Source: Candidatus Poribacteria bacterium
Lineage (GTDB): Bacteria > Poribacteria > WGA-4E > WGA-3G
NCBI GenBank assembly: GCA_958295945.1
Contig: OY282386.1
Location: forward strand, 1,687,371-1,751,370
Direction of reading: 5' to 3'
Length of the DNA: 64,000 bases
The notes under the pieces are model-generated. The model had not been told where the DNA came from. It saw only the letters and a list, made by a program, of their open reading frames with translations, and did not search any database. Positions 1-64,000 of this stretch are shown here, piece after piece (within the stretch, counting starts at the first letter, position 1; each line of letters begins with the position of its first letter). Both the position numbers and the translations under genes were made by a program.

Positions 1-52
1 ATCGTGAACTATACTATAAAATAGGACAAAGCACTCTCTATGGAGGAAGATC

Positions 53-898
53 GTGAACCCAAAAGATGTGATGTCATTACTGCAAACCTTAGCGAAATCC
101 CTTTCGCCTTATGTTCCACCGTGTGATAACGGACCTCTGTTGATTAGTGAAGAGGATACTAAGGTTCCAAGAGAACGTCTTAAGACCATAGCTAAACAGT
201 GGATAGAACTTGAAAGAGAAGGGTACGATGCAATTCCTCAAGCGGCACAAGATGCAAGGGAATCCATCGGTATTTATGGAAAACATAGAAGCTATAGGAC
301 ATCTGTAGGAATATCTGTTTCTGATATCTGTGTAGAGATAGAAAACCGTGCTTCCGATACAAAACGTAATCCAGAAGTGAGAGAAATCTTGAAATCCTTA
401 ATCGCAGAACAGAAATTACCCTTCAAGATTTTCAATCGTGGCTTTAGTGTGATTATTATTCCAGAAGACCCGGTACAATATCGTGATAAAGAGATGATTG
501 AACTTGAGACATTGATTGAGAATGAGAACTTAGATGTGCATGTGCGACATTGTGGTTTTAGTTTGGGTCGAATGGATGATAGAGAATATGATAACCCCGA
601 TATCTCGTTTTTGCAAATTCAAGAGATGGCGAAATCTCTACAGGCCGAATTAGAAAAACACAATCTCAAGGTATGTCTGCTCCATGATGGTTTTGTGTTA
701 GAAAAGAAGCGTGAGATAGAAATAGATGTTATCGAAACGAAAGAGTTGGCATTACGACTAAGCGTTATGACAGGGATTAACTTTCATGGTGGAAGCGGGT
801 ATGGTACGAAGTTAAGTGTAGATGAAGTTCCACCCGGATGGACAAATGAGATCAATTGGAAAACTGTAAGAATAAGCACATCCAGTCCTTATTATTAA
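53..898 (+). CDS. Hypothetical protein, member 1 of a tandem paralogue family (unknown function, ~280 aa)
   Basis: GTG start 6 nt after a GGAGG RBS (42-46). Shares motifs with the three downstream paralogues: GPLLISEED near the N-terminus, a duplicated [L/V]xVxHxGFxL motif, LHDGFVLEKKREIEID and a C-terminal GYG...PGWTNEINW. No family recognised. Confidence 0.6.
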   Translation: MNPKDVMSLLQTLAKSLSPYVPPCDNGPLLISEEDTKVPRERLKTIAKQWIELEREGYDAIPQAAQDARESIGIYGKHRSYRTSVGISVSDICVEIENRASDTKRNPEVREILKSLIAEQKLPFKIFNRGFSVIIIPEDPVQYRDKEMIELETLIENENLDVHVRHCGFSLGRMDDREYDNPDISFLQIQEMAKSLQAELEKHNLKVCLLHDGFVLEKKREIEIDVIETKELALRLSVMTGINFHGGSGYGTKLSVDEVPPGWTNEINWKTVRISTSSPYY

Positions 899-936
899 TT
901 CAGTTTAGCAAGTATTCTGCCGAAGGAGAAAGAAAA

Positions 937-1749
937 ATGCATTCTAATGAAGTCCAAGAATTGCTGAGGTCTCTAATCAAGGAAATCGGGTTGCCTATTT
1001 TAGTTTCTGACAAGGGCCCTCTATTGATTTCTGAAGATGACAACAGAACAACGAGATTGCACACAGAAGACATTATCAGACGGTGGAAAGATGATAGAAT
1101 TGCTGAAGAACTAAAGAATTTCACAATTAGTGGTCATTGGTGTCTTTCCAGAGGTAATACCGTATCTGAGGTGTTCAGTGAAGTAGAACTTTTGGCATCA
1201 GATTCAACTCGTATATCGGATGTCAAGAAGGCACTTGGTTCACTAATCAGTGAAAGAAAACTACCTTTTAACATTTTCCACTTATGGTTTACCATCATAG
1301 TTCTTCCAGCTGATCCTACTCAATTCCCGTCAGAGGAAATGGTAGAACTTGAGAATATAATAAACTTGATGCAATCGGAAGGATGCTTCGGTGAAGACGC
1401 TCATAATTACCATGTTCGTCATGCGGGTTTCCGGCTATATTCTAAAGAGGAAGTAATTGATATCCAGTTTTCAAAGGTGCAGCAGGTAGTTCATAGGTTA
1501 CAAGTTCTAGTAGGAAAGCATGGGTTACAGGTTAGGTTAATCCACAACGGTTTTCAATTGGAGAAAGACAGGGAAGTTGAGATAGATATTGCTGAAGCAA
1601 AGGAGTTAGCATTTCGTTTAGCGTGCATGACTAGTGTTAATTATAGCGTCGGTGCTTATGGGATGGGACCAATTATGGGGCGGAAACCTGGTTGGACACA
1701 TCGAGTCAATTGGAAAAATGCACGTGTGAGTTCACCCCGGCCATGGTAA
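937..1749 (+). CDS. Hypothetical protein, paralogue family member 2
   Basis: ATG at 937 lies 8 nt after an AAGGAG RBS. The ORF-track start at 856 overlaps gene 1 and is unlikely. Conserved GPLLISEDD, HAGFRL/IHNGFQLEK and GYGMGP...PGWTHRVNW motifs. Confidence 0.6.
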   Translation: MHSNEVQELLRSLIKEIGLPILVSDKGPLLISEDDNRTTRLHTEDIIRRWKDDRIAEELKNFTISGHWCLSRGNTVSEVFSEVELLASDSTRISDVKKALGSLISERKLPFNIFHLWFTIIVLPADPTQFPSEEMVELENIINLMQSEGCFGEDAHNYHVRHAGFRLYSKEEVIDIQFSKVQQVVHRLQVLVGKHGLQVRLIHNGFQLEKDREVEIDIAEAKELAFRLACMTSVNYSVGAYGMGPIMGRKPGWTHRVNWKNARVSSPRPW

Positions 1750-1801
1750 ATAAGACCGTTAAAATAAGAATCTGAAAATAACATAAGTCTGAGGTGGCAT
1801 T

Positions 1802-2298
1802 ATGCATCCGAATGAAGTTCATCACATACTGAATTCTATAATTCAAGATCATGAAATGGAGATCCGCGTTGGCTGTGGTAAGGTCCTATTGATTGCTGAG
1901 GGAGATTACTTATACAACACATCTGAACGATACTTTGAATTAGAACAGTGTGTAGAAACGATAATTTCAACGGAGGACATCAAAAATATCTATGTTCAAC
2001 ACAGTGGTTTTGCTTTATATTTGAAGATGGACATTCCAGATATAGACTTCTCAAAAACTCAAGAGCTGGCTCACCATTTGCAGTCTAAAATATCGGAAGA
2101 AGGCTTACAAGTAAAATTGCTTCATGAAGGTTTCGTATTGAAAAAGAATAGGAAGATTGAGATAGACTTGGCTGAAACTGAAGAATAGCCTACCGATTAA
2201 CACTTATGACAGGCATAAATTATAGACTCGGAGGATGGACACAAGGCGGGACTTGGGATAATGCAAGATTTCGAGCGGACCTTCCATACCCCTATTGA
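1802..2298 (+). pseudogene. Paralogue family member 3, frameshifted, also lacking the N-terminal ~100 aa of its siblings
   Basis: The ORF stops at TAG 2186-2188 after ...IDLAETEE. The -1 frame continues AYRLTLMTGINYRLGGW...Y* to 2298, which matches the family C-terminus (ELA[L/F]RL..MTGINF/Y...). The sequence gaagaaTAGcctacc is consistent with loss of a single T from gaagaaTTAGCCTAC. Confidence 0.55.
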
Positions 2299-2338
2299 TT
2301 TCGGCAAACGGACATAACAAGTTTAGAACATACAGATA

Positions 2339-2455
2339 ATACCATTTCTATAAATGTTTGTACCATTAACATTTGTTAAGAATCTCTTGAAGGACGGAAA
2401 CACAAACTGGCAGTTTGTGGGACAAAAATACGGCGTTTTCTATTAGAAATGGTAT
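2339..2455 (-). mobile_element. MITE-like element family A, copy A1
   Basis: Reverse complement of the family A consensus, with TIR ataccatttctataaa ... ttctattagaaatggtat. It sits between paralogue genes 3 and 4. Confidence 0.7.
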
Positions 2456-2477
2456 AACATACCTATAAGGAGGAATT

Positions 2478-3308
2478 ATGAACCCTAAAGATGTGAAAGA
2501 ACTATTGGAAACGTTAACTGAAGAGTTTGACCTACATGTTTCGTTCTTCAATCTGGGACCTCTGATTATCAGCGAAGACGATGCCAAAGTGTCAAGAGAA
2601 CGACTTGAAGATGTTGCACAGCAGTGGATGGAGCTTGAGAGAGATGAATATCCTAAACATGTAAAAGAGTGGTTTGAAAAGATGAATGAATCTGTCGGTT
2701 TGCATAAGAACCACAGGAACCACAGCATCTCCATAGGAAAAACTGTATCGGAAATATATGGAGAAGTAGAAAAGCAAGCCTTAGATGCAGAAAGAATTCC
2801 AGAGGTCAGGGATATCTTAAAGGCATTAATTGCAGAACGAGAGTTGCCATTTGAGATATACTATCGTGGTTTCAATATAATAGTCCTTACTGACGATGTC
2901 CGGAACTATAACGATGGAGAAATGCTGGAACTCAAATCCTTGTTAGAAAAGGAGAACTTAGCCGTTCAAGTCCATCATTCAGGTTTTAATATAGAGCGAT
3001 CCGAAGCAGGATCACCCGATATTCTATTTCCACGAGTTCAGGAGTTGACAAGTCGCCTGCAGGATTCATTGGAAAGTCATGGACTAAAGACATATCTACT
3101 ACAGAACGGTTTTACGCTTGAAAAGAAGCAAGAGGACGAGGTCCACGTAGTTGAAGCAAAGGAGTTGGCTATCCGACTACAGTTTATGTCTGGGATTGAA
3201 TATTCAGCGGGTGGATACGGCATGGGACCTGAAAAGGATGTAAAGCCAGGATGGACAAATGAGATCAATTGGAATTCTGTGACGCTGTTTACGAAAAATC
3301 CCTATTAA
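2478..3308 (+). CDS. Hypothetical protein, paralogue family member 4
   Basis: Strong RBS taaggaggaattATG. N-terminus MNPKDVKELL parallels gene 1 (MNPKDVMSLL). Conserved HSGFNI/LQNGFTLEKK and GYGMGP...KPGWTNEINW motifs. Confidence 0.65.
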   Translation: MNPKDVKELLETLTEEFDLHVSFFNLGPLIISEDDAKVSRERLEDVAQQWMELERDEYPKHVKEWFEKMNESVGLHKNHRNHSISIGKTVSEIYGEVEKQALDAERIPEVRDILKALIAERELPFEIYYRGFNIIVLTDDVRNYNDGEMLELKSLLEKENLAVQVHHSGFNIERSEAGSPDILFPRVQELTSRLQDSLESHGLKTYLLQNGFTLEKKQEDEVHVVEAKELAIRLQFMSGIEYSAGGYGMGPEKDVKPGWTNEINWNSVTLFTKNPY

Positions 3309-3340
3309 CCAGAATAATGCTACAATAGGAGGATTTCACG

Positions 3341-3607
3341 ATGACTTATGTAATTTGTGAACCATGCATTGACGTAAAAGACCACATTTGTGCTGAGGTA
3401 TGTCCCGTTGAATGCATTCACCCAATGAAAGACGAAGACCTAGACAAATTTGAAGAAGTAGAACAACTTTACATTGACCCAGAAGAATGCATTGACTGCC
3501 ATGTTTGTGTCCCTGAATGTCCTGTTGAGGCAATCTTTGTAGATGATGAAGTGCCAGAAGAGTGGGAACATTTCATAGAGATAAACGCTGATTACTATCA
3601 AGAATAA
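3341..3607 (+). CDS. fdxA: 7Fe ferredoxin ([3Fe-4S][4Fe-4S], Azotobacter FdI/FdxA type), tandem copy 1
   Basis: Nine Cys in the FdI pattern (CEPC...C..VCPVEC ... CIDCHVCVPECP). The acidic C-terminal extension EVPEEWEHFIEINADYY resembles FdxA-type ferredoxins. RBS aggagg upstream. Confidence 0.75.
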   Translation: MTYVICEPCIDVKDHICAEVCPVECIHPMKDEDLDKFEEVEQLYIDPEECIDCHVCVPECPVEAIFVDDEVPEEWEHFIEINADYYQE

Positions 3608-3659
3608 ACATTTATTTGACAAATTAGTAAAATCGTATATAATAATAGGAGAGCACACA

Positions 3660-3938
3660 GTGACTTATGTAATTTGTGAACCTTGTATTGACGAAAAAGA
3701 CGCTTCTTGTGTAGATGTCTGCCCCTGTGGATCCATAGGACCAATCCCTGAGTATGAAGCAGACGATTTTGAAGGTGTAAACCAACTCTTTATTGACCCG
3801 GATACATGTATTGAATGTGGCGTGTGTGAAGGGGAGTGTCCCGTGGAGGCTATATTCTTTGATGAACATGTTCCCGAAAAATGGGAGCACTACATACAAA
3901 AAAACGCTGATTACTACGAACAACAACCCAGTGTTTAA
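3660..3938 (+). CDS. fdxA: 7Fe ferredoxin paralogue, tandem copy 2 (GTG start)
   Basis: MTYVICEPCIDEKD... has the same Cys framework except VCPCGSIG in place of VCPV[D/E]CIHP. All predicted ligand Cys are retained. RBS aggagag. Confidence 0.7.
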   Translation: MTYVICEPCIDEKDASCVDVCPCGSIGPIPEYEADDFEGVNQLFIDPDTCIECGVCEGECPVEAIFFDEHVPEKWEHYIQKNADYYEQQPSV

Positions 3939-3975
3939 AGTGATAAATTATCTTTCTTGAAAGGAGAACTACAAT

Positions 3976-4239
3976 ATGACCTATGTAATTTGCGAACCTT
4001 GCATTGACGAAAAAGACAGTTCTTGTGTTGATGTGTGCCCAGTAGATTGCATTCACCCACACCCAACAGATGCACCTGACGACTTTGAAGAAGTTGAAAT
4101 GCTCTATATCGATCCGGAAGAATGCATCGATTGTGGCGTGTGTGAACCGGAATGCCCCGTTGAGGCTATCTTCATGGAAGAAGATGTTCCAGAGGAATGG
4201 GAGCATTTCATTGAAATCAACGCTGACTATTTTGAGTAA
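3976..4239 (+). CDS. fdxA: 7Fe ferredoxin paralogue, tandem copy 3
   Basis: MTYVICEPCIDEKDSSCVDVCPVDCIHP...CIDCGVCEPECPVEAIF. RBS aaggagaactacaatATG. Confidence 0.75.
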   Translation: MTYVICEPCIDEKDSSCVDVCPVDCIHPHPTDAPDDFEEVEMLYIDPEECIDCGVCEPECPVEAIFMEEDVPEEWEHFIEINADYFE

Positions 4240-4509
4240 AATAACACCGAATTGACAGAATGTAAGTCAAAACTAAGGGTGTTGTCTAATAACAATTGAT
4301 AGGTGGAAGCTGCAATCATCAGCACTATGCCATACCATTTGTTAGACAGCACCTTTGCTTTTTATTCAATAAATATACAATAATTAACACGATTCCTCTT
4401 GGGACGTGCGCTTTCCGATTTTCAGATAAAATGTAAGTTCTGCGTGGACCAACATAGACCGTATACAGTCACCTTAACCCAAAAAACAAAGTTTGAGGAA
4501 GCATGAACC

Positions 4510-7500
4510 ATGATAAAAAAAGCATTAGCAAAATTCAAAATCACACCAAGTCACACAGAAAACATTGTACAGGAAATATCACATACAAAGCCTGCTGTCC
4601 CATCTATAAGTAAACCATTTGTCCCATGGTTAACTGCTACCTTTTCCTGCGTAGTAGTGCTAATAATGTTAGGTTTTGGAAAAGGCAATAATTTTGCCCT
4701 ATTCCAAGGAGATGCTTTTGCGCAACAAGAAAATCCTGACACTAAAACACAAACTGACAATGCACAACTACAATTTAACCATGCAGATGAGGAAAATAAA
4801 TTGGAAAATTATCCACAATGGAATCTGCCAAAAGGAGCGAAGATGCGATTAGGCAAGGGAGGACTGGGAACAATTCAGTTTTCACCAGATGGAACACAGA
4901 TGGTAGTGGGTAGTAATACCGGTGTCTGGATTTACGATGTGGAAACAGGTAAAGAGATTTCATTATTACTCGGAATGAGTAGAGCAATTGCGTATTCACC
5001 TGATGGTCGCTTTATCGCATCTGCTGGTGGAGACCCAGTTACCAGTTTTGGTGGGAGTCCACTTGAAACAGGAATTGAGATACGGGAAGTTACTACAGGA
5101 AGAAAAATCTCGTTACAAGATGAGTTGCCTCCTGCGGAAGCGTTGCGGTTCACAAATGATAGCAAAACGCTTGTATGTCTCAGCATGTCAAGAGAAAACA
5201 TATATTGGATTGATGTGGAAACCGGTGAATACACAACGACAAATATAGGAAAAAGACAGGGGTATATGCATCTTGAAAGTTACGCACTTACAGAAGATAA
5301 AATCGCTATCGGAAGTAATGATGGAAAAATTGAGTTGTGGGACACTACGACAGGTAAGAAGTTGACAACGCTTAGGAAATTTGGGAAAGAAGTTAGCTTA
5401 CCAGAATATTTCACTAAGACAAACAAAGCACTGACTATGGAATTCTCTTCAGACAGAACAAAACTCGCTACTGGAAATTTAGATACCACAGTACAAATAT
5501 GGGATACAACCACTGGAGAAGAATTAATTGTTCTGCAAAAGCCTATAGAAGGGAACATGTGGAGTGTATCAACGGAAAATGGAAAAGAGATCGTAAAAAA
5601 CCCAATGAAGAACGAGAGGAACAGTAGACCGTCTTCATTGGCATTCTCTCCAGATGGTTCACTGCTTGCTTGTGGTAGTGAAGATAGCACTATCAAACTG
5701 TGGAATAGTCTTACAGGCGAATTTATTGCTACCTTCACAGGTCATTTCAGCATTGTTGAACAATTAACTTTTTCACTAGATGGCAAAACACTTGCAAGTG
5801 GCAGTGCTGATGGTACAGTCCGATTTTGGGATATTGAGACAAGAAAACCAGTACAGAACAAGATTACTGGACACATGTGGATAAGATCGACAGCTGCATT
5901 AAATGATGGTACAAGTTTTGTGAGTGTATCAGACGAAGGTATAATCACTGTTTGGGATCTGAAGAATACTCAAAAAACAACTTCCATAATCAAAGCAGTA
6001 CTTGAGGAACATTTGTATTGGAATACTTACAGAACGTATGTGTTCACACCAGATGGAACCAAACTGCTCAATCACGGTAAACAAACCGACCCAACTAAAC
6101 CAAACTTTAATGATTGGGTGCTACGTCTGAATGATGTTAACACAGGACGTGAGTTAAAGTCTTTCCCATGGGGTACTGGAGAGGTGTTTTCGCCTGATGG
6201 AAAAATCTTAGCACAAGGTGCTGTCAACAAAATCCACTTATTGAATATAGAAACTGGAGAAGAACGTGAAATAATTACATCAGACCACGATGAAGATTCC
6301 GATGAAGACAAACCTTTTATCAGGACTATAGCATTTTCACCTGATGGAGAAAAGATTGTTAGTGGCACGTCGGGTGGACATGTTCAATTGTGGGATGTGG
6401 AAACTGGAACTGAGTTAAGTTCTTTCTTTCCAGAATTGACAGATAACGATAAAAGACGAGAACCTATACATCAGTTTGTATTTTCTTCAGACGGTTCGCT
6501 AATTGCTGTCCGCAGTACAAAACGGATACGTATCATAGGAAGAGCGAAACAACCTCACTTTAAGGAATTGCTTTTTTCTGAAGAGGAAGATGGAGATACA
6601 TTCATCTTTTCACCAGATAATAAAGTGCTTATCGTCGGTTACTGGGGTGGGAAAATTCGGTTATGGGATGTAGTGACCGGAGATAAACTTATCACACTTG
6701 ATGGACATTCCGTGGCTGTGGCAGATTTGATATTTTTACCAGATCATAAAACGCTTATGAGTGTCGGAGGCGGTAATATTCTACTGTGGGACTGGAATCA
6801 AGTAATCAGGAGTGCATACGCAGAGAATCAAGAACTTGAACCTGATGTGAACCTTGCCACTGAAGAACAATCAGCAGAAAATGTGTTACAAATCCTTGAA
6901 CATTCAGCACAAAAGCCAAAAATCTCTGATCATGTCCTGTGGAATGGTGAGATATATCTCGCTAATGAATGGTATGAACACGCGTATGGGGAATTTGTGA
7001 AATACTTATCCGCTGCAGATTATGAGGGAGGACAGAATGTCATTACACCACCAAGTTTTCACCGTCATTTATTCGCAAAAATTGGCAAAATCGGTAAAGA
7101 TATTGAAGATAAAGACGGTTTCGCTGACCTGGTAACTAAATTGATTGACGCATTTGCAGATAGTCGGAGCATCCAATTGAATGCACACCTTGTTCTCGCT
7201 AAATTCTATCACGATAATGGAATGGATGAGAAAGCAGATGAGCATATTGAGAAAATAGATATCCTAATGAGAAACCTTACGACAGAAAGTCTAAGTCTTC
7301 AGTTAAATGCCTACCTCAGTCTAATTACATATTATCGGGATAAAGGCATGAATGAAAAGGCAGATATGTATATCCAAAAAATTGATAATATGATTGCTGA
7401 ACTTGACCCAAATCAACCCAATAGCCTGAGACTTCGGATTGGTACACATTTCGGTTTAGCCGAATATTATCGTGAATATGGTATGCATGAACAGGCAGAT

Positions 7501-8034
7501 GAGCATATTCAAAAAACTGGTTTCATCACAGAAGATGCATGGATGGAACTTGGACCGTTTGACAACGCAGGCGGGATCGGCTTTGATACTGTATACATAC
7601 CCGAAGACATCACGGAAATTGACCTCACTACAAAATATGATGGACAGAATGGACTAGTCAGTTGGAAAAAGTTCAGCGATACGGGATTAAACGGTTATAT
7701 CCATCTCGGTGAAAAGAATGTTGATTGGCAAGTCTTCTACACCTTCGCTACCGTTGCCTCTCCTGATGAACGTGAAGTCCAGCTAAGGTTTGATAGTGAC
7801 GACCAAGGAAAATTATGGCTAAACGGCAAAGAGGAATTCACACATACCAAAACCTTTGCTGTTAGACTTGATACATATATCATTCCTGTCACACTCAAAC
7901 AAGGTAAAAACAGTATCCTCGTAAAGGTGTGTAATGAAGAAGGGGCATGTGCTTTTATCCTCCGCATTACAGACAAAAACGGGCAGCCTTTTGATGATTT
8001 GATAATCAATAAAGCACCACAACAGAAAGAGTAA
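4510..8034 (+). CDS. Membrane-anchored WD40-repeat (beta-propeller) protein with a TPR-like helical repeat region and a C-terminal beta-sandwich-like domain
   Basis: N-terminal TM helix LTATFSCVVVLIMLGFG. Many S/FSPDG...LASGS.DGT[I/V].LWD repeats. Three YY(R/H)D.GM.E.AD.(Y/H)I.K helical repeats. C-terminal LWLNGKEEF...NSILVKVCNEEG region. Confidence 0.7.
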   Translation: MIKKALAKFKITPSHTENIVQEISHTKPAVPSISKPFVPWLTATFSCVVVLIMLGFGKGNNFALFQGDAFAQQENPDTKTQTDNAQLQFNHADEENKLENYPQWNLPKGAKMRLGKGGLGTIQFSPDGTQMVVGSNTGVWIYDVETGKEISLLLGMSRAIAYSPDGRFIASAGGDPVTSFGGSPLETGIEIREVTTGRKISLQDELPPAEALRFTNDSKTLVCLSMSRENIYWIDVETGEYTTTNIGKRQGYMHLESYALTEDKIAIGSNDGKIELWDTTTGKKLTTLRKFGKEVSLPEYFTKTNKALTMEFSSDRTKLATGNLDTTVQIWDTTTGEELIVLQKPIEGNMWSVSTENGKEIVKNPMKNERNSRPSSLAFSPDGSLLACGSEDSTIKLWNSLTGEFIATFTGHFSIVEQLTFSLDGKTLASGSADGTVRFWDIETRKPVQNKITGHMWIRSTAALNDGTSFVSVSDEGIITVWDLKNTQKTTSIIKAVLEEHLYWNTYRTYVFTPDGTKLLNHGKQTDPTKPNFNDWVLRLNDVNTGRELKSFPWGTGEVFSPDGKILAQGAVNKIHLLNIETGEEREIITSDHDEDSDEDKPFIRTIAFSPDGEKIVSGTSGGHVQLWDVETGTELSSFFPELTDNDKRREPIHQFVFSSDGSLIAVRSTKRIRIIGRAKQPHFKELLFSEEEDGDTFIFSPDNKVLIVGYWGGKIRLWDVVTGDKLITLDGHSVAVADLIFLPDHKTLMSVGGGNILLWDWNQVIRSAYAENQELEPDVNLATEEQSAENVLQILEHSAQKPKISDHVLWNGEIYLANEWYEHAYGEFVKYLSAADYEGGQNVITPPSFHRHLFAKIGKIGKDIEDKDGFADLVTKLIDAFADSRSIQLNAHLVLAKFYHDNGMDEKADEHIEKIDILMRNLTTESLSLQLNAYLSLITYYRDKGMNEKADMYIQKIDNMIAELDPNQPNSLRLRIGTHFGLAEYYREYGMHEQADEHIQKTGFITEDAWMELGPFDNAGGIGFDTVYIPEDITEIDLTTKYDGQNGLVSWKKFSDTGLNGYIHLGEKNVDWQVFYTFATVASPDEREVQLRFDSDDQGKLWLNGKEEFTHTKTFAVRLDTYIIPVTLKQGKNSILVKVCNEEGACAFILRITDKNGQPFDDLIINKAPQQKE

Positions 8035-8250
8035 TCGTTTCAAAACCGCTTGAATGTTGTTTGCCAACATCGGAGCAGCTCATCCTATCAAAGTACCCTG
8101 AAACTTCAGACTCATAATCCTGAAAATCTACTAATCCTGAAAATCCTGGTTCAGACAAAGGAATTACACTAAATTGACGTTTATGGTGCAAAAACTTTAC
8201 ACTCCCTCCCAAAAAGTAAATACTTGATATTAAGGTCAATAACAAGTATA

Positions 8251-8356
8251 ATTAATAAACCTATACTGTTGATTAAGGATACCCTTAATATGAGCGGGTG
8301 AAAGCACCGTTGTTTTCTGTTGCGATTCCTATACTGTTGATTAAGGATACCCTTAA
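8251..8356 (+). promoter_or_regulatory. Duplicated palindromic operator-like site upstream of katG
   Basis: The 32-bp unit cctatactgttgATTAAGGatacCCTTAATa occurs at 8251-8282 and 8325-8356. It has 7-bp inverted arms (ATTAAGG/CCTTAAT) and a third half-site at 8357-8369. It lies 55 nt upstream of the katG start. Confidence 0.35.
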
Positions 8357-8405
8357 TAGCCCTTAATAGAAGAATACTTTAAAGAATAGATGAGTAAGAA
8401 TGTAG

Positions 8406-10613
<2,208 letters not shown>

Positions 10614-10630
10614 ACCATGATTTGATTATA

Positions 10631-10652
10631 GGCGGGGTCTCTGTACCCCGCC
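10631..10652 (+). terminator. Rho-independent terminator-like hairpin after katG
   Basis: ggcggggtctctgtaccccgcc is a GC-rich inverted repeat followed by ttTgTcTT. A related motif (ggcggggcacagagaccccgcc) abuts the MITE B copy at 48603. Confidence 0.5.
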
Positions 10653-10690
10653 TTTGTCTTGCGCAGAATGTCTTATACCATTTCTAATTA

Positions 10691-10805
10691 ATACCATTTC
10701 TAATAGAAAACGCCGCATTTTTGTACCACAAACTGCCAGTTTGTGCAGTCCTTCAAGAGATTCTTAACAAATGTTAATGGGATAAACATTTATAGAAATG
10801 GTATA
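10691..10805 (+). mobile_element. MITE-like element family A, copy A2, plus a 5'-half copy at 10806-10865
   Basis: ~115 bp with terminal inverted repeats ATACCATTTCTAAT...ATAGAAATGGTAT and a central palindrome ACAAACTGcCAGTTTGT. Other copies lie at 2339-2455 (-), 20415-20528 (-), 21592-21813 (expanded) and 56956-57069. Confidence 0.75.
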
Positions 10806-10890
10806 ATACCATTTCTAATAGAAAACGCCCCATTTTTGTACCACAAACTGCCAGTTTGTGCAGTATTCAAAAGGTTTTCATAACAACAAA

Positions 10891-11282
10891 CCGCACAATC
10901 TGGCAGAATGTGCTACAACCGCACAATCTGGCAGAATGTGCTACAACCGCACAATCTGGCAGAATGTGCTACAACCGCACAATCTGGCAGAATGTGCTAC
11001 AACCGCACAATCTGGCAGAATGTGCTACAACCGCACAATCTGGCAGAATGTGCTACAACCGCACAATCTGGCAGAATGTGCTACAACCGCACAATCTGGC
11101 AGAATGTGCTACAACCGCACAATCTGGCAGAATGTGCTACAACCGCACAATCTGGCAGAATGTGCTACAACCGCACAATCTGGCAGAATGTGCTACAACC
11201 GCACAATCTGGCAAAATGTGCTACAACCGCACAATCTGGCAAAATGTGCTACAACCGCACAATCTGGCAGAATGTGCTACAA
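10891..11282. repeat. Perfect tandem array, 14 x 28 bp (ccgcacaatctggcagaatgtgctacaa)
   Basis: 392 bp made of exactly 14 units, with only G>A variants in units 12-13. It contains AATCTGgCAGAATG, which is related to the CTGcCAG palindromes of other repeats. All three forward frames are open, so it is non-coding and the overlapping ORF-track entries 10856-11450 are spurious. Confidence 0.9.
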
Positions 11283-11349
11283 TTGGCGAAGGTATTGTCA
11301 ATTAGAAATGGTATTAGAATTGGTATCATCATTTTAACACGGAGGAGTA

Positions 11350-12786
11350 ATGAAAAAACGAACTCATGTCAGTTGTATAATTATATTGTTTTGTATTTTA
11401 CAGAGTTTCGTCATAGATTCAACTTTCGGTCAAGACGACTCTTTGGTTGAAAAGGTCCTTGAGAATCACAAGGAAACCCTAAAACAGAAAAAAGTAAAAA
11501 ATGTTCTGCCGGATGCATTAAAAGAATTCAAGGAATCTGAAATTCATGCAGTTTTGATCCAGAAAGATCTAACCCAGTTGTTTGCGAACCCTGAAGATTT
11601 AGAGGAAATAACAGATGAAATAGATGAAGAATTCATAACATTACTCAAAGAAGATAACGGAGTTCAAGCAATATTTAATGATGCAGACTTCCTCAGTCTG
11701 ATGCAAGACAAAGATGCAATCGCAGAACTTGCAAGACTTATCAAAGCAGATTGGTTGGAATTTAGGATAAGAAATGTTCACATCCTGCCGCTTTTGTTAA
11801 TAGTCGTAGTGTGCCTTTTGGCACTGGGCAAAGGAGCAGATTGGCTTGTTGACGAGGCGGTGGTGTTATCTTCGCAGTGGGGGTTAGGCAAGGCTGTTAT
11901 CGGGGCAACGATTGTTAGTATTGGGACAACAACACCCGAAGCAGCGGTTTCCGTACTATCGGCTATACAAGGAGAACCGGGACTTGCTCTCGGCAATGCA
12001 GTCGGTTCAATTATCTGTGATACAGGACTGATTTTAGGGTTGGCTTCACTGATTGCCCCTTTATCGTTCAATAGAGAGTTAGCATCCCGTCTGTCCAATG
12101 TTCAGGTGAGTGCTGGAATTCTCTTGGTATTAGCCTGTTTTCCTTGGTCATCTCCAGTAAAAGTCTTTACTCAAGGCGGGACTCTCTATCAGGGCATAGG
12201 CATTGTTTTCGTTGTTCTGTTAGGACTCTATATATGGCAATCTATCCGATGGGCAGGTTCAATCACGTCTGAATCTGAAACTGTAACTGATGAAGAAACA
12301 GAACACAAAAGATCAAGCACGTTTGTCACCCTACTTAAACTTATCGGGTCAATTGCTATTGTTGTTGTCTCTGCACAAATCCTCATCCCAACAGTGAAGA
12401 CACTTGCAATAAGATTTAATGTTCCGGAGGAGATCGTTGCTGCAACGCTTGTTGCATTTGGCACATCGTTGCCGGAACTTGTAACAGCGATCACAGCAGT
12501 CAGACGCGGGCATGGTGAATTAGCAGTCGGCAACATAATCGGTGCAGATATTTTGAATGTGCTTTTTGTCGCGGGTGTATCAGCAGCTGCTACACCTAAC
12601 GGTCTACAAGCATCAGGCAAATTTTTCCAATTCCTATTTCCTGCAATGGTGATTATTCTGATCGTATTCCGAATTGGTGTCTTCGTTTCAGGAAGTCAAC
12701 TGAAACGTCCGTTTGGGGTTGTCCTAGTGGCAATTTATATTTTAGTGACAGTCCTAAGTTATATTTTTTCTGTAGATATGCATTAG
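11350..12786 (+). CDS. CaCA-family cation/Ca2+ antiporter (YrbG-like) with an extra N-terminal ~140-aa domain
   Basis: Two alpha-repeat signatures, GATIVSIGTTTPE and VAFGTSLPELVTAI, are each followed by multiple TM helices. The N-terminal signal-like hydrophobic segment and acidic region are atypical. RBS cggaggagtaATG. Confidence 0.75.
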   Translation: MKKRTHVSCIIILFCILQSFVIDSTFGQDDSLVEKVLENHKETLKQKKVKNVLPDALKEFKESEIHAVLIQKDLTQLFANPEDLEEITDEIDEEFITLLKEDNGVQAIFNDADFLSLMQDKDAIAELARLIKADWLEFRIRNVHILPLLLIVVVCLLALGKGADWLVDEAVVLSSQWGLGKAVIGATIVSIGTTTPEAAVSVLSAIQGEPGLALGNAVGSIICDTGLILGLASLIAPLSFNRELASRLSNVQVSAGILLVLACFPWSSPVKVFTQGGTLYQGIGIVFVVLLGLYIWQSIRWAGSITSESETVTDEETEHKRSSTFVTLLKLIGSIAIVVVSAQILIPTVKTLAIRFNVPEEIVAATLVAFGTSLPELVTAITAVRRGHGELAVGNIIGADILNVLFVAGVSAAATPNGLQASGKFFQFLFPAMVIILIVFRIGVFVSGSQLKRPFGVVLVAIYILVTVLSYIFSVDMH

Positions 12787-12898
12787 ACAGGACGGACGCA
12801 TTCCCCCCGCTTGCGGGGGGTTAGGGGGGTAAAATAGGCAGAAATTGGAGTTTTTAACCCCCTACCCCCCTTATCAAGGGGGAATGCGTCCGTCCTGA
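12786..12898. repeat. Nested palindromic element family C (copy C1), terminator-like at the 3' end of the CaCA gene
   Basis: Outer inverted repeat caggacggacgcattcccccc / gggggaatgcgtccgtcctg encloses an inner inverted repeat ggggggttaggggggtaaaa...ttttaaccccctacccccc. Related copies lie at 20610-20693 and 21831-21940. Confidence 0.7.
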
Positions 12899-13152
12899 CA
12901 ATATCGGAACAGCTTATCTTATGCCATTTCTATAAATAGACATTATGCCGATTTAATTGTCCAATGTTGCTTCATTCAAGGCGTGGCGTGTAGGGGCGAG
13001 GTTTCCTCGCCCGACTGGAATACCCGTGGACGGGCGGGGAAACCCCGCCCCTACGATGTTCACAAGGGACGCTGATTAATTCATTATCCTGGAAATCCTG
13101 GTTCAGCCATTTATTTTTTGTCTGATATTTTGATGTTTCAGCCTCTTATCTT

Positions 13153-13191
13153 ATCCTGGAAATCTACTAATCCTGAAAATCCTGGTTCAGA
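13153..13191 (+). mobile_element. MITE family B partial copy (right end only)
   Basis: tcctggaaatctactaatcctgaaaatcctggttcagac matches the right end of the full copy at 48450-48608. Another right-end fragment lies at 8106-8155 and a further degenerate piece at 13086-13106. Confidence 0.6.
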
Positions 13192-13859
13192 CAATACCAA
13201 AAACCCACAATTCTCACAAAAAAACCCACAATTCTCACAAAAAACCACACAATTCTCAAAAAAAATGCATTTTTTTGTAATTTTTTCTTGACTTATAACG
13301 TATATTTATATACAATATATCACATACTTCATGTTAAGACATTTAATAAGGGCAAACACATAGAAAATTAATTTGCTTAAGTTTGTAATTCGTGTTATCA
13401 TTATTATATGTTGAATATATGATTTCAATTTTCATAAAACAAACCGATACTTTATAAACAAAATAAAAGGTATTGGCAACTGAGGACACCAGAGAAAAAG
13501 ATATAATTTCTATAACGGAGTCCCGCTTAATTTTAAGACGATATAAGTTTAATTTGACATTATATTGATTTTCACTTATAATTAGTATACTAAACCTTGC
13601 AAACTGGCGCGAATTATTGGGATAGATAGAAAACATATTCGTAAATGCCACATGCAAGGACAAGCATCAATAACCCCGATGTAGGTAAAAATAGATGGAT
13701 AGATTAGGTGTGTTATTGATTGAGATAGGTAAACAGGTTCCCCTTGTTTAAACACAATATTAATACAAAATATTAATATTTACGATTGGAAAGATAGATT
13801 AACAGGATTTAATCCCTGAATCTTAACTTGAATTTAATATTTCTAAGGAGATTTTTATA

Positions 13860-16800
13860 ATGAGTTTATTCAATAAACTTACAATTTTCTCAATTTTAAT
13901 TTTAATGGCAGCGTTTGTTGCGTTGCCTGTGATGGCGCACCAATTACCAGCAGCACCAGCCAGTGCTACTCAAGCGGTGAAAGACGCTGTTGATGCACAC
14001 AATGAGAATCCTCATGATCCCGATGACACTGATGTTGCTGCAGATCATGCTTTGGTTAAGTCAGTTACGGTCAGTAGTATGTACCTAACACCCACAGCAC
14101 CGATTCAAGCAACTATTACATTAGCGGATGGTGTAGCAGCAATAGTAGATGATCCTGCTACTGCCGATGACAATGATGACGATGCTGGGAATGAAAACGA
14201 GGCAAGGCACGCGACATTAGCGAACACCGATCCGGATATCTTGCCTACTGGTATCAGCATACAAGTTGGAACAAAGCAAACAGATGGGACGTATACTTAT
14301 GCTGCTCCCACAACTGCCGCGAATGCCCCACAGGCAACAGCCGTTCTCAAAACTCTGACTGAAGGGTCAGGTGATACTGGGAGTGGAGCTGTCTACACTG
14401 TCTACATATCGGTTCCGGCAGATGCAACTGCAAGAGATGATGGTATGTATCGTATAAGTGTTACCACTGAGGCTGGAATTTATAATCCTGCTGATGTTAA
14501 TGCCACATTTCTGATGGATACTATTAAGCCAACAGTGAAGGATGTTATGGTCAGACCCATTGGTGAGGATTATGCAAACTTAGATGGTGAATGGTCTGAC
14601 CCCTTTGAGATTACCTTTATGTTAGAAGATCCTTTGGACACAGATGACTCAGACGAACCTATAGCAAATACGGCTTCTGGGTTAAAGCTCAGCACACTTA
14701 TGTTTGTTGCCACTGATGAAGATAACGAAGTTGTAACGGACGAAGTAATGTTTGGTGCTGCAAGTTTCATTGGTAATGGTCAGTATGTTGTCAAAGTTAC
14801 ACCAGTAACTGCTACAGCGGTTAAACCTAAAGCGACAGTCAAAGTCACCGTAAAAGTTATGGATATGGCTGGTAACGAAGGAATAAGTACGGATATGCTT
14901 GAGCCCGACGGAATGAGTAGGGATCCGCTTGAGGTTAAGTTGGCACAAAGAGCAGCTACTGGAACCGGCACCGGTACTAGTGATATGGGTGTGCCTACTG
15001 TAACGATAACAGATGCAGCTGGGACAGATGCTAATGTTGGTAAAGTGATATTCACATTTAAATTCAGTGAGGCACTTATAACAACCGGTGAAAACGCTTT
15101 TACCGTTGCCGATCTGGATGTTAGCAACTCGCCAACCTTAGTCGCAGCAAACTTGATGACAACTGATAATATTACCTATACGCTAACGATCACGCCTACC
15201 AATGATAAATTTCCTGTGAAAGTTTCGTTTAAATCTACAGCGAAAATAGCAGATCCATCAGATAATTTAATGGAAACCGGCACAAATGGGTTGGGAGCAA
15301 CTGGCACATATACCCCGCCAGGTGTGTTAGGTGTGGAAATTGATGCACCCGAGAATCTTGACTTGGGGGTGTTGACGTTTACATTTACTTTCGCTGAAGC
15401 ACCATCTGAAAAGGAAGGTGATGCTGGGCAATTTACGGTAAGTGATATTCGAGTGAGCAACGCAGAACCGTTGGTTGCGGCTAATCTCGCCCAGCAACTA
15501 AAAAGTGATGATGATGATGATGATGAAGTTGTCTATGAGTTAGATGTCACACCTACGGATGCAACAAAACCTGTGACAGTGCAACTCAAAGCCCGTTCAG
15601 TATCGAATGGTGGACCCACAGAAGAAGATGCTGATAAATCTTTACTTATTGCTGGAGAGATTAGTTCTACATGGACACCCCCAGTAGTTACTCCGGAAAC
15701 GCCTCCAGATACTATTATGATTCCCGCAAACAGCTACGTTGTTGTTGTCCGAGATAAAGACGCAGCATCTGGCATCGGTGGATTAGCATTCCGTAGTGAT
15801 GTTACGGTGAGAGAATGGCCAGAGATGCCGGATTTAGAACGTCTTTTCTATACAGGTAATGACGGTATTATCCTCGGAGGAGGCGGTGGTGGTGCGCTCA
15901 TCTTAAAAGAGTCTGATACACAATCACCTGATTTAGTACCTGGCACAGTCGGGATTAGCGAAATTATGTGGGCGATTGATGCCAACTACTTAGGTAATAC
16001 GAATCTAAATGCGTATGCAGGTTCACAGTGGATTGAACTCCACAACTTAAATACCACTTCAGTGAATGTCATGCTGTCTTGGAAAACGGGCCGTGCTATT
16101 ACCAGTGATGGAAGCATCATAGGTAACCTTGCAAACCCGGTTCTTGATGTTGTTACAAACTTCTTCCATGATCGTCCAGGAAATTCGCGTTGGGAAGTGT
16201 ATGGTTCTAACGGTGCCAGTATTGAAGGCATTGACTTCGTCTCTATGGCCCGTAATGGCACGTTTAATCTGAACCGTAGAACCGCAAACAAAGCTGATAA
16301 ACCTCTCAACGGTAGATACACAAGAACAGGTGGAAGTGAGCACAGTCGTGACGGCAGAAACAAAGATCATTGGGCGGTATCTACAGCTGCGTATTTAAGT
16401 AAACGCACAGTCCGAGCCGATGGTAATGATGTTCTCTATAAGTATGTCGGTACACCAGGCCGTGCAAATACATTTAGCGCAGAGAGCCAGCAACATATCA
16501 GAGCGACCCGGCGAAATGTTCCGGCAAGCCCGGTTATCATCAATGAGGTTGCAAACCGACTGAATTCAAGTAAAAGTTATGAATGGATTGAATTACGCAA
16601 TGTTACGGATAGTGAAGTTAACTTACGGAATTACCTTATTTCCATCGTAACTTCTAATAGCAGTGATGCTGTGTTTTATCAGTTCCCAGCGAATGATAAC
16701 GCAAAGATTGCACCACAAGGTGTTCTGCTCTTAGTCGCTTCCGATCCGAAAGGCAACTCAAATCATCCGTTGGCAGTCGGTTGGAATGTTGATATCATTG

Positions 16801-18542
16801 CTGAAGGTGATCAAGCACGTGGTTTGGCTGAAATCGGTATTCATGCTACTTCCAAACACGGACGTTATAAGGTCGCTGATCCCACAGCACCCAACAGACC
16901 CGGAATGTTTGGTGGTGATCAACCAGGCTTGCCTGACGATGGAAAGTTTGTGTTGATTCTGCGTAGCCCGGACAACCATGAAGGACACCGTTCTGGCCAA
17001 GATGGCGGCAAAGGTGTTGCTGAAACAGGCAAAGATGACCTTAATAGAGTCGTTGATATTGCTGGATGGGATGAGGGTTTGGCTAAAAACTCATATCCGA
17101 ATGCCGTTTCTTCTACCAGTCTTTGGCCCCTCCATGCAATGGGTGGTCCTTTCAGTCATAACAGACTTGAGGCAGGTGCTTCAGGTGCAGTTCACGTTCG
17201 TCGACATCCTACGACAAATGATGGACGCGCAGGTACTGGTGGAGCCGAAAACAAGAACGAGGCCGGTAAAGCTGCGTTTGCACGTAATGTAGGTTATACG
17301 GGTATCGGTTACAGACGTCAAGCGGCTGATAGTGGTGTGCACGGTGGTGATCCTGGTTATTACAGTATGACGAAAAATAGCGCACACGCTAACGACGGTG
17401 GTCCCCGAGTCTATATTAGTGAAATTATGTTGACACAGGGCATTGGACGTAGTTCTGGTTTGCCTCAGTGGATTGAGCTTTACAATGCCTCTGATTACGC
17501 TGTGAACCTTGCTGGTGGTGATGGTGTTGGTTGGAGACTCGTGATTGAAACTCCGAATGATCCTATCCGAACCATTAACTTTAGAAATAAAGGGAATGTT
17601 AAGACCATTAACCCGAAGCAAACAGTGTTGATCGTTTCTGCGGCAGCTCGGAGTATCGGCAGTGATATTTTATCTGCGAGCACTGTATTTCCAGACACCC
17701 GTGTGTTTAATGTCTATAAAGAATTGAAAAGTCATTTTGAGATGACAAATAGAACTTCCGCGTTCGTGAATCCTAAGGCATTCAACATCAGATTATATGA
17801 TGGTGGGAAAAAGGTTAATAACGTTGTCACCTATACTATGTCGGATGAAATCGGCAATCTTGACGGTAATGCCCGAACGAGTGATATGAATACATGGGAT
17901 TACCCTAAGAGTATTGCGGAGGATGGATTCCGGACATCGCTCGTGCGTGTCTTTGATAATGGTATGGCACGTTCGGCTCTAAGCATTGACGAAAGTGATG
18001 TGCTACCGTTGGGTGCTAAAAAGATGGATGCTACCGTTAATCTGAAAAATCACGAGATTCCTGCAAAATATGCTTGGATCCGTGCTTCACAGGCAAACTT
18101 TATCGGTGGTCGTTATATTCGTCATACATGGTATGGTCATGAAAGAGACTACGGTACACCCGCTAATCGCTTGGCTCAAATATTACCTGTCAGATTGTCA
18201 TTCTTCCGTCCGACTCTTGAAGATGGTAAAGTTGTTATCCGTTGGACTACCGAATCTGAACTCGACAACGCTGGATTCAATATCCTCCGTAGTCAAGACC
18301 GTAATGGTGAGTTCACAAAGGTCAACGACCAGTTGATCCAAGGTAAAGGTACCACAGCGGAACGTAGTAATTATAAATGGGTAGATACTTCAGCCAAACC
18401 GGGTGCAGTATACTACTATCAAATTGAGGACGTATCCTTCGCTGGTGAGCGTCAAACGCTTACGACCACTAAGATGAAAGGCTTAATTTCTGCTAAAGAT
18501 AAGCTGACAACGAAGTGGGGCGAATTGAAAGAGGTACAATAG
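13860..18542 (+). CDS. Giant secreted protein with three lamin-tail-domain (LTD)-like modules and Thr/Asp-rich Ig-like N-terminal repeats
   Basis: Signal peptide MSLFNKLTIFSILILMAAFVALPVMA. Three LTD-like signatures: ISEIMWAID...QWIELHNLNTTSVNV, PVIINEVANRLNSSKSYEWIELRNVTDSEVNL and YISEIMLTQG...PQWIELYNASDYAVNL. Poly-D and poly-G tracts and a C-terminal beta-sandwich-like domain (VIRWTTESELDNAGFNILRS...YYYQIEDV). It is preceded by a ~1-kb AT-rich, repeat-rich intergenic region. Confidence 0.7.
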   Translation: MSLFNKLTIFSILILMAAFVALPVMAHQLPAAPASATQAVKDAVDAHNENPHDPDDTDVAADHALVKSVTVSSMYLTPTAPIQATITLADGVAAIVDDPATADDNDDDAGNENEARHATLANTDPDILPTGISIQVGTKQTDGTYTYAAPTTAANAPQATAVLKTLTEGSGDTGSGAVYTVYISVPADATARDDGMYRISVTTEAGIYNPADVNATFLMDTIKPTVKDVMVRPIGEDYANLDGEWSDPFEITFMLEDPLDTDDSDEPIANTASGLKLSTLMFVATDEDNEVVTDEVMFGAASFIGNGQYVVKVTPVTATAVKPKATVKVTVKVMDMAGNEGISTDMLEPDGMSRDPLEVKLAQRAATGTGTGTSDMGVPTVTITDAAGTDANVGKVIFTFKFSEALITTGENAFTVADLDVSNSPTLVAANLMTTDNITYTLTITPTNDKFPVKVSFKSTAKIADPSDNLMETGTNGLGATGTYTPPGVLGVEIDAPENLDLGVLTFTFTFAEAPSEKEGDAGQFTVSDIRVSNAEPLVAANLAQQLKSDDDDDDEVVYELDVTPTDATKPVTVQLKARSVSNGGPTEEDADKSLLIAGEISSTWTPPVVTPETPPDTIMIPANSYVVVVRDKDAASGIGGLAFRSDVTVREWPEMPDLERLFYTGNDGIILGGGGGGALILKESDTQSPDLVPGTVGISEIMWAIDANYLGNTNLNAYAGSQWIELHNLNTTSVNVMLSWKTGRAITSDGSIIGNLANPVLDVVTNFFHDRPGNSRWEVYGSNGASIEGIDFVSMARNGTFNLNRRTANKADKPLNGRYTRTGGSEHSRDGRNKDHWAVSTAAYLSKRTVRADGNDVLYKYVGTPGRANTFSAESQQHIRATRRNVPASPVIINEVANRLNSSKSYEWIELRNVTDSEVNLRNYLISIVTSNSSDAVFYQFPANDNAKIAPQGVLLLVASDPKGNSNHPLAVGWNVDIIAEGDQARGLAEIGIHATSKHGRYKVADPTAPNRPGMFGGDQPGLPDDGKFVLILRSPDNHEGHRSGQDGGKGVAETGKDDLNRVVDIAGWDEGLAKNSYPNAVSSTSLWPLHAMGGPFSHNRLEAGASGAVHVRRHPTTNDGRAGTGGAENKNEAGKAAFARNVGYTGIGYRRQAADSGVHGGDPGYYSMTKNSAHANDGGPRVYISEIMLTQGIGRSSGLPQWIELYNASDYAVNLAGGDGVGWRLVIETPNDPIRTINFRNKGNVKTINPKQTVLIVSAAARSIGSDILSASTVFPDTRVFNVYKELKSHFEMTNRTSAFVNPKAFNIRLYDGGKKVNNVVTYTMSDEIGNLDGNARTSDMNTWDYPKSIAEDGFRTSLVRVFDNGMARSALSIDESDVLPLGAKKMDATVNLKNHEIPAKYAWIRASQANFIGGRYIRHTWYGHERDYGTPANRLAQILPVRLSFFRPTLEDGKVVIRWTTESELDNAGFNILRSQDRNGEFTKVNDQLIQGKGTTAERSNYKWVDTSAKPGAVYYYQIEDVSFAGERQTLTTTKMKGLISAKDKLTTKWGELKEVQ

Positions 18543-18842
18543 GGTTAAATTCAGGGATATTTAACCAGTTCTCCTAACAATAAGGAATCTGCAGAAACCT
18601 TATTGGAGAGAATTTTCTAAAATACACCCATTATAGGAAACTATTGTTCTTTCCCGATGCAATAGTTTCCTAATTGGGCTAAGTTTAACTGACCTAACCT
18701 ATCCAACTAACCTATCAAAATAGAGACTTGCATCCCCTGCAAGTCTCTATTTTATTTTTTTTCGCGAATCCAGGGCCGGTAGGTTCGGTTAGGAAACCGC
18801 ATGGACCACTATGAATCGGGTTAATTGGTATTAGAAACGTCA

Positions 18843-18966
18843 AACTCACAATCCTGAAACATCAAAATCTCATCCAAAAAATAAACTGCAACTTGGGAAT
18901 ATGAACTTTGGAGAGCCACACTCACAATCCTGGAAATCTACTAATCCTGAAAATCCTGGTTCAGAC
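18843..18966 (+). mobile_element. MITE family B copy lacking the left TIR
   Basis: aaactcacaatcctgaaacatcaaaatctcatccaaaaaataaactgcaacttgggaatatgaactttggagagcca...tcctgaaaatcctggttcagac is near-identical to 48480-48608. Confidence 0.7.
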
Positions 18967-19000
18967 AATACCAAAACCCACTATAAAACTGCAGTCATTC

Positions 19001-19078
19001 TTTCGTAGGTCGGGTAGAGGCACGAAACCCGACAGGATAGACCTAATCAACACGTGTCGGGTTTCGTGCCTCTACCCG
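19001..19078. repeat. Perfect long hairpin (30-bp stem) at the 3' end of the thrC-like gene, repeat family G
   Basis: gtaggtcgggtagaggcacgaaacccgaca (19001-19030), then a 22-nt loop, then tgtcgggtttcgtgcctctacccgacctac. A half-copy lies at 20263-20292, with related cccgtagg motifs at 20562-20580 and 60215-60300. Confidence 0.7.
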
Positions 19079-20185
19079 ACCTACAAGATTAGACTTCAAC
19101 CCACTACCCGTAAGAATAGAAACCGTAACATCATCATCTTGGATAACACCGTCATGTCGAAACTTCTCATAACCATTAATCACAACAGCGGAGGTCGGTT
19201 CAACATAAATACCTTGTTCAGCAAGCGTCCTCGTCCCAGCAAGGATGTCAGCATTATCCACAGTCGCAAATGCCCCGTCAGAGAAACGGATAGCATCCAG
19301 AAGCATCTCACTACGGACAGGAAGTTCAGCGGTAATACCTTCCGCAAACGTCTGAGCGGTTTGAGGCATTCTTGAGATAGTAGCAGTCTTATCTCGGTAG
19401 GCGTTGTAGATAGGGCAACAGGTAGCAGGTTGAACCCCAAGCAGACGCGGAACACGATCAATCACACCCGCATCATAAAGTTCAGAAAAACCGAGGTATA
19501 AACCAAGATAGATGCTACCAAATCCCACAGGACAGATAATATGCTGTGGCAAAGAGTCACCAAATTGTTCAGTGATTTCAAAAGCGAGAGTCTTCGTGCC
19601 TTCTAAGAAGAAAGGATTCCAATTGTGAGAAGCATAGCAGGTGTTATCAGCAGCGAGTTGAACTGCCTCCGTAGTTGCCGCCCGATTTCCCTGCACCAGT
19701 TTTAACGAAGCACCGTAAGCAGAAATCTGTTTCAACTTACCTTCTGAAGTGGAGTCAGGACAGTAGATCGTGCAGTGAATACCTGCCCGCGCGCTATACG
19801 CAGCGATGGCAGCACCCGCATTACCAGAAGAGTCCTCTACCACCGCATCAACTCCCATCGCCTTCAGATGTGTCAACAACACGGAGGCACCACGGTCTTT
19901 ATACGACCCAGTTGGACAGAGGTAGTCTAATTTTACGAAGTGTTTCGGGTTCTCTATAGGATATAAAGGAACAATAGGCGTTATCCCTTCCCCAAGCGTA
20001 ACGATGTCTGCGTCTGCGGGAATAGGTAATGCATCACGATAACGCCAGAGGGATGGCGTTGAATCGTCCCATTGATATGAATAGGATGTGTCTTTATTGA
20101 GCGTTAGCGGCGAACCGCAATCACATTTATAACGTAAAGGAGAGATGATGTAGGCAATGTTACATGTCCCACATAAGTATTGCAT
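19043..20185 (-). CDS. Threonine-synthase-like PLP-dependent enzyme (fold type II) with an N-terminal zinc-ribbon
   Basis: PLP lysine motif GSYKDRGAS, glycine-rich loop SSGNAGAAIAAY and an N-terminal CGTC...CDCG Cys4 ribbon, as in archaeal-type ThrC and ThrC-like enzymes. Confidence 0.65.
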   Translation of the reverse strand: MQYLCGTCNIAYIISPLRYKCDCGSPLTLNKDTSYSYQWDDSTPSLWRYRDALPIPADADIVTLGEGITPIVPLYPIENPKHFVKLDYLCPTGSYKDRGASVLLTHLKAMGVDAVVEDSSGNAGAAIAAYSARAGIHCTIYCPDSTSEGKLKQISAYGASLKLVQGNRAATTEAVQLAADNTCYASHNWNPFFLEGTKTLAFEITEQFGDSLPQHIICPVGFGSIYLGLYLGFSELYDAGVIDRVPRLLGVQPATCCPIYNAYRDKTATISRMPQTAQTFAEGITAELPVRSEMLLDAIRFSDGAFATVDNADILAGTRTLAEQGIYVEPTSAVVINGYEKFRHDGVIQDDDVTVSILTGSGLKSNLVGRVEARNPTRVD

Positions 20186-20676
20186 ATTATGTAGCGCAAT
20201 CTGCCAGATTGCATATTATGTAGCGCAATCTGCCAGATTGCGTAGCACCTTCTTTAGTCCCGTAGGTCGGGTAGAGGTACGAAACCCGACATGATAGCCC
20301 CTCTTATTTTATAGGTAAATATCGCGATTCGGAGATCGCTCCTACCGGCTGCCCACTCATTGTGGTAAATATCGCGATTCGGAGATCGCTCCTACCGGCT
20401 GCCCACAAAACCTAATACCATTTCTATAAATGTTTATCCCATTAACATTTGTTAAGAATGTCTTGAAGGACAGCACAAACTGGCAGTTTGTGGTACAATA
20501 ATGGGGCGTTTTCTATTAGAAATGGTATTATGTAGCGCAATCTGCCAGATTGCGTAGCACCTTCTTTAGTCCCGTAGGGACGATATGTTTATAGCTAAAC
20601 TTATCCCCCTTGATAAGGTCAGACGTCCTTATCCCCCTTGATAAGGGGGGTAGGGGGGTTAAGCCCGAATTTTTTC
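20186..20676. repeat. Composite intergenic repeat cluster
   Basis: 2 x attatgtagcGCAATCTGcCAGATTGC palindromes (20186-20243); a family G half-hairpin (20263-20292); 2 x 47-bp direct repeat ggtaaatatcgcgattcggagatcgctcctaccggctgcccac (20317-20405); MITE A copy A3 (20415-20528, minus orientation); another GCAATCTGcCAGATTGC (20529-20560); and family C copy C2 (20610-20693), which overlaps the PhyH stop codon. Confidence 0.75.
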
Positions 20677-21537
20677 TTAACCCTTATAGGCATAAGCACG
20701 GTGTTGAATCCGTAAATCAAAATTATCATCTGGATCCCACGTCAACATATCGGAGGGCACTTCGTAAGCGAACTGTTCGGTGTCCGAGGAATATGGCTTA
20801 GTCCTGCGTTCATGCAATGCACGTTGATACATTTTGCAACGTTGTGTCAAAAACTCAGTCTGCCACCACTTGTAATGCGTGTTCCATCTCGGTGTCCGCT
20901 GGTCAAAATATATGACCCTGCGAAGTGTGTCACTCTCGTTGATTTTACTGCCATGTAAGACTTTCGTATGGTGCAGCAGAATATCACCAGGTGCCACTTC
21001 AGCAGGCACAGCATCCGGACGATCAAAATTCGCCACACCTTTATCAATCTGTTCCTGTGCTTCTTCAATTCCCCAAAGATGACTTTTCGGTATCACCCAG
21101 ACACAACCGTTGTCCACTGTAGAATGATCAATATAAATGTCAACGTTGAAAATCGGATGATTCTCTCTGATAGCGTTGCCATCACGGTGCCATCGGACTG
21201 AAGATCCGTGTTTCGGTAACTTGAAGACAAGCGATTCGTAGCACGGAATAAAATCGGGACCGATAATACGGTGCAGTAAGTCTCCAATGAAAGGATGACC
21301 AAGCAACCGTAGAGAAAACTCGTTCGGATGTGAATGTAGATAGGTAAGATAGTAAGGAGTCCCTTCAGGACCCCGCATGCACCATGCGTCTGCAGGACCA
21401 CCATCTAAAATCTCATCAATCAGCCGTTGACTTTCACCCTGTATAACAGCAAGTTCATCTGGGTGGATGACCTGTTTAAGAATTAGATATCCGTTATCAT
21501 TGAAAAATTGTATTTCGTCATCAGTAATTTTTTGCAT
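20677..21537 (-). CDS. Phytanoyl-CoA dioxygenase (PhyH) family Fe(II)/2-oxoglutarate oxygenase
   Basis: N-terminus QFFNDNGYLILKQVI. HxD...H facial triad context WHRDG...HSTVDNG...LHGS typical of PhyH. Confidence 0.8.
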   Translation of the reverse strand: MQKITDDEIQFFNDNGYLILKQVIHPDELAVIQGESQRLIDEILDGGPADAWCMRGPEGTPYYLTYLHSHPNEFSLRLLGHPFIGDLLHRIIGPDFIPCYESLVFKLPKHGSSVRWHRDGNAIRENHPIFNVDIYIDHSTVDNGCVWVIPKSHLWGIEEAQEQIDKGVANFDRPDAVPAEVAPGDILLHHTKVLHGSKINESDTLRRVIYFDQRTPRWNTHYKWWQTEFLTQRCKMYQRALHERRTKPYSSDTEQFAYEVPSDMLTWDPDDNFDLRIQHRAYAYKG

Positions 21538-21591
21538 AGAATTAAGTGCCTTATCAATTGAGTTTATATAACGTGAGTTTGATAAATAGTT

Positions 21592-21813
21592 ATACCATTT
21601 CTAATAGAAAACGCCGCATTTTTGTACCACAAACTGCCAGTTTGTGCAGTCCTTCAATTGTACCACAAACTGCCAGTTTGTGCAGTCCTTCAATTGTACC
21701 ACAAACTGCCAGTTTGTGCAGTCCTTCAATTGTACCACAAACTGCCAGTTTGTGCAGTCCTTCAAGACATTCTTAACAAATGCTAATGGGATAAACATTT
21801 ATAGAAATGGTAT
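21592..21813 (+). mobile_element. MITE family A copy A4 with internal 4 x 36-bp expansion
   Basis: Standard TIRs, but the central unit gtaccacaaactgccagtttgtgcagtccttcaatt (containing the ACAAACTGcCAGTTTGT palindrome) is repeated four times. It is followed by family C copy C3 (21831-21940). Confidence 0.75.
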
Positions 21814-21990
21814 TATGACTTCCACATTGCCTCTTAAAGTCCCACTGATAAGGGGGGTAGGGGGGTTAAATAGTGCAATATTTCAGTGTTTTTGGTCTTT
21901 TTAACCCCCTAAATCCCCCTTATCAAGGGGACTTTAAGAGAAACTGCGTAAGTCCTGATGTTAATAGGATGCACATTTATAGAAATCGTC

Positions 21991-22746
21991 CTATTTTCTC
22001 AATTTTATTTTTGCCCAAGTAGTCGTTAATTTATCATGTGCCTCCACAGCAAGTGCTTCATCCATGTGTTTCTTTACTTCCGCTTCAGTGAGTGCAACGC
22101 TCCACATCTTCACTTCATCAATGGAACCGTTGAAGAAATTGTTGTTTCCGCTATTTGCGCCGATGGACATGCCAACGGTTGCGAAATCCATTTTAACCAC
22201 ACCCCCCGATTCCGCTTCTCCATCTTTTTCACCATCAATATACATGATAGCTTTATCTTGATCTTGCGTTACGACGAGGTAGTACCATTGTGGTTCAAAA
22301 GCATTGTAAGTGCTTGCTACTTGAAATTCCTTAACTTTTGTAGCAAGGTAGCATCCGAAAAGAATTTCACCACGGTTGAACGTGAGATGGGGTCTACCGC
22401 CACCTTGCAGACGATACATAATATCTATCCTATTACCACCCGCTATCTTTTCCGTAGGTTTGAACCACATCTCAATCGTCATTTCTTCTGGTTCAGCAAC
22501 ATCAAAGGCAGGAACAGTAACGGCTCCGTTATTAAATTTGAGGGCTCTACCTAATATACCTTCAACCCATTCACCATTCTTGATGGTGCCTTTAAAATTA
22601 TTTTTTGATATGTCCGCAGTTTTATTTCCATTTCCTTCATCAAAAGAGAAATGGAATATAATATCTTCAGCGGGATTTGCAGCATACACAGTTGAATAGC
22701 AAAGTCCAAGTGTTATTATTGTGAATAAACAAATTACACTTTTCAT
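21991..22746 (-). CDS. Secreted LamG-like (concanavalin A-like lectin/glucanase fold) domain protein
   Basis: Signal peptide MKSVICLFTIITLGLCYSTVYA. Laminin_G_3-like hallmarks FDEGNG...GEWVEG..G.AL.F and C-terminal GSIDEVKMWSVALTEAEV. The ATG at 22746 is preferred because GGAGG lies 8 nt upstream, whereas the ORF track starts at TTG 22761. Confidence 0.65.
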   Translation of the reverse strand: MKSVICLFTIITLGLCYSTVYAANPAEDIIFHFSFDEGNGNKTADISKNNFKGTIKNGEWVEGILGRALKFNNGAVTVPAFDVAEPEEMTIEMWFKPTEKIAGGNRIDIMYRLQGGGRPHLTFNRGEILFGCYLATKVKEFQVASTYNAFEPQWYYLVVTQDQDKAIMYIDGEKDGEAESGGVVKMDFATVGMSIGANSGNNNFFNGSIDEVKMWSVALTEAEVKKHMDEALAVEAHDKLTTTWAKIKLRK

Positions 22747-22906
22747 TGTATTTTCCTCCAATATGTTAATTTGAGTAACTCTATTTTACATAATACAGCA
22801 TTTTATGTCAACATCAGAGCAGTATATGCTTTTCTATCTTGATATATACACTAATCTCTGATATAATACTCATAATGAAACTCCAATAATAGCAAGAGGA
22901 AAGATC

Positions 22907-25114
22907 ATGAAACGTTTTGAAGCAAAACAACGATCATTAAATGCATGTCTGATTGCCGCGATTGTACATCTCTGCCTCGCTATTCTACTAACCTTTTTCT
23001 ATTACAGCCATCTAAGTAATGAAATTGATGATGTTGTTGGAATAGAATTCGTAGAAATGGAAGAAACATTAAGAAAACATCGCACGATAAAAAGACCTCC
23101 AAAGAAAAATCCAACGCAAAAATCCAAAGCCATTTCTGAATACCGACCACAACATAAAGCATTATCTGCTTCTGCCAATTTATTTGATGAAACTGTGCGT
23201 CCATCAGAAAAAATACTCACACATAGTGCCACGGAAACTGTATCCAATACCACAGAACTCCCCGACGTAACAACGCAGTCAAAACACCTAAATAGTCGTG
23301 CTGCTGCAATTGCTAAATCCGTTCAAAGTCCTTATGAAATCACTTCTGGAAAAGGAAAGGAAAGCCTTAGACAACGTGTTAAAGGGGATGGTGAAAGTGG
23401 ATTCCATCGACTTGAGTCCAAAGGCGTATCTGAAATAGGCGGAATTGGTGATGGATTAGGACAAGATGGAAGTGACGGTGGAGATGGAACAGGAGATGGC
23501 GGTGGTGGGAAGAATCCTTTTGGGGATGCACTAAAACAGATCGCAGATCATATCATCAGCACACGCACAGCTGACAAGGTGAATGTCGTTTTTGTCATCG
23601 ATACGAGCGCGAGTATGCGTGACAACATACAGCAGGTCGCAGATAACCTTTATTCAATGACTGATGCGTTTGACACAATCAACCTTGAATACCATTTAGG
23701 CATGGCTGAATTCAGTGTCCGTCAAGAAGGGCAAGAGATTAGAACGCGGGCATTATTACCCGATGTCGCACTCCTGAGAAGACGGATGAAGGAAGTAAAA
23801 TTGAGTGGAGATGAAAATGCTCTTGATGCACTCTTTGATACGCTTAACTTTATTCAATTTCATGTGGATGCAGATAAACACTTGATTCTCGTCACTGATG
23901 AACCAGCTTCTACCAGCTACAGAGCAGAAGATGGAGAGGATACAATGCAAAATAAAGTGATCGATCAAGCTAAATTTGAGGAAACACGTGTCAATGTACT
24001 CGGACATCCTGAACCCTTTCAACAAAATTTAGCAGAAGTCACTGGCGGTATATGGCAAGCAATTCCAGGCAGTGAATACAATCCTGCTGCACTCCCAAGC
24101 AATCGGGCAGGAAACCAAAAGTTTTTGAAAGTATTTAGGGATATTGCGGTTGATATACGGAAATCCGGGGGCAGATCACTATTCAGTCTTGACCTAAAGT
24201 TCACAATTGACTTGGAAGATGGTGAACTTTCTGTAGATCAAATAAAGAAAGTCGTCCGAGACAAGGGGTTGGATTTCAAGCCACAACTGTTCCTATCCGA
24301 AAACATCAAAATCCTAAACAATCCCATCAGTGAGTTATGGGTTATTGCTGACCATGCGAACGGAGAAATGTTCACTGTCAACAGAGCGGACACAAAATTA
24401 TATGTCCATGAAGGGGTTTTGCCTGAACAGTGGAATTTGGATGAAGACGCAATTGCACGCACACAAAGACAAGGAAAAAGATGGGTACTCACCAATCTGG
24501 CAAAAAACCAAATCTATACTTTCATCAGAGGAAACGATCACATGCAGGTGTTTGCAGGAGGACAACCCGGTTCAGCTTCAAACCCCAATGCAGAACCCAT
24601 TGTAGATATTATGATAATGTTAGACTACAGCAGAAGTATGGGTGGAAAATCACAAGCGATCATGCTCGGATTAAGCACGCTTCTTGGAAGATTAGATATA
24701 TTTCCACTTAAGTATAGAGTCGGACTCATCAGATTCGCAGAAGCAAAAGACGCAATAAAGACTATTGATGGTGTTGTTGTGAGTCAAATGCCACTTAACG
24801 AAATCGTCATTGAAACCCTAATGGAAGACCCGTTTGGTGGGGATGAGCATCTGATTGATGCTATCGTAGAAGGTCTACCGCAGGTTAAATTTAGTCCTTA
24901 CGCCAAACGTTTCCTACTAATTTTGACAGATGAACCGACAACTGGTAAGTATCCTGCTGAACAAGCATTGAAGATCTGTAAATCCTATGGCACTATGGTG
25001 TATGTTGTAGGTCATCCACAGGAAGATGATTTTCAAACGAAACTCGCGAAAGAAACCAAAGGACTATTTTTCACTATGCCAAGACATTTGGATAAAGAAT
25101 ATCCAAAGCAATAA
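22907..25114 (+). CDS. Membrane-anchored protein with two von Willebrand factor type A (vWA) domains
   Basis: N-terminal TM helix LNACLIAAIVHLCLAILLTFFYY. vWA MIDAS-type motifs VVFVIDTSASM and IMIMLDYSRSMGG. A Gly/Asp-rich linker lies between them. Confidence 0.7.
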   Translation: MKRFEAKQRSLNACLIAAIVHLCLAILLTFFYYSHLSNEIDDVVGIEFVEMEETLRKHRTIKRPPKKNPTQKSKAISEYRPQHKALSASANLFDETVRPSEKILTHSATETVSNTTELPDVTTQSKHLNSRAAAIAKSVQSPYEITSGKGKESLRQRVKGDGESGFHRLESKGVSEIGGIGDGLGQDGSDGGDGTGDGGGGKNPFGDALKQIADHIISTRTADKVNVVFVIDTSASMRDNIQQVADNLYSMTDAFDTINLEYHLGMAEFSVRQEGQEIRTRALLPDVALLRRRMKEVKLSGDENALDALFDTLNFIQFHVDADKHLILVTDEPASTSYRAEDGEDTMQNKVIDQAKFEETRVNVLGHPEPFQQNLAEVTGGIWQAIPGSEYNPAALPSNRAGNQKFLKVFRDIAVDIRKSGGRSLFSLDLKFTIDLEDGELSVDQIKKVVRDKGLDFKPQLFLSENIKILNNPISELWVIADHANGEMFTVNRADTKLYVHEGVLPEQWNLDEDAIARTQRQGKRWVLTNLAKNQIYTFIRGNDHMQVFAGGQPGSASNPNAEPIVDIMIMLDYSRSMGGKSQAIMLGLSTLLGRLDIFPLKYRVGLIRFAEAKDAIKTIDGVVVSQMPLNEIVIETLMEDPFGGDEHLIDAIVEGLPQVKFSPYAKRFLLILTDEPTTGKYPAEQALKICKSYGTMVYVVGHPQEDDFQTKLAKETKGLFFTMPRHLDKEYPKQ

Positions 25115-25144
25115 ATCCCAAATCAGTAACATAGAAAGAGGAAT

Positions 25145-25666
25145 TTGATGGCAACATCGACAAGCACACAACAACACAGAGAGATCGCATCGGAACAGGG
25201 TCCTGTTTCTGTTGCGATTGTAACAGTCAGCGACTCACGCACACCAGAAACAGACACAAACGCTGCTTTTCTACGCGAACAACTTGAGGCAGATGGAAAC
25301 AGCATAACTGCATATCAGATCATAAAAGACGAACCTGACCAAGTGTCTGATGTCCTGGACACAATGGCAAAAACTGACGCGCAGATAATAATCTTCAACG
25401 GTGGTACTGGTATTGCACCACGCGATACAACTTTTGATGTTCTTGATCGCAAATTAGAAAAGACATTGCCGGGATTTGGTGAGCTTTTTCGCATGTTCAG
25501 TTACGACCAGGTAGGTGCTGCTGCAATGTTGTCACGCGCAACGGCAGGGGTGTATCGCGGGAAGGTTGTAATCTCAACTCCGGGGTCAAATGCCGCTGTG
25601 CGGTTGGCGTGGGAAAAACTCATCGGTCCAGAACTTGAACATTTAGCTTGGGAAGTTGGACGATAG
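25145..25666 (+). CDS. moaB: Molybdenum cofactor biosynthesis protein MoaB/MogA family
   Basis: MoaB/MogA fold signatures [10 protein letters not shown], the [13 protein letters not shown] (GGTG) motif and VISTPGS. Size 173 aa. Confidence 0.8.
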
Positions 25667-25674
25667 TCTATAGG

Positions 25675-26532
25675 CTATAACATCTCACGCGTAAAGGTAT
25701 ATATTCCTCTCAACCAAGACCCATAATAGAAACCATTCGCATAACAGAAATATAACACCTTCAAACCAACAACACAAATCAAGCAGAACGATAACAACGC
25801 AAGCAGACTATAATCCAATCTCCTCATCTGTGAAGTGTGTAATGATGTCCGCTGTGTCGCAGTCTCCGGTGAAAACCCACGGCTTTCAACCGATTCACCA
25901 AGGTTTGTCGCGTGTCGTATATTTCCTGCCAATATAGGACGAAAACTATTGATGACACCACGCACAGAGGCAAATAGATTGAATCGTAGATAACGAAATC
26001 CTCTCAATCTCTGTGATCGTATAACAGCAACGGCTTCAGAGGCAATCACTGGAATGAAATGTAAAGCAGTTGTCACCATAAAAGCAAGTGCACCCGGCAC
26101 GCGCAACTGCGACAATGCCAGCAGCAGATCACGTGGTTGTGTTGTCCACACAATGTAGCACCCTATGGTAAGCGTAGTATTGAACCGTAGTGATTGAATG
26201 ATACCGTGATACAACCCCTCACGATAGATTTGGATACCACCTGTCCATTCCCCTATGAGCGGAAAATCTGCAGGAACAAGCGTAAGCAATACCGTGCGGG
26301 GAAATGCATTATAGAATATACCTTGACTGTATATCAATCCCCATGTCGTAAAGAAAAGAAATATCAGCAATAATCTAATCTGCTTTAGCGTAGGGATAGA
26401 AGATGCAACAAGGAGGATACTTGCCAGAAAGCAAACTAACAGCGCGGATGGACTGTCCAGTAAAATGACGAGACATCCGCATATCATCATGATGAGGACT
26501 TTTGTGCGGGATTCCAGTTTGAAGCATTGCAT
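25675..26532 (-). CDS. Putative ECF transporter transmembrane (T) component, EcfT/CbiQ family
   Basis: Polytopic membrane protein with the conserved C-terminal coupling motifs ...HFIPVIASEAVAVIRSQRLRGF and ...FASVRGV (Ala-x3-Arg-Gly type). It is on the same strand as the fused ECF-type ATPase at 37021-38529. Confidence 0.5.
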   Translation of the reverse strand: MQCFKLESRTKVLIMMICGCLVILLDSPSALLVCFLASILLVASSIPTLKQIRLLLIFLFFTTWGLIYSQGIFYNAFPRTVLLTLVPADFPLIGEWTGGIQIYREGLYHGIIQSLRFNTTLTIGCYIVWTTQPRDLLLALSQLRVPGALAFMVTTALHFIPVIASEAVAVIRSQRLRGFRYLRFNLFASVRGVINSFRPILAGNIRHATNLGESVESRGFSPETATQRTSLHTSQMRRLDYSLLALLSFCLICVVGLKVLYFCYANGFYYGSWLRGIYTFTREML

Positions 26533-26546
26533 TGTCAGTTAACTCT

Positions 26547-29500
26547 CTATTTCCGTATCAACATCTTGCGTGTAGCAGTGAAATCACCTGCGGTTAATGT
26601 ATAAAAGTAGATTCCGCTTGCAACGCGTTCACCTTGGGCATTTTTGCCATCCCAATGGGCTGCACGGTTGCGATGCTCATATACTCCAGCAGCCTTATGA
26701 CCAAACGACAACGTTCTTATCAATATGCCATTGACCGCATAGATGCGTACCGTTACTTCTGCAGGTTTTGCTAAGTGATACGGTATCCACGTCTCTGGGT
26801 TGAAAGGATTCGGATAGTTAGCCAAGAGTGTTGTCTTTTCTGGCAACATGGAGGCAAGCAGCTGCTCAAGTACAATGATTCCTCTTTGGAATGTTTCATC
26901 TCTGTTTGTTCGTTGCTTTGCTTCGTCAATCCATCTTTGCAAGTTCTCTGCTGTCAAAACAGCTGCAGGTGCAGTAGGTGTGTTTTCTAATGCTGCCATG
27001 ACCAATGCTAAATCATCACTGTTAACAACACCATCTCCGTTTACGTCTGGATTCGGATATGTACCTTTAGATGGGATTGTGCCGATAGTTGCAGCGACTA
27101 ACACGAGGTCTTCTACATCAACGATACCATCCGCATTCACATCTTCTGGAACATGGTTCTCTGGCAAGACGACATGTGCGATAAAGGTAAGTTGAGAATT
27201 AATACCTTCTGCAGTCACATTAACAGTGATAGTGATAGTACCAAGTTTCCATCCAAATCGAAGAAAAGTTTGTGCTCTACCGGCGGCATCGGTCGTAACG
27301 GTAGTATCAGTCAGTTCTGCATCACCATCGGTTATAGAAAATGTAACCTTCACTCCCTCTTTTGGATTCCCATTAGCATCACGATATTCCACAACGAAGG
27401 GGGCAGGGAGTGTCCTCCCCACAAGTTCTTCTTGTTTATCACCAGATATTATGAGGAATTCTGGGTGCGTAATATTGTCAAAAGATACTACAATTCCTCT
27501 TGCCTGCATAGCAGGGATGTGTGTCCGTATTGCTTCATTATTAAGTGGATTGTTTCTAATATCTAGCCCCGTGCTATCCCACTGCGTTCCTGTTAGGTTT
27601 AATGCTAACAGAGGTGACATATCTGATATGTTATTGTAGCGAAGATGCAGATGAGTCAAGTTTGTCAACGCTGATAGTGCAGAAGTATCTGATATGTTAT
27701 TGTTGAAAAGATATAGCTGAGTCAGGTTTGTTAACCCTAATAGTGCAGATATATCTGAAATGTTGTTGCGGCCAAGCCTCAGCAAAGCCAAGTTTGTCAA
27801 CTCTGACTCTGATAGTGCAGAAATATCTGATATGTTATTGTCATCAAGATACAGCCGAGTCAGGTTTGCCAATCCCGACAGCGCAGACACATCCGATATG
27901 TTGTTGCTGTCCAGATTCAACCAATCCAGTTTGGATGCATGTTCAAGGCCGGTAAGGTCTTGAATGTCGGCGTTTCGGGCATCAAGTCTGGTTAATTCCA
28001 ACAAATCTCCTGCCTTGAGTTTTGCGTTCTTCGGTTTGTTAAGGGTTTCTGCAATTTTGGTGTGGAGGTTCACGTCCGGAATATGTACAAGCATGTCCCC
28101 ATCAATAGCCGTGATCGTAAAGTTTAGCGGCTGTGGAATCTCGGTGACTGTAGCACTGACAGTGTTCTCACCGGGCTCGGGTCCCAGTGTGAGCGTTGTA
28201 GCAGCTTTGCCATTGAGACTGCTAATCGCTTTTGATGTCGAGCGATGACCACCTAAAGTTGTGAGCGTGAAATTGACCGGCACCCCCGCAAACGCAACGC
28301 CCTTCTGATCTTGGACTTGGACGATTACTTGACGTGGGGTGCCAGCGACTCCAGATGGACCTGGAATATTAATAAGCGTTGTAGGCGTTCGGGTGTCAAA
28401 CACTACATCCACACCGTGGGAACGCAGGGTTGGAATAGTGGTATAGAGTGACGGATAACTCAGCAGGTTTCCGCGTAGATGCAACGTTTTCAATTCGGTG
28501 AGTTCCACAAGAGGCTCAACCTCTGAGATTTTATTGTTTTCAAGGGACAATGTCCCTAATTGTGTGAGTTCTACCAAAGGCGCAATATCAGAGAGATTAT
28601 TGTTGTCAAGAGATAGTGTCGTCAGTTGCGTAAGTCCCGTTAGCGAATCTATATTGGATAGGTTGTTGCTATTAAGCTTCAAACTTGTTAGATTAGATGC
28701 ATGTTGCAATCCTGTGAGGTTGCTAATACCAGCGTTGTTAGCGGTAAGGGATGTCAGAGCCAACATATCTCCCATAGTAATAGGTGCATCGGTCGGTTTA
28801 CCGGATGTTTCCGCTATCTTGGCACTCAGATTAGCATCGGAAAGTGTCACGGTTGAATCAAGTGAGATACTTGTTACTGTAAACAGGACAGATTGAGAAA
28901 CGTTTGGTGCAGAAGCTTGGACGGTCATTGTGCCGCCCGTTTCTCCAAGTGTCAATCGAGTTTGTGCATTGCCAGCCTTATCAGTTTTTGCCGTTGTGGC
29001 ACTGAGTTCTCCACTGCCTTTAGTGATTGAAAATGTTACAGGAACCTCCGCGAATGGGCGATTGGACTGATCTCGGACTTGGACAACGTATGGAAGTGGT
29101 AATTCTGAATTAGTTATCGCTTGCTGCGCATCACCAGATATTTTTAGGAGTTTCGTTGGTGTGCGCTGGCTATACTGGACCTCAACCCCTTTTGCCTGCA
29201 TAGCAGGAATATGGGTGTTGATAGCAACGTAGCTAAGGGGATTGTTCCAAAGATATAGCCCCGTGCTATCCCACTCTGTTCCTATAAGGTTTAATTTCAC
29301 CAAGGGTGATACATCCGAGATGTTATTGTTGTGAAGCTGCAGTTGCGTTAGGTTTGTCAATCCTGATAGTGCAGATATATCTGATATGTTATTGTTGGCA
29401 AGAAGCAGCGAATTCAAGTTTGTCAATCCTGACAACGCAGACACATCCGAGATGTTATTGTTGTGAAGCCACAGTTGCGTTAGGTTTGTCAATCCTGATA

Positions 29501-32500
29501 GTGCAGATATATCTGATATGTTATTGTTGACAAGATCCAGCGAATTCAAGTTTGTCAATTCTGATAGCGCAGACAAATCAACCAATATCGTGTGAGAGAG
29601 GTTCAGGTATGTCAATGCGGTTAGCCCTATAAGCGGTGACAAATTCGATACTGTATTACTGTTGACAGTTCCCTCCCCCTCAATGTACTCAGCCCCAAGG
29701 TTCAAGGAACTCAGGTTGGACGCATATTCAATACCGGTAAGGTCTTGAATGTTGGCGTTTTGTGCGTCAAGTCTGGTTAATGCCAACAAATCTCCAGCAT
29801 TGAGTTTTGCGTTTTTGGGTTTGTTGAGGGTTTCCACTATTTTGGCATAGAGGTTCACATCGGGAATATGCACAAGCGTGTTCCCATCAATAGCCGTGAT
29901 CGTAAAGTTTAGCGGCTGTGGAATCTCGGTGACTGTAGCACTGACAGTGTTCTCACCGGGCTCGGGTCCCAGTGTGAGCGTTGTAGCAGCTTTGCCATTG
30001 AGACTGCTAATCGCTTTTGATGTCCAGCGATGACCACCTGAAGTTGTGAGCGTGAAATTGACCGGCACCCCCGCAAATGCAACGCCTTTCTGATCTTGGA
30101 CTTGGACGATTACTTGTAGTGTGGCACCCGCAACTCCAGGTGTTCCTGGAATGTTAATAAGTGTTGTCGGGGTTCGGGTGTCAACCACTACATCCACACC
30201 GTGGGAACGCAGGGTCGGAATAGTGGTATAGAGTGACGGATAACTCAGCAGGTTTCCGTGTAGACGCAACGTTTTCAAGTCGGTGAGTTCCACAAGAGGT
30301 GCTACATCGGATAGTTTATTGTTTTCAAGAGACAGTGTCTCTAATTGTGTGAGTTCTACCAAAGGCGCAATATTAGAGAGATTATTGTTGTCAAGTGATA
30401 ATGTCGTCAGTTGCGTAAGTCCTGTTAGCGAATCTATATTGGATAGGTTGTTGCTATTAAGCTTCAAGCTTGTTAGATTAGATGCATGTTGCAATCCCGT
30501 GAGGGTGCTAATACTGGCATTGTTAGCAGTAAGTGATGTCAACGTCAACATATCGGCTACAGTAATAGATGCGTCGGTCGGTTTACCGAGGGTTTCTATT
30601 ATCTTTGCGGTAAGGTTCGTATCGGGCAGGTGCACGAATGAAGTGGGAAGGATCGCTGTTACCGTAAATTGTATGGGCTGCGAAATCTTCACTGCTGTCA
30701 CGCGGATGGTTGTTTCCCCCTCGGTTTGTCCTAACGTAAAACGTGCTTTTGCCCTACCTTTAGCATCCGTTGTGGTGTTAGTGGTGCTGAGTTTTCCACC
30801 GCCCTTGGTAATTGAAAATGTTACAGGAACCTCCGCGAATGGGCGATTGGACTGATCTCGGACTTGGGCAACAAATGGAAGTGGTAATTTTGTATTGGTC
30901 AAGGCTTGTTGTGTGTCGCCAGATATCTTTAGGAGTTTCGTTGGTGTGCGCTGGCTATACTGGACCTCAACCCCTTTTGCCTGCATAGCAGGGATATGGG
31001 TGTTGATAGAAACGTAGCTAAGGGGATTGATCCAAAGATATAGCCCCGTGCTATCCCACTGTGTTCCTATAAGGTTTAATTTCACCAAGGGTGATACATC
31101 CGAGATGTTATTGTTGTGAAGCTGCAGTTGCGTTAGGTTTGTCAATCCTGATAGTGCAGATATATCTGATATGTTATTGTTGGCAAGAAGCAGCGAATTC
31201 AAGTTTGTCAATCCTGACAACGCAGACACATCCGAGATGTTATTGTTGTGAAGCCACAGTTGCGTTAGGTTTGTCAACTCTGATAGCACAGACACATCTG
31301 AAATGTTGTTGCTGCCAAGATCCAGCCGAGTCAGGTTTGTCAATCCTGATAGCACAGACACATCTGAAATGTTGTTGCTGCCAAGATTCAGCCGAGTCAG
31401 GTTTGTCAATCCTGATAGTGCAGATATATCTGAAATGTTGTTGTTGGCAAGATACAGCGAACTCATATTTTTGAGTTCTGATAGCACTGATATATCTGAT
31501 ATGTTATTGTTGTTGAGATTCAGCGAAGTCAGGTTTGTCAACTCTGACAACGCAGACACATCTGAAATGTTGTTGCCGGAAAGATGTAACCAATTCAGTT
31601 GTGTCAACTCTGATAGCACAGACACATCTGAAATGTTGTTGCTGCCAAGATCCAGCCGAGTCAGGTTTGTCAATCCTGATAGCGCAGAAACATCTGATAT
31701 GGTGTTGTTGTTAAGCACCAACCAAGTCAGTTGTGTTAACTCTGACAGTGGCGACACATCTGAAATATTGGTGTTCCAAAGATTCAGCGAAGTCAGGTTT
31801 GTCGACTCTGACAACGCAGACAGATCTGATATGTTATTGTTGTTGAGATTCAGCGAAGTCAGGTTTGTCAACTCTGACAACGCAGACAGATCCAATACCG
31901 TATTGCTGTTGACATATCCCTCGCCCTCAATATACTCAGTTCCAAGGTTCAACGATCTCAGATTGTGCGCGTGTTCAAGCCCGGTGAGGTCTGTTATCCC
32001 GCTATTTGGCGTATCAAGTTTCCATAAGTTTAGCATAGAGTGCGTCGTGAGAGCTTGGGTTGAAGATAGATTGAGAGCTTGCCGCACTGCCAACGCTAAA
32101 GTAGCGTCCGGAATTGAAACAACTTGGGATGGAGGAAGTAGAGAGCTGATATCAATTGGAAATACTCGGCTTGTTATAAAACTTCCAAACACATCAATTA
32201 TCTGGAGTTCTACGACGTTATTTTTGGGTGGCAAACCGGTAGTGATAAATTCAATCGTGCTGCTTTGGCCGTTTAGCAGCTTACAACCAAGCAAACCTCC
32301 TCCAAGTCCACGTGGTTCTGTTTCGGGCGTAAGCAATAAGGCTTGATGGAGCCCATCGGGATCAGTCACTTCAAAACGGAGGCGGATCGTATTGGGAGGC
32401 GCAGCGAGACTGGGTGGAAGCATCTTGATCGTTCCGGATTGATTCTTAGAAACAGTTTGGTCTGTATTAAAGGCAGGGTTCATATTCAACACTTCCGCGG

Positions 32501-33092
32501 CACATTTTGAGAGTCTATTCTTGCTGCCGTGATAAGACATAATGTACGCAGGACCGCGGAAATCATGCCAAACCATTCCAAACGCATGGCCGAGTTCATG
32601 GGCAATGGTTTGCCAATTCCAACAGTAGTTAGTTGCTGATCCAGTGACTCCGTTACCGCCACCGAATCCGCATACACCATGAGGCAGTTCCTTTGCCCCA
32701 TGTGTGTCAAACATAATCACATAAATGCCTCTCTGTGGGGGTATAAACTGTTCTATATCTTCTTCATTCCGATTGATATGATTGTGCAAATAATGTGCAT
32801 AAGTAAATTTCCCGACTGTATGATGGACCACGGCGTTTCCGCTGGCATCGGTTTCAAACTGAAAGGTTTTTCTACCGAATCCGTGGCGTTCCATTTCATC
32901 AGCAAAGAAAAGTTGTGCTTTCTTGATGAGTGCGTCGATCTCTGTATCTACGTTGGGGCGGAGTGCCGTGTCGCTTGCGCGGAAGTAGATGAGTCGCACA
33001 ATCGGGCGAGAATCTTGTGCCTGCACAAAATGCGGTATGAAAATAAGTGCTATAAGACATGCCAGTCCAATTGAAAATAGTTTTCTATTCAT
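26547..33092 (-). CDS. Giant secreted metzincin-like metalloprotease / leucine-rich-repeat / Big-like Ig / dockerin protein with a T9SS C-terminal sorting domain
   Basis: Signal peptide MNRKLFSIGLACLIALIFIPHFVQA. N-terminal Zn-protease domain with HELGHAFGMVWHD and a Met-turn YIMSY. Long arrays of 24-residue LRRs (LTNLT.L.L..NNISDVSALSG). Repeated Big-like Ig domains. Dockerin-like DVNADGIVDVEDL...DVNGDGVVNSDDLALV. C-terminal Por_Secre_tail-like NYPNPFNPETWIPYHL...SGIYFYTLTAGDFTATRKMLIRK. Confidence 0.8.
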   Translation of the reverse strand: MNRKLFSIGLACLIALIFIPHFVQAQDSRPIVRLIYFRASDTALRPNVDTEIDALIKKAQLFFADEMERHGFGRKTFQFETDASGNAVVHHTVGKFTYAHYLHNHINRNEEDIEQFIPPQRGIYVIMFDTHGAKELPHGVCGFGGGNGVTGSATNYCWNWQTIAHELGHAFGMVWHDFRGPAYIMSYHGSKNRLSKCAAEVLNMNPAFNTDQTVSKNQSGTIKMLPPSLAAPPNTIRLRFEVTDPDGLHQALLLTPETEPRGLGGGLLGCKLLNGQSSTIEFITTGLPPKNNVVELQIIDVFGSFITSRVFPIDISSLLPPSQVVSIPDATLALAVRQALNLSSTQALTTHSMLNLWKLDTPNSGITDLTGLEHAHNLRSLNLGTEYIEGEGYVNSNTVLDLSALSELTNLTSLNLNNNNISDLSALSESTNLTSLNLWNTNISDVSPLSELTQLTWLVLNNNTISDVSALSGLTNLTRLDLGSNNISDVSVLSELTQLNWLHLSGNNISDVSALSELTNLTSLNLNNNNISDISVLSELKNMSSLYLANNNISDISALSGLTNLTRLNLGSNNISDVSVLSGLTNLTRLDLGSNNISDVSVLSELTNLTQLWLHNNNISDVSALSGLTNLNSLLLANNNISDISALSGLTNLTQLQLHNNNISDVSPLVKLNLIGTQWDSTGLYLWINPLSYVSINTHIPAMQAKGVEVQYSQRTPTKLLKISGDTQQALTNTKLPLPFVAQVRDQSNRPFAEVPVTFSITKGGGKLSTTNTTTDAKGRAKARFTLGQTEGETTIRVTAVKISQPIQFTVTAILPTSFVHLPDTNLTAKIIETLGKPTDASITVADMLTLTSLTANNASISTLTGLQHASNLTSLKLNSNNLSNIDSLTGLTQLTTLSLDNNNLSNIAPLVELTQLETLSLENNKLSDVAPLVELTDLKTLRLHGNLLSYPSLYTTIPTLRSHGVDVVVDTRTPTTLINIPGTPGVAGATLQVIVQVQDQKGVAFAGVPVNFTLTTSGGHRWTSKAISSLNGKAATTLTLGPEPGENTVSATVTEIPQPLNFTITAIDGNTLVHIPDVNLYAKIVETLNKPKNAKLNAGDLLALTRLDAQNANIQDLTGIEYASNLSSLNLGAEYIEGEGTVNSNTVSNLSPLIGLTALTYLNLSHTILVDLSALSELTNLNSLDLVNNNISDISALSGLTNLTQLWLHNNNISDVSALSGLTNLNSLLLANNNISDISALSGLTNLTQLQLHNNNISDVSPLVKLNLIGTEWDSTGLYLWNNPLSYVAINTHIPAMQAKGVEVQYSQRTPTKLLKISGDAQQAITNSELPLPYVVQVRDQSNRPFAEVPVTFSITKGSGELSATTAKTDKAGNAQTRLTLGETGGTMTVQASAPNVSQSVLFTVTSISLDSTVTLSDANLSAKIAETSGKPTDAPITMGDMLALTSLTANNAGISNLTGLQHASNLTSLKLNSNNLSNIDSLTGLTQLTTLSLDNNNLSDIAPLVELTQLGTLSLENNKISEVEPLVELTELKTLHLRGNLLSYPSLYTTIPTLRSHGVDVVFDTRTPTTLINIPGPSGVAGTPRQVIVQVQDQKGVAFAGVPVNFTLTTLGGHRSTSKAISSLNGKAATTLTLGPEPGENTVSATVTEIPQPLNFTITAIDGDMLVHIPDVNLHTKIAETLNKPKNAKLKAGDLLELTRLDARNADIQDLTGLEHASKLDWLNLDSNNISDVSALSGLANLTRLYLDDNNISDISALSESELTNLALLRLGRNNISDISALLGLTNLTQLYLFNNNISDTSALSALTNLTHLHLRYNNISDMSPLLALNLTGTQWDSTGLDIRNNPLNNEAIRTHIPAMQARGIVVSFDNITHPEFLIISGDKQEELVGRTLPAPFVVEYRDANGNPKEGVKVTFSITDGDAELTDTTVTTDAAGRAQTFLRFGWKLGTITITVNVTAEGINSQLTFIAHVVLPENHVPEDVNADGIVDVEDLVLVAATIGTIPSKGTYPNPDVNGDGVVNSDDLALVMAALENTPTAPAAVLTAENLQRWIDEAKQRTNRDETFQRGIIVLEQLLASMLPEKTTLLANYPNPFNPETWIPYHLAKPAEVTVRIYAVNGILIRTLSFGHKAAGVYEHRNRAAHWDGKNAQGERVASGIYFYTLTAGDFTATRKMLIRK
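27600..31250. repeat. Near-identical ~1785-bp internal tandem duplication inside the giant LRR gene
   Basis: ORF-track shadow peptides recur at an exact 1785-nt offset (28498 vs 30283; 29306 vs 31091), with >90% identity over 60-80 aa. This corresponds to a duplicated [LRR block - Big domain - LRR block - Big domain] module of 595 aa. Boundaries are approximate. Confidence 0.7.
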
Positions 33093-33150
33093 GAATACTC
33101 TCCTCTATTCTGTATTCAGAATTATGGTTCTGTTTAGACAAATTCCGGCT

Positions 33151-35826
33151 CTATTTCCGTATCAACATTTTTCGTGTAGCAGTGAAATCACCTGCGGTTA
33201 ATGTATAAAAATAGATTCCGCTTGCAACGCGTTCACCTTGTGCATTTTTGCCATCCCAATACGCTGCACGGTTGCGAAGTTCATAAATCCCCGCAGACTT
33301 ATGCCCTAACGCCAAAGACCGAATTAACGTGCCATTGACCGCATAGATGCGTACCGTTACTTCTGCAGGTTTTGCTAAGTGATATGGGACCCACGTCTCT
33401 GGATTAAAAGGATTAGGATAGTTCGTCAAAAGTGCTGTCTTTTTGGGCAACAAGGTAGTAAGCAGTTGTTCAAGTACAGTGATTCCTCTTTGGAATGTTT
33501 CATCTTTGTTAGTGAGTTGCTTCGCTTCGTCAATCCATCTTTGCAAATTCTCTGCTGTCAAAACCGCTGCAGGTGCTGTGGGTGTCGTTTCCAATGCTGC
33601 CATGACTAATGCTAAATCATCACTATTGACGACACCATCACCGTTTACGTCTGTATTAGGTATTATCCCATCTGGCTGGGTTGTGCCGATAGTTGCCGCA
33701 ACTAACACGAGGTCCTCCACATCAACGATTCCATCGGCATTGACATCTTCTGGGACATGATTTTCAGGTAGGACGACACTTGCTGTGAAGGTGAGTTGAG
33801 AATTAATACCTGCTGCAGTCACATTAACAGTGATAGTACCAAGTTTCCATCCAAATCGAAGAAAAGTTTGTGCTCTACCGGCGGCATCGGTCGTAACGGT
33901 AGTATCAGTCAGTTCTGCATCACCATCGGCTATAGAAAATGTAACTTTCACTCCCTCTTTTGGTTTTCCGTTAGCATCACGATATTCCACAACAAAGGGT
34001 GAAGGCAATGTCTTCCCCACAAGTTCTTCTTGTTTATCGCCAGATATTATCAGGAATTCTGGGTGCGTAATATTGTCAAAAGATACTACAATTCCTCTTG
34101 CCTGCATAGCAGGGATGTGTGTCCGTATTGCTTCATTATTAAGGGGATTGTTCCAAAGATATAGCCCCGTGCTATCCCACTGTGTTCCTATAAGGTTTAA
34201 TTTTACCAAGGGTGATACATCCGAGATGTTATTGTTGTGAAGCCACAGTTGCGTTAGGTTTGTCAATCCTGATAGTGCAGATATATCTGATATGTTGTTG
34301 TTGGCAAGATACAGCGAACTCATATTTTTGAGTTCTGATAGCACTGATATATCTGATATGTTATTGTTGTCAAGACGCAGGTAACTCATATTTTTGAGTT
34401 CTGATATCACTGAAATATCAAAAATGTTATTGTTCCCAAGACGCAGGTAACTCATATTTTTGAGTTCTGATAGTGCAGATATATCTGATATGTTATTGTT
34501 GGCAAGATACAGCGAACTCATATTTTTGAGTTCTGATAGCACTGATATATCTGATATGTTATTGTCATAAAGATTCAGCGAAGTCAGGTTTGTCAACTCT
34601 GACAACGCAGACACATCTGAAATGTTGTTGCTGCCAAGATTCAGCCGAGTCAGGTTTGTCAACTCTGACAACGGAGACAGCTCCGATACCGTATTGCTGT
34701 TGACAGTTCCCTCGCCCTCAATGGACTCAGCCCCAAGGTTCAACGATCTCAGATTGTGCGCATGTTCAAGCCCGGTGAGGTCTGTTATTCCACTGTTGGG
34801 GACATCAAGTATCCTCAAGTTTAGTATAGAGTGCGTCGTGATGGCTTGACTTGAAGATAGTCTGAAGGTCTGTCTAACTGCTGCTGCTAAATTTGCATCT
34901 GGAATAGACACAACTTCAGCTTGAGGTAGCAGCGAAGTAACATTAATTGGAAACTTCTGAAAGTTCCATGTGAAGTTGCCATGTACATCAATAGCCATAA
35001 GGGATACAGACTTATTATTCGGTGTCAAATTGGTGACAAATTCAACAGTGGTATTTGTGGTTCCGTTTAGTGCTTTATAGCTAAGCAATTCAGAGGATCC
35101 ATAAGCTATACCAGGGGTAACGGTGGGTGTGAGGAGTTGTACCTGGTGAAGTCCATCCGGATCAGTTACCTTAAAGCGGAAACGGATGGTATTTGGAGGC
35201 GAGTCAAGACTTGATGAAAGCATTTCTATTTTTGTAGGTTCGTTCTCGGCACTTCGGCCGGGATTGAAGGCACGGTGGGTATCTAACCATTCAGCTGTAC
35301 AATGAGAAAGTTGAGGCCTTATTTTGGGTCCGTAAGACATGATGTAGTTATCGCTGCCGATGCGGAAATCGTGTTTCAATCCGAAGGCATGTCCGAGTTC
35401 ATGGGCAACGGTCTTCCAATTCCAGCAGTAGATAGTTGCGTGGCCTTTGTGACCTTCCGAACCTGATGCACCCGCGACACCGCAAACTCCTTGAGTTTGG
35501 TTTCCTCCTTCCATATAGACAACAATATTCTTACCGGGGCTGTCAAGCTTTCCATGGTGTACCACGGTGTTCCCGCTTGCATCCGTTTCAAATTGAAAGG
35601 TTTTTCTACCGAACCCGTGGCGTTCCATTTCATCCGCAAAGAAACGTTGCGTTTCCTTGATTAATGCATCAATTTCTGTGTCCGCATCAAGGCGAGGTGG
35701 GCTTCCAGGTAAGGGGCGGTAGACGACTCGCACCATCGGGCGAGAATCTTGTGCATGCACAAAATGCGGTATCAAAAAAAGTGCTATAAGACATGCAAAT
35801 CCAATTGAAAATCGTTTTCTATTCAT
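33151..35826 (-). CDS. Secreted metzincin-like metalloprotease / LRR / dockerin protein with T9SS C-terminal domain (paralogue of 26547-33092)
   Basis: Signal peptide MNRKRFSIGFACLIALFLIPHFVHA. Canonical metzincin motif HELGHAFGLKHD (HExxHxxGxxHD, adamalysin/reprolysin-like) with Met-turn YIMSY. NNISDISVLSELKNMS LRR arrays, dockerin and Por_Secre_tail. The N-terminal and C-terminal ~280 aa are ~90% identical to the larger paralogue. Confidence 0.8.
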   Translation of the reverse strand: MNRKRFSIGFACLIALFLIPHFVHAQDSRPMVRVVYRPLPGSPPRLDADTEIDALIKETQRFFADEMERHGFGRKTFQFETDASGNTVVHHGKLDSPGKNIVVYMEGGNQTQGVCGVAGASGSEGHKGHATIYCWNWKTVAHELGHAFGLKHDFRIGSDNYIMSYGPKIRPQLSHCTAEWLDTHRAFNPGRSAENEPTKIEMLSSSLDSPPNTIRFRFKVTDPDGLHQVQLLTPTVTPGIAYGSSELLSYKALNGTTNTTVEFVTNLTPNNKSVSLMAIDVHGNFTWNFQKFPINVTSLLPQAEVVSIPDANLAAAVRQTFRLSSSQAITTHSILNLRILDVPNSGITDLTGLEHAHNLRSLNLGAESIEGEGTVNSNTVSELSPLSELTNLTRLNLGSNNISDVSALSELTNLTSLNLYDNNISDISVLSELKNMSSLYLANNNISDISALSELKNMSYLRLGNNNIFDISVISELKNMSYLRLDNNNISDISVLSELKNMSSLYLANNNISDISALSGLTNLTQLWLHNNNISDVSPLVKLNLIGTQWDSTGLYLWNNPLNNEAIRTHIPAMQARGIVVSFDNITHPEFLIISGDKQEELVGKTLPSPFVVEYRDANGKPKEGVKVTFSIADGDAELTDTTVTTDAAGRAQTFLRFGWKLGTITVNVTAAGINSQLTFTASVVLPENHVPEDVNADGIVDVEDLVLVAATIGTTQPDGIIPNTDVNGDGVVNSDDLALVMAALETTPTAPAAVLTAENLQRWIDEAKQLTNKDETFQRGITVLEQLLTTLLPKKTALLTNYPNPFNPETWVPYHLAKPAEVTVRIYAVNGTLIRSLALGHKSAGIYELRNRAAYWDGKNAQGERVASGIYFYTLTAGDFTATRKMLIRK

Positions 35827-35845
35827 GAATACCCTCCCTGTAGAT

Positions 35846-36937
35846 TTACGGTAAATCCATTACACAACGGAACCCGACACTGTAGTTCGTACTTTCAGGC
35901 ATGAGCATGAAGCGCGTACTGCTGCGTACATTCGCTGAGGTAACAATCCAGGAACCACCTCGTAACACCCGATTTGATTGAACTATTTCAAAGTTTTCAA
36001 TGATCTCTTGAATGGCATTTGCCCCCGAAAATGGATTTCCAGTTTGAGAAACAGCATAAAAATCCGCATCATATTCATCAAGGCACCACTCCCATACGTT
36101 GCCAGCCATATCAAACAAACCGTAGCTATTTTTAGGATAACTACCGACTGGGGCAGCGAATGCGTAACCATCATCTGCTTTTTTGTCTGACCACCAATAG
36201 TGTGGTAAATTCTTATCAGCGAAATTACACTGTTTTCCATTTGGCGCGAGGTTTCCCCATGGATATGTCTTTGCTATCATACCACCGCGGGCTGCCTTCT
36301 CCCATTCCGCTTCGGTTGGCAACCTCTTTCCTGCCCATGTTGCGAACGCCATTGCATCGTGCCAACTCACAAAAACAATAGGATGTTGATCCGTAGGAGC
36401 ATATTGCGTAACTTTCACCCACTCAGGTTCCCGATGTCCGGTTTCCTCAACAAACTGCTTATATTCACCGACTGTTACCTCATGTGTGTCCATGAAGAAG
36501 GAATCCACAAAAACTGTGTGGACAGGTTTTTCATCTTTTGCAGCTTCTTCTGAATCACTTCCCATTTGAAACTCTCCGCCGCGAATCATGACCATACCTT
36601 CTGGAACGACTGTATATTCAAGTGTTTGTGTGCCGTCTGTCCACGTCAGTTCAATGGTAATATCGCCCAGAGGGAAAGGACCGGTGATAGTCGTTCTATT
36701 TTTGGGTTGCTCTATCGTTCCAGGCACAGTTGTTAGGTTTTCTGGTGTACCGGTAAAAAACACAGTGATAGATTCATCTATACGGATAGTGCTGCCGTTT
36801 TCTGGTCTGGCAGATTTGAATTTGACTGGTCCTGGTTCAACAACATCTTCATCCCCAATATCGGATCCACAACCAAACAATGTGATGAGAAAAAGACATA
36901 TCGCCGTGAAAACAAAAAGGTTGATAGCTGTTTTCAT
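35846..36937 (-). CDS. Lipoprotein with formylglycine-generating-enzyme (FGE-sulfatase/SUMF1) domain
   Basis: Lipobox LITLFGCGS. An N-terminal beta-sandwich region is followed by FGE-sulfatase signatures: MVMIRGGEFQMGS, SWHDAMAFATWAGKRLPTEAEWEKAARGG, GNVWEWCLDEY, VLRGGSW and YSVGFRCV. Confidence 0.75.
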   Translation of the reverse strand: MKTAINLFVFTAICLFLITLFGCGSDIGDEDVVEPGPVKFKSARPENGSTIRIDESITVFFTGTPENLTTVPGTIEQPKNRTTITGPFPLGDITIELTWTDGTQTLEYTVVPEGMVMIRGGEFQMGSDSEEAAKDEKPVHTVFVDSFFMDTHEVTVGEYKQFVEETGHREPEWVKVTQYAPTDQHPIVFVSWHDAMAFATWAGKRLPTEAEWEKAARGGMIAKTYPWGNLAPNGKQCNFADKNLPHYWWSDKKADDGYAFAAPVGSYPKNSYGLFDMAGNVWEWCLDEYDADFYAVSQTGNPFSGANAIQEIIENFEIVQSNRVLRGGSWIVTSANVRSSTRFMLMPESTNYSVGFRCVMDLP

Positions 36938-37020
36938 AATTCTTTTCTGTCCTATGTGGCATTCTATAGGGATAACTTGGACTCTAAATTACCAAAAGAG
37001 AATGTATATGTCAAGTTGAA

Positions 37021-38529
37021 TTATAATATTAATGAAGCATTCTGTAGGAGTTGTGGATCAGCGAAGGCACTATCAGGTGTACCATCAAAAATCAGTTCGC
37101 CGTCCCGCATCAACAGAACGCGATCCGCATATTTCAAGGTGAGTTCAATGTTATGCGTTGCGAAAATCAGCGTTTTGTTTTCTTGGCGGATTTGATTGCA
37201 GAGTTCGTCCATCATACTTTGTAAGTGTTGTGCGTCCTGTCCAGTAGTAGGTTCGTCAAGTAGGAATATATCGGGATGTAGGGCAAAGGTTGATGCAACA
37301 GCAACGCGTTGCCGTTGTCCGCGTGAAAGCGAATACGGGGCTTCTGCTGCAATATCCGATAGTCTAAACTGAGTCAAAGTGTCATTGACTAAAGTGTTCA
37401 GTTTGTCCGATTTCAACTTCAGATTCTTGGGACCAAATTTCACTTCACCCCGCACAGTCTCAGCCTGCAGCAGCAGATCTGGATTCTGAAACACAATGCC
37501 TACTTTACCTGCTAACTGATGTAGCTTCAATCGTTTCATATCTTTTCCATCAATGATAACCTGACCAGGATTAGGTTTGAGCAAACCAGCAATGAGATTG
37601 AGTAGTGTTGTTTTTCCAGATCCATTTTCACCCATAATCGCAACAACTTCACCGCGCGATACTTCCAATGATATGTCTTTGACTGCATGTACTTCACTAC
37701 TTGGATATTGATAATATAAGTTCTGGATTTCAAGGATTGGATGTGAAGTGACAGGTTGTGAGCTAATAGGTTTGATAGCATCAGTTGAATCTGGCAACTC
37801 AACACCTAAGTTGTGAAAGATTGTCGTATCTTGAAAAGCATCGGATTGTGGCAAGTCTAAACAGAGTTCCCCTTCATGCATGAGCCATACACGATTGCAT
37901 AAATGTTGTACCTGCTTGACTCGGTGGGTTGCCAGTATAACTGTAATACCGAGATCAGTATTCAGTTGTTTGATTATATTGAGAATATCTCTCGTTGCGC
38001 GTGGATCCAGATGACTTGTAGGTTCATCAAGTAGTAAGACCTGTGGTTGCATCGCACAAATTGATGCAAGTGCTACACGTTGTTTTTCACCACCAGAGAG
38101 TTCAGAGACACGTCTGTTCTCATATCCGGTCAGTCCAACTTGTTCTAATGCAAGGGTTATACGTTCTCTAATCTCTTCCTGTGGAAATCCGAGATTTTCA
38201 AGACCAAAAGCAATTTCATCCTCAACATAAGTGCAGAAGAGTTGATCGTCAGGATTTTGGAAGAGGAGTGCGACCTGTTGACAAGTGATTGCCAGTGATT
38301 GTTCAGTTACATTCTGAGCATTCACATGAACAGAACCTATCAGTGTGCCAGATGAAGAATGGGGAATTAGACCATTTATAGTGCGGAGTAATGTAGATTT
38401 GCCACAACCGGTGGGTCCTGTTAGCAGGACAAAGTCACTTGGGGCAACCTGAGCATTGATGCAATTCAGTGTAGGTATTTCTCGACTTGGGTAGGTATAG
38501 GAGAGTTGTTCAATCTGAACTGGCACCAT
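37021..38529 (-). CDS. Fused duplicated ABC ATPase (EcfA-A'/CbiO-like energy-coupling factor ATPase)
   Basis: Two complete nucleotide-binding domains with Walker A GPTGCGKST and GENGSGKTT, signatures LSGGEKQRVALA and LSRGQRQRVAVA, and Walker B LLLDEPTS and FLLDEPTT. The ATG at 38529 is preferred. The ORF-track TTG at 38571 would overlap the upstream gene by 20 nt. Confidence 0.75.
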   Translation of the reverse strand: MVPVQIEQLSYTYPSREIPTLNCINAQVAPSDFVLLTGPTGCGKSTLLRTINGLIPHSSSGTLIGSVHVNAQNVTEQSLAITCQQVALLFQNPDDQLFCTYVEDEIAFGLENLGFPQEEIRERITLALEQVGLTGYENRRVSELSGGEKQRVALASICAMQPQVLLLDEPTSHLDPRATRDILNIIKQLNTDLGITVILATHRVKQVQHLCNRVWLMHEGELCLDLPQSDAFQDTTIFHNLGVELPDSTDAIKPISSQPVTSHPILEIQNLYYQYPSSEVHAVKDISLEVSRGEVVAIMGENGSGKTTLLNLIAGLLKPNPGQVIIDGKDMKRLKLHQLAGKVGIVFQNPDLLLQAETVRGEVKFGPKNLKLKSDKLNTLVNDTLTQFRLSDIAAEAPYSLSRGQRQRVAVASTFALHPDIFLLDEPTTGQDAQHLQSMMDELCNQIRQENKTLIFATHNIELTLKYADRVLLMRDGELIFDGTPDSAFADPQLLQNASLIL

Positions 38530-38551
38530 GTTAGTATATAAACAGTATGAG

Positions 38552-40537
38552 TTATGTTTGCAGTTCGTCAATTTCTACGGGTATGGAACCGAAACGTTGC
38601 ACTAAATGGCGGGAAATTGAGTCTTTGAAAGCATCAAAGGTTTCCTGAACGTTCTGCTTGAACTCATCATGGAGTTGTGCTTGCTGTTCTTGAACACGAA
38701 CAAAGAGGTTGCTAATATACGTTTGTAATTCACCAAGACGTTCACTTTGTGCTTTTGTAAATGCTGCAACCGCTTCCTTAAAGACCTCCAATTCTGCTTC
38801 TAAGTATTCCTTGAACAGTGAATTCTGAAAATTCGCGAGGGCATTCTGTGCAGCATACTGAAAATCTGAGTGTATAGTCTCGTATTCTTTCTTAACTCTT
38901 TGGCTAAGTTGTTGAGAATATTTCTGAATTTCGTGTATCCTATCACCTTGGACATTAACGAACTGGGAAATCTTCTCTTTAAATGAGTCTATCTCACTCG
39001 CTAAATAAGTTCTAAAATCTTCTACAGCGACGGTATGACGTGTTATTTTCTCAAGATGGTACCCCATTACGGCTAATCGGATAGCCTCAGGGAACATCTT
39101 GCGATGATTTTTTAGCACTTTAACAATAAACTTGATATATTGGAATCCTTGTCTGGAGAACATTTGTCGTTTGATGGAAAGGAGAAATGCACGTACCTCG
39201 TCTTTCTGAATACTTCTCACGTTATGTGTTTTATACGGTATGTGTTCCAACATGGTATAACATCGGTCAAAATAATTCTTTAACGTAGGATCATACAGCG
39301 TGGATATAACGCGTCTATACTCTTTAATAAGTTGATCCCGCGGCATCTCAGGGACGAAGTTCAGACTCATATCTGTATTATTACCAGAAGATTCTAAGAG
39401 CAAACGATCTTCCTGTTTTAGTCTATGCCACAGGTCAGTTTCCTTTAGGGCAGTTAACAAACCAGCCATCGCCATGGGAATTCCGGCTTCCTGAATGAAG
39501 TCTATGTGTGAATCAAATTCTGTATCGCCATCAAGACCGATAATAAATCCACCCGTAACTTCCATTCCCTTGTGTTGTATCTTCCTGATAGAATTCAACA
39601 GGTAACTCCCAGCATCTTCTTCTTTACTTGTATTTTGTCCTTTTGAAGTGGTAATCAATGCGTCTTCATTGGGTGTTTCAATACCAAGGAAAACCATGTT
39701 AAAGCCTGCTATACTCATTGCGTCAAGCATTTCAGGAATTTCAACAAGGTTCACACTTGCTTCTGTATAGAGTGAGAACGGAAAACCGCGTTCCTCTTGC
39801 CATTCCTGCACAGCAGGAAGTAAGCGCATTGCATCACGTTTGTTACCGATAAAGTTGTCATCAACAACAAACATTGACCCGGTCCAACCGAGTTTATACA
39901 ACATTTCAAACTCGGATAACATCTGTTCATTACTTTTGGTGCGTGGCACACGTCCAAATAACTTGGTAATATCACAAAATTCGCAGTTGAACGGACATCC
40001 TCTCGAAAACTGCAGTGCCATGGATCCATAGGGCTTTAAATCAATTAGATCATATCGTGGCGGTGGTGTTTTTGTAATATCTGGTTTTTTGGTTTCTTTG
40101 TATACCTCTTTAGCTGCTCCACTTTCAAAATCAGTCATAAAGTCTTCAAATATCTCTTCAACTTCACCGAATAGAAAATGATCAACTGTGCCGTTACATT
40201 CCTCTTTGATATTATCGTAATAAGATGTTGGATGGGGTCCACCTGCAATAATCGGTACATCTGCGCGGTTACACTCTTCAACGACATCATAGAGCGATTC
40301 TTTTTGAACAATCATCGTTGATGTCAACGCCATGTCTGCCCATTCAAGGTCAGCATCCGTTAATGTATCAACGTTCATATCAACAACTTTCATGTTGTAG
40401 TTATCGGGGAACATGCCAGCAATAGTCAATAAACCGAGAGGCGGCATAGATGATTTTTTACCGATGAAGTCTAAGGCGTATTTAAAGCCCCAGTAAGAAG
40501 GTGGGAATTGGGGGTAAACAAAGAGAGCATTTGGCAT
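38552..40537 (-). CDS. B12-binding-domain radical SAM protein (class B) with a long helical C-terminal extension
   Basis: N-terminal cobalamin-binding Rossmann-like domain (PPLGLLTIAGMF...IIAGGPHPT) followed by the radical SAM CxxxCxxC motif SRGCPFNCEFCDI. About 200 aa of predicted helical C-terminus (DUF4070-like). Confidence 0.8.
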   Translation of the reverse strand: MPNALFVYPQFPPSYWGFKYALDFIGKKSSMPPLGLLTIAGMFPDNYNMKVVDMNVDTLTDADLEWADMALTSTMIVQKESLYDVVEECNRADVPIIAGGPHPTSYYDNIKEECNGTVDHFLFGEVEEIFEDFMTDFESGAAKEVYKETKKPDITKTPPPRYDLIDLKPYGSMALQFSRGCPFNCEFCDITKLFGRVPRTKSNEQMLSEFEMLYKLGWTGSMFVVDDNFIGNKRDAMRLLPAVQEWQEERGFPFSLYTEASVNLVEIPEMLDAMSIAGFNMVFLGIETPNEDALITTSKGQNTSKEEDAGSYLLNSIRKIQHKGMEVTGGFIIGLDGDTEFDSHIDFIQEAGIPMAMAGLLTALKETDLWHRLKQEDRLLLESSGNNTDMSLNFVPEMPRDQLIKEYRRVISTLYDPTLKNYFDRCYTMLEHIPYKTHNVRSIQKDEVRAFLLSIKRQMFSRQGFQYIKFIVKVLKNHRKMFPEAIRLAVMGYHLEKITRHTVAVEDFRTYLASEIDSFKEKISQFVNVQGDRIHEIQKYSQQLSQRVKKEYETIHSDFQYAAQNALANFQNSLFKEYLEAELEVFKEAVAAFTKAQSERLGELQTYISNLFVRVQEQQAQLHDEFKQNVQETFDAFKDSISRHLVQRFGSIPVEIDELQT

Positions 40538-40746
40538 AATTTGTATTATTACTCCTTGAGGACAATTCGCATGCCCGCATTGCCAACATTAAAAATAAAA
40601 GTATTATACATTTCACTATGTATAATACTACAATTAATGCTTGTTGTCAAATAATTCAATTTTAACAAGATAATATGAAATTTGACAATTGCAAAATTGA
40701 TGTTTATAATTCATGGATATTAATTTGGTTACAAGGGAGTTACAAA

Positions 40747-41262
40747 TTGAAGAAAAGTTTGATAATGCTGCTTGTTCTTGGACTTGCAGTGCTAAGTATT
40801 ACTGGTTGTGAAAAGGAAATAGTAGATTCCATGATAGATGTTGTGGATGCACCTACAAAGGATGATCCTGAGGCTTATACTGTTGCGTTAGTACAAGCTG
40901 CGATTGATCTATACAAATCTGATGGTATAGAAGCAGTGGCAACATATCATAATAATCCTGCCAATATTGACGAGCAATGGTATGTGTTCATCACAGATGA
41001 AAACGACATTTTTGTCGCACATGCACCAAGACCAGACTTAATAGGGACAGATCTCAAAGATGTCATAGGATCAGATGGATATGCTCTTGGAATAGAAATT
41101 TCAAAGGCTACCACAGCAGGACACTGGATTGAATATTTGTGGCCCAATCCGGTAAGTGGGGTTGAGGAGCAGAAACGCACGTGGGCAATCAGACACGAAG
41201 GATATATATTTGGTTCAGGATATTATGAACCTGTAGAATCAACTGAAACTGATACCAATTAG
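40747..41262 (+). CDS. Periplasmic single-Cache (sCache_2-like) domain lipoprotein
   Basis: Re-annotated start is TTG 40747, 7 nt after an AAGGGAG RBS. This gives a canonical lipoprotein signal MKKSLIMLLVLGLAVLSITGC. sCache-like core WYVFITDENDIFVAHAPRPDLIGTDLKDV...WIEYLWPNP...GYIFGSGYY. Confidence 0.6.
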   Translation: MKKSLIMLLVLGLAVLSITGCEKEIVDSMIDVVDAPTKDDPEAYTVALVQAAIDLYKSDGIEAVATYHNNPANIDEQWYVFITDENDIFVAHAPRPDLIGTDLKDVIGSDGYALGIEISKATTAGHWIEYLWPNPVSGVEEQKRTWAIRHEGYIFGSGYYEPVESTETDTN

Positions 41263-41345
41263 AATACACTTGAAGTAACAGAAATGTGTATGATAAGGCA
41301 CTTTACCTCATCATACACATTTTTCTTGCATCCTGCACTTTACAG

Positions 41346-42419
41346 TTACTCGCTGTCGGATGCTTCTGGTTCTAATTCACTCAGTTTCTCAATAAGATTA
41401 TCGATCTTCGTCTCTAATTTTCCAATCCTCATCTGAAGTTTCTCAATCTCGGAATCATTGACCTTTTTTTCGGACTTAGATGGGGTTAGTGACATCACCT
41501 TTACATCACCTCCTATTATTCCAGTACTAATATGAGGTGTCGCACCCTTAATGAGTTCCATAACCTTTTTCGCTAACTCATCAGATGCAAGGTCTTCGTC
41601 TTTTGCAAGTTTGCTTATATTCTCACCTAATTCCTTAAGCCCTTTCGCATTCTTAAGCGTTTTTGTTGTTACATAAGGACCGTATGTATAAACCTGGACA
41701 TTGTCTTTGTCGTTGACAACGGATGAGTCAACCTCTATGCTCATAACAAGGTCCTGCATCTCTTCTATCAACTTATCAGAATCAAGGTCTTCATCAGAGG
41801 CAAGTTCCTTTATTTTGTCCTCTAATTCCTTAAACCCTTTTGCGTCTTTCAAGATTGTTGTGGTTGCATAGGGACCGAATTCAAGTACCATTGCTATGTC
41901 CCCATCAATGTCTGCGGCTTTGACAATCTTCATGTCATCAACAAGTTCCATTATCTTCTTCGCAATCTCATCAGAATTAAGGTTTCCATCTTCTACAAGT
42001 TTTTGGATCTTCTCCTTTAATTCCTTAATTTCTTTGGACTCATCGGAAGAATCTAATATTACCTTCGGTTCTGATATTTTAACCTTTACACCTTCTATGT
42101 CCTTGAGACTATTAGAATGTTCTTTTAACTTCTTTAATAGTGCGTCAACATCTATTTTTCTTTTGTTTAGGATTCCATCTGTGTTAAGTTCCTCAATCCC
42201 TTTGACTGCTTCGTTAACTTTATCTAAAACTTCTTTCAGCTTGTCTTCCGTTTCTACAAACTCTGTTTCTGTTTCCACATTAACTTTATCATCTTTGGAG
42301 TCTTCTGTGGATTCGGAGTTCTTTTCAGTAGATTCAGCATTTAAATGTGCAACAGGAAACGTAACCATTCCCAAAATGACCAAGGTCATGAGAATACGAA
42401 CAAACTTTTGTAATTTCAT
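41346..42419 (-). CDS. Secreted acidic repetitive coiled-coil protein (unknown function)
   Basis: Signal peptide MKLQKFVRILMTLVILGMVTFPVAHLNA. Three ~55-aa internal repeats (E.I.KL..D.DL.SDEL.KK.MEL...FGPY.TT..LK.AKG.KEL). Very high Asp/Glu/Lys content. Confidence 0.5.
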   Translation of the reverse strand: MKLQKFVRILMTLVILGMVTFPVAHLNAESTEKNSESTEDSKDDKVNVETETEFVETEDKLKEVLDKVNEAVKGIEELNTDGILNKRKIDVDALLKKLKEHSNSLKDIEGVKVKISEPKVILDSSDESKEIKELKEKIQKLVEDGNLNSDEIAKKIMELVDDMKIVKAADIDGDIAMVLEFGPYATTTILKDAKGFKELEDKIKELASDEDLDSDKLIEEMQDLVMSIEVDSSVVNDKDNVQVYTYGPYVTTKTLKNAKGLKELGENISKLAKDEDLASDELAKKVMELIKGATPHISTGIIGGDVKVMSLTPSKSEKKVNDSEIEKLQMRIGKLETKIDNLIEKLSELEPEASDSE

Positions 42420-42590
42420 TGATTTTCTCCATTAAAAAGTATAGTTTTTATGTGATTAGTTTAACATTCTGTAATCAGAAAAGATTCCAGAATGATTGAT
42501 TTCTTTGGGACTTACACTGTCTTATACACTCAAGGCAAAAGATGGTTCCATTAATTTAGAAGAATTATACTGACATTTATCAGAATAGCG

Positions 42591-42845
42591 GTGCATCCAC
42601 TCTGTCGTGTCCAAGCCACAAGTCCAACATTTGGTGAGTGTCCTGTGCTCTTCTTTTCAGATATGGGAAAGGGACGCACACTCTTGGTTTTTAGGAAACC
42701 ACTCCGCACTTGTGAAGCACTCAGAATATGGTCTCAACACAACGGGATCGAACACTATTGGAGACAATTGAAATCCAGTCTGCACTTGTCCGAAAGAACC
42801 TTGATAACTATTGATTTAGGACATTTTTTGATATATATCAGTTAA
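42591..42845 (+). pseudogene. Possible IS630/Tc1-mariner transposase C-terminal remnant
   Basis: The 84-aa ORF contains HNGIEHYWRQLKSSL, resembling the conserved C-terminal (D)xNPIEhxWxxLK motif of IS630/Tc1 DDE transposases. No N-terminal part or TIRs are recognisable. Confidence 0.3.
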
Positions 42846-43068
42846 TGTTTTAATATGTTTCAATAATCAATCAAAGTAAATTTGAGGTATCATACTCAAT
42901 CGGATTTAGGCATAATTATTTTGATATGGTTTAGACAAATTAATATCATGAAAAAATAATTTGTAATGACCAACTGCTATTTTACTCTATATATGGAATT
43001 GGATAATGAGGTGGTTTTTATGTCTTGCTTTGTGTATTGTGGCGGGATTCTTGACATGGTGATTTTGA

Positions 43069-44502
43069 TTAATGTTTTTGCACAACATTAATTTTCTTCC
43101 ATGCAATAACGGCAACACCGAACAAAGCAAAACCGAAGATAGTAAATGGCATTTGCCACAGCAGAAAACTCATATGTGTATGGATGTATGAGTGTGCTTT
43201 GAAGATTACAAACCACGATATTGGAGCTAAGATTGAAAACCACGTTGTCCAAAATAATGCTTTGTATTTCTGTGAAAGTTCCTCTTTAACCCTTTTGATC
43301 TGCACAAATAGTAGAACAGATATTGCTAAAAACAGAACTATGAGATAATAATAGCGTATTTTGAATAGGTGGTTTGTGATAAATGCATTTGTTTGGGAAA
43401 GATAGTTGTTGAAATCAAAGAAAACACCATTCATGTAGGTAATGACGACCCCTATTGCTCCTGCTTCAAGACTTGCTGCATATACGGGTGGAAAGTCTTC
43501 TGCTTCTCCATAAGTCCGCTTTCCAAACGACCATATCACATGCTCAATTCCATCCATAAATCCACCCTTGACAGCACCAATCTGGTAACATAACATTATT
43601 AGACTAAATAATATTGCAACACCAGTACCGACTACTGTTGCAAACGAATATTTCAGACATTGATCTCTGTTCCATTTGTCAAGAATAGCATAGTAGATAC
43701 ACGGTGCCACCATCATTATCAGTGTTGTAGTGATGTATTCGTATCCGTTGATGAAACACTTTATGGAGACTGCAATGAAGATTAGAATACCGAACTTTAC
43801 AAACTGAAGGTTCTCTGAGTTTCTGTGGCGTTTAAGATGGTAGAGTACGACAATCATCGGTAGGTAGAACGCCCATAAACTCCACCATAGATTGCGACCA
43901 AAGACTGTCAACCATTGGGAAAGTATAACCGAACATAGGACGCATAATCCAACCCATCCACCGAATTCCTCATAGAACCAACCGATAACATAAGTGATTG
44001 CAAGTGCAGAGAATAGAGACGTTAAACCCCAAAAAATCCACAACTTGACTATAGGTGAAAATGGTATGATCTTCTCAATCAAACTGAAAATCATGCCTTG
44101 ACCACCAGGTTGTGAGTTGTAGGTTGAGAATGTATCAAAAGTATGCCCATTGAGATAGGCTATATATTGGTTAACTACCTTCTTTGTAGTTTCTGTATCA
44201 TTTTCAACTATCGTGACGAGTCCATCTCCATTCAGACCTCCAGCGGAGAGAATACCGTCCTGTCGAGATTTGACCATTCTTCCCATTATATGGCCTTCAG
44301 TATCACGTTGATGATTCTTGAACCAGTTTTGTTCTGCGACTCGCCATGCATTCGTATAGAATCCTGCGAAAATTAACATGGTTGACAAAACCCATATTCT
44401 AACCTTCTTTAGATTATTTGACTTACTAAGATTTTTGAGGAGTGATGTTAGCATAATGTTCATTGTGTAGAGTTTATTATGAATAATTACATCCTTTATC
44501 AA
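43069..44502 (-). CDS. Polytopic integral membrane protein (unknown function)
   Basis: About 10 predicted hydrophobic helices. An N-terminal soluble loop with GGLNGDG. No recognisable family. The start may be at an internal Met. Confidence 0.5.
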   Translation of the reverse strand: MIKDVIIHNKLYTMNIMLTSLLKNLSKSNNLKKVRIWVLSTMLIFAGFYTNAWRVAEQNWFKNHQRDTEGHIMGRMVKSRQDGILSAGGLNGDGLVTIVENDTETTKKVVNQYIAYLNGHTFDTFSTYNSQPGGQGMIFSLIEKIIPFSPIVKLWIFWGLTSLFSALAITYVIGWFYEEFGGWVGLCVLCSVILSQWLTVFGRNLWWSLWAFYLPMIVVLYHLKRHRNSENLQFVKFGILIFIAVSIKCFINGYEYITTTLIMMVAPCIYYAILDKWNRDQCLKYSFATVVGTGVAILFSLIMLCYQIGAVKGGFMDGIEHVIWSFGKRTYGEAEDFPPVYAASLEAGAIGVVITYMNGVFFDFNNYLSQTNAFITNHLFKIRYYYLIVLFLAISVLLFVQIKRVKEELSQKYKALFWTTWFSILAPISWFVIFKAHSYIHTHMSFLLWQMPFTIFGFALFGVAVIAWKKINVVQKH

Positions 44503-44576
44503 TCTTAGGTGTCAAAACCCCGTTGCTTTAGCTCGGGGATGTAGACACCGCTCCTGTATTGTGTCAAGGAAAAGCC

Positions 44577-44606
44577 TTGACTTTGTTCAATAAATGTGGT
44601 ATTCTG
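44577..44606 (+). promoter_or_regulatory. Candidate sigma70-type promoter (TTGACT-17 nt-TATTCT) directed into a gene-free, structured region
   Basis: TTGACTttgttcaataaatgtggTATTCT. Downstream, 44616-44672 can form a pseudoknot-like arrangement: ggatagga/tcctatcc, cacctac/gtaggtg and gagcaatc/gattgctc. Confidence 0.25.
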
Positions 44607-45029
44607 TTCCTATCAACTGGATAGGAGAGCAATCACCTACGTTCTGTAGGTGTCCTATCCAATCCGATTGCTCGGACAGAGTTGATGTTGATAACCTCAA
44701 CAATACCACATTCGGTTGTGTTCATTGCAAGTTGTGATCCTTGCCAGTCGTTTGTGATGAGTTCTGCATTCGCTATATAGGATTGTGTAGGTGTTCCCTC
44801 CACAACTGCGAAATAAACAGAACGCAAAACTAAAGTATCTGGGTCGCTCAGTGGGGATACCTCATAAGGACCCTGTTAGTCGTGTCTTGGCGGGCACCCA
44901 CACAGTTGCTGTGCAGGTCAACTTGACTTAAAATCAAGTGAGTATGCTATAAGCATATAAAAGAGGTTTCCCACACTTTCAAAAAACGGAGGGTGTCCGT
45001 GAGAAAGTGACCTAAAGGAAACCCCATCC

Positions 45030-45180
45030 TTTAGGTTGGGGAGCCGTCATTCCATGCTGTACAAACAGCAAAACCAAAAAGCGTAAACGGTATCTTTCAT
45101 AGAAGAAAACTCATGAGTATATGAACATGAGAGTGTGTCTTGAAGTTAATAAATCACGAGATGTGTGTTCTTTGATTGAT
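45030..45180 (-). pseudogene. Decayed 3'-end remnant of a paralogue of the membrane protein gene 43069-44502
   Basis: Nucleotides 45040-45160 align at ~70% identity with 43090-43215, the C-terminal coding end of the membrane protein (shared ccatgc...agcaaaacc.aa...agaagaaaactcat..gt.tat..a..t..gagtgtg..ttgaag.t.a.aaa.cacga). There is no intact ORF. Confidence 0.45.
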
Positions 45181-45327
45181 TCATGCGATTAGATAGTCTA
45201 TTCAACATATAATGTAGACTTGATATGATACAATAGGTGAATGACAGTATTGAATTACTGTAAGGACATATAAAATAGAAGTTTGAAGAGCCAAACACAG
45301 TATTTTAATTTTTGAATAGAGATTTCT

Positions 45328-47397
45328 TCACCATTGATTTGCTGGAGCCATCTTCCAACCCGTTACATCAGCCTTAATATCCCCACCTTTACTGAATAGG
45401 CATATTCCAATATCTTCAGGATTATGTATTTTTCTGTCTATTACTGCTTGACGTTCATTGATAAAAACTTCCACAAGCGGTCTGTCAAGAAATATGCGTA
45501 AGTTTAAATCCTCTCCCTTTAGCAATTCGAACGGTGCCTCACCGTAAGGTTGAGAACTGCCATACGGTTTAATCTCATCATTCCCATCTCCCACCGAAAC
45601 AATCATCTTATCAGCAGAATAGAATATCTCAATCCCCTTTTTGTTGTCTTTGTTGCAGAATACTTTTACACCGTAGTCAATTGCATCAGTAGGTTTGATT
45701 GTGACACTGAGTTCAAGCGTATCACCTGAGATGTTCTTCAGTTTATATTCTTCACCGTTTTTAACTGTAATGTTGTTCTCAACTGTTTGGTTATAGCGGA
45801 GACATTCAAGCTCTCGTACTGGTTTAATTCGGACAATCCCGTCATCAGGAAGCCTCAACTCCCAAGGCAATGAGAAAACACAACTCCATAAAGTGTTACC
45901 AAGGTTAGACAGTAGGTTGGTAATAACAACTCTACGTCCATCTGGTGTTAGAAAAGTCTTCGGTGCCCAATAGATAGGTATGCCACGATAATTGTTACGC
46001 CAACTCATTCTGGTATGATATTCGGGTGTGAACTTGTCATTTTTCCATTCACCAAGATAGTATCGCGCTCCCCAACCATGACTGATAAGTAGCATCATGT
46101 GCTTGTTGCCTAGTTTGAAGAAATCGGGACAGGAATGGTCGTGATGTTCAAGTCCAGGTAATTCCTTCGTCATAAATTGACCGAGAAACTCCCAGTTTTT
46201 AAAGTCTTTTGAGCGCATGAGTGTTGTTCTTTTATACCAATTGCCAAATCCTGGACGTGTATCCTCCATAGCATGGTCACCCGTAAAAATGTAATAGTAA
46301 TCACCCTCCACCCAAGTCGTTGGATCCCAGAAAGTCCAATACTCAGCATCCCGTGCCTCTTGTGGCACATCTATCTCAATAGGTTTAGACCAGTTCTCCA
46401 AATGCTCATCTGATGCTTCAATGTAAGTTGCACGTCCACCGAATATGCCAACAAAGATAACTTTCTTACCATCTTTTGTGATAATCGTGCCACCAGTGCC
46501 ACAGCCACCACTGCCCAAGGCACAATCCCTACGCCTTCTCCAATGAACAAGGTCGGTACTAGTGAAGTGACCGAAAGCGTGTTCGTCACCCTTGTACATA
46601 TAACCGAAATGATACTGTCCTTTCCAATAGATCATAAAATTCGGATCAAATGGATAGTTTCTTTCGGAATCTCCATCGGAGTTAACCAGATGATATGTCG
46701 GACGACTTGGATCATGCATGAGTCGTTGGCGAAAATCACGAACAATACGAACTGCTTCGTTGTCCATGGTAAACATGTGTCTATCGTCGCGATCAAAAAC
46801 TATGTAATCGTCCTCTTCATTCTCCTTCACTGCTGCTCTGTTCACAAACTCAGGAAATTTTCCTACACGGTCTTCCCACCATTCATCTTGCGAGAAGTCA
46901 TACCAACTGAATGGTTGTATATCCGATGATTCATTAGGCTTTAACTTCATAATTTCTTCCTGCGTTAAAGCTTCTGCATATATTCGGACATCCTTAACTT
47001 TTCCCTTGAATGATGTAGCATAGTTAGGATTTAAATTGACACATCCAATTACGAGTTGGAGGTAAGGACTGTTTAGAAAATCAAAAGGTTCTTCAATAAT
47101 ATAGTTTGTGTACACTTCTCCATCACGATAAACGATAACAGAATTATCCTTGTAGACAGCTGCCATCATCATGAATTGTCCAAGGATGATTTCTTGTTCT
47201 GGATTCTGTGCCAGTTGCTCTGGACTTTGTGTGCGTGTGTTTTCATCACTCGCAGTAGACCACTTACCTGGAACGTCATTTCCAAAAGCAAGTGCGTCAT
47301 ATTTGTCTGCTGCTTGCACGGTAATTACGCTACAGTGTTTTGGATCTTCCTCATCAAAACAGAACCAACTAACGAGTGTCTTATTTGTTGATGTCAT
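45328..47397 (-). CDS. GH32-like (clan GH-J, five-bladed beta-propeller) glycoside hydrolase with an N-terminal LamG-like domain
   Basis: Start preferred at the internal Met (MTSTNK) because a GAGGAAGG RBS lies 7 nt upstream. GH32-like blocks HLVNSDGD...FDPNFMIYWKGQYHFGYMY, WTFWDPTTW (RDP-like) and SCPDFFKLG (ECPDFF-like). N-terminal concanavalin-like domain VKDVRIYAEALTQEEI. Confidence 0.55.
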   Translation of the reverse strand: MTSTNKTLVSWFCFDEEDPKHCSVITVQAADKYDALAFGNDVPGKWSTASDENTRTQSPEQLAQNPEQEIILGQFMMMAAVYKDNSVIVYRDGEVYTNYIIEEPFDFLNSPYLQLVIGCVNLNPNYATSFKGKVKDVRIYAEALTQEEIMKLKPNESSDIQPFSWYDFSQDEWWEDRVGKFPEFVNRAAVKENEEDDYIVFDRDDRHMFTMDNEAVRIVRDFRQRLMHDPSRPTYHLVNSDGDSERNYPFDPNFMIYWKGQYHFGYMYKGDEHAFGHFTSTDLVHWRRRRDCALGSGGCGTGGTIITKDGKKVIFVGIFGGRATYIEASDEHLENWSKPIEIDVPQEARDAEYWTFWDPTTWVEGDYYYIFTGDHAMEDTRPGFGNWYKRTTLMRSKDFKNWEFLGQFMTKELPGLEHHDHSCPDFFKLGNKHMMLLISHGWGARYYLGEWKNDKFTPEYHTRMSWRNNYRGIPIYWAPKTFLTPDGRRVVITNLLSNLGNTLWSCVFSLPWELRLPDDGIVRIKPVRELECLRYNQTVENNITVKNGEEYKLKNISGDTLELSVTIKPTDAIDYGVKVFCNKDNKKGIEIFYSADKMIVSVGDGNDEIKPYGSSQPYGEAPFELLKGEDLNLRIFLDRPLVEVFINERQAVIDRKIHNPEDIGICLFSKGGDIKADVTGWKMAPANQW

Positions 47398-47570
47398 TGG
47401 GACACCTTCCTCTCTGTTATATGTCTGATGCGACAATTGTTGAGGCAGCATGTAAGGTGGGTTCTTTCAGATTAAGAACTACTGTCACCGTTTTTCACCA
47501 GGTTTTCGAAATTTAGAAGAATAACTATCTCCTTCTGGATCATACGAAACTGCCACTTGTCCTTCTACTA

Positions 47571-47855
47571 CTAACAATCACGGTCCTGTCCGTACAATTG
47601 AGGTGCTTGCTCCAGTCGGAATCCGTGTCCGACAATCTGATTCAGATACCACACCAATTTTGGATGTACCAATAAGTCCCGGAAGAATTCTCGGTATGGA
47701 CTTGTCCCACCTAATAGCGTATCACTCTCTCCAATAAACTCTAATGCCTCGTTTAATGCTGCGACTTCATCTTGTGTAAGCACACTTGGAATATGTAAAT
47801 ATCCTGCTACATCAAAAGCATAATTCTCTTCATTACTCATAGTGTCATCGTCCAT
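47571..47855 (-). pseudogene. Truncated PhyH-family dioxygenase (N-terminal 94 aa only)
   Basis: NYAFDVAGYLHIPSVLTQDEVAALNEA resembles the PhyH N-terminus (compare 20677-21537). The ORF ends after 94 aa with no catalytic domain, and only 120 bp separate it from the next gene. Confidence 0.45.
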
Positions 47856-48449
47856 TATTCCCTCCGGAAAGTGCCGATATTAGCATCTAATAGTTGGTCA
47901 TTATATCAATTGCAAACTTGACTGTCAATGAATACAACATCCTCAGGGTGTAAAGCTTTGGCAAAATATCGTACTACAATAGATGGTAAGAAGTTAGCTC
48001 AAAGAACTATACACACCCCAATTACATAGGGCTTTTTAGTTTTATTAATTATCCTAAGTTGCCACCTATCATTTGTTGGAGTGGTTTCCAACCACGATTG
48101 TTATGAAGTGACACCAAAATATGCAGAAATCCTTTGTTTCTTCGTTCAATAAAGTCCTTGATGATTAATATTGTGTAGGTAGCAACTTAGGTTAATTACA
48201 GATTGTTGAGTTTTGCTAAGAGTTAGGTTTGAATTGTAACGATGCATAGTAGTAGGCACACTCCGTGTGCCGTAACCTAATCTGTGTTGACAGCACGCGG
48301 AGCGTGTCTACTACGATGTTGTGTTCACAAGCTAAATTGTATCTCAAAACCGTTAACATTGTAATGAAGGACAGCAGAAAAACCGAAAACTAAATAACCC
48401 TGTTAATTACATCATATTGTTGATTGGGTGTGTAAAGATTTTGTCACTT

Positions 48450-48608
48450 GTCTGAACCAGGATTTTCAGGATTATAGGATTTTCAGGATAAGAGTCTGAA
48501 ACATCAAAATCTTATCCAAAAAATAAACTGCAACTTGGGAATATGAACTTTGGAGAGCCAAACTCATAATCCTGATAATCTACTAATCCTGAAAATCCTG
48601 GTTCAGAC
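48450..48608 (+). mobile_element. MITE family B, full-length copy with 22-bp terminal inverted repeats
   Basis: GTCTGAACCAGGATTTTCAGGA...TCCTGAAAATCCTGGTTCAGAC are perfect TIRs. The 159-bp element has internal direct repeats of (a)atcctga(a)aa. Partial copies lie at 8106-8155, 13153-13191 and 18843-18966. Confidence 0.8.
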
Positions 48609-48921
48609 AAAGGCGGGGCACAGAGACCCCGCCCTACAATAGGTTACAGGTTTTTCACTTGAATTGATGCCTACGGTGACAAAAACTTTACACACCCTTA
48701 ATTACATCATATTGTTGATTCTTCCATTAGTTTCTGCTATACTATACTTTGCAAATTAATAGTTGTATTCATTGGAATGGTATTTCTCTTTACAAACATC
48801 TGGTAGTTGTGATAATATATTTGAGGTAATTGTATAAAAGAATTCGTAGAGAAACAATACGACATCAACAAAAAACAAACAGATAATATGACTGCTTCCA
48901 CCTAATGACAGTGTATGCAAT

Positions 48922-49764
48922 TTGGTGATAAAGTTGATTGATAAGAAATTAGTTCGTCAGAAATATCTACTTCATCTTATTAGCAATCCATTTACCATTT
49001 ACCCATTTGCTGCGGGAGTACTTGGAGTTTTCGCTTCATGGGTTTTCAATTTAGAACCACAAATACTATATTTGTTTGCTGGTGCAGTCGTCGGTCTTGG
49101 GTTACCAATAGGGGCATTGATAACGAAGTGGACTTCTGGCACGGATGACATTGCAAAAAAGGTTCGTGAGGAACTGCTTCATGATGCACATCAACAGCAG
49201 GAAGAGGAACTTAACGCACTTCATCAACAATTGCTTAAAGATGGTGACCAAAGAACCGAACAGATGCTTGAAGAACTGCGGATGTTACACGAATCTTTTC
49301 AAGAAGAGGCAATGGACACAGGCTGGATGGCTTCTTTACCACTTACCGTAAGTGCTGAAATCGCTGGTAAAGTCTCAGATCTCTTCAATCAAGCAGTTCA
49401 ATGTCTCAAAGACACCTTGAAGATGTATGAGAAATCTAAAGATTCAAAATTGGCAACCGTCAAACGTGTATTACAGCAACACCGGGAAAAACAAATTGCT
49501 GATGTTCAGCAGACAATAGTTCAACTTACAAATCTATATGCACGTGTCATAACACTTAGTCCTGAAAGCAATGAGACAGAACTTTCACGACTTCGCTCTG
49601 AACTTGATGAAAGCCTTGCATTTGCAAAGAAAGTTGATGAACAAATACGAGAATCAACTCCTGGTATTGATGTTGATTTGTCTAAAGCGAACTCTTCATT
49701 TGGAGAATCAACAATTACAACGCATCAGAATGTTGCATCTACAGAAGAAAGCAATTATCAGTGA
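48922..49764 (+). CDS. Membrane protein with two N-terminal TM helices and a long cytoplasmic coiled-coil (first gene of the PspA cluster)
   Basis: GTG start. TM helices IYPFAAGVLGVFASWVF and ILYLFAGAVVGLGLPIGALI. About 200 aa of heptad-rich helical sequence. Possible LiaI/PspB-like anchor, by analogy only. Confidence 0.5.
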   Translation: MVIKLIDKKLVRQKYLLHLISNPFTIYPFAAGVLGVFASWVFNLEPQILYLFAGAVVGLGLPIGALITKWTSGTDDIAKKVREELLHDAHQQQEEELNALHQQLLKDGDQRTEQMLEELRMLHESFQEEAMDTGWMASLPLTVSAEIAGKVSDLFNQAVQCLKDTLKMYEKSKDSKLATVKRVLQQHREKQIADVQQTIVQLTNLYARVITLSPESNETELSRLRSELDESLAFAKKVDEQIRESTPGIDVDLSKANSSFGESTITTHQNVASTEESNYQ

Positions 49765-49806
49765 ATATGATTGATATGAATCCATTTGTAACTCTGGAGG
49801 TAATCA

Positions 49807-50562
49807 ATGCAAAACGGAATCACTCGGCTATACAATGCAATTTGGTATACACAAGTTGGACGTGCCCTTGAACAGAAAGATTTAGATAAAGAAAATGCGG
49901 AAAACACACAGGATTTGTTTGCTGAAGAGCTCAACAACCGTGAAAATATTCAACCCAGTAAACGTGGACATAGTCTACTGAGTAAATCAGAAGTTTTACA
50001 CGATTCCAAAGTTAACAGCAAAACATCCGGAATAGTAACTCAGAAAATCCTTATAGATAATCTGGATGCTGTACGACAAGTTTTTGAAGACATTATCAAT
50101 GACAAAAGGAATAATATTCAACGATACAAACAAGCAATTGGTCATTTAATCGCCCTTGTTGAACAGAAAAAGAACTCACTGAAAAGCATTATAGATGATT
50201 TGGATAAGTTAGAACAGATGAAGATGGCTGTAACTGCAGAGTCCAAGAATATTTCCTTAGAACTAAAAGAATCTGGTTTATCAGATAGCGAGATAGAACA
50301 ACATCCAGATTATGCACGATGCATCAACTCATTTAATGATTTCGATTCTACCGTCAACGAGAAAAACGTTCGTGTTGACGAACTTGAACAGGATATTGAA
50401 CGTGCAAAGCAAGATATTGAATATCATAAATCTAATATCACACAACTTCACCGTGATGTAGAAAAGATAAAGACTGAACAATCTGAAGCGATCGCAGACC
50501 TTATTACTGCTCGTGAAAAAGGGAAAATTAATGAAGTTTTATCGGATATCAAAGTAGAATGA
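49807..50562 (+). CDS. PspA/IM30 (Vipp1, ESCRT-III superfamily) protein, paralogue 1
   Basis: MQNGITRLYNAIWYTQVGRALEQ... is all-helical. The PspA-like N-terminal amphipathic helix and FxR motif align with E. coli PspA MGIFSRFADIVNANINA. About 50% identical to the downstream paralogue over the core. RBS ggagg. Confidence 0.6.
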   Translation: MQNGITRLYNAIWYTQVGRALEQKDLDKENAENTQDLFAEELNNRENIQPSKRGHSLLSKSEVLHDSKVNSKTSGIVTQKILIDNLDAVRQVFEDIINDKRNNIQRYKQAIGHLIALVEQKKNSLKSIIDDLDKLEQMKMAVTAESKNISLELKESGLSDSEIEQHPDYARCINSFNDFDSTVNEKNVRVDELEQDIERAKQDIEYHKSNITQLHRDVEKIKTEQSEAIADLITAREKGKINEVLSDIKVE

Positions 50563-50623
50563 TATTAAATCAAGAAATAACAAATTGTGAATAATCAATT
50601 CATTTCACATAGGAGGATTTACA

Positions 50624-51460
50624 ATGGCAAACGGATTCACCCGTTTTTTCAAAGCGATTTGGTATACACTTACTGGTCGCGCACATGAACAGGCTGATAG
50701 ATTGATGGAAAATCCCGAGGCAGTACGCGGTGCTTATGAAGATATTATCCGCGACAAACAAGGGAATATCCAGCGATACAAACAAGCAATTGGCCAACTC
50801 ATCGCACTCGTTGAACAGAAAAAAAATTCACTCAAAAGACTCACAGATGACATAGAAAAACTTGAAAAGATGAAAGCAGGCGCGATTGCTAAGGCAAAAA
50901 GTACTGCTGCTGATTTACAACAAGCTGGTACGCCAGATGAAGAGATCAAACAGCATCCAGACTATGTTCGGTGCATGACCTCATTCAACGATTTTCACTC
51001 CACACTTGATGAGAAAAACGCTCGCGTCGCTGAACTTGAACAGGATATAGAACGTGCACAAGGAGATATTGAATCGCATAAACTCCAGATTACTGGTCTC
51101 CATAAAGATCTTGACAAGATAAAGACAGAACAATCAGAGGCTGTGGCAGATCTTATTACTGCACGTGAACAAGAAGATATTGCTGATATGTTGTCTGGTA
51201 TTAGCACAGATGGAACTTCTGCAGAATTGTCACGTATGCGTGAAATTCGTGAAAAAGCAAAAGGACGTGCAGTCGTAGCACAAGAACTCGCTGGTACAGA
51301 CTCACGTGCAGAAGAAGAGGAATTTCTTGCTGCAGCGAGTACTACTGCCGCTTCTGATGAATTTGACTCACTCATCTTTGGAGCACAACAAACCGATACG
51401 CCAGCACAAACTGATGAGGCAACGAGCGAATCACAGAGTGATTCAGAACTGCCGTTATAA
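50624..51460 (+). CDS. PspA/IM30 (Vipp1, ESCRT-III superfamily) protein, paralogue 2
   Basis: MANGFTRFFKAIWYTLTGRAHEQADRLMENPEAVRGAYEDIIRDKQGNIQRYKQAIGQL... Compare the PspA FSRF...KAEDPEK...IR.ME. pattern. Coiled-coil length ~220 aa plus an acidic tail. RBS aggagg. Confidence 0.65.
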   Translation: MANGFTRFFKAIWYTLTGRAHEQADRLMENPEAVRGAYEDIIRDKQGNIQRYKQAIGQLIALVEQKKNSLKRLTDDIEKLEKMKAGAIAKAKSTAADLQQAGTPDEEIKQHPDYVRCMTSFNDFHSTLDEKNARVAELEQDIERAQGDIESHKLQITGLHKDLDKIKTEQSEAVADLITAREQEDIADMLSGISTDGTSAELSRMREIREKAKGRAVVAQELAGTDSRAEEEEFLAAASTTAASDEFDSLIFGAQQTDTPAQTDEATSESQSDSELPL

Positions 51461-51578
51461 TTATTTAAAATAAGCTAATTCGTATCTGCGGGTAATCCTG
51501 CCTATTCAATACATACTGTATTTGGGGCATAGATACCCGCTTGATATGTTACTATATCAAATATAAGAGAGATTGTTA

Positions 51579-53381
51579 ATGAACGTAAACACCTGGCATC
51601 ACGAGAATACACCGAGTTGTTGGGAAGGGGTTTTAGAAAGGCTTAAGTCGTTTGAGACGCAAGTGCACCACATTAAAGAAACGAAAAAGCAATCAACGAT
51701 ACCGCCACAAATTCTAGATTCTTTCTACCTCCTTCACGATGACTTGATTGCTGAAACAAGCAATACTCTACGTTCATCACAAGAAACACATGCTTTCGAC
51801 AGTCGGAATATAGTATTGGATAATTCATTCGTTGAAGCAATTTGGTTATCACTTGACCAATATCCCGAACTTGTCAATCACAAAGATATAGAAAACCTTG
51901 ACACTGCAGGTTCCAAAATCTTCACACGCTTTTCACCTGATGCTCCAACAAATGTATCTGATAGAGAGGAATTAAAATCTAGGATTCAACAGATTTTTAA
52001 ATTATCTGCCGATACATTAGAAAGACTGACAAGCAAACTTGGTAATCGGACTGCACCATTGCAACATAGGCATCAAATTATGAGATGTCTACAGACACGA
52101 TTCAATCTGGTATCTGGAAATCCTGAATTGGATAGTGATGTCCTCAGACTGTTTCAAGAATTATATCCAACTGCCCCTTTTGATGTCGGTGAAGTAAAAC
52201 TGATAAAAACTTGCTCCGCACTTTACTTCTGTTTACCTTCTAAAGTGAAAGAGCTTGACACAGAATCTTCAGGAAATATAAAGTCTGAAGAAACAGATAA
52301 ATCTCATAATGTAAAGTCTAATAAAAAATTAGGATACGCGCAATTTCTCAGAAGGATTTGGCAGGTTGAACCTTTCGCACACTTTCCAGTCTTTGGTACA
52401 TTTAACGCCGAGGAACTTGATCCCAGCTTCCGGTCCATGATTGCTGATGACACAGGTCTATCTATTGATTTGGTAACAACTACACTCACACGGATGATCG
52501 GCTTTCTACCCATAGAGGAACTGGATAAGTATCTTATTCATGACACTTGGGGACATCAATGGCAAGAGAGTTTACTTGATTTTGAGGAGCTTTATACAGA
52601 ATTATCTCTTTTTAATCGTCCACTATCTGTAATGGAATCTGCTTCTGTCTTAGGTGAACATACTACATTCGGGGATGCGTTTCTCAAAACTGCTTCGGGG
52701 AAAATACAGCTGGATCCGGAAATTCTTACCAAATTTATAGATTCTGAGTTGTATGAACGGTCTATTGTCGCATTCACCCCAATTCTGGCAGAAATGCTGG
52801 CAGATGTTGTAGAATACAAATTCCTAAAACTACATCCTGAACAGGTAGACTTAATGCCAAGTTCATCCCTACTTAAGGACTATCCGAGCAAACTTGATTT
52901 AACACTTGAGGATTTACACAACTGTTTTGAACGCGCCTCTGAAGCATTTCAAACTTGGGTAGACTCAGATGAAGCAAAGCATAGATTACATGATGAGATA
53001 TGCGAAAAATTTGATATTCAAGAGAGCGAAAGTAACTACAAAGAATTGAATAATATTCTTGAAAACGCAGTAGCGATTTGTAAAGAACGACTTGAAAGAT
53101 TTTATCAACCTGAATGGTATTGGGAAAGAACCGAAGACGACAGTCTGAAACTCAACGCATTTAGTTTCGCCGCACTCAACTTTCTCCGTATTCATACCGC
53201 TTTCTTACATACATATCAAAGACTATCACAAATTGAAACTTCGTATGGGTTTATGGATGCACTTGTTCTGGCAATGGGAACTTTCTTTGAAATGGAACCG
53301 CAACGACATATTTGGCAACTTGACAGTTTTTTGACCGAAGGTTTTCTGCCACGATGGGAAAAGTTTGCTCAGGTAAATTGA
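51579..53381 (+). CDS. Large soluble hypothetical protein (600 aa) within the PspA-AAA+ cluster
   Basis: No TM segments and no recognised domain. Co-directional with, and 26-112 nt from, its neighbours. Confidence 0.5.
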   Translation: MNVNTWHHENTPSCWEGVLERLKSFETQVHHIKETKKQSTIPPQILDSFYLLHDDLIAETSNTLRSSQETHAFDSRNIVLDNSFVEAIWLSLDQYPELVNHKDIENLDTAGSKIFTRFSPDAPTNVSDREELKSRIQQIFKLSADTLERLTSKLGNRTAPLQHRHQIMRCLQTRFNLVSGNPELDSDVLRLFQELYPTAPFDVGEVKLIKTCSALYFCLPSKVKELDTESSGNIKSEETDKSHNVKSNKKLGYAQFLRRIWQVEPFAHFPVFGTFNAEELDPSFRSMIADDTGLSIDLVTTTLTRMIGFLPIEELDKYLIHDTWGHQWQESLLDFEELYTELSLFNRPLSVMESASVLGEHTTFGDAFLKTASGKIQLDPEILTKFIDSELYERSIVAFTPILAEMLADVVEYKFLKLHPEQVDLMPSSSLLKDYPSKLDLTLEDLHNCFERASEAFQTWVDSDEAKHRLHDEICEKFDIQESESNYKELNNILENAVAICKERLERFYQPEWYWERTEDDSLKLNAFSFAALNFLRIHTAFLHTYQRLSQIETSYGFMDALVLAMGTFFEMEPQRHIWQLDSFLTEGFLPRWEKFAQVN

Positions 53382-53407
53382 AACAAAAGACTGATCTTTC
53401 TTGAAGG

Positions 53408-55264
53408 GTGGAGGACAAGACAATCGCTATCAAAGACCCTACCTACAAATTCCGAACAGAAGCTGGATTACTAATAAATTCAGGCACATCGCGAAGCATC
53501 GTACTTCACGGAAATATACACGACATTTTTTATGTCTCTGATGAAGATACCGAGGATTATATCCCACTCGTGTCATTTCTGACACATAGCTGGGATATTT
53601 CTGGTTATATCTTAATAGTCTACGAACTCAATGGACCACTTCGTTTTTTACATGCAAGCGATCGTGAAAGGGTTAAGAACGCTTTCAATTCTTGGAGAGG
53701 AACTACTGAATCTTCCAAATCCAAGACTCACAGCCATTTCGCAGAACTAAGTAGTATAGATGAGACAGGAAGTAAGACTGATAAAACTCAGGACACATTT
53801 GAACAATACCTAAACGAAGCCATCGGTAGTCCTACATTAGCTCTTGAACTACTACGACAATTCTGTCTGATTTCTCGTTCTACGAATGTCAATGGTGATC
53901 GTTTATTGGATGAAAAACTACTCATCTTAATAGAAGCAACAGATATGCTACTTCCAGAGGGTGAGATACGAACGTTGAGTTTGGCTGACAGGCATAGGAT
54001 TAGTATCATTCAAGATTGGGTTTCTGATTCCGAGTTCATGAAAGGAACAGATACAGTTGTCTTTATCTCTGAATCTAAGAGTCTAATTAACTCCAGAATC
54101 ACACGCCTTCCGCAAGTAGTTGATGTAGAAATTCAATCTCCTGATGTGGAAGCACGGAGACATTTTATTTCATGGTTTAATAGAACGCAAAAAGCAAAGA
54201 AAAAAGAACTCAATCTGTGGGGGAGTCAATCTCAACTTGCAGTCCTAACTGCAGGACTATCATTACAAGCATTACGGCAGATGCTTATGTCTGCTTGTTA
54301 TTCTGGTGAGAAACTTCAACCTGATCTTGTAATTGAGAAAGTATCAGAATTCATACAAGCAGAATTAGGTGAAGATGTCGTTGAGTTCAAAAAACCTGGA
54401 CATACACTCAAAGATATAGTTGGTAATAACAAACTGATTGAGTTTTTGAGATCACAGATAATCCCACGCATCACTTCTACTGGAAAGGATTCAATATCTG
54501 GACTAAGTGTCTGTGGTCCTATTGGTAGTGGAAAGACATTCATCTTTGAGGGACTTGCGGGGGAATTGGATATACCTGTTTTAGTTCTCAAGAACATCCG
54601 TAGTATGTGGTTCGGTCAAACAGATGTCATTTTTGAAAGACTCAGACGATTACTTATGGCACTTGTAAATGTGCTTATTTTTGTTGATGAAGCGGATACA
54701 CAATTCGGCGATGTTGGCAGGGATGCACATGCAACGGAACGGAGACTTACTGGTAAGATTCAAGCGATGATGTCCGACCCGCAACTTCGAGGGAATATCA
54801 CATGGCTATTGATGACCGCACGTATCTATAATCTCTCGCCAGACCTACGTCGAGAGGGTAGGGTTGGGGACATCGTTATTCCTGTTCTTGACCCAACAGG
54901 TGAAGATCGGAAGACCTTTCTTCAATGGACATTGAGCAATGTCTACACTGATACAATATCGGATGAGGCATTTGAACTCTTGTTATCGCACACAGACGGT
55001 TATTCTGCTGCCAGTTTCGCATCGCTCCGTGCAGACCTTGAGGCTGCAAAAAACCGTCAGGGTGAGTTAACTGTTGACGAGATACTTGATGTCATATCAG
55101 ATAGAATTCTACCCAATATCGGACCAATCCGACGTTATCAAACATTGCAAGCATTTTTGAATTGCACACGCAAATCTCTACTTCCAGTGGATTATTCACC
55201 AGAAACAAGAGGATCATGGTTAGAACAGATTGCCCAATTAGAAGTGATGGGAATTAAGGGCTGA
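53408..55264 (+). CDS. Classic-clade AAA+ ATPase (Vps4/FtsH/Cdc48-like AAA module) with a ~340-aa N-terminal domain of unknown function
   Basis: Walker A GPIGSGKTF, Walker B IFVDEAD, sensor-1 TAR and an SRH with Arg fingers LRREGRVGDIVIPV. It lacks the GAFTGA of sigma54 activators. GTG start. Confidence 0.75.
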   Translation: MEDKTIAIKDPTYKFRTEAGLLINSGTSRSIVLHGNIHDIFYVSDEDTEDYIPLVSFLTHSWDISGYILIVYELNGPLRFLHASDRERVKNAFNSWRGTTESSKSKTHSHFAELSSIDETGSKTDKTQDTFEQYLNEAIGSPTLALELLRQFCLISRSTNVNGDRLLDEKLLILIEATDMLLPEGEIRTLSLADRHRISIIQDWVSDSEFMKGTDTVVFISESKSLINSRITRLPQVVDVEIQSPDVEARRHFISWFNRTQKAKKKELNLWGSQSQLAVLTAGLSLQALRQMLMSACYSGEKLQPDLVIEKVSEFIQAELGEDVVEFKKPGHTLKDIVGNNKLIEFLRSQIIPRITSTGKDSISGLSVCGPIGSGKTFIFEGLAGELDIPVLVLKNIRSMWFGQTDVIFERLRRLLMALVNVLIFVDEADTQFGDVGRDAHATERRLTGKIQAMMSDPQLRGNITWLLMTARIYNLSPDLRREGRVGDIVIPVLDPTGEDRKTFLQWTLSNVYTDTISDEAFELLLSHTDGYSAASFASLRADLEAAKNRQGELTVDEILDVISDRILPNIGPIRRYQTLQAFLNCTRKSLLPVDYSPETRGSWLEQIAQLEVMGIKG

Positions 55265-55313
55265 AAAAGTGATGAATGTAGGATGCGCAATGAATTGGAT
55301 AACTACAAGCACG

Positions 55314-56480
55314 CTATTGCTCATGACGATGTCCAGTTAGAGAAATCTCCTTATCACTCGCAGCGGAACGGTAGCCAGCACAAATTATCTCTACGGAGTG
55401 CGCAGCAAATTCAGCATTCATCTCACTTTCAACTCCATTTTCAATACAGTCAACAAACGCACTGAACTCTCGTTGTCCGTCATTTTCACTGACCACATCC
55501 ACCCATTGCTGTTTTGGTCGCATTCCAATTTCTGATTGTGTGCTGCTCCACATTCCCATCGGATCAAGTGGGTGTGGAGTTGGTGGTTCAAATGCAGGTT
55601 CTGCAGCAAACACCTCTAATCTATTGGATGAAGCATCAAATGTCAATGTAGAATCACTTCCAACAAGATGTACCTTCCTAATTCCACCTTGTGGATGACT
55701 CTGCCACCCATATCGTCCAGCAGCAATCGTACCAGTAATCCCACCTTCTAATGATAATACCATAGCACCGAAATCTTCAATATCACAACCATCATGTTCT
55801 TTGAAAAAATAATTTCCAGTACCACAGAATACTTGTTCAACTCGTTTACCTGTCAACCAGTTCACCATTGACACAGCATAAACACCGATATCAAACATCT
55901 CTGGTTTTGCTTCCACGAAACTATACCTTTCTAAACTCGGGTATTGTGTTCGTTTTTGTCCAACAAGTGCACTTCCCGGATGTCCTTTTGCAAACATAAC
56001 ATCACAATGAATTGCTTGAAGCTCCCCAATGTGTCCACTATCCAGTGCTTGTTTCACCGTCCGTGCCCACGAACTATGAATGTTGCTGAACATCTGTGTC
56101 CTTACACCGGTTTTTGCAACAGCATCAACGATTTGTTGTACATCTTTTGCATTCAGTGCCATCGGTTTATCAAGATAGATATGCTTTCCTGCTTCTGCAC
56201 ATTTCGTCCCAACACGACCTCGTCGTTCAACTTCAGTGCATAAACTAACAATATGCACATCTTCACGCGCTAAAGCTTCATCAAGATTAGGAATGAATGG
56301 TAACTGTCGTTCTCTTGCAAGTGATTGAGCTAATTCAATCCGTTCCACAGGGGCATCATGTTCATCTGCAAATGCTATGAGTTGACATCGGGAATCATTG
56401 GCAAATAATACCGAATAGTTTTCCTGATGTGTACGATGTCCACCGAGTAATAGGACTCCGTATTTTCCGTTTGTTGCCAT
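55314..56480 (-). CDS. Gfo/Idh/MocA family NAD(P)-dependent oxidoreductase
   Basis: N-terminal Rossmann KYGVLLLGG.RTH and the catalytic-region consensus HIYLDKPMALNAKDVQQIVDAVAKTGV (EKP-type motif). Confidence 0.7.
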   Translation of the reverse strand: MATNGKYGVLLLGGHRTHQENYSVLFANDSRCQLIAFADEHDAPVERIELAQSLARERQLPFIPNLDEALAREDVHIVSLCTEVERRGRVGTKCAEAGKHIYLDKPMALNAKDVQQIVDAVAKTGVRTQMFSNIHSSWARTVKQALDSGHIGELQAIHCDVMFAKGHPGSALVGQKRTQYPSLERYSFVEAKPEMFDIGVYAVSMVNWLTGKRVEQVFCGTGNYFFKEHDGCDIEDFGAMVLSLEGGITGTIAAGRYGWQSHPQGGIRKVHLVGSDSTLTFDASSNRLEVFAAEPAFEPPTPHPLDPMGMWSSTQSEIGMRPKQQWVDVVSENDGQREFSAFVDCIENGVESEMNAEFAAHSVEIICAGYRSAASDKEISLTGHRHEQ

Positions 56481-56482
56481 GC

Positions 56483-56926
56483 TTACCCCTCCACCCTAAT
56501 AGGTTGATCGCTTGCAAGTGCCTGTGTGATAGTTTCTGTTAGTGCCTCTATCCTTCCAAGTTGTGGTGGTGTCCCACTGAGATAATGTCTCCCAATCGGT
56601 GTTTCATGATAGATTACACCTTTATTTCCAACCAACATTATGTCAATCGCTGTTTCAGAGTCTACACGATTAACACTCAATACGGACATCTGTCCATAAA
56701 CATATTTCACCATCACTGTCACCTGTGTTGCGTTTGCATCTCCCTGTGCATAAACAGTCTGTGGATTTGATTGTATCCATCCATTTGACAGTGCTGCAAT
56801 CTCTGCTGCGGGTTGAAGTAGCGTGGTATTCTCACTTGCAACATTGAGAACACATCTTAAAAACACAGGACTCCCAATCCGATCCTTTTCAATAACTGAA
56901 TCAACCGACTCTTTTAGTAATTCCAT
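56483..56926 (-). CDS. Hypothetical protein (147 aa), translationally coupled to the oxidoreductase
   Basis: The ORF abuts the downstream gene, with stop and start 3 nt apart. No recognisable motifs. Confidence 0.4.
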   Translation of the reverse strand: MELLKESVDSVIEKDRIGSPVFLRCVLNVASENTTLLQPAAEIAALSNGWIQSNPQTVYAQGDANATQVTVMVKYVYGQMSVLSVNRVDSETAIDIMLVGNKGVIYHETPIGRHYLSGTPPQLGRIEALTETITQALASDQPIRVEG

Positions 56927-56955
56927 ATTTTCTCCTTCCTTTTCTGCACCATATC

Positions 56956-57069
56956 ATACCATTTCTGATAGAAAACGCCGCATTTTTGTACCACAAACTG
57001 CCAGTTTGTGCCGTCCTTCAAGACATTCTTAACAAATGTTAATGGAATAAACATTTATAGAAATGGTAT
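56956..57069 (+). mobile_element. MITE family A copy A5
   Basis: ataccatttctgatagaaaacgccgcatttttgtaccacaaactgccagtttgtgccgtccttcaagacattcttaacaaatgttaatggaataaacatttatagaaatggtat. Confidence 0.75.
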
Positions 57070-57174
57070 TATAATTGACTGTTCTGGATTTTTATGCTAT
57101 ATTTTACATGATGTTTGGTAGTAATCCACACCAAACTTACTTCACTCATCATACACATTTTTCGGAGGATAATT

Positions 57175-57540
57175 ATGCCATTAAAAACCTTACAAGAACT
57201 TGTTGCAGAAGCAAAAGCCAACGTTGGACACATTTCACCTGATGAACTTACAGATGTTGACGAGTCTGTCATCCTTATTGATGTTCGGGATGAACCTGAC
57301 TATGAAGAAGAACATCTACCAAATGCTGTCTCACTCCCCCGCGGTTATCTTGAACTTGACATTGATGAGATAACAACTGATGAGAACACGCATATCGTAA
57401 CATATTGTGGTGGTGGAACTCGTGCAACCCTATCTGCAAACACCTTAAAAAACATGGGTTATGAGAATGTCTCAGTACTAACTGGAGGCTTTCGGGGTTG
57501 GAAATCATCAGGACTACCCACTGAAAAATCTGATAACTAA
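57175..57540 (+). CDS. Single-domain rhodanese-like sulfurtransferase
   Basis: ggagga RBS, then ATG at 57175 (MPLKTLQEL). Rhodanese fold with active-site loop CGGGTRA. Confidence 0.8.
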   Translation: MPLKTLQELVAEAKANVGHISPDELTDVDESVILIDVRDEPDYEEEHLPNAVSLPRGYLELDIDEITTDENTHIVTYCGGGTRATLSANTLKNMGYENVSVLTGGFRGWKSSGLPTEKSDN

Positions 57541-57667
57541 CAATCTATATGTGTAGATTAGCATAAATCGATTCCCCTGTCAATTTCAGGATTTTAAGTA
57601 TTCTGGACGTTTCGCATCTATGATATGATCGTCCACAAACTTTTCTATTGATACTTTGGAGACATAT

Positions 57668-58735
57668 ATGCCACATATATCAAAATCTCTATTCTGTTTA
57701 CGTTATACAGTCAATTCTCTTCTCATTATATGTATGATTGTTTCGGCATTGCTGATAAGTAGTTGTAGTGATCAGAAACAACAGCTGAACGTCTTTACAT
57801 GGGCTGGTTACGTCAATGATGAAATACGAACTGGATTTGAGAAAGAATTTGGTGTTAAAGTTGTTGTTGACACCTATGCTACAAACGAAGACTTACACGC
57901 TAAGTTATCACTTGGAGCAACTGGTTACGACATCATTATGCCATCAGATTATATGGTTTCTATCATGATTAAATCAGAACTGTTAGCTAAGTTAAATCAA
58001 GATAATATTCCTAACTTTGAATCTATCAGTCCCGATTTCCTTGACAAGTACTTTGATCCTGAAAACCGCTATTCAGTTCCTTACACATTTGGCACAGCAG
58101 GAATCGCTTATGATTCAGATGTAGTTTCCCCCGCACCTGATAGTTGGACAGTACTATGGAATGAAAAATATAAGAATCAATTCAGTATGCTTGATGACCC
58201 ACGTGAAACACCTGGATTGGCATTAAAAATGCTTGGATATAGTCTCAATACAACCGATCCGGAAGAACTAAATCAAGCTAAAGAAAAATTACTTGAGCAA
58301 AAACCACTCGTAAAACAATACAAGAATGAGGCTGAAGAACTCCTTATTGCAGGAGATGTTGTAATGGCACACTGTTGGAGCGGTGATGCTTTTCGTGCTG
58401 CTGCAGAACGTTCATCTCTACGTTATGTAATTCCTAAAGAGGGGTCAAGTCAATTCATTGATAATGTTTGTATTCCTAAATTCGCACCTCATAAAGACCT
58501 TGCTGAAAAGTTCATCAACTACCTTCTTCGTCCAGAGATTAATGCAAAAATATCAGCATTTACTAAGTATGGCACTTGCGTTCCAGCAGCAAAGGATCAC
58601 TTACCAGATGCAATACTTATGCATGAATATATCTACCCCTCAGAAGATGTCCTACAATCTCTTGAATGGATAAGAGATCAAGGCGATTTTACCCAACAAT
58701 ACAGTCGTGCTTGGGAAGAAATCAAAGCAAAATAA
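57668..58735 (+). CDS. potD: Spermidine/putrescine-type ABC transporter periplasmic binding lipoprotein (PotD/PotF family)
   Basis: Lipobox ALLISSCS. PotD-like NVFTWAGYVNDEIRTGFEKEFGVKVVVDTYATNEDLHAKL...GYDIIMPSDYMV. No cognate permease or ATPase genes are adjacent. Confidence 0.75.
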   Translation: MPHISKSLFCLRYTVNSLLIICMIVSALLISSCSDQKQQLNVFTWAGYVNDEIRTGFEKEFGVKVVVDTYATNEDLHAKLSLGATGYDIIMPSDYMVSIMIKSELLAKLNQDNIPNFESISPDFLDKYFDPENRYSVPYTFGTAGIAYDSDVVSPAPDSWTVLWNEKYKNQFSMLDDPRETPGLALKMLGYSLNTTDPEELNQAKEKLLEQKPLVKQYKNEAEELLIAGDVVMAHCWSGDAFRAAAERSSLRYVIPKEGSSQFIDNVCIPKFAPHKDLAEKFINYLLRPEINAKISAFTKYGTCVPAAKDHLPDAILMHEYIYPSEDVLQSLEWIRDQGDFTQQYSRAWEEIKAK

Positions 58736-58899
58736 AGATCCTTTCACCTCTTATCTCGTATATTCTGATGCTTGCTGACAACAATAATTGAAGAATTGAC
58801 ATCCAAAAGACAACTTTAACTGTGATTGATAAGAATTCAAACTTTTCTTAAGTTGATACATGTCTATCCAATATTAATTTTGTCAATTGGAGTTATCTA

Positions 58900-59775
58900 A
58901 TGAAAGTTTGGCATACGTTAAGATATCAGTTTCGAAGTCCAGTGATTCTCCTTATTCATTTTGCTTTATGGGTCTTGTTCTTCTTTCTATTTGATGGTCG
59001 TCCTATACACAGTAATATATACGAAATACTGCAAACTTTTATAGATACATTACATGTAATGCTAATTCTCAGTTTCATCAGCAGTTACCGATTGGCAAGA
59101 GGTAAACTGAACGGTATTGCAAACACACAACAAGAGTGGATGAATTGGTATCATAATCAAGACCAAAAAATACCTCATTATCATAATCATCTCCCACAAT
59201 CTCTCTCTGAATATCTCAAGTTAAGTTCGGTATTGATTACAGTGAAGAACATAGTCTTCGAAATGTTCAGTAAACCAATGATATTTGTCTTTCACTTCAT
59301 TTGTTGGCATACTGTCTCTTTTCTCGGTATATTGTTAGATGAACCAATGCAGTATACAATTAGAGAAAATCAGTCAATAGGAATATATCGGATTTTCAAA
59401 TATATAGTTTCAGATATGTCTCATGAATACATCTATGTATTAGTCTTAATCGCATTTTTCGCACTCATCACCTGTTTACAAGACGTAATAGGTAAACTAA
59501 TTGGTATTGCTCAAGAACATCGACAATGGCTAAAATGGCACGAAGATCATAATGAATCGTTTCACGTACAAAATAACATAGAAACAACACATTCTCTTAT
59601 ATCAAATGAAACTGGACTATTATTTGTAAAACGAGAACCGGTTTATACCATAATTTATGTTATCAGTGTAATGGTTATTGTCTTTATAATTCCATTACAA
59701 CTCATTCCAATCACAGACTGGAGTGGAATTAAGTCTTTGAGTTGGGTCTCAATACTCTTGCTACTTTTACGTTAA
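58900..59775 (+). CDS. Hypothetical integral membrane protein
   Basis: Several hydrophobic helices. No recognisable family. RBS ttggag. Confidence 0.4.
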   Translation: MKVWHTLRYQFRSPVILLIHFALWVLFFFLFDGRPIHSNIYEILQTFIDTLHVMLILSFISSYRLARGKLNGIANTQQEWMNWYHNQDQKIPHYHNHLPQSLSEYLKLSSVLITVKNIVFEMFSKPMIFVFHFICWHTVSFLGILLDEPMQYTIRENQSIGIYRIFKYIVSDMSHEYIYVLVLIAFFALITCLQDVIGKLIGIAQEHRQWLKWHEDHNESFHVQNNIETTHSLISNETGLLFVKREPVYTIIYVISVMVIVFIIPLQLIPITDWSGIKSLSWVSILLLLLR

Positions 59776-60302
59776 CTATAGTTTGGACAATTTCTTTTGG
59801 TTACATACTGAGATTTCAAGCATTTACTAAATAATGTGAGTTTTCAATAGGATAATAACTTGACGAAAATGTGTTAGAATATCAAAATGAGCAGCCCCAG
59901 CGGGGCGAAATGTGTCCAGCACATCGTGAACATACAATCTATAGCCCCAGCGGGGCGAAATGTGCATTGAAGAAATAGGTATCATGACTGTGATGCTCTT
60001 TGTCTAGACTATTATTCAAGCCTATAAAAAACTGTCCAAACTATAGTTACGTTAAATCACATAATAAATAATCAGATATTAGGATAAAACTGTATTTACA
60101 AATATCTCTCATTGGAATCGGATATTTAAAGTTTGTGGCAAAGAATCTGCTGATATTGTCGGATGTCTTACTGTTCCTACTTTGGTGTGTCTTATGCAAT
60201 ATTACTTTGCAATACGTTCTTTAGGCCCGTAGGGACGGGATGTTTATAGATAAGCGTTGCCATCACAGATCTTAGTCCCGTAGGAACGATCTGTTTGTAC
60301 CA

Positions 60303-60440
60303 ACTAGTGGTCTGTCTACACTAAAATTGTCCGTCGCGATTTGGGGATCTCTCGGACAGAAACCTTGTGTCCGGTAGGAGGGAACTCCGATTCCCGATTT
60401 CTTTGGAGATTCATAATTTTAGTGTAGACGCTCCACTAGT
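60303..60440 (+). mobile_element. MITE family D (IS630-derived), copy D1
   Basis: TIRs ACTAGTGGTCTGTCTACACTAAAATT...AATTTTAGTGTAGACGCTCCACTAGT match the IS630 ends at 60435-61687. The ~110-bp interior has no coding capacity. Further copies lie at 62286-62423 and 62418-62573. Confidence 0.7.
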
Positions 60441-60452
60441 AGACTGTCCACA

Positions 60453-61124
60453 CTAAAATTGTGGGTATAAGCGTTTCAATCGGATGCGAGCATCATCCGT
60501 TGTCCATTGCCAGTCTACTTGCTTCGCTTCACCATTTCGTCTTTTTTCCCAAGCTTGTGTCTCTCGTCGTAGTGTTTCTATATCAGGGATGCGACGACCT
60601 AAACATTGTCGTGTTAGCACGCTAAGTTCTATCTCAGCAATATTCAACCAACTTCCATGTTTGGGCGTATACACGATTTCTAAACGAGCACATAAACGGC
60701 GTGCTTCCGCTGCTGGAAACGCTTTATACAAGGATGAAACTTTATGTGTATTCAGATTATCACAAACTAAAATCACTCGTTTTGCTTTCGGATACACCTC
60801 GTCTAATAGCACCTTTACCTCTTGTGCCCAATCCACCGCAGTCCGACGCTCACGCACAGACACGCCTCTCCACCCCGTTAGTGCTTCTGTGAATATGAAA
60901 AGTTGTGCTGTGCCATTGCGTCTATATTCATTATCTACACGCTTGACTTGACCCGGTTTGAGGGGGCACGGCTCGCGAATATCATCCCTCAACGTTACAG
61001 GTTGTTCATCCATATTCACAACCGGCACATCTGTGTCTAAAGGTTTCTGATAGAGATCAAGCACTTCTTCCATTGCTGCGACAAACTCAGCATTTTCGGT
61101 GGGTGGGATTACCCATTGTTCCAC
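60453..61124 (-). CDS. IS630-family transposase, DDE catalytic part (OrfB)
   Basis: DDE_3 hallmarks VILVCDNLNTHK and ...HGSWLNIAEIELSVL. The frame shifts relative to OrfA within the A8 run (plus strand gtttttttttag, 61139-61152). Confidence 0.75.
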   Translation of the reverse strand: MEQWVIPPTENAEFVAAMEEVLDLYQKPLDTDVPVVNMDEQPVTLRDDIREPCPLKPGQVKRVDNEYRRNGTAQLFIFTEALTGWRGVSVRERRTAVDWAQEVKVLLDEVYPKAKRVILVCDNLNTHKVSSLYKAFPAAEARRLCARLEIVYTPKHGSWLNIAEIELSVLTRQCLGRRIPDIETLRRETQAWEKRRNGEAKQVDWQWTTDDARIRLKRLYPQF

Positions 61125-61135
61125 CAGGTGTGGCT

Positions 61136-61639
61136 TTAGTTCGTTTTTTTTAGCGTCTGGCGCACTGTTTCAGAACAAATACTCTCAACGATTTCAAGCT
61201 TCACGAATTCCGAAGCAAGAAGACGAAGGGACCACCTGCTATAGCCTTCAGGCGGTTCGCTACAACTCAACGCAATCAGACGCGCTTCTGCTTCACCATC
61301 CAACTTTCGAGGACACGGAGGTGTTTTGCGGTGCACTCGATCCAACGCTCCCGATAAACCCTTTTCTACAAAACGATGCCGCACATTGTAAACCGTCTGC
61401 TCATGACACGAGTAAGCTTCAGCTATCTGCTTATCAGTCCAGCGAGGACCATTTACATCGGATTTCAATAAGATGTGTGCATGCCTGATCTTATACGCTT
61501 TATTTTCTCCTTTACTTATATACTTGTTTAGTTCTTCACGCTCAATATCAGTTAATTCAACTATATATTTCTTTTTCAAGAGACTATTCCTTAAAGAAGT
61601 ATTTAGGGACATTCTAAAAGAAATACGTCTGTTTGGCAA
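61136..61639 (-). CDS. IS630-family transposase, N-terminal HTH (DNA-binding) part (OrfA)
   Basis: Paired HTH region ...ELTDIEREELNKYISKG...KIRHAHILL... and ...WTDKQIAEAYSCHEQTVYNVRHRF... typical of Tc1/IS630 transposases. Confidence 0.75.
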   Translation of the reverse strand: MPNRRISFRMSLNTSLRNSLLKKKYIVELTDIEREELNKYISKGENKAYKIRHAHILLKSDVNGPRWTDKQIAEAYSCHEQTVYNVRHRFVEKGLSGALDRVHRKTPPCPRKLDGEAEARLIALSCSEPPEGYSRWSLRLLASEFVKLEIVESICSETVRQTLKKTN

Positions 61640-62285
61640 GTTTTATTGAAGAATATACCTATAATTTTAGTGTAGACACTCCACTAGTCCTTATAACTAT
61701 ATTGTCCCTACAAGTCTAAAAAATGTGTTTTGAACAATGAAAAATATGTCCATTGCCAAAAAATAACTTGACAAAAGTCCATTTATGTGTTAATATATTT
61801 ATATTATTAATATTAAAACGTATGTTCTGATAAACATAACAACATTAAGACATTTATAAGAACAAAAGAATGGAAACTATTATGAATATAAAAGACGGTA
61901 TTCATACAATTTATCACACATTTCTATACAAAAATAACGGACAAATCTCAGCATCTCAGAAAAATCTTACAGTTTTCAAAATTCAAATTTTAGTGCCATA
62001 AAATTATGCCCTATAAACCCATACAGAGACTGTGTTTATAGGCAATTTGCACGTCTTATGGACTGTAAGAGATTTCTTACAGTTTCGTAACTTTTCAAGA
62101 AGGAGACAGACCATGAAATCGCAAGATAATCACAATGAATTTGCCATCAGATACTACACAAAAAATACTACTCTCATAGTCCTGGTTAGGTGCGGTTTCC
62201 TAACAGAACCTTATACATCAATTTAGTGTAAATAAGGCGTTTTCCCCAGGCCGGTAGGTTCGGTTTCCTTATCGAACTTACCGGC

Positions 62286-62573
62286 ACTAGTGTTCTGTCT
62301 ACACTAAAATTGTCCGTCGCGATTTGGGGATCTCTCGGACAGAAACCTTGTGTCCGGTAGGAGGGAACTCCGATTCCCGATTTCTTTGGAGATTCATAAT
62401 TTTAGTGTAGACGCTCCACTAGTGTTCTGTCTACACTAATCTTGCGGGTAAATATCGCGATTCGGAGATCGATCCTACTGAATACAGCTCTGTCATTGTA
62501 GGAGGGAACTCCGATTCCCGATTTCTTTGGCAATTCATAATTTTAGTGTAGACGCTCTACTAGAAGGACGCTA
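62286..62573 (+). mobile_element. Two tandem MITE family D copies (D2 62286-62423; D3 62418-62573 with a replaced interior)
   Basis: Same TIRs as D1. The D3 interior carries gggtaaatatcgcgattcggagatcgatcctac, a motif also duplicated at 20317-20405. Confidence 0.65.
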
Positions 62574-62734
62574 AATTGACACTTATGGTGACAAAAACTT
62601 TACATACCCTATCTCTCAAAAAATGATTGACACCTATTGAAATAAAATATATGATATGAATTATTATCTATAGCGTAAGCAACAATAACAATACTCTCGT
62701 TGTATTTCATTATCATAATTGATTGGAGGAACAA

Positions 62735-64000
62735 TTGAGCAGACCGAATATACTATTCATAATGTCAGATGACCATGCATCTCATGCGATGAGTTGTTAC
62801 GGAAGTCGTATTAATGAAACCCCGAATCTTGACCGTATCGCAGACGATGGGATGATTTTCCAAAACTGCTTCTGTGTCAATTCGATTTGTACCCCGAGTC
62901 GGGCAAATATTTTGACAGGTCTACATAGTCATCTCAACGGTGTGAAGACATTAGGTGATAAACTTGATGGGAAAAAACCGAATGTCGCCAAAATGCTTCA
63001 AGCAGATGGATATCAAACTGCTATGATAGGCAAATGGCACCTTGGCCACGGTGGAGATGCTGACCCTACTGGTTTTGATTACTGGAACGTTCTTCCGGGA
63101 CAGGGTGATTATTATGATCCTGTTATGATTGAGGAGAGCGGAAGGACAAAACATGAAGGTTATGCAACCGATGTCATCACAGATTTCTCATTGGATTGGC
63201 TGAAGAATCGGGACAAAGACAATCCGTTTTTCCTAATGTGTCATCACAAAGCACCACATCGACCTTGGGATTCAGACGAGAAACATGTGCACATGTATGA
63301 AGATGAGGATGTCCCAATGCCGGACAACTTCTTTGATGATTATTCTAACCGTTCTAATGCTGCAAAAGAAGCAAAAATGCGTGTCTTTGGACACATGAAT
63401 GATAGAGACCTAAAGATTGAAAGATTCGGTCCTCCACCAGAAGGTTTATCAGATGAAGAGTTAGCGAACTGGCAATATCAACGCTATATCAAGGAATACT
63501 TGCGATGTGTCGCTTCCATAGATGACAATGTTGGAAGATTGCTTGATTATCTTGATGAAGACGGTGTCGCTGATGATACAATGATTATTTACACTTCCGA
63601 TCAAGGTTTCTTCTTAGGTGACCACGGGTGGTACGACAAACGTTTTATGTATGAAGAATCGCTCCGCATGCCCTTTATTGTGCGTTATCCGCGTGCTATC
63701 GGTGCAGGAAGTTCTACTCACGCAATGGCATTAAACATCGATTTTGCTGAGACCTGGTTGGATTATGCAGGTCTACCAATTCCAGAAAACATGCAGGGTT
63801 CAAGTTTAAGACCAATTCTTGAAGGAGAAACTCCAGATGACTGGCGAACGCAGATGTATTATCGCTACTGGATGCACCTCTCACATCATCATGTGCCTGC
63901 ACATTACGGTGTTCGTACACACAAACATAAGCTCATCTATTACTATGGTGATCCTATGGGAACTACGGGTTCAGTGAACCAACATACAGAACCTGAATGG
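62735..64000 (+). CDS. Cys-type sulfatase (arylsulfatase family), 3'-truncated by the window end
   Basis: GGAGG RBS, then TTG at 62735 (MSRPNILFIMSDDH). Formylglycine motif CTPSRANILTG and the downstream KWHLGHGGD and HHKAPHRPW sulfatase blocks. No signal peptide. The ORF remains open to position 64000. Confidence 0.8.
   Translation, partial: MSRPNILFIMSDDHASHAMSCYGSRINETPNLDRIADDGMIFQNCFCVNSICTPSRANILTGLHSHLNGVKTLGDKLDGKKPNVAKMLQADGYQTAMIGKWHLGHGGDADPTGFDYWNVLPGQGDYYDPVMIEESGRTKHEGYATDVITDFSLDWLKNRDKDNPFFLMCHHKAPHRPWDSDEKHVHMYEDEDVPMPDNFFDDYSNRSNAAKEAKMRVFGHMNDRDLKIERFGPPPEGLSDEELANWQYQRYIKEYLRCVASIDDNVGRLLDYLDEDGVADDTMIIYTSDQGFFLGDHGWYDKRFMYEESLRMPFIVRYPRAIGAGSSTHAMALNIDFAETWLDYAGLPIPENMQGSSLRPILEGETPDDWRTQMYYRYWMHLSHHHVPAHYGVRTHKHKLIYYYGDPMGTTGSVNQHTEPEW

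What the first reader, a model, noticed from the sequence alone, without database searches (positions are those of the whole stretch)
1..4239. Tandem amplification: four paralogues of an unknown ~280-aa family, one frameshifted, followed by three tandem FdxA-type 7Fe ferredoxin genes
Seven small genes sit in a row on one strand, each with its own RBS. They belong to only two families. The 280-aa family has an internal duplicated [L/V]xVxHxGFxL motif and a conserved GYGMGP...PGWTNEINW C-terminus, and I cannot place it in any known family. FdxA-type 7Fe ferredoxins are usually single-copy, so three tandem copies with slightly different cluster-binding loops (CPVECIHP, CPCGSIGP, CPVDCIHP) are unusual. 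Linkage of a multiplied electron carrier with a multiplied unknown family suggests a redox partner relationship.
Basis: partly seen in the sequence, partly recalled or inferred. Interest (0 to 1): 0.6.

Follow-up and report, generated by a model that had tools for sequence, protein, structure and literature searches.

The report
Sigma-factor-controlled orphan protein array with ferredoxins
The seven genes are the downstream part of a gene cluster found only in the uncultured phylum Poribacteria, in which a dedicated ECF sigma factor appears to switch on a row of repeat-built proteins of unknown fold, always followed by 7Fe ferredoxin genes. The cluster is conserved and undescribed, but what it does remains unknown.

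Summary
On the + strand, window 53-4239 holds three intact paralogues and one decayed paralogue of an orphan family, followed by three 7Fe ferredoxin genes.

The window cuts the cluster. Matching contigs show an ECF sigma factor and two more paralogues immediately upstream.

In 16 of 16 distinct Poribacteria loci the order is: (TPR-redoxin) - ECF sigma - invariant "T1" paralogue - 1 to 8 further paralogues - 1 to 3 ferredoxins. I reached these loci from the family, from the ferredoxins or from the sigma factor. The flanking genes differ between loci.

A 29-nt ECF-type promoter motif, GTAACCTTTT-N10-TTrCATTCTTA, sits before the sigma operon and again 19-22 nt before T1. This points to autoregulation and to the array as the sigma factor's direct target.

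The family has no homologue outside Poribacteria (profile search of 1.84 billion proteins), no Pfam, NCBIfam, PHROG or PADLOC hit, and no conserved cysteine. Each protein is built from at least four homologous ~35-aa helix-hairpin repeats. AlphaFold2 models are confident, and Foldseek finds no PDB match.

The paralogues are ancient, not a recent amplification. Ferredoxins 2 and 3 have their own invariant sigma-70 promoter.

A redox-partner role is neither shown nor excluded. I think a stress-inducible sigma regulon of binding or regulatory proteins is more likely.

The parts
1..52 (+). End of a 340-nt spacer that separates this gene from the upstream paralogue (T4, outside the window). Bases 1-6 are the right arm of an 18-nt hairpin. 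GGAGG ribosome-binding site at 43-47.
   Evidence: In L001 the spacer (7238-7577) holds a MITE/REP-like insertion with a perfect 20-nt inverted pair.
53..898 (+). Paralogue of type T6 (281 aa) of the orphan helix-hairpin repeat family.
937..1749 (+). Paralogue of type T5 (270 aa).
   Evidence: AlphaFold2 model pLDDT 89.9, pTM 0.86.
1802..2298 (+). Decayed type-T2 paralogue (pseudogene). It has an internal deletion of about 100 aa and a frameshift (apparently a 1-base deletion) at 2186-2188.
   Evidence: The same premature stop codon is present in L001, L002 and L003.
2478..3308 (+). Second type-T6 paralogue (276 aa, no cysteine).
   Evidence: AlphaFold2 model pLDDT 87.7, pTM 0.83.
3341..3607 (+). 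Ferredoxin fdx1 (88 aa, 7Fe-type Cys pattern). It starts 32 nt after the last paralogue, with no promoter in between.
3616..3643 (+). Sigma-70 consensus promoter TTGACA-16-TATAAT (12 of 12 matches) in front of fdx2.
   Evidence: The TTGACA hexamer and the ATAAT core of the -10 hexamer are invariant in all 7 loci compared.
3660..3938 (+). Ferredoxin fdx2 (92 aa). This is the CPCxSI variant, with Cys23 in place of Cys25.
   Evidence: It is hypervariable between strains.
3976..4239 (+). Ferredoxin fdx3 (87 aa). It is the slowest-evolving copy and the closest to the ferredoxins of genomes that lack the array.
4265..4366 (+). Long hairpin ending in a U-rich stretch. It is the likely transcription end of the cluster.
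   Evidence: -32 kcal/mol, z-score -3.84, 0 of 200 shuffles folded as well.
4510..8034 (+). Recurrent neighbour, probably a separate unit: a membrane-anchored WD40 protein (1174 aa). Its orthologues in other loci carry an N-terminal ECF sigma domain.

Best explanation
Window 1-4366 is the distal part of a roughly 7-kb cluster specific to Poribacteria. The order is: (TPR-redoxin gene) - ECF sigma factor - T1 paralogue - variable array of further paralogues - 1 to 3 ferredoxins of the 7Fe type.

Proposed mechanism:
1. The sigma factor recognises an ECF-type promoter (GTAAC-N16-CATTC, within a 29-nt conserved block) that occurs twice per locus.
2. One copy lies before the sigma factor's own operon, giving positive autoregulation.
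3. The other copy lies 19-22 nt before the T1 start codon and drives the array. In this genome it also drives fdx1, which has no promoter of its own.
4. Fdx2 and fdx3 are additionally transcribed from a constitutive sigma-70 promoter.

The family members are soluble, acidic and free of recognisable cofactor sites. They are built from four or five helix-hairpin repeats plus a variable helical insert, so they look like scaffolds for binding a ligand or a protein rather than enzymes. T1 is invariant, sigma-proximal and heads each sub-operon. It is the best candidate for the sigma factor's cognate soluble regulator, or for the adaptor of a hetero-complex formed with the other paralogues.

The recurring redoxin, ferredoxin and (here) KatG neighbours point to a redox or oxidative-stress signal.

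Shown: gene content, synteny, promoter motif, repeat architecture and the restriction to one phylum.
Inferred: that the motif is this sigma factor's promoter, the role of T1, the binding function and the nature of the stress.
For: - Synteny holds in 16 of 16 distinct loci, reached from three independent entry points, with at least five different upstream and six different downstream contexts.
- The sigma gene is a true ECF sigma factor (TIGR02937, 83 bits against a cutoff of 42.9). It forms a tight orthologue group of 82 clusters at 53% identity or more, with the next hit at 31%.
- The motif GTAACCTTTT-N10-TTrCATTCTTA is found in every locus exactly before the sigma or redoxin-sigma operon and before T1. 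A third copy precedes the duplicated T1-like gene in L007 and L010. It is absent from ferredoxin loci that lack the array.
- Each T1 gene has AAAGGAG and its ATG right after the motif.
- T1 is always the first family gene and is highly conserved.
- The repeat architecture is supported by profile comparison.
- Two independent confident AlphaFold2 models show the same helix-hairpin units.
- The best, though weak, structural resemblances are ligand-binding tandem ACT and GyrI-like domains.
- There is no conserved Cys and the proteins are acidic.
- The sigma-70 promoter before fdx2 is invariant.
- A terminator-like hairpin follows fdx3.
- The ECF classification paper notes that undetected soluble anti-sigma variants probably exist (PMC7826278).
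Against: - There are no expression data and no transcription start sites.
- The motif lacks the CGT -10 element common in ECF promoters.
- T1 has no anti-sigma domain and no ZAS motif. A second T1-like copy inside long arrays fits an adaptor role at least as well as an anti-sigma role.
- In the window's genome a MITE-like insertion and a hairpin separate T1 and T4 from the window genes, so read-through from the T1 promoter is uncertain here.
- The structural resemblances are far below significance (TM-score 0.32 or less).
- All loci come from one phylum, so shared ancestry inflates the synteny count.
Confidence: 0.5

Rival explanations
1. One reading: the family consists of ferredoxin-dependent redox enzymes or direct electron-transfer partners, multiplied together with their electron carrier.
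For: - The family neighbours ferredoxins in 16 of 16 loci.
- Only 32 nt separate the last paralogue from fdx1.
- The derived fdx1 and fdx2 types were found only in array loci (2 of 2 look-ups).
- One His, and a second nearly invariant His, are conserved in the repeat hairpins.
Against: - The family has no conserved Cys and no hit to any Pfam or NCBIfam model, redox families included. One copy has no Cys at all.
- Both partners are acidic.
- The HxGF motif recurs in every repeat. By its strand and turn position it looks like a structural signature.
- Paralogue number (2-9) does not track ferredoxin number (1-3).
- Fdx2 and fdx3 have an independent sigma-70 promoter.
- The same ferredoxin subfamily works without the array in related genomes.
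Confidence: 0.12
2. The ferredoxin linkage is inherited synteny without functional coupling. The ferredoxins are the lineage's housekeeping 7Fe ferredoxins, and the sigma-plus-array module happened to settle next to them in a common ancestor.
For: - An invariant sigma-70 promoter sits in front of fdx2.
- Fdx3 is 92-98% conserved among the three-ferredoxin loci and about 80% identical to ferredoxins of array-less genomes, which have their own TTGACA/TATGAT promoter.
- All loci belong to one phylum.
Against: - Both flanks of the block have been reshuffled many times, and the paralogue order has changed, yet the ferredoxins have never been separated from the array.
- Minimal loci have a single ferredoxin and no detectable sigma-70 promoter.
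- A broken ferredoxin gene inside the L004 array suggests that ferredoxin was duplicated together with array segments.
Confidence: 0.25
3. The paralogues are subunits of a hetero-oligomeric structural assembly, such as a scaffold, a cage or compartment cargo. T1 would be the nucleating subunit, and the sigma factor would merely control production.
For: - Several ancient paralogue types are retained side by side, and each sub-operon is headed by a T1-type gene with its own promoter copy.
- The extreme N-terminal amphipathic helix MNPNDVxELLxxLI is conserved in all types. From my own knowledge it resembles microcompartment encapsulation peptides.
- The repeat sheet architecture suits tiling.
Against: - The N-terminal helix is modelled as an integral part of repeat 1 (pLDDT above 90) and has no flexible linker.
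- No shell or capsid genes appeared among the genes examined in the window or in the loci.
- Minimal loci have only two members.
- The monomer models have high pTM, so they look self-contained.
Confidence: 0.13

Closest known systems
ECF sigma factor operons with an autoregulated promoter and an adjacent target or anti-sigma gene (group IV sigma-70 family; classification in PMC7826278)
   Same: - A two-domain sigma factor (regions 2 and 4).
- The same promoter-like motif, with AAC in the -35 region, lies before the sigma operon and before the next gene.
- The gene immediately downstream is conserved and co-oriented.
   Different: - The downstream gene has no recognisable anti-sigma domain, transmembrane helix or ZAS motif.
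- It belongs to a multi-paralogue array.
- The cluster always ends in ferredoxin genes.
- The classification paper mentions neither ferredoxin nor Poribacteria.
Thermus/Mycobacterium/Bacillus-type 7Fe ferredoxins (FdxA; NCBIfam NF045480 FdxA_Actino)
   Same: - The N-terminal TYVIxEPC sequence.
- The Cys pattern Cx7Cx3CP plus CxxCxxCx3CP.
- The acidic ...VPExW... tail.
   Different: - An insertion of about 10 residues between the two cluster motifs.
- No C-terminal extension.
- Scores of 80-95 bits, below the equivalog cutoff of 125.
- Three diverged types. Fdx2 has the fifth Cys shifted (CPCxSI).
Tandem ACT domains (regulatory subunit of aspartate kinase; 2zho, 6mx1, 2dt9) and GyrI-like/SOUL ligand-binding domains (3b49/5x5m lin2189, 2gov)
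   Same: Repeated helix plus hairpin units (beta-alpha-beta-beta type) that build one sheet covered by helices on one face. These were the top Foldseek hits for two independent models.
   Different: - E-values are only 0.004-0.1, TM-scores 0.32 or less and rmsd 11-18 A.
- There is no sequence or Pfam relationship.
- The family has four or five units plus a helical insert rather than two units.
- This is a resemblance of building blocks, not of fold.
Multi-paralogue sensor sets attached to a sigma-factor pathway (RsbR paralogues of the Bacillus stressosome; from my own knowledge)
   Same: Several paralogues share a conserved scaffold and a variable segment, and are encoded next to a stress sigma factor.
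   Different: There are no STAS or kinase/phosphatase partners, the sigma class is different, and there is no evidence of co-assembly. This is an analogy only.

Membership tests
7Fe (3Fe-4S + 4Fe-4S) FdxA-type ferredoxin | Cys ligand pattern C-x7-C-x3-C-P ... C-x2-C-x2-C-x3-C-P on a Fer4 fold. | tested here: met
   Cys at 9, 17, 21 and at 50, 53, 56, 60 in all three proteins. Fer4 and Fer4_7 score above their Pfam cutoffs.
7Fe (3Fe-4S + 4Fe-4S) FdxA-type ferredoxin | Score above the NCBIfam equivalog cutoff (NF045480 FdxA_Actino, 125 bits; NF045490 FdxA_Protbact, 135 bits). | tested here: not met
   80-95 bits against NF045480 and 67-80 bits against NF045490. The shortfall comes from a 10-residue insertion and a missing C-terminal extension. 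The proteins are FdxA-like but are not equivalogs.
7Fe (3Fe-4S + 4Fe-4S) FdxA-type ferredoxin | Actual cluster content: one [3Fe-4S] and one [4Fe-4S]. | not testable with these tools
   This needs EPR or Moessbauer spectroscopy on purified protein.
ECF (group IV) sigma factor (gene upstream of the window, L001 5066-5677) | Only sigma regions 2 and 4, with TIGR02937 above its cutoff. | tested here: met
   Sigma70_r2 at 64.8 bits and Sigma70_r4_2 at 31.3 bits. TIGR02937 at 83.3 bits against a cutoff of 42.9.
ECF (group IV) sigma factor (gene upstream of the window, L001 5066-5677) | Autoregulated promoter with an AAC -35 element and a spacer of about 16-17 nt. | tested here: inconclusive
   GTAAC-N16-CATTC is conserved before the sigma operon and before T1 in 16 loci. 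There is no CGT -10 element and no transcription start data.
Class I anti-sigma factor (anti-sigma domain, ZAS) | N-terminal anti-sigma domain, or an H-x3-C-x2-C motif, in the gene downstream of sigma. | tested here: not met
   T1 has no Pfam or NCBIfam hit and no conserved Cys. This lowers the claim 'T1 is a known anti-sigma'. It does not lower the claim 'T1 acts on sigma'.
ACT / GyrI-like ligand-binding domains | Significant sequence-profile or fold match. | tested here: not met
   No Pfam hit for any of 41 members. Best Foldseek E-value 3.6e-3, TM-score 0.32 or less.
2H phosphoesterase superfamily (considered because of the duplicated His motif) | Two H-x-T/S-x motifs on a duplicated alpha+beta lobe. 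| tested here: not met
   The motif here is H-x-G-F at a hairpin turn. The 2H structure 1fsi scored only E 0.58.
Recent tandem gene amplification | Copies are closer to each other than to genes in other genomes. | tested here: not met
   Window copies are 39-50% identical to each other. Copy 2478-3308 is 56-79% identical to its orthologues elsewhere. Five paralogue types recur across loci.
Phage or anti-phage defence protein | Match to PHROGs, PADLOC or viral structures. | tested here: not met

The most novel reading that the evidence does not exclude
The helix-hairpin repeat family is a new class of soluble regulators of an ECF sigma factor. T1 would be the anti-sigma factor and the other paralogues would be sensor or decoy modules with variable inserts. 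Their state would be set by the dedicated ferredoxins fdx1 and fdx2, so that the cell's ferredoxin redox poise is read out transcriptionally: a ferredoxin-gated sigma switch.
Probability: 0.1. Interest if true: 0.8.

Novelty: new variant of a known kind. Interest (0 to 1): 0.5.

Why it matters
Poribacteria are uncultured, widespread sponge and marine symbionts, and little of their regulation is understood. This cluster offers three things.

- **A self-contained, experimentally portable unit.** It combines a sigma factor, a sharply defined promoter motif and a small target regulon, and could be tested in a heterologous host.
- **A protein family with no relatives.** It has no sequence relatives outside the phylum and no match among solved structures, yet it is modelled with high confidence. 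That makes it a candidate new repeat fold.
- **A strictly conserved link between an ECF sigma regulon and specialised 7Fe ferredoxins.** The ECF classification I consulted mentions no such link.

If T1 proves to be a soluble anti-sigma factor, it would add a new class to a protein group known to be under-detected.

Tried and rejected
- **Sequence homology.** Pfam, NCBIfam, PHROGs, PADLOC and PDB-sequence searches of the family found only scattered noise (AfaD, Fin, Vps41, PSP1, HSCB_C, Mnd1). The HSCB_C hits were tempting because of the Fe-S context. They cover a single helix at E 0.002-0.02 in 5 of 41 members, so I rejected them.
- **Complex modelling.** Sigma and T1 could not be modelled because they lie outside the window.
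- **GGGAACTCCGAT.** It first looked like an ECF -35 box but is a dispersed REP/MITE-like repeat.
- **Metagenome scan with the promoter motif.** It gave one chance hit in a contig that looks Bacteroidetes-like, so no extra regulon members were found.
- **Minus-strand unknown proteins upstream in L016-L020.** They are secreted proteins, not family members.
- **The 251-280-aa gene trio at window 48922-51460.** It is unrelated (PspA/IM30-like).
- **Cys6 of the ferredoxins.** It is not specific to array-linked copies.
- **Literature.** Searches found nothing on this cluster.
- **Rfam.** No hit anywhere in the window.


Full report
**1. What is in the window**

Seven co-oriented ORFs with SD-like sequences occupy window 53-4239 on the + strand.

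| Window coordinates | Product |
|---|---|
| 53-898 | family paralogue, 281 aa |
| 937-1749 | family paralogue, 270 aa |
| 1802-2298 | decayed family copy |
| 2478-3308 | family paralogue, 276 aa |
| 3341-3607 | fdx1, 88 aa |
| 3660-3938 | fdx2, 92 aa |
| 3976-4239 | fdx3, 87 aa |

- The intact paralogues are 39-50% identical to one another.
- The decayed copy lacks about 100 internal residues compared with intact 266-270-aa relatives. It also carries a frameshift at 2186-2188, by eye a 1-base deletion.
- The same premature stop codon is present in three independent metagenome assemblies, so it is not an assembly error. The window and L002 are identical over 1750-2480.
- The ferredoxins show the Cys pattern of Thermus/Mycobacterium-type 7Fe ferredoxins. 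Their best NCBIfam hit is FdxA_Actino at 80-95 bits. That is below the equivalog cutoff of 125 because of a 10-residue insertion and a missing C-terminal tail.

**2. The window truncates the cluster**

The exact protein of 2478-3308 occurs on contigs that extend upstream. Directly before window position 1 lie three more genes on the same strand:

- an ECF sigma factor (L001 5066-5677; TIGR02937 at 83 bits against a cutoff of 42.9);
- a divergent paralogue that I call T1 (236 aa);
- a further paralogue, T4 (240 aa).

A 340-nt spacer holding a MITE/REP-like insertion separates T4 from the first window gene.

**3. The family**

- A word-indexed search of 5.8 billion proteins found 42 clusters. 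Every hit that carries a name is Candidatus Poribacteria.
- An exhaustive HMMER profile search of 1.84 billion representatives found only 13 proteins, all members or fragments.
- Pfam, NCBIfam, PHROGs, PADLOC and PDB sequences give nothing coherent.
- The proteins are soluble and acidic (pI 4.8-7.0) and have no conserved cysteine.
- Profile-profile comparison of sub-alignments shows at least four homologous ~35-aa units. Each is a helix followed by a beta-hairpin with the h-x-h-x-H-x-G-F-x-h signature.
- A helical insert at residues 37-104 varies between subtypes.
- AlphaFold2 with the family alignment gives confident models for two subtypes: pLDDT 87.7 with pTM 0.83, and pLDDT 89.9 with pTM 0.86. 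Both show the same helix-hairpin units.
- Foldseek finds nothing significant in PDB or BFVD.
- The recurrent weak top hits are a GyrI-like protein (3b49) and tandem ACT domains of aspartokinase regulatory subunits, at TM-score 0.32 or less.

**4. Ancient paralogues, not a recent amplification**

Clustering of all members from eight loci gives five types:

| Type | Length (aa) | Note |
|---|---|---|
| T1 | 233-243 | always next to sigma |
| T6 | 276-281 | |
| T5 | 270 | |
| T4 | 240-250 | |
| T2 | 266-270 | the window pseudogene is a decayed T2 |

- Types recur across genomes in changing orders and numbers, from T1-T6 or T1-T4 up to nine genes.
- The three ferredoxins are also old paralogues with their own orthologues.
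- Fdx3 is 92-98% conserved among the three-ferredoxin loci. Fdx1 is 78-89% conserved and fdx2 70-85%.

**5. Conserved cluster**

I reached 16 distinct loci by three routes:

- from the family;
- from fdx1-type and fdx2-type ferredoxins;
- from the sigma factor.

Every one reads sigma - T1 - 1 to 8 paralogues - 1 to 3 ferredoxins.

- The flanks differ, with at least five upstream and six downstream contexts.
- The sigma factor forms a tight orthologue group: 82 clusters at 53% identity or more, with the next hit at 31%.
- Related genomes whose ferredoxin is the 85-aa T/A-type have no array or sigma factor next to it. They carry one or two tandem copies.

**6. Regulatory signals**

A 29-nt block, ttTTATGTAACCTTTT-N10-TTrCATTCTTA, has ECF-like geometry (GTAAC-N16-CATTC). 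It occurs in every locus at exactly these places:

- before the sigma gene, or before the TPR-redoxin gene(s) when these precede sigma;
- in the sigma-T1 spacer, 19-22 nt before the T1 ATG, with AAAGGAG in between;
- a third time before the duplicated T1-like gene that heads a second sub-array in L007 and L010.

It is absent from the ferredoxin loci that lack the array and from the window itself. I read it as the sigma factor's own promoter. That implies autoregulation and makes the array the direct target.

Other signals:

- A perfect sigma-70 consensus promoter lies at window 3616-3643, before fdx2. Its TTGACA hexamer and the ATAAT core of its -10 hexamer are invariant in all seven loci compared.
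- Fdx1 has no promoter and starts 32 nt after the last paralogue.
- A long hairpin with a U-rich end follows fdx3.

**7. Interpretation**

The best-supported picture is an ECF-sigma-controlled, probably stress-inducible module. Its products are helix-hairpin repeat proteins without recognisable cofactor sites, which most likely bind a ligand or another protein.

- T1 is either the sigma factor's soluble feedback regulator or the adaptor or head subunit of a complex with the other paralogues.
- Redoxin genes sit in the sigma operon, ferredoxins close the cluster, and KatG lies nearby in this strain. These neighbours suggest a redox or oxidative signal, but that is inference.
Nothing in the proteins supports it, and two of the three ferredoxins are constitutively promoted.

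**8. Limits**

- All loci come from one phylum.
- There are no expression data.
- Sigma, T1 and fused constructs could not be modelled.
- A metagenome scan with the motif gave only a chance hit.
- The literature held nothing on this cluster. The ECF classification paper mentions neither ferredoxin nor Poribacteria, but it notes that undetected soluble anti-sigma variants are likely (PMC7826278).

Noticed in passing
window 60380-60391, 62363-62374, 62504-62515; L001 5014, 7322-7341/7464-7483, 16013: A dispersed REP/MITE-like element with core GGGAACTCCGAT. There are 3 copies in the window against 0.19 expected by chance. One copy, with a perfect 20-nt inverted pair, is inserted in the spacer just upstream of window position 1.
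   Followed up: partly
window 4510-8034: A membrane-anchored WD40 protein (1174 aa). Its counterparts in L009, L021-23 and L028 are 1246-1394 aa and begin with a complete ECF sigma domain (a sigma::TM::WD40 fusion). The window and L004 copies lack that domain.
   Followed up: partly
window 8424-12786 compared with L001/L003 16278-20416: Strain-level difference in gene content right after the WD40 gene. The window and L002 carry a KatG-type peroxidase and a Na/Ca exchanger. L001 and L003 carry a 650-aa coiled-coil protein, an OmpA-domain protein and others.
   Followed up: no
window 3660-3938: Fdx2 is hypervariable between strains. There are 29 differences in 279 nt between L001 and L002/window (pS 0.26), while neighbouring genes are nearly identical. 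The window copy (CPCGSIGP) is also the most divergent of its type. This may be a recombination tract.
   Followed up: partly
L004 13464-13725: A broken ferredoxin gene (two overlapping ORF fragments) sits inside the paralogue array. This suggests the array grew by duplicating a segment that included a ferredoxin.
   Followed up: no
L005 7085-8401, L007 5688-8463, L008 929-2356, L020 6203-7519, L021 4991-6283, L026 5636-6955, L028 7260-8573: TPR plus Redoxin/AhpC-TSA proteins (430-475 aa, sometimes two in tandem) lie between the conserved promoter motif and the sigma gene in 9 of 16 loci. They are therefore probably part of the sigma operon. They are absent in the window's genome.
   Followed up: partly
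window 49807-55264: Two tandem paralogues (251 and 278 aa), of which only the second reaches the PspA/IM30 Pfam cutoff, followed by a 602-aa protein with no Pfam hit and an AAA ATPase (618 aa).
   Followed up: no
window 26547-35826 (- strand): Two giant secreted proteins (2181 and 891 aa). They combine a reprolysin-like metallopeptidase, LRR, Big_1, dockerin and a T9SS-type C-terminal sorting domain.
   Followed up: no
window 2380-2400: A perfect 8-bp palindrome, ACAAACTG-G-CAGTTTGT, in the spacer before the last paralogue. Its function is unknown.
   Followed up: no

What the first reader, a model, noticed from the sequence alone, without database searches (positions are those of the whole stretch)
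26547..35826. Two paralogous giant secreted proteins fusing a metzincin protease, eukaryote-like LRR arrays, Ig-like domains, a dockerin and a T9SS sorting tail
Both proteins begin with near-identical signal peptides. They carry an N-terminal zincin domain with a metzincin motif. The shorter protein has the exact HExxHxxGxxHD signature typical of reprolysin/adamalysin-type enzymes, followed by a Met-turn (YIMSY). Dozens of 24-residue NNISD-type leucine-rich repeats follow, then Big-like Ig domains, a calcium-binding dockerin pair and a Por_Secre_tail C-terminal domain for type IX secretion. A protease coupled to a long LRR ligand-binding solenoid on a surface- or cohesin-docked scaffold looks like a host- or prey-interaction effector or adhesin. 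I have not seen this particular combination (metzincin + LRR + dockerin + T9SS CTD) described as an architecture.
Basis: partly seen in the sequence, partly recalled or inferred. Interest (0 to 1): 0.7.

Follow-up and report, generated by a model that had tools for sequence, protein, structure and literature searches.

The report
Sponge-symbiont surface protease–LRR protein pair
Two neighbouring genes of a Poribacteria-like (sponge-symbiont type) bacterium encode large secreted proteins that join a mucinase-like zinc protease to internalin-like binding repeats and a surface-display tail; they belong to a very large but unstudied family, so they are typical of it rather than unique.

Summary
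Two intact minus-strand ORFs (26547-33092, 2181 aa; 33151-35826, 891 aa) are tandem paralogues. Each has a signal peptide, an N-terminal metzincin domain, LRR arrays, Big_1 Ig domains (5 and 1), a type I dockerin and a C-terminal sorting-type domain.

Corrections:
- The LRR period is 22 residues (66 nt), internalin/SDS22-like, not 24.
- The long copy has a one-residue insertion in the zinc motif. The short copy lacks about 30 residues that most relatives keep. Both variants recur in other genomes.

The architecture is not unique. The N-domain family has 3104 clusters at 50% identity. Of 41 long representatives, 40 carry LRRs, 32 the tail, 22 Big_1 and 22 a dockerin. Named relatives are mostly Poribacteria.

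The dockerin–tail cassette sits on thousands of other proteins, including cohesin proteins. No T9SS or cohesin genes lie in the window, and Kamke et al. 2014 found no Por secretion genes in Poribacteria, so the export route is unproven.

Best reading: a surface-displayed glycoprotein protease/adhesin aimed at host matrix. It is a new variant of a known kind, of moderate interest.

The parts
33151..35826 (-). Short paralogue gene (891 aa): signal peptide, metzincin domain, one LRR array, one Big_1, dockerin, helical linker, C-terminal sorting-type domain
   Evidence: ORF, translation, Pfam and NCBIfam
26547..33092 (-). Long paralogue gene (2181 aa): same plan, but with five LRR + Big_1 modules
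   Evidence: ORF, translation, Pfam and NCBIfam, local domain map
35752..35826 (-). Short: Sec-type signal peptide, aa 1-25 (cleavage predicted after VHA; no lipobox)
   Evidence: Read from the sequence. Conserved at the N-termini of homologues. No signal-peptide predictor was available.
35257..35742 (-). Short: catalytic metzincin domain, aa ~29-190. Zinc motif HELGHAFGLKHD at 35368-35403, Met-turn YIMSY at 35332-35346. Lacks the ~30-residue segment (helix alpha-2 and the conserved-Tyr loop) that most of the family has.
34927..35244 (-). Short: beta-sandwich domain packed on the catalytic domain, aa ~195-300, as in OgpA and Amuc_1438
34102..34914 (-). Short: N-cap plus 22-residue LRR array plus C-cap, aa ~305-575
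33757..34071 (-). Short: Big_1 Ig-like domain, aa ~586-690
33592..33750 (-). Short: type I dockerin, aa 693-745, with two Ca-loop motifs DVNADGIVDVEDL and DVNGDGVVNSDDL
   Evidence: Pfam 35.9 bits against cutoff 22.9. Motifs. Two loop-helix units in the model.
33154..33591 (-). Short: conserved two-helix linker (aa 746-802) and C-terminal beta-sandwich sorting-type domain (aa 803-891; NYPNPFNPETW...ASGIYFYTLTAGDFTATRKMLIRK)
   Evidence: TIGR04183 31.8 against 23. FlgD_ig 37.5 against 27. Cassette alignment, model, fold search.
33018..33092 (-). Long: signal peptide, aa 1-25
32133..33008 (-). Long: metzincin catalytic domain plus beta-sandwich, aa ~29-320. Zinc motif HELGHAFGMVWHD at 32562-32600 (one-residue insertion), Met-turn YIMSY at 32532-32546.
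27153..32120 (-). Long: five LRR + Big_1 modules. Approximate limits are aa 325-817, 818-1067, 1068-1408, 1409-1662 and 1663-1980. Modules 3-4 are a 1785-nt duplicate of modules 1-2 (up to 90% nt identity).
26961..27146 (-). Long: type I dockerin, aa 1983-2044
   Evidence: Pfam 36.1 bits. Motifs.
26550..26960 (-). Long: helical linker and C-terminal sorting-type domain, aa 2045-2181
   Evidence: TIGR04183 26.4 against 23. Also.
35846..36937 (-). Conserved upstream partner gene: an FGE-sulfatase-fold lipoprotein (363 aa, lipobox LFGC). It lacks the two catalytic cysteines of true formylglycine-generating enzymes. It lies 19 nt upstream of the short gene.
   Evidence: Pfam, NCBIfam (GldK 165, below cutoff 350), PDB alignment. 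The same adjacency is seen in L078 and L081.

Best explanation
These are two tandem members of a large, mostly poribacterial family of exported, cell-surface multidomain proteins.

**Proposed route and mechanism.** Each protein is made with a Sec signal peptide. Its conserved C-terminal cassette (dockerin, two-helix linker, beta-sandwich sorting-type domain) is then thought to take it to the cell surface and hold it there. The N-terminal head is a zinc metzincin with the two-domain OgpA/Amuc_1438 fold. It most likely cuts extracellular host or particle proteins, possibly glycoproteins next to O-glycosylated Ser/Thr. The internalin-like LRR + Ig modules (one or five) act as ligand-binding and spacer units that hold the protease against its target. 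The dockerin could tie the proteins to cohesin-bearing proteins that carry the same tail. An FGE-fold lipoprotein without catalytic cysteines is a conserved gene partner of unknown role.

**Shown:**
- domain content and order
- catalytic residues
- fold kinship to OgpA and Amuc_1438
- family size and the recurrence of the architecture
- reuse of the cassette on other cargo, including cohesins
- conserved FGE adjacency

**Inferred:**
- secretion route
- surface location
- glycoprotein specificity
- host target
- cohesin docking
For: **Head domain**
- H142, E143, H146 and H152 are invariant in 65 aligned family members. D153 and the motif AHELGHAFGLxHDFRxDxYIMSYG are near-invariant.
- The AF2 model has pLDDT 87.6 and pTM 0.84.
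- PDB profile hits: Amuc_1438 at E 9e-17 and OgpA at E 1e-15.
- Foldseek's top nine hits are OgpA and Amuc_1438.
- OgpA and Amuc_1438 are experimentally shown O-glycopeptidases (PMC7518263, PMC9513282).

**Binding modules**
- The LRR period is 22 aa. The best matches are internalin A, the Chlorobium Roco LRR and SDS22.

**Family**
- 3104 clusters at 50% identity reach E <= 1e-3, and 1111 reach E <= 1e-30.
- Of 41 representatives of 800 aa or more, 40 have LRR_4, 32 FlgD_ig, 24 Por_Secre_tail, 22 Big_1 and 22 Dockerin_1.
- The same architecture occurs in L002, L003, L021, L038 (2061 aa), L046 (2860 aa) and L048. Tandem copies are common.

**Cassette**
- 5858 proteins match at E <= 1e-3. Their cargo includes WD40, Big_1, PPC, LDL-receptor, ankyrin and cohesin domains. 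NCBI names them 'T9SS type A sorting domain-containing protein [Candidatus Poribacteria bacterium]'.
- Cohesin + dockerin + tail proteins were confirmed with Pfam. One lies 7 kb from an FGE + metzincin-LRR pair in L078.

**Taxa**
- Of 77 genome loci, 49 are named Poribacteria, 17 Latescibacterota, 2 Gemmatimonadota, 1 Rhodothermales and 1 Bryobacterales.

**Window context**
- WD40, lamin-tail, Laminin_G_3, PhyH and GH32 genes fit a poribacterial genome.
Against: **Glycan specificity is not established**
- In the profile alignment, the aromatic cage of OgpA (Y116, F166, W199, Y236) is only partly matched.
- The family Tyr aligns two residues from Y116. W199 (Y217 in Amuc_1438) aligns to an Asn, with an aromatic one residue earlier. 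F166 aligns to Val.

**Both window copies depart from the family consensus**
- The short copy lacks the segment that holds the conserved Tyr. This variant is shared with only 3 others of 239.
- The long copy has HExxHxxGxxxH, found in 5 of 239.

**Selection on the long-type head looks weak**
- Against its orthologue in L081, the long-type N-domain has pN/pS 0.83, not different from neutral (p 0.53).
- Its N:S ratio is higher than in the adjacent FGE gene (0.27; p 7e-4) and in the tail (0.19; p 6e-6).
- This fits relaxed constraint as well as diversifying selection.

**The export route is open**
- No T9SS genes are in the window.
- The literature reports none in Poribacteria single-cell genomes.
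- The tail's nearest solved folds are FlgD Ig domains. PorZ, PorU and T9SS substrate CTDs rank behind them.

**Other gaps**
- No cohesin gene is in the window.
- There are no expression or localisation data.
Confidence: 0.6

Rival explanations
1. They are mainly adhesins or 'eukaryote-like' host-modulating proteins. The LRR-Ig stalk is the working part, and the metzincin head is a non-catalytic or weakly catalytic binding module (a pseudo-protease), at least in the long copy.
For: - The long copy has a one-residue insertion inside the otherwise strictly spaced zinc motif.
- The short copy has lost helix alpha-2 and the conserved Tyr loop.
- pN/pS is 0.83 for the long-type N-domain against 0.19-0.27 for its neighbours.
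- About 12 of 100 N-domain ORFs in related loci lack a recognisable HExxH.
- LRR proteins of sponge symbionts are usually discussed as host-interaction factors (PMC3909097).
Against: - All four catalytic or zinc residues and the Met-turn are kept in both copies.
- They are also kept in the other carriers of each variant: P0302, P0016 and P0018 for the insertion; P0001 and L046 for the deletion.
- The two paralogues compared over a longer time show dN/dS 0.21 in the N-domain.
- H, E, H and H are invariant across 65 family members.
Confidence: 0.2
2. This is the first reader's version: a reprolysin/adamalysin-type protease exported by a canonical type IX secretion system and docked on a cohesin scaffold.
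For: - HExxHxxGxxHD and a Met-turn are present in the short copy.
- Reprolysin_4 and Reprolysin_5 pass their cutoffs narrowly.
- TIGR04183 scores above its cutoff.
- The family also occurs with the same tail in Rhodothermales, Latescibacterota and Gemmatimonadota MAGs. From my own knowledge, T9SS is expected in those lineages.
- PorZ, PorU and T9SS substrate CTDs appear among the fold hits.
- Cohesin proteins exist in related contigs.
Against: - The Reprolysin alignments cover only 25-70 residues around the zinc helix.
- Pfam Por_Secre_tail scores below its cutoff.
- The best tail matches are FlgD Ig domains.
- No T9SS genes are in the window.
- Por secretion structural genes are reported absent from poribacterial genomes.
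- The neighbouring FGE-fold lipoprotein is not GldK/PorK (165 against 350 bits; closer to true FGEs).
Confidence: 0.15
3. The long gene's repeated modules are an assembly artefact. Collapsed or expanded near-identical repeats would then have created a false 2181-aa ORF or a false tandem pair.
For: - Internal DNA repeats of 74-94% identity occur, including a 1785-nt duplication and 66-nt periodicity.
- The closest related genome (L081) has a single gene after the FGE gene, and that gene is split near its tail.
Against: - Both ORFs are uninterrupted over 6.5 and 2.7 kb.
- The repeats are diverged (mostly 74-90%), not identical.
- Equally long or longer homologues with 5-7 Big_1 modules occur on long contigs and chromosomes: L038 at 2061 aa and L046 at 2860 aa on a 4.25-Mb chromosome.
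- The two N-domains are only 59% identical.
Confidence: 0.05

Closest known systems
OgpA (Amuc_1119) and Amuc_1438, O-glycopeptidases of Akkermansia muciniphila (PDB 6Z2O/6Z2P, 8DF2/8DEK)
   Same: - Metzincin zinc site with a Met-turn.
- The same two-domain fold: a catalytic alpha/beta domain plus a packed beta-sandwich.
- Significant profile similarity from the N-terminal VxxIYF...QxFYAxxMxxHGFG...TF block to the HExxH helix.
- A secreted protein of a host-associated bacterium.
(PMC7518263, PMC9513282)
   Different: - Identity is only about 15-19%.
- The aromatic glycan cage is only partly alignable.
- The Met-turn lies closer to the third His: 11 residues against 16.
- OgpA has no appended modules, and Amuc_1438 carries a CBM51-like module. 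Here the head is followed by LRR-Ig modules, a dockerin and a sorting-type tail.
- Activity is untested.
Class 1 internalins of Listeria (InlA, InlB, InlH)
   Same: - A 22-residue LRR of the LxxLxxLxLxxNxIxDIxx type with N- and C-caps, followed by an Ig-like domain.
- InlA is the best NCBIfam hit, and InlA, InlB and InlH are among the top PDB hits.
   Different: - Scores lie far below the internalin model cutoffs (471 against 1600).
- There is no LPXTG or GW anchoring.
- The arrays are repeated up to five times and fused to a protease.
- The host is a diderm, uncultured symbiont lineage.
T9SS cargo of Bacteroidota that combine a metzincin or an LRR adhesin with a C-terminal sorting domain: karilysin and mirolysin ('KLIKK' proteases) and BspA of Tannerella forsythia (from my own knowledge, not tested here)
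   Same: - Signal peptide, functional head and C-terminal beta-sandwich sorting domain.
- The tail ends in a basic K/R-x-L-I-K/R-K-like motif (here RKMLIRK).
   Different: - The metzincin subfamily is different.
- A dockerin and a conserved helical linker precede the tail.
- The phylum has no demonstrated T9SS.
Cellulosomal type I dockerin-cohesin systems
   Same: - A duplicated calcium-loop/helix dockerin above the Pfam cutoff.
- Cohesin-domain proteins are present in the same protein pool.
   Different: - These genes carry no carbohydrate-active catalytic module.
- The cohesin proteins themselves carry a dockerin and the same tail. That suggests a surface network rather than a scaffoldin with enzyme subunits.
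- Binding is untested.
Eukaryote-like repeat proteins of Poribacteria described by Kamke et al. 2014 (PMC3909097)
   Same: - LRR (PF12799), WD40 and Ig-like domain proteins with signal peptides.
- A TIGR04183 C-terminal domain in Poribacteria, with the secretion pathway unresolved.
   Different: As far as my text searches of that paper show (searches for 'peptidase' and 'dockerin'), it does not describe the protease head, the dockerin, the cohesin partners or the OgpA kinship.

Membership tests
OgpA/Amuc_1438-type metzincin O-glycopeptidases (unclassified in MEROPS; PF12044 core) | HExxHxxGxxH zinc site with catalytic Glu, plus a Met-turn | tested here: met
   Short: HELGHAFGLKHD plus YIMSY. 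Long: the same residues with one extra residue before the third His. H, E, H and H are invariant in 65 sequences.
OgpA/Amuc_1438-type metzincin O-glycopeptidases (unclassified in MEROPS; PF12044 core) | Two-domain fold: catalytic domain with a packed C-terminal beta-sandwich that lines the substrate cleft | tested here: met
OgpA/Amuc_1438-type metzincin O-glycopeptidases (unclassified in MEROPS; PF12044 core) | Sequence homology beyond the zinc helix | tested here: met
   The profile of 23 N-domains hits 8dek/8df2 at E ~1e-16 and 6z2o at E 1e-15, over ~150-160 profile positions from the first strand to the zinc motif.
OgpA/Amuc_1438-type metzincin O-glycopeptidases (unclassified in MEROPS; PF12044 core) | Aromatic O-glycan pocket (OgpA Y116, F166, W199, Y236; Amuc_1438 Y171, Y217) | tested here: inconclusive
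   Tested by profile alignment only. The family Tyr lies 2 residues from Y116 and is deleted in the short copy. W199/Y217 aligns to Asn, with F/W one residue earlier. F166 aligns to Val. No coordinate superposition was possible.
OgpA/Amuc_1438-type metzincin O-glycopeptidases (unclassified in MEROPS; PF12044 core) | Cleavage N-terminal to O-glycosylated Ser/Thr, dependent on the glycan | not testable with these tools
   Needs enzyme assays.
Reprolysin/adamalysin (MEROPS M12B) | HExxHxxGxxHD signature | tested here: met
   Exact in the short copy. The long copy has HExxHxxGxxxHD.
Reprolysin/adamalysin (MEROPS M12B) | Whole catalytic domain matches M12B models and structures better than other metzincin families | tested here: not met
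T9SS type A cargo | C-terminal domain matching the type A sorting-domain model | tested here: met
   TIGR04183 scores 26.4 and 31.8 against cutoff 23, at the extreme C-terminus. Pfam PF18962 scores only 21 and 20 against 27, while FlgD_ig scores 33 and 37.5 against 27.
T9SS type A cargo | Tail fold closest to known T9SS CTDs | tested here: inconclusive
   Model pLDDT 75. Best Foldseek hits are FlgD at E 4e-5, then PorZ at 1e-3, PorU at 3e-3 and translocon-bound substrate CTDs at 7e-3 to 2e-2. A PDB sequence search finds only FlgD.
T9SS type A cargo | T9SS core machinery (SprA/Sov, PorV, PorU, PorK/L/M/N) encoded in the genome | not testable with these tools
   None found among the window's ORFs that were scanned. 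The whole genome is not available. Kamke et al. 2014 report no Por secretion structural genes in (incomplete) poribacterial genomes.
Type I dockerin | Duplicated calcium-binding loop-helix segment matching Dockerin_1 | tested here: met
   36.1 and 35.9 bits against cutoff 22.9. DVNADGIVDVEDL and DVNGDGVVNSDDL. Two helices follow the loops in the model.
Type I dockerin | Cognate cohesin in the same organism | tested here: inconclusive
   No cohesin in the window. Cohesin + dockerin + tail proteins score 30-48 bits against cutoff 24.1 among cassette homologues. One lies 7 kb from an orthologous gene pair in L078. Binding is untested.
Class 1 internalins | 22-residue LRR array with cap and Ig-like inter-repeat domain | tested here: met
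   66-nt and 22-aa period. Internalin A is the best NCBIfam hit. PDB internalin hits at E 1e-32 to 1e-13.
Class 1 internalins | Score above the NCBIfam internalin cutoffs, and Gram-positive wall anchoring | tested here: not met
   471 against 1600 bits (InlA) and 386 against 1050 bits (InlH). The C-terminus is a dockerin plus beta-sandwich tail, not LPXTG or GW.
GldK/PorK (for the upstream FGE-fold lipoprotein) | Score above the TIGR03525 cutoff, and adjacency to porL/M/N | tested here: not met
   165 against 350 bits. True FGEs match better than PorK in PDB (E 2e-43 against 1.5e-21). The neighbours are the ECF ATPase and the metzincin gene.
Formylglycine-generating enzyme (for the upstream lipoprotein) | Pair of catalytic, copper-binding cysteines in the C-terminal RGGS(F/W)xC...C motif | tested here: not met
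   The alignment to 6s07 shows 'RGGSWIVTSA---NVR' opposite 'KGGSFLCHESYCNRYR'. The fold family itself is met (PF03781, 224 bits).

The most novel reading that the evidence does not exclude
Poribacteria may use the conserved dockerin + helical linker + beta-sandwich tail as their own surface-display system, one that works without the canonical T9SS. On this reading, thousands of cargo proteins are exported and cross-linked on the cell surface through cohesin-dockerin contacts. The cargo includes OgpA-like glycoprotein proteases on LRR-Ig stalks, WD40 and ankyrin proteins, and cohesin proteins. Together they would form a host-facing coat that trims and binds sponge matrix glycoproteins. The protease heads would be under diversifying selection, and the cysteine-less FGE-fold lipoprotein would be a dedicated partner.
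Probability: 0.2. Interest if true: 0.75.

Novelty: new variant of a known kind. Interest (0 to 1): 0.45.

Why it matters
If the heads are active glycoprotein proteases, this family would give sponge and coral symbionts a mucinase-like tool for feeding on or remodelling host matrix. The family has more than 3000 clusters at 50% identity, mostly in Poribacteria.

It would also extend the OgpA/Amuc_1438 peptidase family, known so far from a gut bacterium, into marine symbiosis.

The tail raises a concrete question that is now answerable with closed genomes. How are T9SS-type C-terminal domains exported in a phylum where no T9SS genes were found? Do cohesin-dockerin pairs build a surface network there?

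For this window alone the result is modest. The two genes are ordinary members of that family.

Tried and rejected
- An exact-sequence look-up of the short protein in public assemblies found nothing, so the source genome could not be identified directly.
- A search for synteny of the window's neighbours (ECF transporter genes, radical SAM, VWA, MoCF) around 77 related loci found none. The position between ecfA and ecfT is specific to this genome.
- The upstream FGE-fold gene was tested as a possible T9SS ring protein GldK/PorK and rejected. It was also rejected as a true formylglycine-generating enzyme, because the cysteines are missing.
- Scans of the window ORFs of 150 aa or more that were submitted found no cohesin and no T9SS component.
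- Literature searches for Poribacteria with 'type IX secretion', with 'dockerin', and for PF12044 found no description of this architecture.
- The promoter and terminator scan was uninformative: 43 promoter-like sites against 36 expected. Co-transcription of the radical SAM, ecfA, FGE, short, long and ecfT genes is suggested only by same-strand gaps of 14-83 nt.
- Sequence and fold searches with the tail could not separate 'T9SS CTD' from 'FlgD-type Ig domain'.
- I could not obtain authentic T9SS core protein sequences or whole Poribacteria genomes within the tools. The decisive genome-wide T9SS scan was therefore not done.
- Caveat on method: the search for homologous proteins appears to list only hits up to about 1.75 times the query length. 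Architectures were therefore taken instead.


Full report
**What is there**

Two adjacent minus-strand ORFs, 26547-33092 (2181 aa) and 33151-35826 (891 aa), are intact and separated by 58 nt. Their first 30 residues are 25/30 identical and look like Sec signal peptides without a lipobox (read by eye, as no predictor was available).

The N-terminal ~300 residues are 59% identical between the two. The last ~500 residues are 78% identical. DNA repeats between and within the genes reach 88-94% identity. They include a 1785-nt internal duplication in the long gene and a 66-nt periodicity.

**Domain checks**

| Domain | Long | Short | Cutoff |
|---|---|---|---|
| LRR_4 (Pfam) | 362 bits | 112 bits | 27 |
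| Big_1 (Pfam) | 5 stretches | 1 stretch | 34.9 |
| Dockerin_1 (Pfam) | 36.1 bits | 35.9 bits | 22.9 |
| FlgD_ig (Pfam) | 33.1 bits | 37.5 bits | 27 |
| Por_Secre_tail (Pfam) | 21.3 bits | 20.4 bits | 27 (not reached) |
| TIGR04183, T9SS type A sorting domain (NCBIfam) | 26.4 bits | 31.8 bits | 23 |

The repeat unit is 22 residues, not 24. A strict motif is found 29 times in five arrays in the long protein and 8 times in the short one. The best LRR matches are internalin A, the Chlorobium Roco LRR domain and SDS22. The repeats are therefore the internalin/SDS22 class.

The long protein reads as follows:
1. signal peptide
2. protease head
3. five LRR + Big_1 modules
4. dockerin
5. a two-helix linker
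6. tail

The short protein has a single LRR + Big_1 module.

**The protease head**

The long copy has HELGHAFGMVWHD, with one extra residue before the third histidine.

The Pfam Reprolysin and Metallopep hits are marginal and cover only the zinc helix. An alignment with 63 homologues shows H142, E143, H146 and H152 invariant. The family motif is AHELGHAFGLxHDFRxDxYIMSYG.

An AlphaFold model built on that alignment is confident (pLDDT 87.6, pTM 0.84). It shows a catalytic alpha/beta domain followed by a beta-sandwich.

Three independent comparisons give the same nearest relatives:
- A profile search of PDB sequences hits Amuc_1438 at E 9e-17 and OgpA at E 1e-15.
- Foldseek's top nine hits are these two proteins.

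OgpA and Amuc_1438 are experimentally characterised O-glycopeptidases of Akkermansia muciniphila. They are metzincins that fit no MEROPS family and are proposed founders of a new one. Only about 30 residues of Amuc_1438 are covered by PF12044 (PMC7518263, PMC9513282). The head is therefore a metzincin of the OgpA/Amuc_1438 kind, not a reprolysin.

**Does it recognise glycans?**

This is not settled. From the profile alignment and the published residue lists:
- The family's near-invariant Tyr lies two positions from OgpA Y116.
- The stacking residue W199 (Y217 in Amuc_1438) aligns to an Asn, with an aromatic one residue earlier.
- F166 aligns to Val.

I could not superpose coordinates. O-glycopeptidase activity is an inference from fold kinship, not a demonstrated property.

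**Peculiarities of the two copies**

The short copy lacks about 30 residues, helix alpha-2 and the Tyr loop, that almost all relatives have. Only 4 of 239 family sequences show this short spacing, among them its closest relatives P0001 and L046.

The one-residue insertion of the long copy occurs in 5 of 239 sequences. One of them, P0302, has the identical motif. Both variants are thus inherited subclade traits rather than one-off lesions.

**The family**

An exhaustive profile search finds 3104 clusters at 50% identity at E <= 1e-3, and 1111 at E <= 1e-30. Many are 800-2300 aa long.

Of 41 long representatives scanned with Pfam, 40 have LRR_4, 38 Metallopep, 32 FlgD_ig, 24 Por_Secre_tail, 22 Big_1 and 22 Dockerin_1. 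Their majority consensus is itself head + LRRs + Ig + dockerin + linker + tail.

A scan of one genome per species returned 77 loci:

| Lineage named in the record | Loci |
|---|---|
| Candidatus Poribacteria | 49 |
| Latescibacterota | 17 |
| Gemmatimonadota | 2 |
| Rhodothermales | 1 |
| Bryobacterales | 1 |
| 'uncultured bacterium' | 7 |

Several isolate names look like sponge or coral metagenome bins. That is my reading of the names and is not verified.

Local HMM searches of these loci show the same full architecture in L002, L003, L021, L038 (2061 aa, five Big_1), L046 (2860 aa, seven Big_1) and L048. Tandem copies are frequent. Public annotation calls its members 'leucine-rich repeat domain-containing protein', 'M12 family metallo-peptidase' or 'T9SS type A sorting domain-containing protein'.

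**The tail cassette**

The last ~200 residues (dockerin, linker, beta-sandwich) are highly conserved. They match 5858 proteins with quite different cargo: WD40 propellers, Big_1, PPC, LDL-receptor repeats, ankyrin and cohesin domains.

Five cohesin + dockerin + tail proteins were confirmed with Pfam, at 30-48 bits for Cohesin against a cutoff of 24.1. One of them lies 7 kb from an orthologous gene pair on a 243-kb contig. Cohesin partners therefore exist in this protein pool, though none is in the window.

On sequence and on fold, the tail is closest to FlgD Ig domains. PorZ, PorU and translocon-bound T9SS substrate CTDs follow, so the tests do not separate the two readings.

No T9SS component was found among the window's ORFs that were scanned. 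Kamke et al. 2014 already noted TIGR04183 domains on poribacterial repeat proteins. [quoted passage not shown] Those genomes were incomplete, and I could not scan complete ones.

**Context**

On the minus strand the order is:
1. B12/radical-SAM gene (38552-40537)
2. fused ECF ATPase (37021-38571)
3. FGE-fold gene (35846-36937)
4. short gene
5. long gene
6. ECF T component (25675-26532)

The gaps are 14-83 nt, apart from a 20-nt overlap between the first two genes. The three-gene block thus separates the ATPase and T genes of an ECF transporter. No related locus shares these flanks.

The FGE-fold protein is a predicted lipoprotein. It is closest to true formylglycine-generating enzymes but lacks their two catalytic cysteines. 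It is not GldK/PorK.

The same gene sits directly upstream of a head-LRR-Big_1-dockerin-tail gene in two other contigs. These are L078 (53% identity) and L081 (83.5% identity, on a 4.78-Mb contig). It is therefore a conserved two-gene unit of unknown logic.

L081 has only one protease gene after the FGE-fold gene. That gene is orthologous to the N-terminal part of the long copy, so the tandem duplication and module expansion are recent in the window's lineage.

**Selection**

Between the long copy and its L081 orthologue:

| Region | pS | pN/pS |
|---|---|---|
| Head (N-domain) | 0.08 | 0.83 |
| FGE gene | 0.31 | 0.27 |
| Tail | 0.54 | 0.19 |

The head's ratio is not different from neutral (p 0.53). 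Its N:S ratio differs from the FGE gene (p 7e-4) and from the tail (p 6e-6).

Replacements cluster just after the Met-turn, just before the HExxH helix and near the CG strand. In OgpA these are the regions that line the substrate cleft. This fits either relaxed constraint or diversifying selection after a recent exchange of the head. One pairwise comparison cannot decide.

**Most likely mechanism**

The proteins are exported and surface-displayed. An OgpA-like zinc protease head is held on internalin-like LRR-Ig modules that bind extracellular ligands. The most plausible ligands are host matrix (glyco)proteins. The C-terminal cassette provides export, anchoring and perhaps cohesin docking.

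Shown here:
- domain content
- catalytic residues
- fold kinship
- family size and recurring architecture
- cassette reuse
- existence of cohesin proteins
- the conserved FGE-fold partner

Inferred:
- export route
- location
- substrate
- glycan dependence
- docking

I put 0.6 on this overall picture, about 0.4 on true glycan-dependent cleavage, and only about 0.15 on the reprolysin + canonical T9SS version.

**Verdict**

The genes are ordinary members of a very large but unstudied family. What is new is the recognition that the family's head is an OgpA/Amuc_1438-type peptidase joined to LRR-Ig modules and a dockerin + sorting-type tail, in a phylum with no demonstrated T9SS. I rate it a new variant of a known kind, with interest 0.45.

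Noticed in passing
window 35846-36937 (-); L078 1-1091; L081 8768-9868: An FGE-sulfatase-fold lipoprotein lacks the two catalytic cysteines of formylglycine-generating enzymes. It sits immediately upstream of a metzincin-LRR-Big_1-dockerin-tail gene in three otherwise non-syntenic contigs. Its best NCBIfam hit is GldK, but far below the cutoff. Its role is unknown.
   Followed up: partly
window 32133-33008 (-) against L081 10001-10940: Divergence from the closest orthologue is mosaic. The protease head has 4-7 times lower synonymous divergence than the flanking FGE gene and the tail, yet its pN/pS is 0.83. Replacements cluster near the predicted substrate cleft.
   Followed up: partly
window 25675-26532 (-) and 37021-38571 (-): An ECF transporter T component (CbiQ-like) and a fused double ECF ATPase are separated by the ~10.4-kb block of the FGE-fold gene and the two giant genes. 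All lie on one strand with short gaps, as if the block had been inserted into the transporter operon.
   Followed up: partly
L078 10001-11053; proteins P0160, P0177, P0180, P0195, P0229: Small (~335 aa) proteins consist of a cohesin domain followed by the same dockerin + linker + tail cassette. They are candidates for a self-linking surface network.
   Followed up: partly
window 4510-8034 (+) and 13860-18542 (+): Two further giant repeat proteins: a 1174-aa WD40 beta-propeller protein and a 1560-aa protein with two lamin-tail domains. Neither carries the dockerin or tail cassette.
   Followed up: partly
window 60453-61639 (-): A DDE_3 transposase ORF (223 aa) preceded by a helix-turn-helix ORF (167 aa). 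It looks like an IS630/Tc1-type element, possibly split by a frameshift.
   Followed up: no
window 38552-40537 (-): A 661-aa B12-binding radical SAM protein with DUF4070 overlaps the start of the ECF ATPase gene by 20 nt. The best promoter-like site on this strand (11/12 matches, 40650-40622) lies just upstream of it.
   Followed up: no
window 20677-22761 (-) and 45328-47451 (-): A PhyH dioxygenase, a Laminin_G_3 protein and a Laminin_G_3 + GH32 protein. PhyH genes were singled out as a feature of Poribacteria by Kamke et al. 2014 (their supplementary tables S10 and S11); that Laminin_G_3 and GH32 genes are also typical is my own impression. They support the taxonomic assignment of the window.
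   Followed up: no
L081 12480-13031; L080 11526-12335: In two related contigs the dockerin/tail part of the homologous gene is called as a separate overlapping ORF. This is either a real frameshift (pseudogenisation) or a long-read homopolymer error.
   Followed up: no
window 30283-30855, 31303-32346 (+): Long antisense ORFs (190 and 347 aa) lie inside the LRR-coding repeats. They are most likely by-products of the repetitive coding sequence, not genes.
   Followed up: no
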